Below, one piece after another: positions 1 through 32,000 of a DNA stretch of 32,000 bases (positions within the stretch are counted from its first letter, which is position 1; the number at the start of each line of letters is the position of its first letter). The DNA lies in assembly GCA_041657425.1 (NCBI GenBank), contig JBBABY010000001.1, positions 60,001 to 92,000 on the forward strand. The letters run 5' to 3'. The stretch is from an archaeon. Lineage in GTDB: Archaea; Iainarchaeota; Iainarchaeia; Iainarchaeales; CSSED10-239. The notes below the pieces were generated by a model. That model did not search any database and was not told the origin of the DNA. It worked only from the letters and a program-made list of their open reading frames with translations. The position numbers were made by a program, and so were the translations under genes.

Positions 1-504
1 TAATGCACTACTATGACTTTTCTGAATGTATGTAGGATTAGATAAATAAAATACGGTTCTTTCTTTTATATGATTATAAACATCTGGATAATTAAGAAAA
101 TATTGCCTCTGAACATTATTATAATAATCTTCAACACTTTTTGCTAAATAACCAATTGCAATATTATATCCTTTTTCTGTAATCACTTCAGAACAATGAT
201 AAATATTTGGCATTGATGTAATTATTTTTTTAAGATTGTTTGTTACTTTTTCATTAGAAATATCAACTTGAAGATAAGTCCAAACTCTTAAGCCATAACC
301 TGCAACTTCTGCATTTAATGAGGGGATGTAGTGTTTAATTAATTTTTGTTTCTCCATTAGATCGATTGATGATTTAATTGTTGCTCTGTGAAAACCTGTG
401 TGCCTTTTTAATTGCCTAATATTTGGAGTCAATACTCCTGGTTTTCTCATCGCTGATAAAATTTTTATTCTAATTGGATCTATGACTTTCTTTGATTCAT
501 CCAT
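1..504 (-). CDS. winged-helix (Lrp/AsnC- or TrmB-like) transcriptional regulator; C-terminus cut by window edge
   Basis: Absent from the ORF track because it runs off the window. A reverse-strand ATG at 504 opens an uninterrupted 168-codon frame to position 1: MDESKKVIDPIRIKILSAMRKPGVLTPNIRQLKRHTGFHRATIKSSIDLMEKQKLIKHY... This is an HTH-like N-terminus followed by a possible small alpha/beta domain. Confidence 0.5.
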   Translation of the reverse strand, partial: MDESKKVIDPIRIKILSAMRKPGVLTPNIRQLKRHTGFHRATIKSSIDLMEKQKLIKHYIPSLNAEVAGYGLRVWTYLQVDISNEKVTNNLKKIITSMPNIYHCSEVITEKGYNIAIGYLAKSVEDYYNNVQRQYFLNYPDVYNHIKERTVFYLSNPTYIQKSHSSAL

Positions 505-569
505 ATTTCACTCACAAATAAGATTATACAAAAAAAGATATATAAATAGATTTAATTGTGCCAATTGGC

Positions 570-1784
570 CTACTCAGAGAATTCAGATTTTAGTAAGTCA
601 ATTATATTTTGAGCATCAATTCCAAGTCTTATTAATGTCGTATTTCCTTTGACTCCTTTTCCTGAAATTGTTGTAGAAATAAAACCATAAGTCTCAAGTT
701 CAGTTATGTATTCTCTAAACCATCTTATCGTTACTCCTTTTTCAGAATACTTCTCACAAAGAGTACAATACTTATCATAGATTTCTCCTGAATAAAGAAT
801 ATTTGAGTCCATTGATTGACCAGTAACTCCTAATATCCCCTTTGGTTTAAGAGAGCCTTGCGCAATTGCTAAGAGAACTAACTGTAATTGAACAGGCAAA
901 GTTAGCACCATGCTTTTCATGACCTCTTGCTCTACTTTTTCTTTAGCATCATAGACTTCTTTGTCTGTTACTTTTGTGTTGCCGTTAAGGTCTGCAATTT
1001 CTCCGGCTCTTAAAAGAAGCATAACTGCACGTCTTGCATCTCCTGATTCTTTTGCTGCAATTGCTGCTGCTGCGTTAATTGCTGAATCGCTTACAACATC
1101 TTTCTTAAATGCAATATCAATTCTTTGGAAAAGAATATCCTTTAATTCCTCAGCGTTATAAGGAGGATAAACTGCTTCTTGCTCACAAAGAGAACTTTTT
1201 GTTCTTGAGTCAAGATTGTTTTTGAAAAATAAATTATTTGAAATACCAATAATAGAAACAGAACCGTGCTCAATTTCATCATTTGTTCTTGTAAGTGTGT
1301 AGATTAAATCATCAATTTCTTTTTCTTTAATCTTGTCTATTTCGTCAAGAACTACAATAAAGTTTGTTCTATTTTCTTTAATATAGGTTAAAAATTTGTC
1401 ATAAATAAAAGACCTTGAATAACCAAAGAAGTTTTGTTCAGGATAGAATAATTGAACACAATAAACTAATACAGTGTACTTCGTTTGATAATTTCTACAA
1501 TTTAAGTAAACTGTTAATAATGGCAAGTGCTGATCTTTTGAGAAATTTTCTAATTGAGAAATAACATGTCTTACAACTGTTGTCTTCCCTGTTCCTACTT
1601 TTCCATACACAAAGACATTGTGAGGCTTTGATTTCTTTAGAACTGGAGACAGCCATAAAGACAGATTCTTTATTTGTTCATCTCTAAATGGCAATCTGTC
1701 CGGCGCATAATGTGGAGATATCTTTGACTTGTCTGTAAAAACCGAATTTTCATTTAGAAAATTATAAAAAATATTCTCTGCCAT
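570..1784 (-). CDS. orc1: Orc1/Cdc6 replication initiator (AAA+ ATPase plus C-terminal winged helix)
   Basis: 404 aa. Walker A is GKVGTGKTT and Walker B is VVLDEID. The GDARRA sensor region and overall length are typical of archaeal Orc1/Cdc6. Confidence 0.9.
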   Translation of the reverse strand: MAENIFYNFLNENSVFTDKSKISPHYAPDRLPFRDEQIKNLSLWLSPVLKKSKPHNVFVYGKVGTGKTTVVRHVISQLENFSKDQHLPLLTVYLNCRNYQTKYTVLVYCVQLFYPEQNFFGYSRSFIYDKFLTYIKENRTNFIVVLDEIDKIKEKEIDDLIYTLTRTNDEIEHGSVSIIGISNNLFFKNNLDSRTKSSLCEQEAVYPPYNAEELKDILFQRIDIAFKKDVVSDSAINAAAAIAAKESGDARRAVMLLLRAGEIADLNGNTKVTDKEVYDAKEKVEQEVMKSMVLTLPVQLQLVLLAIAQGSLKPKGILGVTGQSMDSNILYSGEIYDKYCTLCEKYSEKGVTIRWFREYITELETYGFISTTISGKGVKGNTTLIRLGIDAQNIIDLLKSEFSE

Positions 1785-1865
1785 TCTTCTCTCTTTTCTC
1801 CAAATCTATATAATCTATTACCACAAACTTTTAGAGAATATAATATATATAGAACGAAAGCCTTT

Positions 1866-2450
1866 TTATAGGTGTGGGCTTTGAAAAGCTAATGCTCTCT
1901 TTATTTCTGCATTTTCTAATATAGAGTAAAGTTTATTATGATATTTAGGATCTTTGCCATTAAAAACTGCTAGACCAACACTTGCTAGATCTCCATGAGT
2001 TACTAGAAGTATTTTCTTTCCTTTGTATTTCTTTTCCAAATCTGCAATTAATTCTTTAAATCTACTAGCTATTGAATATACAGACTCTATGCCCTTATAG
2101 GGTTTCCCTGAAAAATCGCATTCCCAAACCTTTAAATAAAAGTTTGTATAATCCTTTTTTTCCAATTCTCCAAAATTTCTTTCTCTTAATTGTTTTGAAA
2201 GAATTATTGGCTTTGCTTTAATATAAGTTTTTACAATCTCTGCTGTTTCTTTTGCTCTTTTGAAATCAGAGGAATAGATTATTGTATCTTTATCTAAATC
2301 TTTATTCTTTGAAATAGACTCTCTTGCTTGTTGCTTTCCTTTTGCAGTTAAACCGTAATGAGGCACTCCCTTTTTTGGATCACTAACTATTATGTGTTTA
2401 AGATTACCAAGACTGTGTCCGTGTCTCATTAAATAATATGTATTGTTCAT
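1866..2450 (-). CDS. histidine phosphatase family protein (phosphoglycerate-mutase-like), tandem copy 1
   Basis: 194 aa. It has an N-terminal RHGHS catalytic motif and a distal THGD histidine. It is a paralog of the adjacent 2500-3084 ORF. Confidence 0.8.
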   Translation of the reverse strand: MNNTYYLMRHGHSLGNLKHIIVSDPKKGVPHYGLTAKGKQQARESISKNKDLDKDTIIYSSDFKRAKETAEIVKTYIKAKPIILSKQLRERNFGELEKKDYTNFYLKVWECDFSGKPYKGIESVYSIASRFKELIADLEKKYKGKKILLVTHGDLASVGLAVFNGKDPKYHNKLYSILENAEIKRALAFQSPHL

Positions 2451-2499
2451 TTTAATCTATTTCTTTCAAAAATAACTTATTTAATTTAAAATCTAAAAT

Positions 2500-3084
2500 C
2501 TAGTTTGCTTTTCTTAATTCTGCTGTTTTTAAAGAAAATAATGTGTGGTGAAACTTTGGGTCTTTCTTAATAAAGCAAGTTAGAAGAATATTCACTATAT
2601 CTCCGTGAGCTGCAAGAACTATCTTTTTGCCTTTGTATTTCTTTTCTAAATCTAAAATTAGTTTTGTAGCTCTGTCAGCTACTGAATAAACTGATTCAAT
2701 TTCTCCAAGTGGTTTATCCTTTATATCTAATTCCCAAACTTTATCATAATTTTTATCAGAAGTTCTATCATATTTACCAAAATATCTTTCTCTTAAAGCC
2801 TTTGTTAAAATTATAGGTTTTGCTTTAATATGCACTCTAACGATTTCTGCAGTTTCTCTTGCTCTTTTAAAGTCTGAAGAATAAATAATTGTGTTTTTAT
2901 CTAAATCTTTATTTGCTTTTATTGAATCTTTTGCTTGTTGCTTTCCAAGTTCTGATAATCCGTAATTTTTAACAGCATATTTTGGACTACTCATAATTAA
3001 TTTCTTTATGTTTGCTCTACTTTGGCCGTGTCGTATTACATAATAGGTATTATTTAATTTTTTTATATCTTTTATTTTGTTCAT
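2500..3084 (-). CDS. histidine phosphatase family protein (phosphoglycerate-mutase-like), tandem copy 2
   Basis: 194 aa with RHGQS and AHGD motifs. It shares long identical peptides with copy 1: NKDLDK.TIIYSSDFKRA.ETAEIV, IKAKPIIL and DLEKKYKGKKI. Confidence 0.8.
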   Translation of the reverse strand: MNKIKDIKKLNNTYYVIRHGQSRANIKKLIMSSPKYAVKNYGLSELGKQQAKDSIKANKDLDKNTIIYSSDFKRARETAEIVRVHIKAKPIILTKALRERYFGKYDRTSDKNYDKVWELDIKDKPLGEIESVYSVADRATKLILDLEKKYKGKKIVLAAHGDIVNILLTCFIKKDPKFHHTLFSLKTAELRKAN

Positions 3085-3136
3085 AATTAATCTCCTTTAA
3101 TTTATTAAAAATTATTATTACAATAAATATATATAG

Positions 3137-3784
3137 TCATGCTTTACCATTCCATTCTTTATAGAATTGACCTAAAAACTTTTCCATAAACTTGTGTCTT
3201 TTCTCTGCAAATTTCTTTCCGGTTTCTGTATTCATTAAATCTTTTAACAAAAGAAGCTTTTCATAAAAATGATTAATGGTTGTGCCTTCTGCTTTAACAT
3301 ATTGTTCTTTTGTTTGATTTAGATTTGGTTTAATTTCAGGATTGTAAATTAGTCTATTTTTATAACCGCCAAAAGAAAAAGCCCTTGCAATTCCAATTGC
3401 ACCTATGGCGTCAAGCCTGTCTGCATCTTGAACTATTTTAAATTCTATACTTTTTTCCATTGGTTGATTTTTCTTAAAAGACATATGCTCTACTATATAG
3501 TTTACTTTTTCTATTAGTTCTTCATCAATCTTTAAAAGATTTAAAAATTCTTTTATCTTCTTTGGAGCAATAGTTTCATCTCCATTTGTAAATTTAGAAT
3601 CTGCGATATCGTGAAAAAGAACTGCTAATTCTACAATGAAAAGATCAGCTTTTTCTTTCTTTGCTATTTTTTTAGCAATATTGTTAACTCTTAAAACATG
3701 TTGCCAATCATGTCCTGGATCGCCTTTTAACATCTCGGACTTAACAAATTCTTTTGTTTTTTCAATGATTTTTGTTTTGTTCAT
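3137..3784 (-). CDS. HD-domain metal-dependent phosphohydrolase
   Basis: 215 aa. H..H (DWQHVLRV) plus an HD signature (LFHDIAD) and a distal DADRLD, as in YedJ-like HD hydrolases. A 4-nt ATGA start/stop overlap with mnmA suggests co-translation. Confidence 0.8.
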   Translation of the reverse strand: MNKTKIIEKTKEFVKSEMLKGDPGHDWQHVLRVNNIAKKIAKKEKADLFIVELAVLFHDIADSKFTNGDETIAPKKIKEFLNLLKIDEELIEKVNYIVEHMSFKKNQPMEKSIEFKIVQDADRLDAIGAIGIARAFSFGGYKNRLIYNPEIKPNLNQTKEQYVKAEGTTINHFYEKLLLLKDLMNTETGKKFAEKRHKFMEKFLGQFYKEWNGKA

Positions 3785-4827
3785 TCTATTATTCCCCCGC
3801 CTAAACAGATATCTTTCTTATAGAAAACACAGAATTGACCTGACGGTAAAAACTCCTGTGGGTTCTTAAAAATAACTTTTACTTTATTGCCTGGCAACTT
3901 TACAAGCTTTGCCTTTACTGGTTTTGTTGTATACCTTATTTTTACATAACTTTCAGTTTTTGGAATTTCAGAAATCAAATTAACATTTGTAATAATAATT
4001 TCTTTCTTGATTGAATCCTTTGAAGTTGTTGTAACTATCAATTCATTTTTCTTGTTGTTATAGCCACAAACAAAATACTTTGTTTGAGACTTTAAGTTTA
4101 ATCCTTTTCTTTGGCCTATTGTGTGAAACCATAAGCCGTTATGCTTTCCAATTACTTTGCCTGTTGTGTCAACAATATTTCCTTGTTTCTTTCCCAGTTC
4201 TTTTTCAAGAAACTTTGGAAAATCATTTCCTGAAACAAAACAGAAATCTTGAGATTGCTTAGTTTTTGAAAAATAATCAAAGTCTTGCTTTTGGGCCAAG
4301 AGATAAACTTGATCTTTTATCATATCTTGTAAAGGAAAAATAATTCTTTTAAGCCAAGCTTTTGGAAGAAGACAAAGGCCATATGTTTGATCTTTTGTTT
4401 TGTCTTTTGGTTTAAGAAGTTGATTACCTTTGATCTTTGCATAATGCCCTGTTGCAACAAACTGAATTTTATGTTTATCAGCAAAATCGAGAAGTGCTTT
4501 AATCTTTGAATATCTATTACAGATTACACAAGGATTTGGAGTTCTGTTATTCTTTAGTTCTTTTTTAAAATAACCAACAACTTCCTTTTCAAAATTCTTT
4601 CTTTCATCAACCAAATGGAAAGGCACGTTTAGTTTCTTACAAACGTCTTTTGCTATCTCAATTGCCTTTGGAGTACAACAAGAATTTTCTCTACAGGTTG
4701 CATTTTTCCAAACTGGAAGTTTAAGAGAAACTGCAATCGGTTCATAGCCTTGTTTCCTTAAGACAACAAGAGCCATAGAAGAATCTACTCCTCCTGAAAC
4801 TCCAACGACTACTCTTTTATCTTTCAT
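3781..4827 (-). CDS. mnmA: tRNA-specific 2-thiouridylase MnmA (bacterial/mitochondrial type)
   Basis: 348 aa. PP-loop VGVSGGVDSS, a PNPCVICN motif at the catalytic-Cys position, a second Cys in DFCFV, and a C-terminal barrel-like region. Confidence 0.8.
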   Translation of the reverse strand: MKDKRVVVGVSGGVDSSMALVVLRKQGYEPIAVSLKLPVWKNATCRENSCCTPKAIEIAKDVCKKLNVPFHLVDERKNFEKEVVGYFKKELKNNRTPNPCVICNRYSKIKALLDFADKHKIQFVATGHYAKIKGNQLLKPKDKTKDQTYGLCLLPKAWLKRIIFPLQDMIKDQVYLLAQKQDFDYFSKTKQSQDFCFVSGNDFPKFLEKELGKKQGNIVDTTGKVIGKHNGLWFHTIGQRKGLNLKSQTKYFVCGYNNKKNELIVTTTSKDSIKKEIIITNVNLISEIPKTESYVKIRYTTKPVKAKLVKLPGNKVKVIFKNPQEFLPSGQFCVFYKKDICLGGGIIE

Positions 4828-4836
4828 ATTGTCACT

Positions 4837-6006
4837 TTAAAAAAAATATTCTTTTGATTTTAAAATTGCGTCTTTTACTAATTGTTCCTTGTCTGGAATG
4901 TGATCTTCAATTGCTTTTACTTCTTCTATTCTTGCTCTTGTCTGTGGGTGTTCAGCCACCATAAAGGAACAACAGTCTGGATAAGGGATAATTGAAATAT
5001 CATAAGTGCCAATCTTTTTTGCAATTGTAATTATTTCTTCCTTGTTAAAACCAATTAATGGTGGAAAGACAGGAAGAGTTGTTGCCTCATAGATGCAACT
5101 TATATTTTCTAGAGTCTGAGAAGCAACTTGGCCAACAGAATCACCTGTAACTATTGCTTGTGCATTTTCTTTTATTGCAAGTTCTTGAATAATCCTTAAC
5201 ATAAATCTTCTGTAGATTATCATTCTATGGTCTGCAGGGACGAGCATCAATAATTTTGTTTGAATGTCTGAGAAAGGAATAACAATTAACTTAGTTCTTC
5301 CTTGAAATTTCCTCAAAGTATTACAAAGCTTGAAAATCTTCTCTTCTACTTCTTTTGTTACTAAGTTATTGCTTTGGATGTGGGCATAAATTACTTTACA
5401 GCCTCTTTTGTTTAGCATAAACCCAGAAACTGGACTGTCAATGCCACCAGAAAGAGAACACATGACGTTACCAGTTGAACCCACTGGAAGACCTGAAACT
5501 CCTTGAGTGGTGTCCTTACTAGAAAATATAAAAACTTCCTTTTCTGTAACCTCTATATTTATTTCAAAATCTGGATTTTTTAATTTTACTTTCTTTCTTA
5601 AATTTTCAAAAATTACTTCTCCAACTTGTCTGTCTAACTCTTGAGAAGTTAATGGAAATTTCTTAAAAGATCTTGTTGATGTGACTCTAAAGTTTTCAAA
5701 ATCTTTTTCGTGAAATTTTGAAAGATCGAAAGACAATACTTTTATGTTTTCTAAATTTTGATTAGTTGAAAAGCAAAAAGAAAAACTTGAAATTCCAGGA
5801 ATACTAGAAAGAATAACTTTTATTTCTTCCGTGTTAACACTAGTGTTTAATACACACACCACTCGCCCATATCTCTTAAATGTTTTAACAATATAATCTT
5901 TACAAGAATCATTAATATTCCTTACAAGTATGTCTTCAAAGAAAGATCTATTGTCTTTTTTTATTCCTATTTCGGAATAATGTATCATTATGTGTGTTGG
6001 TTTCAT
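4837..6006 (-). CDS. thiI: tRNA 4-thiouridine synthase ThiI (THUMP + PP-loop, no rhodanese domain)
   Basis: 389 aa. PP-loop SLSGGIDSPV and a conserved DCCS motif near the C-terminus, with an N-terminal ferredoxin-like/THUMP-length region. Confidence 0.85.
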   Translation of the reverse strand: MKPTHIMIHYSEIGIKKDNRSFFEDILVRNINDSCKDYIVKTFKRYGRVVCVLNTSVNTEEIKVILSSIPGISSFSFCFSTNQNLENIKVLSFDLSKFHEKDFENFRVTSTRSFKKFPLTSQELDRQVGEVIFENLRKKVKLKNPDFEINIEVTEKEVFIFSSKDTTQGVSGLPVGSTGNVMCSLSGGIDSPVSGFMLNKRGCKVIYAHIQSNNLVTKEVEEKIFKLCNTLRKFQGRTKLIVIPFSDIQTKLLMLVPADHRMIIYRRFMLRIIQELAIKENAQAIVTGDSVGQVASQTLENISCIYEATTLPVFPPLIGFNKEEIITIAKKIGTYDISIIPYPDCCSFMVAEHPQTRARIEEVKAIEDHIPDKEQLVKDAILKSKEYFF

Positions 6007-6228
6007 GTAATTATCTTCTTAAACTGTTTGTTCTATAATACTATTAATAGTACAACAAATTAAAATATAATCTAAAACAAAAAATTAAATTTTATAACAA
6101 AAAATCTCCATTTTTACAAAAAAACGGGATATATGTTGTAACAATTTGTTTTTATATATTTTGGTTCAATATTATATTACTATTATTTTTAATAAAAAAA
6201 AGGGGAAAACAAAAAAAGGTGGTTAAAC

Positions 6229-6576
6229 GTGGCATTTTTAGACAATGTTTTTGCTAAGAAATCAGACTTAGATGTTGATGATTACTTAAACAATATGGAA
6301 GTTGATGAAGAACCAGAAGAAGTAGATTTCTGGGTAAAACCAATCAATTTACAAACAAACTCTGAAGTTGAAGAGACAATAAGAGAATTAAAAGAAAAAA
6401 ACTTAGTTCTTTTAGATATCGAAAACTTATCAAAGAGAAACGCTCAAAGAGCAAAACAATTCTTAGGTCAAATTAAGATGTATGTTAAAGATACAGGCGG
6501 AGACTTAGCTATGATCTCACCTTCAAAGATTCTTTTAACACCATCAAAAGTAAAGATCGTTAAAAAAAGAATGTAA
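6229..6576 (+). CDS. sepF: SepF-like cell division protein (DUF552)
   Basis: 115 aa with a GTG start preceded by AAAGGTGG. It has a short amphipathic N-terminus (MAFLDNVFAKK), an acidic linker, then a DUF552-like core (LVLLDIENL...RAKQFLGQI...GGDLAMIS...ILLTPSKVKI). Confidence 0.65.
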   Translation: MAFLDNVFAKKSDLDVDDYLNNMEVDEEPEEVDFWVKPINLQTNSEVEETIRELKEKNLVLLDIENLSKRNAQRAKQFLGQIKMYVKDTGGDLAMISPSKILLTPSKVKIVKKRM

Positions 6577-6583
6577 TTAGAAA

Positions 6584-7309
6584 ATGGAATTAAATAAACA
6601 TTCCTTTCCTGTCAATATAACTCTTGAGGACGCTATTTCCAAATTCCAAAAAGAGTTTGACAAAAAAGGACATAAGGTCAAGATCCAAAAGGATCAAATG
6701 CACCTTAATATTACACCTTATTGGGTGTGCTTTTATGATATTGACTCTAATAAAGACGGTAACTATCAGCACATCTCTGGGCAAATTGCTTTAAACTCAC
6801 TTACTAATAAAGTAGAAAATGAATTTTTAAAGCTTTTAAATGTTTCAACGCCACAAGTTATTGATGCACTTGATGTTTCTTTTGAAAGAGTTGAAATTAG
6901 AGTAAAGAAATCATTAATCAACCAAGCAGAAGCACAAGAAACAATAACAAAGGTATTGTCCTCTAAATATAATGTGGATAAAAAAAATATTTCCCTTAGT
7001 GGATTTGAAGAAATGTATATCCCGATATGGAGAATCGATATTGAAAGTCACGAATTATACATGGACGCAGTTATTAGTAAAATAAATAACTTCCATATCA
7101 TTAACAAAAAAAGCAGAAGCAATAGCGAATTATTTTCAGAAATGGTAGAGGAGATTAAAACACCTAAAGGACTTGCAAAATATATTATAGAATTCGTTAT
7201 TAATGTCTTTAAAGCTATAACTTCTGTATTTATGTTATTTATTAAAAACTGGCAAATAGTTTTAATTATTATATTAGCAGTCTTTATTGGATTTTTAATT
7301 TTTTTCTAA
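6584..7309 (+). CDS. hypothetical tail-anchored membrane protein
   Basis: 241 aa and 7 nt downstream of sepF. The hydrophobic C-terminal segments (ITSVFMLFI, IVLIIILAVFIGFLIFF) are the only predicted TM region. I recognise no family motif. Confidence 0.5.
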   Translation: MELNKHSFPVNITLEDAISKFQKEFDKKGHKVKIQKDQMHLNITPYWVCFYDIDSNKDGNYQHISGQIALNSLTNKVENEFLKLLNVSTPQVIDALDVSFERVEIRVKKSLINQAEAQETITKVLSSKYNVDKKNISLSGFEEMYIPIWRIDIESHELYMDAVISKINNFHIINKKSRSNSELFSEMVEEIKTPKGLAKYIIEFVINVFKAITSVFMLFIKNWQIVLIIILAVFIGFLIFF

Positions 7310-8306
7310 GCTGATTTATAATTTCTTTTTGATTATCTATTATTACTTGCTCTAATGCCTTTGATCTTTCTAAAAGACAAGAATAAACAAACTTTGTAAA
7401 TTTATAATATTCTTTACTTTCTTGTAATCTTTCAAGTAAAGCGATATATGTTTCTCTATTATCTAAATTAATTATTGCTCTGCAATACTTATTCTTTTGT
7501 AGAATAAAATTCATTATTTCTCTTCCAGTTCTTCCATTGCCATCTAAAAACGGATGAATCGATTCAAAATAAATATGAATGTAAGATGCAAGCTCAACAG
7601 GATGTAATTGTTTGTTGGTTTGATAAAATTTCATTAATTTTTTCATTTCTGCAGGCACTTTCTCTGCGATTAGCGGTTTGTGTGTTGAACCTAAAATATA
7701 TACTGGAGAAGTTCTATACTCTCCTGGTGTTTTTGTTGAAAACCCATCCATGATTAGTCTATGAATTTTTTTTATTACTTTTTCAGAAACTTCTTTTTTA
7801 TTTTGTAAAAACTCTTTAGTTAGTTTTAAATTTTGGATTTCTTTAATCTCAAAAAGAGATTTCCCTGTTACGCCTACTTCTTTTTCTATAACTTGAGTTG
7901 CTTGTTGTAAACTTAATGTATTACCTTCTACCGAAGCACTACCCTGTGCAAATCTAATAAATTCATCTTTATCAAACTGGATAAAGCTTTCTGGAAAAAA
8001 ATATTTAAATAATTTATAATTATATTTAAGTTTCTCTAGTTCTATAACTTCAGAAAAGTTGAGTGTTTGTAATTTATATTTTTTAATTGTTTCTTTTGCT
8101 AATTCTAATATTACTTTATTCTTTAACTCTGTAAATTTAGTTAATAATTCCGAATTATCATTTATAGCTACACTTATCTTTAATCGTTTTGAGCTTTGAG
8201 AAATGGTTTCTTCAAGATAGAATCTTTGCTTTCCTGCAATTACTCTTTTTGTTATAAACATATATATATTTACCCACGAAATGTTTAAAAATGGTTGTTT
8301 TAGCAT
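7284..8306 (-). CDS. fic: Fic/DOC family protein (putative AMPylase) with intramolecular inhibitory motif
   Basis: 340 aa with the canonical Fic motif HPFLDGNGRTGR. Upstream, SASVEGN fits the [ST]xxxE[GN] inhibitory helix. The true start may be the internal Met (MFITKR, near 8261). Confidence 0.85.
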   Translation of the reverse strand: MLKQPFLNISWVNIYMFITKRVIAGKQRFYLEETISQSSKRLKISVAINDNSELLTKFTELKNKVILELAKETIKKYKLQTLNFSEVIELEKLKYNYKLFKYFFPESFIQFDKDEFIRFAQGSASVEGNTLSLQQATQVIEKEVGVTGKSLFEIKEIQNLKLTKEFLQNKKEVSEKVIKKIHRLIMDGFSTKTPGEYRTSPVYILGSTHKPLIAEKVPAEMKKLMKFYQTNKQLHPVELASYIHIYFESIHPFLDGNGRTGREIMNFILQKNKYCRAIINLDNRETYIALLERLQESKEYYKFTKFVYSCLLERSKALEQVIIDNQKEIINQLRKKLKIQ

Positions 8307-8315
8307 ATCTGTGGG

Positions 8316-9224
8316 TTAAATTAATCTATCTATTTCTTCTTGAGTTTTTGCAATTGCAAGTTTTGCCCTTAACTCTCTTGCTCCGCTAAAACCTGAAACC
8401 ATTTGAAGAAGATTTGACTTTTGATTTTTCACTTCTAGATTATACTTTTTTGCAAGTTTTATAAATTGCTTTAAATTTTCTTGTTTTGTTTTTTGAGTCT
8501 TTTCAGAAATTAAAGAAAAAATACTTGGGTCATTAAGCGCACTTCTCCCTACCATTAATCCAGCAAACACATCAATACCTTTAAACTTAGAATAATTTTC
8601 TGCAGTTATATCTCCATTGTAAATTACGGGAATAGATGTGGTTTTTGCAATTTCTTCAACTAAAAAATAATTTGATTTTACAGAATAATTCTCAATACCT
8701 AAACGGCCGTGAATTGCAATCGCATCAATGTTTGCTTTCTCAAGAGAATTTACAATCTCTGAAATATTGTTTTGCTTATACCCTAGTCTTACTTTTGCAG
8801 TTATCGGTTTATTATTATTTTCTTTTATCTCTTTAATAGTCTTTGCAACTTTTTTTATATTATCTAGAAGACTAGCACCAGAATTGCCTGCCGCAATCTT
8901 TGGAGATGGACAACCTAAATTGAAATCAATTATATCAAAATCCAGCAGCTCTACTTTTTCAAAAGCTTCTCTTGTTAACTTTAGATTTGTAAAATCTCCA
9001 ACCAACTGAAGAGTTGTTGGATAATCTTCATCTTTTGTTATAAGTTCAGGAATTGTGTCTAGTGGCTGACTAACAATATGATTAATATGAACCATTTCTG
9101 TATAACATAACTCGCAACCATTTTCTGCACATAACTGCCTAAAAGAAAGATTAGTATACTCAAGCATTGGTGCTAATATCCCTTTATTTTTTATGGAAAT
9201 CTTTCCAATTTTTAATTTTGTCAT
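8316..9224 (-). CDS. dus: tRNA-dihydrouridine synthase (Dus family, TIM barrel flavoenzyme)
   Basis: 302 aa. APM..YTN..FR N-terminus, DFNLGCP catalytic-Cys motif, and KVRLG and HGR strands typical of Dus. Confidence 0.8.
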   Translation of the reverse strand: MTKLKIGKISIKNKGILAPMLEYTNLSFRQLCAENGCELCYTEMVHINHIVSQPLDTIPELITKDEDYPTTLQLVGDFTNLKLTREAFEKVELLDFDIIDFNLGCPSPKIAAGNSGASLLDNIKKVAKTIKEIKENNNKPITAKVRLGYKQNNISEIVNSLEKANIDAIAIHGRLGIENYSVKSNYFLVEEIAKTTSIPVIYNGDITAENYSKFKGIDVFAGLMVGRSALNDPSIFSLISEKTQKTKQENLKQFIKLAKKYNLEVKNQKSNLLQMVSGFSGARELRAKLAIAKTQEEIDRLI

Positions 9225-9295
9225 ATGTGATTTATTTAAAATAGTTTAAGTTTATATAATATATATTAGTAAAGAAATAAATACGTGAACTTTTT

Positions 9296-10360
9296 ATGAA
9301 ATTAGACAAAAAAACAATATTCTCAATATTTATCGTACTATTATTTGTTGGATCAATGTTTGCAATGGTTGCTTATGGCGGCAGAAATAACACAAGCAAT
9401 GTGCCAACAGACACAATTCCAACAGACACTAATCAAGAACCAGTTAATTATCAGGCACAATTTGATGCAAACGTTACAGAAATATTTCCTCAACTTATAA
9501 TTGCAGGAAAGCCAATTGAATATGAAACTACTGTTATTGAATCAAAGCTACTTGATTTACAAGGAATTAAAAAAAAAACAATTGAATACAGACAAGCAAC
9601 TGATGGAAACATTAGTTTAATTATTACAATTAATATTTCTGCAGATAAAAAAGAAGAAATAATTTCAGGAATCAAAGACTTTAATATTATCCAAGAACCT
9701 ATAGAAATGTATCAATATGCAATGCTTGCAGTCCCTGAAGACATTAACTTTACAAACGATCAAAACCAAGAAATTAATTATACTTTTGGTGCAGTTCCTA
9801 TGGAAGGAATAATTAATATTAATACCGTTAAGGGAGACGAAATCACTACTGTTTGCTATGCTAGTTTTGTTGGTCAAGAACTTGTTAGTGCTAAAGGAAT
9901 TGAAATGTATAACTTAAGTTCTCAACCACAAATGGTTATTAGTAATGGCAAATTTAATATTCTTTCTTGGAAACCTTTAATCTATCTTTCAACAGACATT
10001 AACTCCGATAACAACATTGTAATCGCAACACTTGAAAATAAACTTTCAGACTATAATGTAGAGATGGACAAAGGTGGAGAAAAATTAACAATTGTGTTTA
10101 GTGAAGAAACAATCAATACACAAACAATAAATAAAATATTTACAGACAACTCATTTGATACAAACTTAAATACTTACAAGAAGTTAGCAATTATTGACAC
10201 AAGCGATCTTACAATTGAAGGACAAGCATACACTTATGCAAATCCAACCACAGAAACATTACTTGATTATCCTGAGGATTTAAACAAAACAAGCATAGAA
10301 CTAAACATACAAGCATACAAACAAAAAGAAAATATACTTTTCTTAAGTTTACAAAAATAA
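9296..10360 (+). CDS. hypothetical secreted or membrane-anchored protein
   Basis: 354 aa. It has an N-terminal hydrophobic anchor (IFSIFIVLLFVGSMFAMVAYGG) and an Asn/Thr-rich extracellular-looking body. No recognisable motif. Confidence 0.5.
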   Translation: MKLDKKTIFSIFIVLLFVGSMFAMVAYGGRNNTSNVPTDTIPTDTNQEPVNYQAQFDANVTEIFPQLIIAGKPIEYETTVIESKLLDLQGIKKKTIEYRQATDGNISLIITINISADKKEEIISGIKDFNIIQEPIEMYQYAMLAVPEDINFTNDQNQEINYTFGAVPMEGIININTVKGDEITTVCYASFVGQELVSAKGIEMYNLSSQPQMVISNGKFNILSWKPLIYLSTDINSDNNIVIATLENKLSDYNVEMDKGGEKLTIVFSEETINTQTINKIFTDNSFDTNLNTYKKLAIIDTSDLTIEGQAYTYANPTTETLLDYPEDLNKTSIELNIQAYKQKENILFLSLQK

Positions 10361-10361
10361 G

Positions 10362-10685
10362 TTATTGTAAAAGTTCAATAGCTTTTGCAATGTCTCCTGA
10401 GGTTTTCTCAAGAGCGGATTTTGCTTCTTTTTCTGTCTTTCCTGTTGCTTCTTTTACCATATCGATGTCTTCTTTTGGTATTCCTGCTTCTTCTCTAACT
10501 TCTCCGACAATCTGGTAAGTCTTTTGACCTTGCATGGAAACTTCAGTAACTGATGGATTATCAATAATTAATCGTTTAGAATCAGTTTCTATAATTACAC
10601 GTTTTGCAGATATCTCTTTATTCTCAATACCCATTTGCTTCATCATACTTTGCATCTTTCTAGGATCTATTCCACCAAAATTCAT
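10362..10685 (-). CDS. nac: nascent polypeptide-associated complex protein (archaeal NAC, NAC + UBA domains)
   Basis: 107 aa. The MNFGGIDPRKMQSMMKQMGI N-terminus, NAC beta-barrel core and C-terminal UBA-like helix bundle (EKEAKSALEKTSGDIAKAIELL) are all present. Confidence 0.9.
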   Translation of the reverse strand: MNFGGIDPRKMQSMMKQMGIENKEISAKRVIIETDSKRLIIDNPSVTEVSMQGQKTYQIVGEVREEAGIPKEDIDMVKEATGKTEKEAKSALEKTSGDIAKAIELLQ

Positions 10686-10819
10686 AAATTATCACTCTCT
10701 TTATTATTATAATATAAGAAATGATTAAAAATACCTATTGTCTAATATTTAAAAACATTTAGTTTAATCCTTCTATATTAAATTAGTACAATTAAACAAA
10801 ACTTTGACGAGTAACAAAT

Positions 10820-11449
10820 ATGCCCTTATCTAAAACTGTAAATAATTACGATGCTTTTATCGTGGAAGCAAAGTTAGAAAAAAATGACGATAAGCAATAT
10901 TTAGATACTTTTTTTAAACGAAAATTTATTATCTTTGAACAAGGAAAAATCATTCACCCAAAAGTCCATGATCTTCAAGAAAAGATTGCAGAGATGATGA
11001 TAACAAGAGATAAACTTAAAGGACTTAAGAAATTCTGGGAAAAAGAAAAAGACAAGGCTGAAAACTATTACAAGAATATCAAAGTAACTAAGTTCTTTAA
11101 AACCAAATTCTGGAGACACAAGCTTAAACAAACAATTAATCAAGACTATAGAGAAGACGTACAGAACAGCAAGCTGACAGACGAAGTACTAATGGACCCT
11201 GCATACAACAATCTTCTAGATACTTTCTTAGTAGATTACGACTATAGAAAAAAGTTGTGCGACACAGTTAACAAATCAATAATCTACAAAGACAGTATTA
11301 TTGGAGACCACAACAAGAAGAGACAACAATTCAAGAAAGAAAACGCACAAGTTAAGATTGACCAAACAACAGACAGACTAATTTTAACAAACAAAGATAT
11401 ACTTGCTTACCAGGCAGTAATCAAGTATATTAAAATCTTAAATAAGTAA
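10820..11449 (+). CDS. hypothetical protein
   Basis: 209-aa ORF, Lys/Asp-rich, with its own AT-rich upstream region. No recognisable motif. Confidence 0.4.
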   Translation: MPLSKTVNNYDAFIVEAKLEKNDDKQYLDTFFKRKFIIFEQGKIIHPKVHDLQEKIAEMMITRDKLKGLKKFWEKEKDKAENYYKNIKVTKFFKTKFWRHKLKQTINQDYREDVQNSKLTDEVLMDPAYNNLLDTFLVDYDYRKKLCDTVNKSIIYKDSIIGDHNKKRQQFKKENAQVKIDQTTDRLILTNKDILAYQAVIKYIKILNK

Positions 11450-11513
11450 AAAAGAACTATTTTTAATTATTAAGCCACTAATATTATATATTATATTTAA
11501 AGAGAACATACTT

Positions 11514-13886
11514 ATGACACTAGACAAATGGAATAAAGACCTTGAAAAAGAAATAATCAAAGAAGAAATTGATAGAGAAGTTTTTAGTTTCTTAGAGACT
11601 GAAGAAAAACCAGTCTATAGTATAGACACACCTCCGCCATATATTAACAGCCCTGTACATATGGGACATGCTTCCACTTATGCAATCATGGACTTTATTG
11701 CTAGATACAAGAGACTTAAAGGATTTAATGTTCTTTTCCCGCTTGGCCTTGACAGAAACGGACTACCAATTGAAATGGCCGCAGAAAAGAAATTTAAGAT
11801 GTCAATAACAAACACTGATAGAAATACTTACATTGATTTCTGTAAAAAAATACTAGAAGAAACAAGCAGTGAAACAGACAAGACATTTAGACAACTTGGA
11901 ATATCATTTAATGATTGGAACGAAACCGGAAAACTTGGCGGAGTCTATAAAACTGATTCAGAAAAATACAGAACATTAACTCAAACCACTTTTATTGAAC
12001 TTTACAAAAAAGGACTTATCTACCTTGATGAAAAAGTAACAAACTATTGCCCTGGTTGTAAAACGACCTTGGCGGACTCAGAAATCGATTATAAGATTAT
12101 TGATTCTAAATTTTACACAATCCTCTTCACTGTTAAAGAAACAGGAGAAAAAATACCAATTGCAACAACTAGACCAGAGCTTGTTTGTTCTCTTGGAATG
12201 GTTATCTTTAATCCAGAAGACGAAAGGTGGCTTAAACTTGAAGGAAAGACTGCTGTTTCTCCACTCTTTAACAGAGAAGTGCCAATTAAAGGGCACCCGA
12301 TGGCTAAAGTTGATAAGGGGACTGGTCTTGTTATGATGTGTTCCGCAGGAGACTACTCAGATATTAGATTTTTCATGGAACAAGGGATTAAACCAATAAT
12401 TTCCATTGATGTTACTGGACTTATGAACGACAATGCTGGTTTCTTAAAAGGCTTGAAAGTTAAAGACGCAAGAAAGAAAATGGTTGAGGACTTACAAGCA
12501 AACAATCTTGTAACTGAAGAGAAAACAATACAACACAAAGTTCCAATATGTGAAAGATCAAAAGACGAGATTGAGTTCATTAATCTTAAAGAATATTATT
12601 TTAAGCAAATTGAATATCTTTCCCAAATGAAAGAAATTGCAGAAAAAATAAACTTTACAAATCCTGCAACTAAAAAAATCTTATTAGATTGGATAGAAGT
12701 AGTTTCAATTGATTGGCCAATTTCTAGAAGAAGATACTATGCTACTGAAATACCAATTTGGTATTGTAAGAAATGCGGAGAAGCAATTCTTGGGGTCTCT
12801 GGGAAATACCAAAAGCCATGGTGTGAAAAGGCTCCTGTTGATAAATGTCCTAAATGTGGATCAACTGACATAGAAGGAGAAACAAGAGTATTTGATACTT
12901 GGTTTGATTCAAGTAATTCTCCATTGTTTGTTCTTGGCTATGATAGTGACTTTTATAAGAAACATCCAATCTGTACCCTTAGACCACAAGGAAAAGAAAT
13001 TGTAAGAACTTGGTTGTATTATACACTTTTGAAATGTTATTTATTTACAGACAAAGTAATTTTTGACGATGTTTATATCCACCAGCACATCTTAGACGAC
13101 AAAGGAAATAAAATGTCTAAGTCCCTTGGTAACGTTATTGACCCTCAAGAAATACTAAGAGACTACGGGGCTGAAGCTTTGAGACTCTGGGTAGCAGACG
13201 AAGGAAACTTAAATGAAAAAGATCTTAAGTGCTCAAAGGACAGAATTGCTTCTGAACAAAAAACAATTAACAAACTTTGGAATGCATCTAAGTTCATCTC
13301 CCAATTCCAAAGACAAGACGGAGTAGAAAGCAAACTTACTGAACTTGATAAACTAATTAGAAAAGAAATGAACGAAATTGTAAAGGACTGCGATAACAAA
13401 TATCAAAGCTATGACTTCCATAATCCAGTTGTTAAATTAAAATACTTTTTGTGGACAACATTTTCGTCACATTACTTAGAGCTTGTAAAATGCAGAGCAT
13501 ATAATCAAGAAGGAGTATTTAGTAAAGAAGAACAAAATGCTGCAATTGATACTCTTAATTACTGTTTAGAAAGACTATTAATATTATTGTCTCCAGTTGC
13601 ACCATTTACTACAAAGAAAATATTAATGGAATTCTATAATCTTGATCCTAATGCAACAACTTATCCAAAGCTCGAAAATTACGAAAGTACAATTACTATT
13701 GAAGACATTGATATTCTAAATAACACAATTTGGAAATTCAAAAAAGATAATAACAAGTCATTAAAGGACGAAATTACAAAAATCAAACTAAATGAGAAAT
13801 ACAAAGCAATTGAGAAAGATATCATTAAAACCCATAATGTTTTAAATATTGAGTATCTAAATATTGATGGAATAGAAGTGATTTAA
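11514..13886 (+). CDS. valS: valine--tRNA ligase (class I aaRS)
   Basis: 790 aa. HIGH-type motif PVHMGHA, KMSKS present, editing-domain signature TTRPELV..NPEDERW, and WPISRRRYY..IPIWYC with Cys knuckles. The pattern fits ValRS better than Leu/Ile/MetRS. Confidence 0.75.
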   Translation: MTLDKWNKDLEKEIIKEEIDREVFSFLETEEKPVYSIDTPPPYINSPVHMGHASTYAIMDFIARYKRLKGFNVLFPLGLDRNGLPIEMAAEKKFKMSITNTDRNTYIDFCKKILEETSSETDKTFRQLGISFNDWNETGKLGGVYKTDSEKYRTLTQTTFIELYKKGLIYLDEKVTNYCPGCKTTLADSEIDYKIIDSKFYTILFTVKETGEKIPIATTRPELVCSLGMVIFNPEDERWLKLEGKTAVSPLFNREVPIKGHPMAKVDKGTGLVMMCSAGDYSDIRFFMEQGIKPIISIDVTGLMNDNAGFLKGLKVKDARKKMVEDLQANNLVTEEKTIQHKVPICERSKDEIEFINLKEYYFKQIEYLSQMKEIAEKINFTNPATKKILLDWIEVVSIDWPISRRRYYATEIPIWYCKKCGEAILGVSGKYQKPWCEKAPVDKCPKCGSTDIEGETRVFDTWFDSSNSPLFVLGYDSDFYKKHPICTLRPQGKEIVRTWLYYTLLKCYLFTDKVIFDDVYIHQHILDDKGNKMSKSLGNVIDPQEILRDYGAEALRLWVADEGNLNEKDLKCSKDRIASEQKTINKLWNASKFISQFQRQDGVESKLTELDKLIRKEMNEIVKDCDNKYQSYDFHNPVVKLKYFLWTTFSSHYLELVKCRAYNQEGVFSKEEQNAAIDTLNYCLERLLILLSPVAPFTTKKILMEFYNLDPNATTYPKLENYESTITIEDIDILNNTIWKFKKDNNKSLKDEITKIKLNEKYKAIEKDIIKTHNVLNIEYLNIDGIEVI

Positions 13887-13887
13887 T

Positions 13888-14391
13888 ATGCAACTCGCAC
13901 ATAAAAGAAAACCAAGAACAATCTTAGGAAATGTTGTATTTCTAATGGTTGTTGCAATAATAGTTTTCTTTTTTATAATTTATCTCACTAATTTTCAAAT
14001 AAATAAAGTTGCTAAAGTCAATGATAAATATGGAATTGAAAGAACAGATTTAGTTCCAGAAAGTTATTCAGAATACACTACTGAACTAAAAGATCTGGGA
14101 TTTGATAAATACACCAATCCCCCTATCGAATATGTTTATCTTTATGTTAATGCCACAAAAATCGATAGAGCAGTCAGATATGCAGTTGTTGAAAATCAAT
14201 GTGTGACAAGGACTACTGTTGCTAAGATTGATTCCCAGATACAAGAAAGAGATAAAGTTTTAGCTAAATTTCAAAAAAATTATTCTAAGAAACTAGATAA
14301 ACTCTATTGGGACACTTATATTGATATCTTAGAGAATAAATACAATATTGAAGCAGTAAAAGCTACTGTTACATCTTTACCTTATTGTTGA
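13888..14391 (+). CDS. hypothetical membrane-anchored protein
   Basis: 167 aa with a single N-terminal TM (ILGNVVFLMVVAIIVFFFIIYL). It is wedged between valS (1-nt spacer) and bud32. Confidence 0.45.
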   Translation: MQLAHKRKPRTILGNVVFLMVVAIIVFFFIIYLTNFQINKVAKVNDKYGIERTDLVPESYSEYTTELKDLGFDKYTNPPIEYVYLYVNATKIDRAVRYAVVENQCVTRTTVAKIDSQIQERDKVLAKFQKNYSKKLDKLYWDTYIDILENKYNIEAVKATVTSLPYC

Positions 14392-14396
14392 TAACA

Positions 14397-14972
14397 ATGA
14401 ACAAAGAAATAAACAAAGGAGCGGAAGCTAAAATCTTAGAGAGCTTTGCCTTTGGTAAAAAACTAATTATTAAGCAGAGAGTTTCAAAGGATTACAGAGA
14501 TCCTGTACTTGATAAAAGAATCATCAAGACAAGAAACAAGCAAGAAGCAACACTCTTGAAGAAAGCAAAGGTTAATGGAATTAATACTCCGGACGTTTTC
14601 TATGTGGGACTTGATAAAATCATTATGGAAAAACTAGAAAACACAAACAACCACAAGAAACAACTAGAAGCAATTGGAAAAGAAATTGCAAAACTCCACG
14701 AACTTGGAATCATCCATGGAGACTTAAATCTTATTAATATCATAACAACTAAAGACAAAAAGATATACTTCATTGACTTTGGCCTTGGTTATCTTTCAAA
14801 CAAGATAGAAGACAAGGCAACTGATCTTCTAGTCTTTAAAAAAACCCTGTTTGCAAGAAAAACAACAGAGGGATTTTGGAAAGGAATAGAAGCAGGATAC
14901 CAAAAGCAATCCAAAGATAAAGCAATAATTGAACAAATCAAAGAAATAGAGAAAAGAGCAAGATACCTTTAA
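14397..14972 (+). CDS. bud32: Bud32/PRPK-type Kae1-associated kinase (KEOPS subunit, RIO-like fold)
   Basis: GAEA glycine-loop equivalent near the N-terminus, catalytic HGDLNLINI and IDFGLG motifs, and small size. The ORF track starts at TTG 14385; I prefer ATG 14397 (MNKEINKGAEA), which avoids overlap with the upstream stop. Confidence 0.85.
   Translation: MNKEINKGAEAKILESFAFGKKLIIKQRVSKDYRDPVLDKRIIKTRNKQEATLLKKAKVNGINTPDVFYVGLDKIIMEKLENTNNHKKQLEAIGKEIAKLHELGIIHGDLNLINIITTKDKKIYFIDFGLGYLSNKIEDKATDLLVFKKTLFARKTTEGFWKGIEAGYQKQSKDKAIIEQIKEIEKRARYL
14939..14964 (+). repeat. 26-nt exact direct repeat, copy 1 (inside the bud32 3' coding end)
   Basis: caaagaaatagagaaaagagcaagat is identical to 15848-15873. 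Here it encodes ..KEIEKRAR.. of Bud32. Confidence 0.9.
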
Positions 14973-15009
14973 ATAATTAAATTAATAAAAAATCTAGATG
15001 TGAAAAAAT

Positions 15010-15858
15010 ATGGTCGTAAAAAAATCAATCCCCGTTGTTAAACCAAAAATAAATCGTACAATTAATCCTCTCTTCCAAAAGAAAGCACAAGGCACAGAAA
15101 CTCAAAAAACAAATATACAAATAAAAGAAGAATTAAAACTTCTTGAAAAGAAACAAATAGAATTTATTTTTAAAGAATCATTGAAAACCAAAAATCCAGT
15201 AAGAGAATTATTAACTAAAGGACTTGATATTAGACAATTAAAAATAAGAGGCATAGATCTAATTAAAGAATTAGTCAAAGCTGGACACACAAAATCTTTA
15301 GCAGAAACTGGATATTTCAAAGAATTATTGAATGGACAATATATTAAAGAATTAGCAGAAGCGGGATATATCAAAGAATTAGTAAAACTGAGATATGTTG
15401 GCCCTTTAGTTGCTGCAGGATATTTAAACAAATTAGTTGAGATGGGATATATTAAAGAATTAGTAAATTTAGGATATCTAAAAGACGTTGCATACAAAGG
15501 ATATATCAAAGAATTAGCAAATGCGGGATATATTAGAGAACTAGTAGAAGCAGGACATTTTTCAAAATTAGTTGCTAATGGATATATCAAGGAACTAGCA
15601 GATAACGGAAACATAAAAGAATTAGTAAATGCTAGATTTTACAGAAAATTAATAGAAATGGGATACACAAAAGAACTAGTACAGGCAGGATATTTTAAAA
15701 AACTTGCAAAAGACAAATATTTCAAACAATTAGTAGATGCAGGATATATCAAAGAATTAGTAGAAGCAGGATATGTTAAAGAACTACTTAAACTTGGACT
15801 TTCTCAAGCTCAAATAACCCTTTCTATGAGAAGAAAAAGTCCATCGACAAAGAAATAG
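15010..15858 (+). CDS. nonapeptide-repeat protein with FQKKAxGTETQKT N-terminal module
   Basis: 282 aa. Residues 91-261 are 19 in-register 9-residue units of consensus aGYIKELVe. The N-terminal ~90 aa is paralogous to the 19440-20168 ORF. Confidence 0.7.
   Translation: MVVKKSIPVVKPKINRTINPLFQKKAQGTETQKTNIQIKEELKLLEKKQIEFIFKESLKTKNPVRELLTKGLDIRQLKIRGIDLIKELVKAGHTKSLAETGYFKELLNGQYIKELAEAGYIKELVKLRYVGPLVAAGYLNKLVEMGYIKELVNLGYLKDVAYKGYIKELANAGYIRELVEAGHFSKLVANGYIKELADNGNIKELVNARFYRKLIEMGYTKELVQAGYFKKLAKDKYFKQLVDAGYIKELVEAGYVKELLKLGLSQAQITLSMRRKSPSTKK
15280..15792 (+). repeat. 27-nt periodic coding repeat (19 units)
   Basis: Units such as gcgggatatatcaaagaattagtaaaa, atgggatatattaaagaattagtaaat and gcaggatatatcaaagaattagtagaa recur in frame. 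This periodicity also creates the long antisense shadow ORF at 15102-15614. Confidence 0.85.
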
Positions 15859-15873
15859 AGAAAAGAGCAAGAT
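15848..15873 (+). repeat. 26-nt exact direct repeat, copy 2 (spans the stop codon of the repeat-protein gene)
   Basis: Identical to 14939-14964 but read in a different frame (..TKK-stop). Confidence 0.9.
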
Positions 15874-16014
15874 TGCAAAATAATAATATATATAAACAAA
15901 TCGCCCCAATTATATATATATTATAGACCTAGTTTTATGGCTATATTTCTTATTAAACGCGCCTAATCAATCGCCACAGGCAAAATTAATGGAAAAACAA
16001 ATTACGTGATATAA

Positions 16015-16416
16015 ATGAGCGAAAATGAAAAAAAAGAATTAACTAAAAAAGAGATTTATGATGTAATAGAAGATCTTACAAAGAAAGGTAAGACTACTGC
16101 AGAAATAGGATTACATTTAAAACAAAAATTTGGTGTAAAAAACGTTTTAGAAACAACAGGTAAGAAAATCGGGAAAGTACAAGCAGAACTTGGACTTAAG
16201 AAGGATAAACTACCTGACGAATTACTATACTTAATTAAGAAAAGTGTTAAATTAATTAAACATAAAGAAGAAAACAAAAAAGACATGACTGCTAAAAGAG
16301 GATATCAAAAAACAGTCTCTAAAATTAAAAGATTAAGAAAGCACTACATTAATAAAAAGAAAATAGACAGCAATTGGAGATACTCTGATGATTCAGCTAA
16401 GTTGCTTGTAAAGTAA
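16015..16416 (+). CDS. rps15: 30S ribosomal protein S15 (uS15, archaeal S15P/S13e type)
   Basis: 133 aa. N-terminal S13e-type extension, then LPDELLYLIKKSVKLIKH...NKKDMTAKRGYQKTVSKIKRLRKHY...NWRY...AKLLV. Confidence 0.9.
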   Translation: MSENEKKELTKKEIYDVIEDLTKKGKTTAEIGLHLKQKFGVKNVLETTGKKIGKVQAELGLKKDKLPDELLYLIKKSVKLIKHKEENKKDMTAKRGYQKTVSKIKRLRKHYINKKKIDSNWRYSDDSAKLLVK

Positions 16417-16431
16417 AATGGTGTTTAAAAT

Positions 16432-17001
16432 ATGGTTGATAAAAAAAGTACAGTTGACACATGGAAGAAGAAAAAATGGTATGATATCAATGCTGATTCT
16501 ACATTTGACGAAAGAAAAATTGGAGAAACAGTTGCAGTATTACCTAAATCCTTAATGGGCAGAAATCTTAAAAAAGGATTAAATGAATTAACCGGTAACA
16601 TTAGAGACTCTTCTTTTGAAATTACATTTAAAGTAAATAAAATTACTGGTTCAAAAGCAGATACTCAAATTACTTTATTTGAAGCAAAAGCTGGTTTCTT
16701 AAGAAGAATGATTAGAAGACAAAAGTCAAAGATTGAACCAGTTTTCTATGTTACGACTAAAGACGGCACAAAACTAAAAATAAAAGTAATGGCTATAACT
16801 GGTGCAAAATTTACTACGCCACTTAGAACTCAAGCAAGAAAAGCAGTTGTTGATTTCTTTACTGAAGAAATAATTGCAAAAACTACAAAAGAAGCATGGA
16901 ATGATATTATCTTCCAACATGTTGCTGAAAAATGTAAAATTAAACTAATAAAACTTGGATACATAAACAAAGTTATGGTTATTAAAGTAATGCTAGTTTA
17001 A
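16432..17001 (+). CDS. rps3ae: 30S ribosomal protein S3Ae (eS1)
   Basis: 189 aa. The KKKKWYDINA start motif and length are typical of S3Ae. It lies immediately downstream of rps15. Confidence 0.85.
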   Translation: MVDKKSTVDTWKKKKWYDINADSTFDERKIGETVAVLPKSLMGRNLKKGLNELTGNIRDSSFEITFKVNKITGSKADTQITLFEAKAGFLRRMIRRQKSKIEPVFYVTTKDGTKLKIKVMAITGAKFTTPLRTQARKAVVDFFTEEIIAKTTKEAWNDIIFQHVAEKCKIKLIKLGYINKVMVIKVMLV

Positions 17002-17028
17002 ATTAAAAATAAATTTTTTGGATAAAAC

Positions 17029-17682
17029 ATGAAATTTATTTTCTATTTTATTTTTTTTTATGTTCTTGGAATCATCTTAGCAGTTACTAGAAAATACGAC
17101 ATATTTACAATTTCTTTAATATTTGGAATGTCTGGTCTTTTCTTATATTTTGGAAAAATTATTTTATTTATTTATCTTCTTATTTACTTTTGCGTTGCTG
17201 AAGGACTATCTTTAATCTTAAAGAATAAAGGAGAAAATAGAAGTTACATTAATCTTCTGGGAAACTGCCTTGTTGGGACTGTTCTTGTAGTTTTTGGGCA
17301 AGTCTATGCGGCGGCATCCACCATCTGCGGAGCATTCTCAGACACTATGTCTTCAGAGATTGGAAGATTATCTAAAGTTAAACCAAAGTTAATTACCACT
17401 TTTAAAGAAGTAGAAAAAGGAACTAATGGAGGAATAACAATCTTAGGCCTTTTTGGAGCACTATGTGTTTCAGTAATCACATTTGTTTTCTTTTATTATA
17501 TTTTTAAAACTGATCTTAAGATATCTATAATCATCTCACTCTTTGGAATAATTGGAACTCTTGTAGATAGTGTTATTGGAGCAACACTTGAAAATAAAGG
17601 ATACACGGACAATAGTCAAACTAATTTTTTAACAACAACAATAATTGGAATAATCTCAGTAATTGTTTTTTCTTTAATTTAA
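17029..17682 (+). CDS. DUF92/TMEM19-family integral membrane protein (CTP-transferase/polyprenol-kinase-like clan)
   Basis: 217 aa, multi-pass. The motifs GAFSDTMSSEIG, GTNGGITILG and GTLVDSVIGATLE match the conserved DUF92 blocks as I remember them. Confidence 0.6.
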   Translation: MKFIFYFIFFYVLGIILAVTRKYDIFTISLIFGMSGLFLYFGKIILFIYLLIYFCVAEGLSLILKNKGENRSYINLLGNCLVGTVLVVFGQVYAAASTICGAFSDTMSSEIGRLSKVKPKLITTFKEVEKGTNGGITILGLFGALCVSVITFVFFYYIFKTDLKISIIISLFGIIGTLVDSVIGATLENKGYTDNSQTNFLTTTIIGIISVIVFSLI

Positions 17683-18941
17683 AGCTTCCATTTCCAAACA
17701 GGAACTATTTGAATTACTAAATCCTTTTCTTTAATTGTGTCTTCTTGATTTAAAGTTAATATCGTTCCTTTATTTAGTTTAAATTTAGACATTGCTAACT
17801 TTAGCCCATTTATCTCTCTAACTTTATTATCTGCACTTAAATCTAAACAAACTTGAAAGGCATATGTTATCTTCTCTTTTTCTTTTATAATAAAATCACA
17901 TTCTAAATTCTGATCTTTATAGTAATATATACTTTCAAAATGGTTTCTTAAATTTATGAAAACTAAATTTTCAAGCATTCTCCCTTCATCTTTTGAAAAA
18001 GATAAAGAATTTGCTTTTGCAAAACCATTATCTATTGCATATATCTTCTTCTGACTTATCAATTGCTTCTTTATAGAATAATCAAATCTATTTATACTAA
18101 ATAACAAGTAACTATCTTCGAAATAAGAAATATACGAAATTATAGTATTAATAGAACCTACTTCAAATAATTTCTTTAAATTGTTGTAAGAATATTCTTT
18201 TCCTATGTTTGAAAGTAAATATACTGCTAAATCCTTTATAGTCTTTGACTCCTTTAAATGATGTCTAACAATTATATCTCTATAAATTATATTGTTTAAT
18301 AATTCTTGTAATATTTCTTCATTTTTATATTTTAAAAATTCAGGAAAACCACCCGCAACTAAATATTCTTTAAAGGAAACCTCACCTGACTTTTGACTTG
18401 TAAATTTCAAAAACTCATTATACGAAAATGGAAACATTTCTTTTCTTAAATGTCTTCCAGTTAATCTTGTACCTAATTCTTTACTTAATAAAGATGCATT
18501 TGAACCAGTAATTATTACCTTCTTTTTATTATCTAATAATTGCCTTACAAATATCTCCCATTTTTTTACATTTTGTATTTCATCAAAAAAGAAAATATCT
18601 ATGTTGCCATATACTTCTATTAATGCCTCTTGTAATTTTGTAAAGTCAGCCACTGAAAAAGCATTTAATCTCGTATCCTCAAAATTAAAATAAGCCCAAG
18701 ATTTCTGATTGCTTCTTATTTGTTGCAAGAACACACTTTTACCACATCTTCTTATTCCAGATATCACGTAAGCAAAAGAATCGGTAAGTTCCACTTCTTT
18801 TAACTCACTACGAGGTATTCCTAAATCTATATTTTTTAGCGCGTTCTTTTGATCTAAGACAATATCTATTATTTCTTTCTTTAACATCATATATATCTTT
18901 GGATAAACTAGTATATAAAGGTTTTCATTACTAATGAACAA
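17679..18941 (-). CDS. AAA+ ATPase of the COG1373 type (AAA_14 + DUF4143 architecture)
   Basis: Walker A is GIRRCGKS and Walker B is IFFFDEIQ, with a C-terminal DUF4143-like region. The likely real start is MMLKKEI at 18890, about 25 nt downstream of a TATA-like element (ctttatatac on the minus strand, 18911-18920). That would make the transcript leaderless. Confidence 0.7.
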   Translation of the reverse strand: MFISNENLYILVYPKIYMMLKKEIIDIVLDQKNALKNIDLGIPRSELKEVELTDSFAYVISGIRRCGKSVFLQQIRSNQKSWAYFNFEDTRLNAFSVADFTKLQEALIEVYGNIDIFFFDEIQNVKKWEIFVRQLLDNKKKVIITGSNASLLSKELGTRLTGRHLRKEMFPFSYNEFLKFTSQKSGEVSFKEYLVAGGFPEFLKYKNEEILQELLNNIIYRDIIVRHHLKESKTIKDLAVYLLSNIGKEYSYNNLKKLFEVGSINTIISYISYFEDSYLLFSINRFDYSIKKQLISQKKIYAIDNGFAKANSLSFSKDEGRMLENLVFINLRNHFESIYYYKDQNLECDFIIKEKEKITYAFQVCLDLSADNKVREINGLKLAMSKFKLNKGTILTLNQEDTIKEKDLVIQIVPVWKWKL

Positions 18942-18953
18942 TATTGTTCATTA
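18932..18953. promoter_or_regulatory. perfect 22-nt palindrome between divergent promoters
   Basis: taatgaacaatattgttcatta equals its own reverse complement. It lies just upstream of the TATA-like element of the COG1373 ATPase gene and about 60 nt upstream of the 19013 ORF. Confidence 0.4.
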
Positions 18954-19012
18954 CCAGCGAACACTTGTAAAAATATAACTATAAAAATTAATTGCTTTAG
19001 ATATCTATTTAC

Positions 19013-19432
19013 ATGAACACAAAAGAAAAGATTATCTTTATTGTAAGTTTTGTCGTGGCTTATGCCTTGTTACTACTTCTTGGTGTTTATGTGTTTGGTA
19101 ACTTTCTTGTTTCCGGAGAAGAAAAAATAGTACACTTGATACTACAGAACTCCGTTAACTACCAAGCATTTGACTTTGTAGTCTATTGCTCAGGAATTGT
19201 TTCAATCTCTGCTTATCTAGGAGTTGTTATTGGATTTTGGGTTGTAACGGTTAAACCCAAGTTAAAACTAGTACTTGCTAGCGTTATTGTTCTGTTACTT
19301 GTCAACCTATTAAGGATAATTGCAGTAATGCTATCAGAAAAGATAGGGATTGAAGAACCACTTCATGTGTTCTCTTGGTTCTTGATGGGCGCAGTTATTG
19401 TTTGGCTAATTAAAATTAGTTATAAGAAATAA
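19013..19432 (+). CDS. minimal exosortase/archaeosortase-family membrane protein (putative transpeptidase)
   Basis: 139 aa, about 4 TM. Cys59 lies in VVYCSGIVS, Arg101 in VNLLRII and His118 in PLHVFSW. This gives the family's Cys/Arg/His order, with Cys-Arg spacing of about 42 residues. Confidence 0.55.
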   Translation: MNTKEKIIFIVSFVVAYALLLLLGVYVFGNFLVSGEEKIVHLILQNSVNYQAFDFVVYCSGIVSISAYLGVVIGFWVVTVKPKLKLVLASVIVLLLVNLLRIIAVMLSEKIGIEEPLHVFSWFLMGAVIVWLIKISYKK

Positions 19433-19448
19433 GAAAAATTTATTTCTT
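19424..19448. terminator. 9-bp inverted repeat joining two convergent stop codons (possible bidirectional terminator hairpin)
   Basis: aagaaataa (19424-19432, includes the stop of the 19013 ORF), a 7-nt loop, then ttatttctt (19440-19448, includes the stop of the minus-strand 242-aa ORF). T-rich runs follow on both strands. Confidence 0.3.
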
Positions 19449-20168
19449 CTTGATTTCAGACATTAGTCTATTAATCTGAATTTTAGATAACCCTATTTGT
19501 TGAAATCCTTTTAAACCATATTTTTCATAAAACGTCTGTGGGCCCCCACATTTATTAATAGTATAATCCATACCAAAATTCTCAGACACCTCTATCATTC
19601 CAACATCTCTAATTAAATTATGTATTCCATCAAAAGAAGCAATCACTTCTTCTCTTGTAATTTTCTTATGGCTTGCATAATATTCATGTCCTAATACAGC
19701 AGCTAGTGGGCAACCGTCTTCTGAAATAAAATCTTTCACTTCTTTTCTGTCCTTTAAAATCCATTCTCCGTGATAATAGGGTTCTACATCATCTTTTTCG
19801 ATACCAAGTCTACGGTCATTAAAATTATCAATACCAAATATCCTTTCTAATTCTTTTGTATCTAGCCCTTTTGACAATAATTCCTTTTTAGTTAACCCTT
19901 GCTCTTGTAATTCCCTTACAACTTGTTTAATTCTTTCTTTAAGTATTGGTATGGCTTTAGGATCATCTAATCTTGCTGATAATCTATCTATACCATATTT
20001 TATTTTCAAATGTATAATTGTTCTCATCACATCGGCTTTATCTAAAGATTGAATATTTTTTTTCATTTCTCTTTTAGTCTTTTGAGTTTCTGTGCCTTTG
20101 GCTTTCTTTTGAAAAATAGAGTTTCTTAATCTACCTTTTGGAGTAGTTATCATTGGCACAAAAATCAC
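19440..20168 (-). CDS. hypothetical protein, paralog of the repeat protein's N-terminal module with an unrelated Cys/His-containing C-terminal domain
   Basis: 242 aa. VPMITTPKGRLRNSIFQKKAKGTETQKT aligns with IPVVKPKINRTINPLFQKKAQGTETQKT of the 15010 ORF, which supports the GTG start at 20168 (alternative ATG at 20153). I do not recognise the C-terminal half. Confidence 0.6.
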   Translation of the reverse strand: MIFVPMITTPKGRLRNSIFQKKAKGTETQKTKREMKKNIQSLDKADVMRTIIHLKIKYGIDRLSARLDDPKAIPILKERIKQVVRELQEQGLTKKELLSKGLDTKELERIFGIDNFNDRRLGIEKDDVEPYYHGEWILKDRKEVKDFISEDGCPLAAVLGHEYYASHKKITREEVIASFDGIHNLIRDVGMIEVSENFGMDYTINKCGGPQTFYEKYGLKGFQQIGLSKIQINRLMSEIKKK

Positions 20169-20180
20169 TCTTCTTAAAAT

Positions 20181-20258
20181 TTATTTCTTCTTATCTTTCT
20201 TCTGCTTTACTTTATGCTGCTTTCCTGAGGCACTTACCCCTCTTCCTTGTGCTGACAT
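20181..20258 (-). CDS. micro-ORF 2, 25-aa lysine-rich peptide MSAQGRGVSASGKQHKVKQKKDKKK
   Basis: Hand-translated and too short for the ORF track. ATG at 20258 is preceded by AAGGAGG about 8 nt upstream. It shares SGKQH.(K/V)KQ.K..KK with micro-ORF 1. Confidence 0.5.
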   Translation of the reverse strand: MSAQGRGVSASGKQHKVKQKKDKKK

Positions 20259-20273
20259 ATTACTTTCCTCCTT

Positions 20274-20366
20274 TTATTTTTTCTTACTTTGCTTCTTTTG
20301 ATGTTGCTTTCCTGAAACGTTTAGAGTCTTATCTCCTCTACTTTGTAAATTAGATTGCTTTGCCAT
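20274..20366 (-). CDS. micro-ORF 1, 30-aa lysine-rich peptide MAKQSNLQSRGDKTLNVSGKQHQKKQSKKK
   Basis: Hand-translated. ATG at 20366 is preceded by AAGGAG about 9 nt upstream, with TATA-like elements (tatttataaa, tatttatag) further upstream in 20390-20440. It is a paralog of micro-ORF 2. Confidence 0.5.
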   Translation of the reverse strand: MAKQSNLQSRGDKTLNVSGKQHQKKQSKKK

Positions 20367-20450
20367 AATTTATTTCTCCTTTTAATTATTCTATAAATAT
20401 AACTAAGAAGATAGAATTTATAAATACTTTAGAAACAGAGAATTATTGCT

Positions 20451-20885
20451 TTATTTTTCAAAAGCAACTATTCCTAAGATTATCATGTCTGCAATAAAGA
20501 CTGCTGGGATTAATGGAGGAACTACATAAAATGCTTTGACAATACTTAGTGCGCCACTATATCCTCTTCTCTTATATATTTCCCAAGTCCAAATGATTGC
20601 AAAAACTAGATTTGCTATTGGTATTAATAGTAAAAAACCATAACCCCATTTCCACTTGGCAAGGATTGGAAGTAAGAAAAGATTAGCAACTGGAATCCAT
20701 GCAAGCCATGCTTTCTTGTACTTTAATTTCTTTGCAATAACATACATTGCCCAAGAAGTGTAAATGTAAATTGCAATTATAAATAATAATGCAATTATAA
20801 AAACTACAACTGCCGCAATTATTAAACCTACAATTAACCCAGCAGTCGCACCAGGAATTATCTGTCTAAATATTTCCTCGTACAT
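20451..20885 (-). CDS. small multi-pass membrane protein (possibly DUF5684-like)
   Basis: 144 aa and highly hydrophobic. It has a duplicated W(I/L)P(V/I)ANL motif (WIPVANLFLL, LIPIANLVFA). It starts 3 nt after the secD stop. Confidence 0.45.
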   Translation of the reverse strand: MYEEIFRQIIPGATAGLIVGLIIAAVVVFIIALLFIIAIYIYTSWAMYVIAKKLKYKKAWLAWIPVANLFLLPILAKWKWGYGFLLLIPIANLVFAIIWTWEIYKRRGYSGALSIVKAFYVVPPLIPAVFIADMIILGIVAFEK

Positions 20886-20888
20886 ACT

Positions 20889-22535
20889 TTATTCCTTCTT
20901 TTGTTTTTTCAATTCATGATGTGTGACCACAACTTTTGCAATTTCTGCATATGCTGGTCTTGTTATAAATGCACCAAGAACTGCACCAAACATTACTGTG
21001 ATTGCAAATCCTACCAATTTACTTAAACCAACATTAAAGAAAATAATTGGAAGCATTGTAGCAAACACTGTTGCAACTGCTGCAAAAATAATAAAGAACG
21101 CTCTCTTTATCTTTGAAGTTGTACTTAAATTACTTGCTTCTTCATCTTTACCAGTGCCTTGTAATAATTCATCAGTAATTATTATTTCGTGGTCTACACC
21201 TGTTCCAATTGCTGCAAGAATTCCTGCAATTGCTGCAAGATCAACTCTAAATTGTATTAATGCTAAAAATCCTAAAGTAATTAAGATTTCAGAAGTATCT
21301 GATAACAGCATAGGAAATATTAAATTAAATATTTTGTATCTAATAAACAATACTAAAGCAACTGTCAAAAGAGCAAACAACCCAATCCATAAAGAATTAT
21401 TCAAGAATTCTTTTCCTAAGAATGGAGAAATAGATTCTGTACTTATACTTTCAATTGGTATTGGTAAAGAACCAGACTCTAAAATTATCATTAACTCATC
21501 AAGTCTTACTTTTGCATCTTCTTTTGTTTGGGTGCTTCCTGTGATTGTTAGATTATTAAATGTTTCAAACTTTGGAGAAGTCACTGTTGGCGAAGACATG
21601 TTTGTTACACCTTCAGTTAAAGAAATAACTGTCTTTAAACCTATTGCCTCCCATATCCATGGTTGAGTCGTTGGCTTTGTAATAATTACTACTTTGTAAC
21701 CCATTGACTTAAGTTCATCTTTAACACTCTCAGAAACACTTGCAGAAACTACTGCTTTTGGGTGTGTTGCTAAATTTTCTGTAATCTTTAATCTCTGTTC
21801 ATCACTTAAATTACTATCGACAACATAATAATTTGTATTTAATTGTCCAACAAGCTCGTCAAAGCCAAGCATGTCGCTACCTGCTACTTCTGGAGAAGCA
21901 GGAACTTGCTTTTCGTCAAGATATGTTTCTTGATCAACAATTATTATAGCATCTGTTGGTCTATCAATAAAGAAATAAGTTTTCTCGCAATCATAAGTCA
22001 CTTGTTTATTATCAAAACCTGTAGCTATACATTTGTGGAAAGTCATTTCTGCAAATCTTTTAGAAGCTTCTGGAGATAACATAAATGGTAAAACCCATTG
22101 ACTTGCTCCAGATTTATCAACTGTCTGTATTCCATAACCTTTTGCTGGATCTTTATAAACTGTCTTTATATCTTCTCCAACAAACAACACATTACCATCA
22201 AGAATTGCTTCAAACTTTCCTTGTTTTAGAAGTTGATTTTTCAATCTTGTAACTTCGTCTGGATTAGACTCTGCTAATTGTGCTGTAATATACTGGTTAC
22301 CTGAAGACGTTACTTTTGCGTCCTTTAAACCTGCCCAATCAAGTCTTCTTGAAATTACTGCAACAACTCTTGACATTTCAGATTGCTCAATCGGCTTTTC
22401 AAGAACTATTTGAAAAGCAGTACCCCCTGAAAAATCAACACCATATTGCAGGCCTTTTGTTGTTAATAATACTATTGAAAGTATTATTAGTAAAATCCAA
22501 ACTATAATTATTGGTTTTTTTAATAAAGTCTTCAT
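20889..22535 (-). CDS. secD: protein-export membrane protein SecD
   Basis: 548 aa. N-terminal TM, large extracytoplasmic domain and a C-terminal 5-6 TM bundle with GTGVDHEIIITDE (the SecD-type G.G.D..I block). Confidence 0.85.
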   Translation of the reverse strand: MKTLLKKPIIIVWILLIILSIVLLTTKGLQYGVDFSGGTAFQIVLEKPIEQSEMSRVVAVISRRLDWAGLKDAKVTSSGNQYITAQLAESNPDEVTRLKNQLLKQGKFEAILDGNVLFVGEDIKTVYKDPAKGYGIQTVDKSGASQWVLPFMLSPEASKRFAEMTFHKCIATGFDNKQVTYDCEKTYFFIDRPTDAIIIVDQETYLDEKQVPASPEVAGSDMLGFDELVGQLNTNYYVVDSNLSDEQRLKITENLATHPKAVVSASVSESVKDELKSMGYKVVIITKPTTQPWIWEAIGLKTVISLTEGVTNMSSPTVTSPKFETFNNLTITGSTQTKEDAKVRLDELMIILESGSLPIPIESISTESISPFLGKEFLNNSLWIGLFALLTVALVLFIRYKIFNLIFPMLLSDTSEILITLGFLALIQFRVDLAAIAGILAAIGTGVDHEIIITDELLQGTGKDEEASNLSTTSKIKRAFFIIFAAVATVFATMLPIIFFNVGLSKLVGFAITVMFGAVLGAFITRPAYAEIAKVVVTHHELKKQKKE

Positions 22536-22549
22536 GTAAAATCACTTTT

Positions 22550-23632
22550 TTAATTTTTTTGTTTGTCTCTATTTTTTATATACATTATTAATGCAGGAGC
22601 ATTAAAGAACCATGTTGAAATTAAATCTCCAACTAATCCAAATAATAATATTGCAGCAATTTCTAAGATTACAAGCATTTGTGTAAAATAAGAAATAATT
22701 AACATCACTGTTACTGCAACAATTGTAGTTATTGTCATTGTCAGCCCTGTTTTCATGGACCCATTTGCAGCATCACAAAGACTTGTGGTTCTTTGCTTTA
22801 ATAGTTTTGTACTTAATAAAATATCTGTATCCACAGAATACCCTACAAGCATTAACAATGTTGGAATTGTTGCTAGACTTAATGGTAGACCCATAATTGC
22901 CATACCTGCAAGACCTGCTAAAATATCAAACATTGCAGCAAATACTATTAGTCCTGATGGTACTGCTTCTCTAAAAAATAAAAAAATCACAAGAATAAGA
23001 AGCGCAAACGCAATTATTCCTACTGTTATTGAAGATCTTATAAAGTCTTTTCCAAGAGTTGCTGACACTTCTCTTGTTTGTATCTTTGCATCATCTCCAA
23101 GACCTAATTCAGACTTAACTAAATTAATTAATGAATTATTAAAATTATTATTTGCTAAGATTATTGTTTCGTTTAAATAAACTTTTAAATCATCTTTACT
23201 TGTTATTGTTTCTATGTCACTTATATCTTTTGAAGAAACATAATTTTTTGCAAGTAATGGAGTTAAAACATCTTTTGCTTTTACTTTCAAATCCCCAAGA
23301 TTTGAATTAACGAAATCCATTTTATTTTTTGCAAGCTTTGCATCATCAATCTCTGGAGCCCCTGAATATTCAATAATTAAACCTGTGCTTGTTGGTCCAG
23401 TTGTTTCACTAATTGTTACTTCTTGAAGCGAATAGTTTTGCCTTATTTGACTTTCTAAAGTGGCGTGATCAATCTTTTCGCCTTCATATCTTAGAATCAA
23501 TTGATTTCCGCCTTTTAAGTCAATACCCTTGTGCACTTGCGGGTATATAAATATTAAAAATAAACATATAATTCCTACAATTAATGGTATAAACATTAAC
23601 TTTTTGTAATTTTTCTCTGTTATAATTTTCAT
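22550..23632 (-). CDS. secF: protein-export membrane protein SecF
   Basis: 360 aa. N-terminal TM, periplasmic-type loop and a C-terminal TM bundle with VGYSVDTDILL (the SecF GYS.D..I block). It lies upstream of secD in the same orientation. Confidence 0.85.
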   Translation of the reverse strand: MKIITEKNYKKLMFIPLIVGIICLFLIFIYPQVHKGIDLKGGNQLILRYEGEKIDHATLESQIRQNYSLQEVTISETTGPTSTGLIIEYSGAPEIDDAKLAKNKMDFVNSNLGDLKVKAKDVLTPLLAKNYVSSKDISDIETITSKDDLKVYLNETIILANNNFNNSLINLVKSELGLGDDAKIQTREVSATLGKDFIRSSITVGIIAFALLILVIFLFFREAVPSGLIVFAAMFDILAGLAGMAIMGLPLSLATIPTLLMLVGYSVDTDILLSTKLLKQRTTSLCDAANGSMKTGLTMTITTIVAVTVMLIISYFTQMLVILEIAAILLFGLVGDLISTWFFNAPALIMYIKNRDKQKN

Positions 23633-23735
23633 AGTCGATTCCTCTTTTAAAAAACAGTCATATATAAAATATTATATATAATATATTATATACCAATTCA
23701 TTTAAATACTTTTTAGTTACAATAAAAATTAGTGA

Positions 23736-24665
23736 ATGCCTATGAATTTTCCAAAAATCTTCAAATCAAAAGACATACTTGATATAGCTATTACTAAAGT
23801 AAGAAGAGTTAAAGATTACACAAGAAATGACCTTGCTCACAAGTATATTTCTGCGTACCAAATAGAAGTTATTGATAAACTTAAGTATATGGCAGATAAA
23901 CTGCCTGATTATGAGATTAGTAACGATTATTACCAGATGATGTTTAAGAATGTCACAACTAAAAGCGTTATTGAAAAATATAAAAACCACATTCTTAAGA
24001 CAATGACTGTTATTAACAAACTTTCTGAGCAATATAAACGACAATTAATGAGACTACAAGAAAATAGAAAGAAGAAATACGATAAAGAAATATTTGTTAG
24101 AATCAAGAAAGAATATGTGGGAAGACTGGCATCTGTTCTTAAAAGCCTTGATGGAACATTTGACAAATTAATTGATCTGGAAAAAGACTTTAAGAGAATT
24201 GCAAAACCAGACTTTAATCTTAGAACTATTGTGTTAATTGGGCTTCCTAACTCTGGAAAAACCACATTTATCACAAAGATTACAAGTGCAACTCCTGAAA
24301 TTAACAGCTATGCTTTCACGACTAAAGCATTAAATGTTGGTTATTTTATGAGAAGACAAGACACTTATCAAGTAATTGATACTCCTGGACTTATCCATGC
24401 AGACTTTAAGGAAATGAACCCGATTGAGAAGCAAGCAATTACTGCAATCAAAACCCTTGGAGACCTTGTTGTTTTTGTTTACAACCCTAACCTTGACTTT
24501 GATGAGCAGAAAGCAATGCTTAAAGTAATTAGAGAAAATAATCCTGATAAAAAGATTGTAGTATCAAGCGAATACGAGAAAGACCAGATAATGGAAGGAG
24601 AAATTAATGTTTCCATTAAAGAACTCGTAGAAAGCTACCCTATAATTAATAAAAATAAGAAATAA
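23736..24665 (+). CDS. Nog1-like GTP-binding protein (archaeal NOG1/Obg-HflX-like family)
   Basis: 309 aa. G1 is GLPNSGKTT, G3 is DTPGL, there is an N-terminal helical Nog1-type domain, and the G4 region is near the C-terminus. Confidence 0.75.
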   Translation: MPMNFPKIFKSKDILDIAITKVRRVKDYTRNDLAHKYISAYQIEVIDKLKYMADKLPDYEISNDYYQMMFKNVTTKSVIEKYKNHILKTMTVINKLSEQYKRQLMRLQENRKKKYDKEIFVRIKKEYVGRLASVLKSLDGTFDKLIDLEKDFKRIAKPDFNLRTIVLIGLPNSGKTTFITKITSATPEINSYAFTTKALNVGYFMRRQDTYQVIDTPGLIHADFKEMNPIEKQAITAIKTLGDLVVFVYNPNLDFDEQKAMLKVIRENNPDKKIVVSSEYEKDQIMEGEINVSIKELVESYPIINKNKK

Positions 24666-24792
24666 ACCAAAAGCTATTACAAATAATTTTATTTTTAAAA
24701 CCAAAAGTTATTAAAAAGAGTTTTAATCTTAAAATATATAGTAATTGTCTGTTTTTAACAATTATAATAACAAAACAGGAGAAGTGAAAAAC

Positions 24793-25071
24793 ATGCCAAA
24801 AAAGAAAATAGTAGACACTTCTAAAATGATTGCAGAAATTGTTGCAGAAATTGAATTTTTAACTGAGGATTCATCAATCCCTAAAAACCTTAAACTATTA
24901 CTTAATAGTATTGAAGGACGACTAACAAAGAAATGTGATGATTTAGAAATCTCAAGTATTCTCTATGCACTTGAAGATATTACTAATAATAATAATGTTC
25001 CACAATTCTGTAGAAGCGCAGTCTGGTCACTTAGTAGTAAATTAGAAAATCTAAAAGAAAGTATAAAATGA
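24793..25071 (+). CDS. UPF0147 family protein
   Basis: Small helical protein with SIPKNLK...LYALEDITNNNNVPQFCRSAVWSL, matching the UPF0147 pattern (..VPRNIR...LDEISNDPNMP...R..IW). I prefer ATG 24793 (preceded by ACAGGAG) over the ORF-track start at 24745. Confidence 0.65.
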   Translation: MPKKKIVDTSKMIAEIVAEIEFLTEDSSIPKNLKLLLNSIEGRLTKKCDDLEISSILYALEDITNNNNVPQFCRSAVWSLSSKLENLKESIK

Positions 25072-25077
25072 AAAATA

Positions 25078-26556
25078 ATGGATTCAAAGATTATTTGCTA
25101 TGCACAAGAAAAGGACCTCATTATTAATGAGGATTGCCTAAGGTTACTTAATATTAATAACTATAAGAAAATACTTGATAAACTTTCTTCTGATAATAAA
25201 ATCTTTGTGTGCACTGACGATATTAGAAAGATTGTCAGCTTAATGAACGAAACAAACGAAATTTCTATTTCTGAAAACGGGAAAAACTTTAAGATATTTG
25301 ACGCTTATGATGTTACTGGAAAAAAACTATCACAAGGATCTGTTGATGACTTCTTATCTTTATTTACTGATAAATATAATACCTTATCAGAAATAATCAA
25401 AAAAAGAGTAGACTTTAGCTTTCAAACAATTAACGATGCTAAAAAAGAAGTCAAGAATAAAGAAGTACATATTATCGGAATGGTACTTGATAAGAGAATT
25501 ACAAAGAACGGAAATCTGTTACTTACTGTTGATGACCCCACTGGAAAAGTTAATATCGTAGTCATGGATAAACCAGATAATGGAAATGAAACTAACGCAG
25601 TTAATCCTAAAGAAATACTAATGGACAATGTGCTTGGATTTAAATGCTCAGTCTTAGGCAAAGATATGCTTATTGCTAAAGAAATAGTATATCCTGATAT
25701 TCCGTACATCACTAAACCACAAACATTGAAAGACGACTGCTATGTTGTAATACTTGGAGACACACATGTTGGAAGTAAACTATTTAGAGAAGATGAATTT
25801 AATAATTTCATTGAATGGTTAAATGGATTTAATGCAAGCGACGAAGACAAGAAAATAATCTCTAAAATTAAATATATTATTATTGCTGGAGACTTGGTTG
25901 ATGGAATTGGTATATACCCTAAGCAATATGATGAACTGGCAATTACTAATATCTTTGAACAGTATAGAGTGTTTGAAGAATTTATTTTAAAGATTCCAGA
26001 GACTATGGAAATTTTCTTAATGCCAGGTAATCACGATGCGGTTAGAGTATCTGACCCACAACCAGCAATCCCTGAAAAGTTCATGCCTAATCTTTATACT
26101 AAAAAAAATATACATCACCTTGGGTCTCCAACTTGGATTGAACTTGAAGGACTATTATTTTTAATATATCACGGAATGGCGCTACACGGGATATTTGGAA
26201 AAATCAAAGATTTAAAAATGGACAAACCTGACTTAGCACAAAAAGAACTAATCAAAAGGAGAGACTTGATGCCACAGTTTGGAGAAAAACAAACATTCAT
26301 TCCAATCGAGAAAAACTTTTTAACGATTAAAGAACAACCAGATGTTTTTATTTGCGGACACATTCATCATCACGCATATTCTAAATATAAAAGCTGTCAC
26401 TTGATTAGCACATCCTGCTGGCAATCCATAACTTCATTTCAAATAGAAATGGGCCACGTACCAACAGTTTCTAAAGCAATACTATTTAATCTAAAAGATC
26501 AAAAAGTATGTATCAAAGACTTTGAAAAACAAGAAAATAAAACAGAACAGATATGA
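25078..26556 (+). CDS. polB: DNA polymerase II (PolD) small subunit DP1, Mre11-like phosphoesterase/exonuclease
   Basis: 492 aa. OB-fold-length middle region, then calcineurin-like motifs GDTHVGS, GDLVDG, GNHD, HG and GHIHH. An ATGA overlap joins it to the DP2 gene. Confidence 0.9.
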   Translation: MDSKIICYAQEKDLIINEDCLRLLNINNYKKILDKLSSDNKIFVCTDDIRKIVSLMNETNEISISENGKNFKIFDAYDVTGKKLSQGSVDDFLSLFTDKYNTLSEIIKKRVDFSFQTINDAKKEVKNKEVHIIGMVLDKRITKNGNLLLTVDDPTGKVNIVVMDKPDNGNETNAVNPKEILMDNVLGFKCSVLGKDMLIAKEIVYPDIPYITKPQTLKDDCYVVILGDTHVGSKLFREDEFNNFIEWLNGFNASDEDKKIISKIKYIIIAGDLVDGIGIYPKQYDELAITNIFEQYRVFEEFILKIPETMEIFLMPGNHDAVRVSDPQPAIPEKFMPNLYTKKNIHHLGSPTWIELEGLLFLIYHGMALHGIFGKIKDLKMDKPDLAQKELIKRRDLMPQFGEKQTFIPIEKNFLTIKEQPDVFICGHIHHHAYSKYKSCHLISTSCWQSITSFQIEMGHVPTVSKAILFNLKDQKVCIKDFEKQENKTEQI

Positions 26557-29500
26557 GTGAATTAAATCTATTAGCAAATAAGGAGATTAAAGAATATTAT
26601 AATAAACTTACAAGCGATATAGATGTAGCTGTTGAAATTGCAAGAACTGCAAGAAAGCAAGGAAAAGACTCACATAACGATATTGAATCTATTCCTGCAA
26701 AAGGAATTGCAGAAAAAACTGAACTACTTATTGGTCCGCCAGGTGTTGCAAAAGTATATAATGAACTTTGGGAAAAGCATCATACTCGATTTCCAGTAAT
26801 GCTTGAAATATTTAATATGATTCTTGATAAAGAACTTGGAAATATTGAAGACCCTGAAAAAAGATTAGATCAAGCACTTAGAACTGCATTAATTATTGAA
26901 ACAGAGGGCGTTGTTGTTTCTCCACTTGATGGACTACCATTAATCAAACTTACAAAGAATGAGGACGGAACAGAATTTATTGATATTTATTATGCGGGAC
27001 CAATTAGAGCGGCTGGAGGTAACGCACAAACCTTACCTTTACTCTTAGGAGACCTTGCAAGAAAAAAACTTGGTATCGATAGATTTAAACCAAGTAAAAG
27101 AGAAATAGAAAGAGTGATTGAAGAAGCAATGCTTTATCAATCAGAAGTTGTGGCAAGACAACAAAGAGTAACTGAAGCAGAAGTAAGAGTGATGGTGGAG
27201 AATTGTCCTATCAGAGTAAATAGTTATGCAGATAACGAAGTTGAGATTGTTGCTAATAGAGACATTCCAGGAATTGACACAAACAAAGTTAGAGGGGCAA
27301 TGTGCCTTGTTTTAATTGATGGACTTTATGTTAGAGCACTTAAGATTATGAAGACCAGTAAGAAGATTGGACTTGATTGGTCATGGCTTGAAAAACTTGT
27401 TAAGGTTAAAAAGACCGCAGAAGGATTTGAACTTAAACCCTCAAGTAAATACCTTGAAGGATTGGCTGCTGGTAGACCTGTTTTCTCATATCCTTTTAGA
27501 GAAGGAGGGTTTAGACTTAGGTATGGCAAAGCTAGAAACACGGGGCTTATGGCAAAAGCAATTAATCCTGCAACCATGTATGTACTAGACGAATTTATTG
27601 CTGTTGGAACACACGGAAGAATTGAAAGACCAGGAAAATCTTTACAATACTTTCCATGCTCAACCATTGACGGGCCAATTGTTAGACTTAAGAACAAAGA
27701 TGTGATTTCTCTTGATTATGTTAAAGACGCGAAAAAATACGTAAATGACATTGACAAAATATTATTTGTTGGAGACATGCTTATTGCTGTTGGAGACTTT
27801 AGAAAATCAGGACACCCTTTAATCAAATCAGGATATGTAGAAGAAGAATGGCTTGCAGAAACAAATTATCTTTACAGAACAGAAAAAATAAATAAACACG
27901 TTCTTGAGATGTGTAAAGGATTTTACCAAAACCCTAATCCTTATACAGCCATTGCCTTAAGCTTAAAATATAATATCCCTTTATTCCCTAAATATATCTT
28001 TTACTATGATCTTCTTAATCACGAAGAACTAAAAATATTAATTAGACACGTAAGAGCAGCAGATAAACTCTTCTCAAATGAAGACGAAAGTACTTCGCGC
28101 GAGTCAAGCGTTGCCGACTCAGAAGATAAAAAAGAAAAAACAACAATTTTAGAAAATATAAAAGAGATCTTTGAAAAAACAATAGACACTATTGATCTTA
28201 TTGGATTAACTGAAATACTTACAAAGAAAGAAACACAAATTATTGGTATCAAGATTGAATATGATACTGAGATCAAAGCCATACTTGAAAAGATAGGACT
28301 TGTGCATAAATACTTAGAAGAAGAAAATAAAATCTTGATTGAAAAAGAACAAGCATACCCTTTCCTAAAAACTGTTGGAGCAATGAATGCCATTGACCCT
28401 ATTGAAGAATTTAAAGACGAAATTGAAAACCAAGAAAAAACAACTGTAGAAATATTAAGTCATATTTCTAAAATTGAAATTAGAGACAAATCAGGATTTT
28501 GGATTGGGGCAAGAATGGGTAGGCCAGAAGCTGCTCATGAAAGAGTTGTGGCTGGAAAAGTTAATGTATTGTTTCCTATCGGTAAAGGATATGGTAACTC
28601 TAGAGATTTTATTAAAGCAATTAAGAAAAGAGCAGATGGTGCTAACCACAACGACTTTGGAATTAACGATGTTGAGATTAAATCATTTATGTGTCTTACC
28701 TGTAAAAAAATAATATTTAATAATTATTGTTTTGATTGTAAGACTGAAGCAAAAGAAATTAGAATCTGCTTAAAATGTAATTCACAAACTTCTGACAAGA
28801 TTTGTAGTAAATGTAACTTAGAAACAAAAGTTAAGATTGATCATAAGATTAATATTGATAGACTTATTGAACATGCCGCAAACAACCTAAGAGTAGGAAT
28901 GCCTGAAAGCCTGAATGGAGTAAAAGCACTTGTTAGTAGAGATAAAGTTTCTGAACCACTTGAAAAAGGAATCTTAAGAGCCAAGCATAATGTTTCTATC
29001 TTTAGAGACGGCACTTGTAGATATGAAGCATTAAACGCAACCATCTCACAAGTATCTGCTAAAGAACTTGGAATTACACTTGAAAAATTAAAAGAACTTG
29101 GATATAAAAAAGACTATCTTGATAATGATCTTAAAGACGAAAACCAAAGAGCATCAATCTTTCCTCAAGACATTATTGTTGATGACAACTGCGGAGAATA
29201 CTTCTTAAGAGTGTCACAATTTATTGATGATGAACTTGAGAAGTTTTATGAACTTCCAAAGTTTTATAACTCTAAAACAAAAGAAGACCTTATTGGCCAA
29301 CTTGTTATTGGTCTTGCCCCACACACGTCTGCTGGAATTGTTGGAAGAATTATTGGTTACTCTAAATCTAAACTTGCGTGGGGACACCCTTATTACATAA
29401 CTGCAAAAAGAAGAAACGTTGATGGAGACCAAGACTCAATGTTATTGTTAATGGACTCTATGCTTAATTTCTCTAACAGTTATTTAAGTTCAGGAAGAGG

Positions 29501-30167
29501 AGGAAGAATGGACGCGCCTATTGCTTTTACTACTGTTCTCTCGCCATTTGAGATAGATGATGAATCACATGATATTGAAACAAACACTGAATATCCATTT
29601 GAATTTTACCAAGCAAGTAAAACCTTTACTGAAGCAGATAAGGTTCCTGAAATTATTAATGCAGGAAAATTACTTGGAACAGACAAGCAATACGATTGTA
29701 TAAAATTTACACACGACACCAATTGTTTTGATGAAGGCCCTAAGCAAAGTTCTTATATTTCCATCAAGTCAATGCATGACAAAGTACAGAAACAAGCAAA
29801 ACTTCAAGAAAGAATCCTTGCAGTAGATAACAAAGATTCTTTAGAAAGACTTCTTCATTATCATTTATTCCCAGACATCATTGGTAACACCAGAGCGTTT
29901 GCAAGACAGAAACTAAGATGCGTTAAATGTAATAAAAAGTTTAGAAGAATTCCACTTTCTGGTGTTTGTGATTGCGGAGGAAAATTAATCTTGACAATCG
30001 CACAAGGATCCATAAAGAAATATTTGGAAGTTGCAAAAAACTTAGTAATTGATTATCAACTAAACCCACATCTTTTACAAAGACTAAACATAAGTGAAGA
30101 CGAAATCAACAGCCTCTTCTCAGACAAAGAAGCAAGAATGCAGAAGTCGTTGTCTGAATATTTTTAA
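26553..30167 (+). CDS. polC: DNA polymerase II (PolD) large subunit DP2
   Basis: 1204 aa. Conserved DP2 blocks (GPIRAAGGNAQT, GARMGRPE, APHTSAG, NVDGDQD), an internal Cys4 cluster (CLTC..CFDC..CLKC..CSKC) and C-terminal CVKC...CDCGG zinc sites. The size is intein-free. Confidence 0.95.
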   Translation: MSELNLLANKEIKEYYNKLTSDIDVAVEIARTARKQGKDSHNDIESIPAKGIAEKTELLIGPPGVAKVYNELWEKHHTRFPVMLEIFNMILDKELGNIEDPEKRLDQALRTALIIETEGVVVSPLDGLPLIKLTKNEDGTEFIDIYYAGPIRAAGGNAQTLPLLLGDLARKKLGIDRFKPSKREIERVIEEAMLYQSEVVARQQRVTEAEVRVMVENCPIRVNSYADNEVEIVANRDIPGIDTNKVRGAMCLVLIDGLYVRALKIMKTSKKIGLDWSWLEKLVKVKKTAEGFELKPSSKYLEGLAAGRPVFSYPFREGGFRLRYGKARNTGLMAKAINPATMYVLDEFIAVGTHGRIERPGKSLQYFPCSTIDGPIVRLKNKDVISLDYVKDAKKYVNDIDKILFVGDMLIAVGDFRKSGHPLIKSGYVEEEWLAETNYLYRTEKINKHVLEMCKGFYQNPNPYTAIALSLKYNIPLFPKYIFYYDLLNHEELKILIRHVRAADKLFSNEDESTSRESSVADSEDKKEKTTILENIKEIFEKTIDTIDLIGLTEILTKKETQIIGIKIEYDTEIKAILEKIGLVHKYLEEENKILIEKEQAYPFLKTVGAMNAIDPIEEFKDEIENQEKTTVEILSHISKIEIRDKSGFWIGARMGRPEAAHERVVAGKVNVLFPIGKGYGNSRDFIKAIKKRADGANHNDFGINDVEIKSFMCLTCKKIIFNNYCFDCKTEAKEIRICLKCNSQTSDKICSKCNLETKVKIDHKINIDRLIEHAANNLRVGMPESLNGVKALVSRDKVSEPLEKGILRAKHNVSIFRDGTCRYEALNATISQVSAKELGITLEKLKELGYKKDYLDNDLKDENQRASIFPQDIIVDDNCGEYFLRVSQFIDDELEKFYELPKFYNSKTKEDLIGQLVIGLAPHTSAGIVGRIIGYSKSKLAWGHPYYITAKRRNVDGDQDSMLLLMDSMLNFSNSYLSSGRGGRMDAPIAFTTVLSPFEIDDESHDIETNTEYPFEFYQASKTFTEADKVPEIINAGKLLGTDKQYDCIKFTHDTNCFDEGPKQSSYISIKSMHDKVQKQAKLQERILAVDNKDSLERLLHYHLFPDIIGNTRAFARQKLRCVKCNKKFRRIPLSGVCDCGGKLILTIAQGSIKKYLEVAKNLVIDYQLNPHLLQRLNISEDEINSLFSDKEARMQKSLSEYF

Positions 30168-30170
30168 AAA
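30122..30170 (+). repeat. 49-nt direct repeat, copy 1 (functional 3' end of the DP2 gene including its stop)
   Basis: agacaaagaagcaagaatgcagaagtcgttgtctgaatatttttaaaaa matches 31120-31168 with 4 mismatches. Confidence 0.9.
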
Positions 30171-30173
30171 AGG

Positions 30174-31034
30174 TTATTTATATTTTGGTTTTCTTTTTTT
30201 CTTACTTTTTAATATTAATCTTTTTTGCTTTTCAGGAATTGTTAAATAATTATCTTTATTTGAAATCTTTCTTCCAAGCCCTTTCTCCACTTCTTTTCTT
30301 GCATTGCCTACAATTGCACCGCCTTTCTTTGCAACCACTTTGGATTTTAAATAACCTTGTGCATCTTCTTTAACTGTAATTTCCTTAGTTACTTTTTCCC
30401 CTAACATTGAGAAAATCAATTCAAACTCGTCCATATGGTCTCTTAAATTTTCATTATTTAAACCTTTGAATTTCTTATATTCGTTAGGCGTCATATCAAA
30501 AGTAGCTTTTGAAATTTCAGCTGTAAGAATTGAAAACTCTTTTTTTTCCTTTACTCCTCTTTTCTTCCATTCGTCAGTTAGTTCATCCCTAACAGCTATC
30601 CCTCTAATTCTCTTTTCAATCCATTCATCGGAGTAACCTTTAGCTATAAAAAGAGCCTTCATTCTTTTTTGAGCAAGCTCTGGATTTTGTATCTCTTGTA
30701 TTCTTTCATAACCCACTTGAGAAAGCCACAGTTTGAAAGGTTCTGCTTTTGGGGAGGGAATTGATTGAATTAATCTAAATGCGCCTTTAATAGATATACA
30801 ATTTAAATTTTGTTTACCACCAACTGTATCTATCAAAAGGGGGGTGGCAATTTGCCCCCACCCTTTATTAAAAGATTCGTCTCTTCTTCTCATATCTTTT
30901 AAATATCCTGATGGATCTTTAGAATCAGTTAATACCTCAACTATATCGGTCGCAACAACCCACCATTCTTCATTAAACCAAGTTCTTCTAATTTTCTTGT
31001 TTTCAAAAATAACTATTGAATTATTTGTTTCCAT
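30174..31034 (-). CDS. Bro-N domain protein (phage/virus-associated antirepressor-like family)
   Basis: 286 aa. The N-terminal Bro-N pattern is IFENKKIRRTW..EEWWVVATDIVEVL. The highly characteristic downstream blocks are IQSIPSPKAEPFKLWLSQVGYERI, RDELTDEWKKRG and ENLRDHM. Confidence 0.8.
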   Translation of the reverse strand: METNNSIVIFENKKIRRTWFNEEWWVVATDIVEVLTDSKDPSGYLKDMRRRDESFNKGWGQIATPLLIDTVGGKQNLNCISIKGAFRLIQSIPSPKAEPFKLWLSQVGYERIQEIQNPELAQKRMKALFIAKGYSDEWIEKRIRGIAVRDELTDEWKKRGVKEKKEFSILTAEISKATFDMTPNEYKKFKGLNNENLRDHMDEFELIFSMLGEKVTKEITVKEDAQGYLKSKVVAKKGGAIVGNARKEVEKGLGRKISNKDNYLTIPEKQKRLILKSKKKRKPKYK

Positions 31035-31119
31035 AAACTTTTCACCAATTATATATACTTTATAATTGGCAATATAAAAAGCTTTCTAGGGTGGCTGTCC
31101 AGTGCGAAATAGTATTTTT

Positions 31120-31168
31120 AGACAAAGAAGCAAGAATGCAGAAATCGTTATCTGAATTTTTCTAAAAA
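31120..31168 (+). repeat. 49-nt direct repeat, copy 2 (orphan copy of the DP2 3' end)
   Basis: agacaaagaagcaagaatgcagaaatcgttatctgaatttttctaaaaa would encode DKEARMQKSLSEFF-stop, against DKEARMQKSLSEYF-stop in the real gene. Confidence 0.9.
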
Positions 31169-31184
31169 TTAGTTATATTTCAGA

Positions 31185-31310
31185 TTATTTTTTAGCATAC
31201 TTGAATGGCGCAGCTTTAAGAGACGAGATTGATTGAATAATTCAAAATGTGCCTTTTATATTTGCACAATCTGTTTCATAATATTTGCCATCATAAGATA
31301 TTAGTTTCAG
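31185..31310 (-). pseudogene. decayed fragment of a second Bro-N gene
   Basis: The reverse-strand translation LISYDGKYYETDCANIKGTF*IIQSISSLKAAPFKYAKK* aligns with LIDTVGGKQNLNCISIKGAFRLIQSIPSPKAEPFKLW of the intact gene (about half identical). It has an in-frame stop at 31242-31244, and both the N- and C-terminal parts are missing. Confidence 0.7.
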
Positions 31311-31384
31311 TTGGTAACAAAATGTCACCGACTTATTGTGATTTATATCTAATAAATCTATAACACAATTTACATTAATCCTAA

Positions 31385-32000
31385 TCAAGCATCGCGGATA
31401 CAAAAAAATGGCAAAGCGACGTTTTTTGCGTGAGGCTCATGATCGTGATTAGCAGTATCAAATGCATATGCGTAATTGTGGTTTTCAACTTTACTTGTAC
31501 TGGACCAATATGGGCCACCAGGATAAATCGTAGAATTGTATATTGTATAAATGTCTGGATTTGTAATAGCGGCTATTTGATTTTTTGCGGGAAGATACCA
31601 ATCACTCCAACCATGATAATTTAAATCTGCACAAATGCTTGCTGCAATTGGTCTATCATTACAATTATTAACAATCATATTTGTATTATTAGAACCATTA
31701 TCATCTGATATTGCCCCAATATATATATACCCTTGACAACCCCAGCTTTTTAAAGATCGATTAGAAATATAGAACGCAATATTTGACTGACCGTTTAGTT
31801 TTGCATACGAAATATCATCATTTACAAAATATAAATTAGAGACAATATTACTTGGTAACATGCCGTCTTTATAAGCTCGTGCCTTTATTGTTTGTTGTAC
31901 CGTCAGTGTTATTGGATCTGTATATTGAGAACTACTTGGTGTTGGATAAAGACCGTTTTTTGTATAATAAATTGTTGCTCCAGGAGTTTCACAATTTAGA
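31385..32000 (-). CDS. surface protein with Fn3-associated (chitobiase/hexosaminidase C-terminal-like) repeat and C-terminal DUF1566 (Lcl-like) domain; N-terminus beyond window
   Basis: The frame stays open upstream of the track's Met (31861) to the window edge: NCETPGATIYYTKNGLYPTPSSSQYTDPITLTVQQTIKARAYKDGMLPS, an Fn3_assoc-type pattern. The C-terminal half has DUF1566 hallmarks: GWSDWYLPAKNQI, YWSSTS and a terminal FFCIRDA. Confidence 0.65.
   Translation of the reverse strand, partial: LNCETPGATIYYTKNGLYPTPSSSQYTDPITLTVQQTIKARAYKDGMLPSNIVSNLYFVNDDISYAKLNGQSNIAFYISNRSLKSWGCQGYIYIGAISDDNGSNNTNMIVNNCNDRPIAASICADLNYHGWSDWYLPAKNQIAAITNPDIYTIYNSTIYPGGPYWSSTSKVENHNYAYAFDTANHDHEPHAKNVALPFFCIRDA

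Follow-up and report, generated by a model that had tools for sequence, protein, structure and literature searches.

Comparison with related archaea shows a segment of about 0.9 kb between bud32 and rps15 to be a lineage-specific single-gene insertion bracketed by duplicated target sequence. The window (the whole 32-kb stretch of DNA that was analysed) contains the exact 26-nt direct repeat CAAAGAAATAGAGAAAAGAGCAAGAT in two copies only, one at the coding end of bud32 and one at the right junction of the insertion. We propose, with a probability of about 0.45, that the pair was left behind by one repair event, of an illegitimate, microhomology or template-switch kind, in which the end of bud32 was copied. 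The features of the locus are arranged as follows.

14397..14972, + strand: bud32 (KEOPS kinase/ATPase, 191 aa), the upstream target gene, with Pfam RIO1/Kdo matches
14939..14964, + strand: copy 1 of the 26-mer, the working coding end of bud32 (KEIEKRAR)
14965..14974, + strand: ACCTTTAAAT, Tyr-Leu-stop plus 2 nt, after copy 1 only
14975..14995, + strand: AT-rich zone AATTAAATTAATAAAAAATCT, containing the left junction
14996..15009, + strand: translation-initiation block AGATGTGAAAAAAT, family-typical and immediately 5' of the ATG
15010..15858, + strand: inserted gene, 282 aa, an ORF with family matches by phmmer
15262..15783, + strand: diverged 27-nt tandem array coding the nonapeptide repeats (19.3 copies, 60% matches)
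15848..15873, + strand: copy 2 of the 26-mer, right junction of the insertion and duplicate of the bud32 end
15874..16014, + strand: ancestral bud32-rps15 spacer (rps15 upstream block), untouched by the insertion and collinear with the spacers of all close relatives
16015..16416, + strand: rps15, ancestral downstream neighbour of bud32 (Pfam Ribosomal_S15; synteny in relatives)

The sequence-only reading had placed the 26-mer at 14939-14964, where it encodes KEIEKRAR of Bud32, and again at 15848-15873 in another frame over the stop codon of the 282-aa gene; both placements were confirmed exactly. The copies lie on the + strand with a period of 909 nt, and no further copy was detected in the 32-kb window even when up to 3 mismatches were allowed. 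The earlier judgement that such a repeat exceeds chance was borne out by computation. No 26-mer match arose in any of 100 dinucleotide shuffles, and across 200 third-order Markov simulations the longest repeat had a mean of 16.4 nt and in no case went beyond 22 nt, whereas the 26-mer is the longest exact direct repeat of the window; a chance repeat was ruled out on these results. Disappearance of the duplication on re-assembly had been named as a refutation. Instead, both copies are present at equal spacing in contigs from ERZ27247350, SRR18595299 and SRR6484787, three independent assemblies whose identical structure rules out an assembly artefact (the ERZ27247350 contig differs from the window by 3 mismatches in 12.5 kb). 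The 883 nt between the copies hold exactly one plausible gene, in agreement with the one-gene segment of about 0.9 kb originally described.

Within the Bud32 end I-KEIEKRAR-YL-stop, copy 1 begins at the third base of the Ile codon and finishes at the first base of the Tyr codon. This C-terminal tail (IEKRARYL, with the stop codon at 14970-14972) is conserved and intact, homologues all finishing in IExR(A/G)RYL, and an identical protein carries the name Bud32 at NCBI/JGI. Copy 2, read in the other frame, gives (T)KK and the TAG stop (15856-15858) of the 282-aa ORF. Because Tyr-Leu-stop is missing behind it, copy 2 has no function for bud32, and its sole role is termination of the new ORF (T-K-K-TAG). 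All 26 nt are identical between the copies, including a lineage-variable CAAA, and the sequence is purine-rich and not self-complementary. The left edge of the repeat is abrupt, with GAACAAAT and CCATCGA standing before the shared C, and similarity to the right is weak (local alignment score of 61, 52 of which is contributed by the 26-mer). A longer duplication was suggested by a blastn alignment of L005 that matched about 57 nt to both sites. Once the 26-mer and the coding ACCTTTAA are left behind, the similarity does not exceed what sequence of 85% A+T would be expected to give, and for this reason the longer duplication is not claimed.

In about 20 distinct Iainarchaeota-like relatives (Bud32 76-41% identical), bud32 is directly followed by rps15 across a spacer of about 110-270 nt, with one bud32 end each, and none of them carries the 26-mer twice. 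The 22-mer GAAATAGAGAAAAGAGCAAGAT is present as an exact single copy in bud32 of L005/L009 and L007/L025. It is on the basis of this uninterrupted arrangement, which the sequence-only reading had proposed to look for, that we consider the segment a lineage-specific insertion; the relatives are single-copy rather than two-copy, the latter state having been named as the mark of a functional RNA or terminator. The state of the relatives is taken as ancestral because a deletion between the two copies would leave bud32 without Tyr-Leu-stop, a condition seen in no relative. An ancestral gene lost in the relatives was ruled out by parsimony and also because its loss by deletion between the copies would truncate Bud32. 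The spacer of L012 contains an additional 85 nt between bud32 and the leader, and that of L032 contains one other insertion, which has no repeat.

Copy 2 and the sequence downstream of it are collinear with the spacer of the relatives, minus 10 nt. The relatives have A(C/T)CT(T/A)TA(G/A)A(T/A) between the equivalent of the 26-mer and the conserved spacer block, and the equivalent 10 nt are absent after copy 2. Copy 2 reproduces exactly a 26-nt stretch situated 10 nt upstream of the point at which the ancestral spacer picks up again. The spacer itself (15874..16014) is about 93% identical to that of L011, the figure for the coding sequence of rps15 being 85%. The tetranucleotide AGAT recurs at candidate junctions. 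Look-ups of the exact Bud32, rps15 and 282-aa proteins returned no empty-site contig, and look-ups of these together with the exact polD and Bro-N proteins returned the occupied arrangement only. The insertion thus appears to be fixed, with its gene retained as an intact ORF. Two further candidate insertions relative to L005 were dismissed: the AAA_14 gene, absent in L005, reflects a deletion in L005, and a 242-aa gene of the window occupies an ancestral slot of the family described below.

The 282-aa protein has a basic N-terminus and the C-terminal sequence GLSQAQI...KK-stop, together with the motif RELLTKGLDIRQLKIRG and helical nonapeptide repeats of the form GY(I/F)KELVxA, about 19 in number. 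Word-indexed searches with this protein yielded no homologues, its exact sequence being absent from the word-indexed cluster collection, and an exhaustive phmmer search then found its family (P0127 at 49%, P0134 at 37%, and P0184, P0183 and P0221). The hallmarks of the family are a basic N-terminus, 9-residue helical GY repeats and an 'SQxEI..KK' end, and its members all finish in KK, KN or SK followed by a stop. An AlphaFold2 model of the 282-aa protein (pLDDT 74) displays short helices every 9 residues; Foldseek comparison of the model to the PDB gave nothing below E = 1. The Pfam entry PF25296 ('Decapeptide repeat region') is matched by P0221 at 76 bits (above the cut-off of 45) and by P0184 at 36 bits, while the 282-aa protein has no match at E 0.01 or better. 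Short helical repeats of the form G-(Y/F)-x-x-x-(E/D)-L and a C-terminal SQxEI are common to these two members and the 282-aa protein, but the period in the 282-aa protein is 9 and not 10 residues. The relationship to PF25296 is an indirect one, since only the homologue P0221 passes the cut-off. A small, hitherto unannotated family with a basic N-terminus and 9/10-residue GY helical repeats is defined by these comparisons, and one further member of it resides in the window.

19440..20168, - strand: resident paralog, 242 aa (annotated at 237-239 aa), matched at 32% by BLASTP (E 2e-8) over ~110 N-terminal residues

The resident paralog shares both termini with the inserted gene product and not the repeat array. 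At the nucleotide level, 15068-15129 and 20058-20119 are 81% identical over 62 nt, and the corresponding motif, FQKKAxGTETQKT, is confined to these two paralogs and found in no other family member. The family gene of the relatives, P0134, sits 4.5 kb off in the slot of the 242-aa paralog and between the same neighbours (order in L043-L046: DUF5684, P0134, EpsH-like, DUF92, S3Ae, S15, Bud32), and the GY-repeat family as a whole shifts position and domain content among close relatives. No donor copy of high nucleotide identity was found: the best match was 70% over 370 nt in L042, and within the genome only the 62-nt block. The inserted gene belongs to a family native to these small DPANN archaea; because the relatives encode that family 4.5 kb away, and because the GC3 and synonymous codon use of the inserted gene are host-like, it is not obviously foreign cargo. 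The 'cassette' of the sequence-only reading needs correcting on this point. Initiation blocks of a similar kind stand ahead of the family's genes elsewhere, as GGATGTGATTAAAAATG in L048 and as AGATGATAAAAAATG in L047; for that reason the ribosome-binding block is counted as part of the insert, having come in with the gene. The AT-rich zone ahead of it bears a weak, non-significant resemblance to the ancestral spacer and might serve the new gene as a TATA-like box, some 25-30 nt ahead of its ATG.

A parallel at the polD-large/Bro-N locus, 15 kb away, had been pointed out from the sequence and proved real.

30117..30207, + strand: polD copy 1, the polD-large 3' end plus the first ~37 nt past the stop (sequence repeat)
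30174..31034, - strand: Bro-N gene, 286 aa, inserted, of a viral protein family (Pfam Bro-N)
31115..31202, + strand: polD copy 2, a diverged relic of the polD 3' end (DKEARMQKSLSEFF-stop) plus spacer (sequence repeat)

A second version of the polD-large 3' end (30117-30170) lies at 31115-31168 (54 nt, 89%, with a 24-nt exact core). When extended, the repeat covers about 86 nt with one indel at about 85% identity and brackets the Bro-N gene, with a period of 998 nt versus 909 nt at bud32. The opposite strand of polD copy 1 codes the last ~11 codons of the Bro-N ORF, and phrog_15286 matches residues 2-262 of the Bro-N protein with E 5e-79. Four of the six coding differences between the polD copies are synonymous, a weak hint (p about 0.05-0.1 by our own estimate) that the copies may have diverged while both were coding. 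This duplication is similar to the scar at bud32 but older. Comparable scars were found neither in the 10 kb past the right end of the window nor in about 225 kb of the relatives' DNA, so that two scars in 42 kb here stand against none in that larger sample.

To look for mobility domains, window ORFs of at least 90 aa and the gene calls for 10 kb past the right end were scanned. Neither set contained an integrase or recombinase Pfam domain, a transposase or Cas1; the window contains no tRNA, and an inverted-repeat search of 14900-15950 revealed no terminal inverted repeats at the insert ends. Pfam and PHROGs reveal no nuclease or DNA-cleavage domain in the 282-aa protein, which also lacks a structural match. 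Neither an attC-like imperfect palindrome at the 3' end nor intI/attI was found. The repeat has no Rfam match or terminator, and RNAalifold analysis of 10 lineages gave no pairing involving the 26-mer, with a consensus energy of -1.75 kcal/mol and no covariation; these results speak against a functional RNA or terminator. A viral or plasmid origin was also considered and set aside, the 26-mer (as an exact match), the polD core and the Bro-N protein all being without a match in IMG/VR. The scar is genuine and bears no sign of an active mobile element.

If a single repair event produced the 26-mer pair, one insertion in the lineage's ancestor would have brought in a fragment of about 0.87 kb with a complete GY nonapeptide/decapeptide-repeat gene and its own ribosome-binding block, and would have landed at the extreme end of bud32, immediately upstream of the conserved rps15 promoter/leader block. 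Illegitimate repair or a replication accident would suffice, with no dedicated recombinase involved. A break at or adjacent to the bud32 stop codon may have been filled by an ectopic copy of a family gene, donated by the paralogous locus 4.5 kb away or by a related genome. The 3' junction would then have formed by synthesis-dependent microhomology joining or template switching, which recopied 26 nt from a position 10 nt upstream of the break. A native Lys-Lys-stop family end (AAGAAATAG-like) would share up to ~11 nt of microhomology with the CAAAGAAATAG of bud32, and since family members finish in KK, KN or SK plus a stop, the last codons within the 26-mer may themselves be native microhomology. 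On a model of a single break and a templated copy, the pre-insertion site would have been the 26-mer followed by ACCTTTAGAT and TGCAAAA. In such a compact genome, survivors would be limited to events that rebuilt the essential Bud32 tail and spared the rps15 promoter, a filter that would explain why the scar contains a gene end. Templated copies of adjacent flanking sequence are a known product of synthesis-dependent MMEJ (PMC2943611). The perfect 26-nt identity, its abrupt end and the absence of the 10 nt look unlike a target-site duplication that has since decayed.

Some observations argue against a repair accident. Among them is the lack of a donor copy of high nucleotide identity. The second scar 15 kb away looks like the product of a recurring process, as att-type integration into 3'-distal gene regions would give, and two scars in 42 kb exceed what sporadic accidents would lead one to expect given none in about 225 kb of relatives. 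An att-type footprint is a possible, if doubtful, explanation. A small circular element (non-autonomous, or what decay has left of a larger integrated element) with the bud32 3' end as its attP would have been integrated by a tyrosine or serine recombinase acting in trans; the 26-mer would be the attL/attR core, and the element arm would have rebuilt Tyr-Leu-stop. Direct repeats over the 3' end of a protein gene are the classic signature of this process, and identity stops as sharply after 26 nt as it would at a recombination core. The main argument, however, is the polD locus, where the architecture matches and the gene enclosed is of a viral family, the mostly synonymous polD differences adding a weak hint. 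Set against this are the lack of a recombinase in the 32-kb window and the 10 kb past its right end, an insert made up of one gene whose family is native to the host and whose codon use is host-like, and a host-side arm that is altered beside copy 2 by the missing 10 nt. No element bracketed by the bud32 end occupies the site in the roughly 20 relatives (the L032 insertion being without a repeat), the 26-mer and the polD core are unmatched in IMG/VR, and excised or empty variants were not found in the exact-protein look-ups. The same pair of scars is compatible, by its density here relative to the relatives, with an undescribed process in Iainarchaeota-like DPANN that adds single-gene units of ~0.9 kb right at the 3' terminus of essential genes, here bud32 and polD-large. 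Duplication of 26-90 nt would rebuild the gene end and the inserted ORF would end in duplicated sequence, through a recombinase in trans or a peculiar repair pathway; we consider this unlikely.

It is very unlikely that the unit is a mobile ORF with a replacement gene end, of the homing-endonuclease type, in which new bud32 C-terminal codons and the ORF moved in together upstream of the 26-mer, leaving copy 1 as element-borne and copy 2 as the displaced, decaying original. The order of host gene end, ORF and displaced duplicate end fits that class (as in fungal mitochondrial atp6/cox cases), copy 2 lacks the stop region as a displaced relic would, and a homeologous donor could not be told apart by the 22-nt core, which does not vary across species. 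But the full 26 nt match, lineage-variable CAAA included, the protein has neither a nuclease or DNA-cleavage domain nor a structural match, and the unit is found in no other genome. The chance is slighter still that a transposase or casposase made a target-site duplication through a staggered cut of at least 26-36 nt, followed by a 10-nt slippage deletion in copy 2. A target-derived direct repeat does flank the insert, and in L006-like ancestral sequence the missing 10 nt are flanked by AGAT...AGAT, which favours slippage. The duplications of known prokaryotic transposons and casposons measure about 2-15 bp, far below 26-36 nt, and the locus has no terminal inverted repeats, no transposase or Cas1, and an ordinary cellular-family gene as insert. 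What survives of the target-site duplication put forward by the sequence-only reading is the duplicated target sequence; the duplication is not clean, copy 2 being without the 10 nt that follow. Two further readings are largely refuted: that the repeat works as an RNA structure, terminator or regulatory site required at the bud32 end as well as before rps15, and that the gene is ancestral and was lost in all relatives. Copy 2 is perfectly conserved though mostly non-coding, and a 10-nt complement to the 26-mer, CTATATTTCT, is located in the rps15 leader. The relatives nevertheless have a single copy, L012 tolerates its 85 extra nt between bud32 and the leader, and the folding, Rfam and terminator results given above offer nothing in favour. 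As for loss, recombination between the copies destroys the Bud32 tail, and about 20 independent precise losses would be unparsimonious. Among the three mechanisms offered initially, target-site duplication, att-type footprint and microhomology-mediated capture, the evidence leans to the last; the att-type footprint keeps some probability, and no mobile-element feature was found.

DPANN archaea have very small, tightly packed genomes, and their modes of gene gain are little known. The present locus displays at single-nucleotide resolution, and with about 20 relatives retaining the empty site, how one gene was added between two essential genes with neither damaged: a short duplication rebuilt the Bud32 tail, and the promoter block of rps15 stayed as it was. 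Should the bud32 and polD/Bro-N scars share one process, they would provide a tractable entry point into DPANN gene gain; should each be an accident of its own, the locus amounts to a tidy but ordinary insertion scar.

Several known systems resemble this arrangement in part. Integron cassettes are likewise promoter-poor one-gene units, here of ~0.9 kb, with a repeat at the ORF 3' end, but the 26-mer is not an attC-like imperfect palindrome, intI/attI are missing, and the repeat is target-derived and different at the second locus. Homing-endonuclease ORFs of fungal mitochondria and phages supply the host gene with a new 3' end in place of the original, which they displace. Free-standing genes of this kind share with our locus the succession of host gene end, extra ORF and duplicated relic end, and differ from it in that here there is no endonuclease domain, no spread to other genomes, and copies that are identical rather than homeologous. 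Among the 68 integrated elements catalogued for Thaumarchaeota, 14 lie in 3'-distal regions of protein genes, att lengths are 8-26 bp and above (29-69 bp in Crenarchaeota), and one element swapped the last 8 nt of its target, stop codon included, for its own sequence (PMC6563490). As in those elements, direct repeats flank a lineage-specific insert with one repeat over a conserved gene end, the target frame and stop are preserved or rebuilt, relatives have a single-copy empty site, and 26 nt falls within the reported range; the Thaumarchaeota elements, however, are kilobases long with integrase or other mobility genes, as opposed to one 0.85-kb gene of a host-native family (PMC6563490). Our locus also differs in having no recombinase within ~42 kb, no second occurrence found and a host arm minus 10 nt. 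SD-MMEJ and template switching have been described mainly in eukaryotes and bacteria, with templated tracts typically shorter than the one here, and to our knowledge there is no documented archaeal case of an 870-nt ectopic gene capture with a 26-nt templated tract. The locus nonetheless resembles SD-MMEJ (PMC2943611) and FoSTeS/MMBIR in its point insertion, in a junction that is an exact copy of sequence a few nt away, and in identity that ends abruptly. Such processes need no dedicated element, and microhomology at the switch points, which they may use, might be provided at bud32 by the family's own gene end.

The 26-mer CAAAGAAATAGAGAAAAGAGCAAGAT is present exactly twice in the window, at 14939-14964 (copy 1) and 15848-15873 (copy 2), both on the + strand, and no third site was found when up to 3 mismatches were allowed. 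As the sequence-only reading had proposed, this perfect duplication lies at the end of bud32 and at the stop of a neighboring repeat-protein gene. Copy 1 spans the Bud32 codons K-E-I-E-K-R-A-R, and copy 2, in another frame, gives the final codons and TAG stop (15856-15858) of a 282-aa open reading frame.

bud32: ATG at 14397, stop codon at 14970-14972, + strand, 191 aa
Repeat-protein gene: 15010-15858, + strand, 282 aa

The boundary of the repeat is abrupt on the left, and similarity is at background level on the right. The 26-mer is the longest exact direct repeat of the window; it had 0 matches across 100 dinucleotide shuffles, and 200 third-order Markov simulations of the window gave longest repeats of 16.4 nt on average and 22 nt at most, in agreement with the earlier estimate that an exact repeat of this length is unlikely by chance. 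Both copies, at the same spacing, were recovered in independently assembled contigs of three samples (ERZ27247350, SRR18595299 and SRR6484787), and the ERZ27247350 contig shows 3 mismatches to the window in 12.5 kb. Chance is therefore ruled out by the shuffles and simulations, and misassembly by three independent assemblies with identical structure.

The window covers core chromosome from an A+T-rich (~30% GC) DPANN archaeon and includes genes for Orc1/Cdc6, ThiI, MnmA, SepF, Dus, NAC, a class-I aminoacyl-tRNA synthetase, Bud32, S15, S3Ae, SecDF, Nog1 and the small and large subunits of PolD; the names on Bud32 homologues include Candidatus Iainarchaeum, ainarchaeum and Diapherotrites. Comparison with relatives bore out the proposed insertion with a duplicated target. 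The order p167-bud32-rps15-rps3ae is kept in ~20 distinct relatives (Bud32 identity 76% down to 41%), where bud32 is directly followed by rps15 at a distance of roughly 110-270 nt, with one copy of the bud32 end and without the 282-aa gene. The 22-mer GAAATAGAGAAAAGAGCAAGAT is exactly conserved, in single copy, in two of these lineages. Look-ups by exact protein sequence gave the occupied arrangement only. Junction alignments with relatives demonstrate that 15848-16014, copy 2 with all that follows it, corresponds to the ancestral bud32 end and spacer, apart from 10 nt, A(C/T)CT(T/A)-TA(G/A)-A(T/A), encoding Tyr-Leu-stop plus 2 nt, which in all relatives link their equivalent of the 26-mer to the conserved spacer block. 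The equivalent 10 nt are retained after copy 1 (14965-14974, ACCTTTAAAT). The Bud32 end R-Y-L is invariant among homologues, and because the 10 nt are absent after copy 2, recombination between the copies would yield a Bud32 without it. The relatives' arrangement thus is not derivable from that of the window, and the insertion is the derived state: a gene-sized fragment has entered the bud32 stop region, with the 26 nt that precede Tyr-Leu-stop on both its sides.

The bud32-rps15 spacer (15874-16014, and its equivalents in L005-L029, contigs of relatives) is better conserved than the flanking genes; against relative contig L011 it is ~93% identical, and the rps15 coding sequence 85%. A AAAATAATAATATATATAAAYAAATCGCC block in the spacer is almost invariant, AATCGCCACA forms a second motif, and the spacer is probably a promoter or leader. 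No Rfam family matched the locus or spacer, no terminator was found, and ten lineages gave neither a conserved spacer fold nor conserved RNA pairing that involves the 26-mer. In relative contig L032, the same spacer holds a different 2.2-kb insertion (4589-6720), consisting of four paralogous minus-strand ORFs in tandem that encode Cys-rich single-pass membrane proteins, with no flanking repeat or duplication around it. The spacer tolerates insertions but is no recurrent att site.

The 282-aa protein consists of a basic N-terminus, the motif RELLTKGLDIRQLKIRG, ~19 diverged nonapeptides GY(I/F)KELVxA (a 27-nt array with 60% matches in the DNA), and a GLSQAQI...KK end. Its AlphaFold2 model (pLDDT 74) predicts 6-residue helices, one per 9 residues, and Foldseek found no similar structure in the PDB. 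Word-indexed searches returned no homologue. An exhaustive phmmer search recovered small proteins that share its N-terminal module, repeats and C-terminus (P0127 (49%), P0134 (37%), P0184, P0183, P0221 and P0138), P0221 scoring above the threshold of Pfam PF25296 'Decapeptide repeat region', together with repeat-only matches within giant proteins. These giants from a metagenomic library (P0125, P0126, P0129, P0132 and others; 1,900-5,200 aa) match the nonapeptide repeats with E down to 1e-36, so the repeat type is widespread beyond the small family. In one relative, P0134 sits in the order SecF-SecD-DUF5684-[P0134]-EpsH-like-DUF92-S3Ae-S15-Bud32, and a resident paralog occupies exactly this slot in the window.

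Resident paralog: 19440-20168, - strand, 242-aa ORF

The two window proteins are alike in the C-terminal motif and, at 32% identity (E 2e-8), over the N-terminal ~110 residues. Their genes hold a 62-nt block (15068-15129 against 20058-20119, inverted) of 81% nucleotide identity encoding FQKKAxGTETQKT, a motif seen in no other family member, while the proteins are only ~32% identical elsewhere; this block points to gene conversion or to a shared recent origin. The 282-aa gene is typical of the window in GC, GC3 and synonymous codon usage, the 14 nt upstream of its ATG resemble those ahead of family genes elsewhere, and among external sequences its closest nucleotide match reaches 70% across 370 nt. 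Given the family in relatives, the P0134 slot, the paralog and the codon usage, the inserted gene belongs to a fast-evolving family native to the clade and is not recognizable foreign cargo; it may have come from the locus 4.5 kb away or from a related genome.

Several neighboring arrangements were also recorded. A 17-nt exact direct repeat, AAGAAGAAATAAATTTT (minus strand; 19435-19451 and 20176-20192), forms the 3' ends of the 242-aa gene and of a tiny upstream ORF, which are thus arranged as at bud32. Only one of 561 gene-end pairs gave a longer match than this repeat, which is rich in Lys codons and T-runs and may be chance. Two tandem, mutually similar tiny ORFs of 30 aa (MAKQSNLQSRGDKTLNVSGKQHQKKQSKKK) and 25 aa (MSAQGRGVSASGKQHKVKQKKDKKK) separate the DUF5684 gene from the 242-aa gene (~20177-20365, -), where relative contig L043 has just a 31-nt spacer. 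A 20-nt direct repeat (19/20, CTTGTCATCAGACTAGTTTT; 5-24 and 756-775) surrounds family gene P0183 on L047, an unrelated short contig that ends too near the repeat for judgement. The AAA_14/DUF4143 ATPase gene (17679-18941, -) is absent from relative contig L005 (7349-7500); L005 still has the final ~105 nt of the gene as well as the palindromic GTTCATTAC motif upstream, so the difference is a deletion in L005 and an insertion in the window was rejected. Tandem paralogous histidine-phosphatase (His_Phos_1) genes at 1866-2450 and 2500-3084 (-) are ~70% identical over 300 nt.

The parallel drawn earlier with the polD-large locus was upheld, a duplicated polD 3' end bracketing a Bro-N gene.

Duplicated pair: 30117-30207 and again 31115-31202, final 17 polD-large codons and ~37 nt of the spacer
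Bro-N gene: 30174-31034, - strand, 286 aa, bracketed by the polD copies

The polD duplication contains an exact core of 24 nt; identity is 89% over 54 nt and ~85% overall, over ~86 nt with one 3-nt indel, and 4 of the 6 coding differences are synonymous. The Bro-N protein matches viral family phrog_15286 end to end (E 5e-79). The last ~11 codons of its ORF come from the duplicated host-derived spacer; at both loci the inserted ORF ends in duplicated host-derived sequence, with similar repeat periods (998 and 909 nt).

Beyond the insertion and its duplicated 26 nt, we infer the mechanism and lean toward a one-off illegitimate repair event, giving a probability of roughly 0.45 to break repair by template switching or by synthesis-dependent microhomology joining. 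In this model the chromosome would have broken at the bud32 stop codon or directly behind it, in an ancestral sequence of the form seen in relative contig L006, the 26-mer followed by ACCTTTAGAT and then TGCAAAATAAT, and an ectopic copy of a family gene would have filled the break. At the 3' junction, synthesis would have copied the 26 nt a second time and then rejoined the spacer. Family genes all end in Lys-Lys-stop, so a native end (ACA AAG AAA TAG-like) could pair with the CAAAGAAATAG of bud32, and any position within 15848-15858 may be the true junction. Such repair would account for the perfect identity that stops abruptly, for the lack of the 10 nt with no second mutation required, and for the absence of mobility genes. 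With ~150-nt spacers, only insertions restoring the essential Bud32 tail and sparing the rps15 upstream block would persist, and this filter accounts for the presence of a gene end in the scar.

The main rival, though less probable, is integration of the att type by an enzyme acting in trans. Thaumarchaeota integrated elements are frequent in the 3'-distal region of protein genes, with att sites of similar length, and one replaced the final 8 nt and stop codon of its target (PMC6563490). The Bro-N scar also favors it, as two scars in 42 kb (the window and 10 kb beyond), against none comparable in ~225 kb of relatives' DNA, are more than rare accidents predict. However, integrase, transposase, Cas1 and reverse transcriptase domains were found neither in the scanned window ORFs nor in gene calls of the 10 kb past its right end, the inserted gene is native to the host, the arm on the host side has been altered, and neither a free form nor a second copy of the unit was found anywhere; the window yielded no tRNA and IMG/VR no match to the 26-mer. 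A dedicated single-gene insertion process at essential-gene 3' ends in these archaea is improbable. A homing-type unit of replacement end plus ORF has little support and is more doubtful again, closely followed by a transposase-made target-site duplication: the insert has no terminal inverted repeat and no transposase, and 26 nt is far above the 2-15 bp known for transposon and casposon duplications. Least probable is a functional repeat or ancestral gene, with the relatives' empty site and the lack of conserved pairing of the 26-mer in view.

The locus does not qualify as a recombinase-integrated element, with its altered arm and with neither an integrase nor other copies found, and it likewise failed the tests for a transposon or casposon and for an integron cassette. 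It is a known kind of phenomenon, a direct-repeat scar at a lineage-specific insertion beside a conserved gene. Templated copies of nearby sequence are described as a known product of synthesis-dependent MMEJ (PMC2943611), and the bud32 locus fits such a templated or microhomology repair product, whose donor and microhomologies are putative.

Follow-up and report, generated by a model that had tools for sequence, protein, structure and literature searches.

Gene content of the locus

The window, by which we mean the whole 32,000-nt stretch of DNA analysed here, carries the DP1 gene and, immediately downstream of it, the gene of the polD large subunit (DP2). The 3′ end of the DP2 gene is present twice, and a Bro-N gene lies between both copies. 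The features of this region are the following:

25078-26556: DP1 gene, immediately upstream of DP2
26553-30167, plus strand: polD large subunit (DP2) gene, the host gene with the duplicated 3′ end
30117-30170, plus strand: repeat copy R, the functional DP2 3′ end (..DKEARMQKSLSEYF-stop), with an exact 24-nt core at 30122-30145
30174-31034, minus strand: intact Bro-N/DinD-like gene encoding 286 aa; it converges on DP2, and 6 nt separate the two stop codons
30836-30866: 31-nt near-palindrome in the Bro-N coding sequence, codons K57-L66
31035-31114, minus strand: native Bro-N upstream region with a TATA-like box, a 9-bp palindrome and a CACTGGACA box
31115-31168, plus strand: repeat copy R′, an orphan DP2 3′ end (..DKEARMQKSLSEFF-stop) without polymerase body, core at 31120-31143
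31169-31202, minus strand: remnant of the spacer and the last codons of an older Bro-N copy, within a 91-nt gapped repeat
31200-31329, minus strand: decayed Bro-N pseudogene fragment (residues ~58-104) with an in-frame stop, residues ~105-275 missing
31313-31329: decayed palindrome GGTGACATTTTGTTACC inside the pseudogene fragment
31385-32000, minus strand: 3′ part of a large surface-type gene (Lcl_C, Fn3_assoc), a host neighbour abutting the pseudogene

DP2 was assigned by the Pfam domains PolC_DP2_N, PolC_DP2_central and PolC_DP2_cat (E down to 2.5e-117). The surface-type gene beyond the pseudogene matches Pfam Lcl_C (4.1e-9) and has a 694-aa product in the contig gene table. A first-pass annotation had described a single reverse-oriented Bro-N gene between the copies of the DP2 end, and the minus-strand ORF 30174-31034 indeed matches Pfam Bro-N (PF02498) over residues 14-106 (E 6.9e-13, 49.5 bits against a gathering cut-off of 25.6).

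Two allele-like versions of the DP2 3′ end

A repeat finder run on the window aligned R and R′ over 54 nt with 89% identity at a spacing of 998. A search of the window for their exact 24-nt core, AGACAAAGAAGCAAGAATGCAGAA (30122-30145 and 31120-31143), allowing up to three mismatches, returned these two sites and no others, against none in 100 shuffles. Gapped self-alignment of both regions confirmed the repeat and stretched it to 91 nt at 80% identity (30117-30207 against 31115-31202), so that it takes in the spacer and the final ~11 Bro-N codons beyond the DP2 end. Because the similarity runs into the Bro-N 3′ end, the unit composed of DP2 end and Bro-N is arranged in tandem.

Within the DP2 end, R and R′ are identical at 45 of 49 positions (92%); three differences are synonymous, one is conservative, and the stop codon is intact in both. 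R contains the codons TAT TTT (..EYF), which it has in common with the closest relative (L002), and R′ ends in GAA TTT TTC TAA (..EFF), matching a more distant relative (L084, GAG TTT TTC TAA). As R′ carries the L084-type codon state and R the L002-type, R′ is a genuine alternative allele rather than a decay product. A codon test on this pair alone, with its four differences, yields a P of about 0.02.

Several claims of the first-pass annotation are thereby upheld, namely that the DP2 end recurs with 45/49 identity (..SLSEYF-stop and ..SLSEFF-stop), that the changes are mostly synonymous, and that the tandem unit occurs once intact and once degraded. Its suggestion that the incoming DNA supplied its own replacement gene end holds as well, because the two DP2 ends behave like alleles of two lineages.

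A decayed second Bro-N copy

The fragment 31200-31304 (minus strand) aligns to Bro-N residues 67-101 with 51% identity over 35 aa, including an in-frame stop (tblastn, pairwise E 3e-7). The generic Pfam model, which finds the intact ORF, left this fragment undetected, but a family HMM built from 34 Bro-N family members and run on the six-frame translated window retrieved it with an E of 2e-6 (next match E~1). The degraded second Bro-N gene proposed to the right of the orphan DP2 end is thus real. At the DNA level, the remnant and the intact gene are 73% identical over 70 nt (repeat D3), and the old copy has suffered a deletion of ~650 nt besides the stop. The Bro-N parts are ~70-73% identical, the remnant differing by ~27-35%, against 92% identity for the DP2-end copies, which indicates unequal ages.

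Tandem duplication in situ of the 998-bp unit, followed by decay of the downstream copy, would account for the head-to-tail layout, the same geometry of both units and the similarity that continues through the spacer into the Bro-N 3′ end. We nevertheless regard it as highly improbable, because the changes in the DP2 end are of the coding type, R′ is outgroup-like and the Bro-N copies are far more diverged. Both the orphan DP2 end and the Bro-N remnant would be neutral after such a duplication, yet the former (4/49 differences) is far better kept than the latter, and all differences between R and R′ are synonymous or conservative. Moreover, R′ has the outgroup state (EFF, TTC) while R and L002 share EYF/TTT, and the palindromes of the two Bro-N copies are of different types (GGC..GCC against GAC..GTC).

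The contig stems from a short-read metagenome assembly, and a chimeric join of strain variants could in principle mimic this arrangement. An assembly artefact is extremely unlikely, however: the exact 24-nt core falls far below the k-mer size that the contig name suggests (k141), the copies differ at four positions, the same proteins are reported from two contigs, of which one belongs to an NCBI MAG and is 170 kb long, and analogous structures are found in independent datasets (L069/L073, L075/L076 and L046/L049).

Orthologous polD loci

Three orthologous polD loci were available for comparison, namely L002 and two short contigs obtained by protein search (L084 and L085). A different neighbour follows DP2 in each of them, and therefore the downstream side of DP2 is a synteny break point; in none of them is Bro-N located beside DP2. 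The search for empty sites suggested at first pass thus returned relatives without Bro-N after DP2, but no clean empty site, because each has a different neighbour. Neither a clean empty site nor a donor genome was found in the databases, where this lineage is rare. A sliding identity profile of DP1 and DP2 against L002 gave no clear signal of a recombination tract. DP2 was near Bro-N at none of the 80 metagenomic Bro-N loci screened for it. On the viral side, with 21 Bro-N loci, the screen was for the 24-mer repeat core, which was absent from all viral contigs.

The Bro-N protein and its closest homologues

The Bro-N ORF has a full-length match to phrog_15286 (E 4.7e-79) and more than 8000 homologues, the best being ~70% identical; many of them are named 'DNA-damage-inducible protein D' by JGI. 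The protein matched no NCBIfam model and, by sequence, no PDB entry. The INPHARED phages contained only four unannotated fragments with ~41% identity, and a search of the literature on Bro-N with direct repeats, palindromes, or DinD in archaea retrieved nothing relevant. The AF2 model of the Bro-N protein (pLDDT 82) was matched by Foldseek to full-length DdrC with an E of 4.5e-7 and a probability of 1.0 over ~250 aligned columns, at TM-scores of 0.36-0.46 and ~12% sequence identity. Based on this model, the product is predicted to be a DdrC-like DNA-binding protein without a recombinase fold.

The nearest homologues reside in a conserved rpL12 - Bro-N - Hef - XPF slot, beside the Hef/XPF repair genes, and their divergence parallels that of the adjoining ribosomal genes. 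The family had initially been characterized as typical of viruses and mobile elements. The subfamily is not simply 'viral', because its closest relatives hold a vertically conserved slot and diverge like their ribosomal neighbours. Judging from gene order and divergence, these nearest homologues are core-like, vertically inherited genes.

Flanking repeats at other Bro-N loci

Direct repeats flank 16 of 72 homologous Bro-N loci (~20%), compared to 4/300 permuted pairs and 5/83 pseudo-inserts (Fisher P 0.004). Every one of these repeats is locally derived, from gene 3′ ends, one gene 5′ end, 5′UTRs or the region downstream of a tRNA, and at three loci they are intergenic hairpin repeats. Their sequence differs per locus and their distance from the gene is variable. 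Between the copies of seven coding repeat segments, 31 differences are synonymous and 18 are non-synonymous, an allele-like pattern (pN/pS 0.14; P 2e-11 versus neutrality and P 2e-6 versus a one-neutral-branch model). Strains L069 and L073 differ solely in a ~500-nt tract, by which the 3′ end of the host gene beside Bro-N has been replaced, and are 100% identical elsewhere; this is direct evidence for allelic 3′-end replacement at such a locus.

Among the bacterial family members, a distance of exactly 78 nt separates the gene from an upstream tRNA gene, and at least five different tRNA genes are involved (tRNA-Ser with four anticodons, and tRNA-Asp); this spacing looks site-directed. Orphan tRNA 3′ ends are present in two bacterial loci (L031 and L046), and no downstream copy of the tRNA end was found at 11 loci with a spacing of 76-78 nt or at L065 (67 nt). 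In viral contigs of 40-56 kb, the Bro-N gene usually lies 1.4-7 kb from an end. The 150 neighbours of homologous Bro-N loci comprise only three integrases and two resolvases. An association with IS200-like Y1 transposases was considered and dropped, as it concerned just one locus (L082).

Recombinases and hallmarks of integrative elements

Pfam scans detected no integrase or transposase domain in window ORFs of at least 90 aa, and the gene tables list no recombinase in the rest of the 39-kb contig, in agreement with the first-pass observation that no integrase is visible. No tRNA is present in the window or the contig, and a tRNA scan as well as Rfam searches at the gathering threshold and at an E-value threshold gave nothing relevant. 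The repeat finder returned no inverted repeats that bracket the unit of DP2 end and Bro-N. Neither the transposase and terminal inverted repeats of a transposon or IS nor the structured attC-type border site and IntI integrase of an integron cassette were present. An attC-like hairpin in the repeat, noticed by eye as an 8-bp stem in R, was rejected because this stem is not conserved in R′ or L002.

These results bear on the original interpretation of the locus as a site-specific integrative mini-element. According to this explanation, a ~1-kb cassette with an attP mimicking the DP2 3′ end entered the site two times, in tandem, through the action of a tyrosine or serine recombinase whose gene lies elsewhere; alternatively, the cassette is all that is left of a larger virus or plasmid that had integrated. 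The direct repeats do include the 3′ end of the target gene (54 nt with the exact 24-nt core), a gene end borne by an element would likewise diverge in a coding-type manner, and the tandem layout is typical of repeated integration. The bacterial homologues 78 nt downstream of tRNA-Ser and tRNA-Asp, the orphan tRNA 3′ ends and the near-end position in viral contigs also point in this direction. However, neither the 32-kb window nor the 39-kb contig encodes a tyrosine or serine recombinase, integrases and resolvases are scarce among the neighbours of homologous loci, and there is no third att copy to the right of the pseudogene. An att core or target shared across the family is lacking, since repeat sequence and distance from the gene differ per locus and DP2 is absent from the surroundings of the 80 screened metagenomic loci. 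The absence of downstream tRNA-end copies at the loci with 76-78-nt spacing and at L065, and the core-like character and vertical inheritance of the nearest homologues, also argue against it. Integration of a discrete mini-element through an att/integrase-type mechanism is thus not borne out, and we consider this explanation unlikely.

Other repeat-flanked inserts in the window

The same flanking logic had been proposed for two other sites in the window:

14939-15873, plus strand: second insert with a 26-nt exact repeat (14939-14964 and 15848-15873), the repeat being drawn from the 3′ end of a Bud32/RIO-type kinase gene
15010-15858: ORF with 15 tandem repeats of 27 nt, flanked by the 26-nt repeat, its stop codon inside the second copy
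19435-20192, minus strand: third, weak insert, in which 17 nt recur exactly (19435-19451 and 20176-20192) on either side of the ORFan 19440-20168

For the first site the proposal stands, the 26-nt repeat being longer than any in 200 Markov simulations. The second is a weak case near chance level, because its repeat, composed of KKK-stop and 5 nt of a small basic ORF, is only 17 nt long with a window-wide chance P of about 0.075. A homology search with the ORFan 19440-20168 returned only itself. The two ORFan cargos share a paralogous N-terminus, and each ORF ends within its second repeat copy. Given the identical repeats and the paralogous cargo, in-situ target duplication fits better at these two inserts.

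Insertion with a long target-site duplication, whether by a staggered break with fill-in, a replication template switch or another cassette mechanism, could also be invoked for the DP2 locus. It would cover the repeats around both ORFan genes, and identical copies are seen both at 14939/15848 (26/26) and in L069 (50/50). At the DP2 locus itself, however, the copies are non-identical with allele-like divergence, and insertion de novo does not predict a decayed homologous gene beyond the orphan copy. Together with the lack of a transposase and of terminal inverted repeats, and with repeat lengths of 17-119 nt that match no known transposase, this makes such an insertion a quite improbable origin of the locus.

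Proposed displacement of the DP2 3′ end by recombination

We favour an explanation of the locus as a recombination scar ('3′-end displacement') rather than an integrated mobile element, and consider the chance that it is correct to be about even. Two diverged ancestral lineages would each have had a Bro-N/DinD-like gene convergent with polD-large; this shared adjacency of DP2 and Bro-N is deduced solely from the two tandem units, because none of the three relatives shows it. The incoming DNA would have brought its own DP2 3′ end and an intact Bro-N gene with its native promoter into a recipient genome whose Bro-N copy was probably already a pseudogene. Recombination may have taken place through the highly conserved DP2 3′ end, with the identical 24-nt block as the likely crossover region, either by a single crossover of a circularised fragment or by homologous recombination on the DP2 side and an illegitimate join on the opposite side (homology-facilitated illegitimate recombination). 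The outcome would be the order DP2 body, R, new Bro-N, displaced resident end R′ and old Bro-N pseudogene. We infer the direction of transfer, i.e. which unit was incoming, as well as the enzymology of host recombination.

Three observations are consistent with displacement. An orphan conserved gene end without polymerase body (R′) lies downstream of the new module, the two ends are diverged alleles rather than in-situ duplicates (outgroup states in R′, pN/pS of 0.14 in the family), and the displaced partner is kept downstream as the Bro-N pseudogene remnant. Also in its favour are the recurrence of locally derived flanking repeats in the family, the 3′-end replacement seen between L069 and L073, the lack of a recombinase, transposase or tRNA, the synteny break behind DP2 and the core-like nearest homologues. 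Against displacement, neither a donor genome nor a clean empty site turned up, the profile against L002 has no obvious recombination tract, and the two other inserts in the window fit in-situ target duplication better. In addition, a selected gene-end copy on an integrative element predicts the allele-like divergence equally well, and the tRNA spacing of the bacterial family members has a site-directed look.

A similar process has been proposed for Rhs, CDI and T6SS effector-immunity loci, where orphan arrays and C-terminal displacement are ascribed to homology-facilitated illegitimate recombination (PMC5361080). In both cases, a conserved segment serves as homology anchor, a gene end arrives together with its downstream gene, the resident end and its partner are displaced and decay, and the copies are alleles of different strains, not duplicates. 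Here, however, the anchor is formed by the final 15 codons of an essential gene, that of a replicative polymerase, rather than by a polymorphic toxin, and the displaced DP2 end lacks evident functional diversification (one conservative residue change). A DNA-binding gene makes up the cargo instead of a toxin/immunity pair, and the host is a DPANN-like archaeon. Integrative elements at tRNA or protein-gene 3′ ends likewise have a gene 3′ end in their direct repeats, a functional copy that is possibly the incoming one, and tandem units. The DP2 locus differs from them in the absence of an integrase, of defined ends and of an att core common to the family, and its unit is a single ~1 kb gene with a native cellular promoter.

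In Deinococcus radiodurans, damage induces the nucleoid protein DdrC, which compacts DNA, closes linear DNA into circles and anneals strands (PMC9303277). The Bro-N protein (286 aa) has a predicted fold that matches DdrC over its full length; at ~12% identity and TM-scores of 0.36-0.46, the likeness is one of predicted fold alone. The likeness to E. coli DinD lies in the name given in some annotation sources. If the protein is DdrC-like in binding ends, circularising and annealing, it could, together with its palindrome, directly promote the capture of its own gene beside short homologies. The gene would then be a self-promoting single-gene cassette, mobile without a recombinase of known type. 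This idea, which we consider a long shot, arises because the gene follows conserved anchors (bacterial tRNA 3′ ends and archaeal protein-gene ends), is over-represented within anchor duplications and carries a covarying palindrome.

If displacement is the correct explanation, recombination can be anchored in the 3′ end of polD-large, the gene of an essential replicative polymerase, and a DPANN-like archaeon would have used this anchor to exchange a neighbouring gene with diverged relatives. The scar would be datable and offer a rare direct view of gene flow in unculturable organisms. The unusual traits of the Bro-N/DinD-like family (strong conservation, DdrC likeness, intragenic palindrome, 78-nt spacing from several different tRNAs and frequent bracketing by duplicated host gene ends) are targets for studying the movement of single genes without a recombinase of their own.

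Intragenic palindrome and upstream region

A covarying palindrome is conserved within the Bro-N coding sequence. The region has the lowest third-codon-position entropy of the gene (0.64 versus 1.43 bits), and across 52 distinct sequences 80.7% of the cells are paired versus 75.5±0.7% after shuffling, with none of 500 shuffles reaching as high a value. Viral Bro-N homologues keep a palindrome as well, with different stems. A role at the RNA level was rejected: there is no strand bias, because G-U pairs on the sense strand (22 cells) are no more common than A-C (27 cells).

In the upstream region, the CACTGGACA box reads TGTCCAGTG on the plus strand (31096-31104). The box recurs ~10-20 nt upstream of a TATA box in front of many archaeal-type homologues, including the syntenic L107 and L111.

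A duplicated polD gene end and a second Bro-N copy

The window DNA (from the 39.4-kb contig k141_1570433, ENA ERZ27247350) is chromosomal, has a GC content of 30% and belongs to an uncultured DPANN-like archaeon. It carries core genes for Orc1/Cdc6, MnmA, ThiI, SepF, Dus, a class I aminoacyl-tRNA synthetase, a Bud32/RIO-type kinase, ribosomal proteins S15 and S3Ae, SecD/F, a Nog1-type GTPase and the small and large subunits of PolD; no tRNA gene, Rfam family, integrase domain or transposase domain was found in the window. Two histidine-phosphatase paralogues lie in tandem at 1866-3084 (minus strand; 70% nt identity over 300 nt).

The first-pass annotation had described a duplicated 3' end of the gene for the large PolD subunit (DP2), a reverse-oriented Bro-N gene between the copies, a decayed second Bro-N gene right of the orphan end and a tandem repetition of the whole unit, all of which were confirmed. 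The last 46 coding nt of DP2 and its stop codon recur 998 nt downstream (R, functional end; R', orphan copy), and the repeat's 24-nt exact core is present at two places only in the window and in none of 100 shuffles.

Features of the DP2/Bro-N locus (window coordinates)
26553-30167, plus strand: DP2 gene
30117-30170 and 31115-31168: repeat R/R', 54 nt, 89% identity
30174-31034, minus strand: Bro-N ORF of 286 aa between R and R'; Pfam Bro-N, 6.9e-13
30836-30866: near-palindrome of 31 nt, AAAGGGTGGGGGCAAATTGCCACCCCCCTTT on the sense strand, Bro-N codons K57-L66
31096-31104: CACTGGACA box, a conserved motif that archaeal-type Bro-N genes carry ~10-20 nt upstream of their TATA box
31200-31304, minus strand: Bro-N remnant, residues 67-101 of the intact protein at 51% identity, in-frame stop

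The generic Pfam model gives no match to the remnant. A family HMM (34 members), searched against the whole six-frame window, recovers it (E 2e-6) as the sole match apart from the intact gene. Gapped self-alignment lengthens the repeat to 91 nt at 80% identity (30117-30207 versus 31115-31202), crossing the 6-nt spacer and reaching approximately the last 11 codons of Bro-N. Given this longer repeat and the remnant, the unit of DP2 end and convergent Bro-N is therefore present twice in tandem, the second Bro-N copy being short of ~650 nt.

Bro-N family, fold and genomic context

The window Bro-N protein has a full-length match to phrog_15286 (4.7e-79) and belongs to a very large, strongly conserved family (>8000 homologues at E <1e-20, the best ~70% identical) found in Woesearchaeota, Nanoarchaeota, Aenigmarchaeota, Thermoplasmata and some bacteria; its members go by 'DNA-damage-inducible protein D' or antirepressor in some sources. 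Homologues are rare in catalogued phages; 21 IMG/VR contigs carry them at 39-55% identity. In Foldseek, the AlphaFold model (pLDDT 82) has full-length DdrC from Deinococcus radiodurans as a match (E 4.5e-7, probability 1.0, TM-score 0.36-0.46), and neither a nuclease nor a recombinase fold is among its structure matches. DdrC, a nucleoid protein induced by damage, compacts DNA, joins linear DNA into circles and anneals strands (PMC9303277); the same paper describes its gene as Deinococcus-specific. The modelled fold suggests a DdrC-like family that is much wider than Deinococcus.

The closest two homologues, at 75% and 72% identity, occupy the slot enolase - rpL1 - rpL10 - rpL12 - Bro-N - Hef helicase - XPF nuclease. 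This slot, with its Hef-type helicase and XPF/ERCC4 nuclease, is conserved in two archaeal lineages (loci L107, 2357-6336, and L111, 3622-8143), in both of which flanking repeats are absent around Bro-N. Between these lineages Bro-N is 77% identical; the ribosomal proteins are at 80-81% and Hef is at 68%. With its conserved slot and a divergence like that of the neighbours, Bro-N therefore behaves in these archaea as a core-like, replication/repair-linked gene and not as typical viral cargo. Just after Bro-N, L107 may hold the collapsed remnant of a restriction-modification-type gene (by eye).

The CACTGGACA box upstream of its TATA box gives the intact window gene the native promoter signature of the family. 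The box is common to many archaeal-type homologues (L003, L005, L009, L016, L029, L047, L058, L072, L077, L107, L111 and others) and is probably a shared regulatory site. The near-palindrome is the stretch of the gene most conserved at synonymous sites, and the same codons form a near-palindrome in L003-L106. Its symmetry is retained by compensatory changes (GGC..GCC, GAC..GTC, TAC..GTA, TTC..GAA), even amino-acid-altering ones, and the viral homologues have other palindromes at the same position. No strand bias of wobble pairs was found and Rfam gave no match to the palindrome, which may act at the DNA level, for example as an operator or cruciform.

The orphan DP2 end as an alternative allele

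Had the unit been duplicated in situ, a single event would have left both parts non-functional and equal decay would be expected. Decay is unequal: R and R' differ at 4 of 49 positions, whereas the remnant parts of Bro-N are ~27-35% different from the intact gene, with a stop and a large deletion in addition. Three of the four R/R' differences are synonymous and one is Tyr/Phe, and the stop codon is retained. When the DP2-end codons were compared with three relatives, GAA TAT TTT TAA proved common to R and L002, the relative closest to the window (DP2 84% identical at the aa level), whereas R' (GAA TTT TTC TAA) has the state of the more distant L084 (GAG TTT TTC TAA). The palindromes also differ: the old Bro-N copy retains a decayed one of the GAC..GTC type, and that of the intact gene is of the GGC..GCC type. 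In-situ tandem duplication is thus unlikely. From its codon state and synonymous changes, R' looks like a real alternative allele, one under coding selection until recently, and the two units look like they came from two lineages about as diverged as the window and L002.

Flanking repeats across Bro-N loci

We fetched 80 metagenomic loci with close Bro-N homologues, none of which was found to have DP2 near Bro-N. Within 350-nt flanks, 10 of 75 loci had direct repeats scoring above all 300 permuted pairs; when 206 further genes of this DNA were taken for comparison, such repeats turned up for only 3, which sit in other loci. Widening the flanks to 1.2 kb and using blastn gave 16/72 positive loci; the controls gave 4/300 for permuted pairs and 5/83 for pseudo-inserts (Fisher P 0.004). 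The repeat sequence differs at each locus and is always of local origin. It comes from the 3' end of an upstream gene at L075/76 (106 nt), L034 (98 nt) and L069/73 (53 nt); at L082 (119 nt) the source is the 5' end of an hsdR-like gene; L037 and L043 have segments of a 5'UTR or promoter, L046/49 have sequence that follows a tRNA, and L014, L038 and L059 have hairpin repeats lying between genes. The distance from repeat to Bro-N ORF ranges from a few to several hundred nt, and therefore there are no fixed element ends.

Seven coding repeat segments hold 31 synonymous versus 18 non-synonymous differences (pN/pS 0.14; P 2e-11 against neutrality, 2e-6 against a one-neutral-branch model), a pattern by which the duplicated gene ends would, as a rule, be alleles from different lineages. 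Strains L069 and L073 show directly that gene ends beside Bro-N are swapped by recombination: across 4.8 kb they match at 100% outside a ~500-nt tract (L069, 3380-3880; 50-83% identity to L073), in which the LRR-like host gene adjoining Bro-N has had its 3' end replaced. This family-level repeat pattern deserves follow-up.

Homology-anchored recombination versus site-specific integration

The best fit, at roughly even odds, is homology-anchored recombination with DNA of a related lineage. The side with homology would be the conserved DP2 end, of which a 24-25-nt block is identical in L002 too; the other side would join illegitimately at a point upstream of the resident end, so that the anchor is duplicated. 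A circularised fragment of R and Bro-N, entering by a single (Campbell-type) crossover, would give the same product. Such recombination would account for repeats at a minority of loci, because none arise when the join lies downstream of the anchor, and for the unconstrained repeat length (17-119 nt), the decayed homologue beyond the orphan end and the absence of a recombinase, none being required. Homology-facilitated illegitimate recombination was put forward for the orphan arrays of T6SS, Rhs and CDI loci, which have the same architecture as the DP2/Bro-N locus (PMC5361080). The DP2 locus would be a variant of this known 'displacement' scar in an archaeal polD setting.

Site-specific insertion of an att/integrase type, as first proposed, seems rather improbable, even if an element-borne gene end would likewise evolve under coding constraint. 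In its favour is a bacterial subfamily in which Bro-N starts 76-78 nt downstream of the tRNA CCA end in 11 loci (among them L020, L026, L032, L041, L042, L045, L048, L052, L055 and L066; the spacing in L065 is 67 nt), after tRNA-Ser (anticodons GGA, GCU, UGA, CGA) or tRNA-Asp (GUC), with a conserved leader (TTGTTGACGCTCAGG...) in between. In L031 and L046, an orphan tRNA 3' end of 16-18 nt directly precedes the leader and the intact tRNA lies further upstream. The fixed spacing and orphan ends are reminiscent of site-directed insertion, but no second tRNA-end copy was found downstream of Bro-N at the tRNA-adjacent loci, similar tRNA 3' halves recombining homologously would look identical, and the 150 neighbouring proteins include just 3 integrases and 2 resolvases. 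Of the original interpretation, the replacement gene end from incoming DNA has support and the discrete att/integrase element does not.

Companion sites and neighbouring ORFs

The same flanking logic had been claimed for two further inserts, and holds at the first; at the second, the repeat is weak.

Companion sites (window coordinates)
14939/15848: 26-nt exact repeat drawn from the Bud32-type kinase gene's 3' end, beyond chance
15010-15858: cargo ORF of the first site, 9-aa-repeat protein
15271-15816: ~15 tandem 27-nt repeats within this ORF, encoding 9-aa GYIKELVxA-like units
19435/20176: 17-nt repeat only, P about 0.075
19440-20168: cargo of the second site, an ORFan with no homologue found

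The two cargo ORFs lie on opposite strands, share the N-terminal motif FQKKAxGTETQKT (62 nt, 81% identity) and each terminate within their second repeat copy. Given identical repeats and paralogous cargo, in-situ target duplication or template switching fits these sites better than allelic displacement.

Two paralogous mini-ORFs lie in tandem at 20193-20372 (minus strand) and encode lysine-rich peptides of 25-30 aa, MSAQGRGVSASGKQHKVKQKKDKKK and MAKQSNLQSRGDKTLNVSGKQHQKKQSKKK; one of the two is annotated as a gene on the source contig. An AAA_14/DUF4143 ATPase gene is located at 17679-18941 (minus strand). In L002, the ORF directly 3' of DP2 (5536-5795) begins with a P-loop-like motif (by eye) and may belong to the same family, in which case it would be another gene relocating between relatives.
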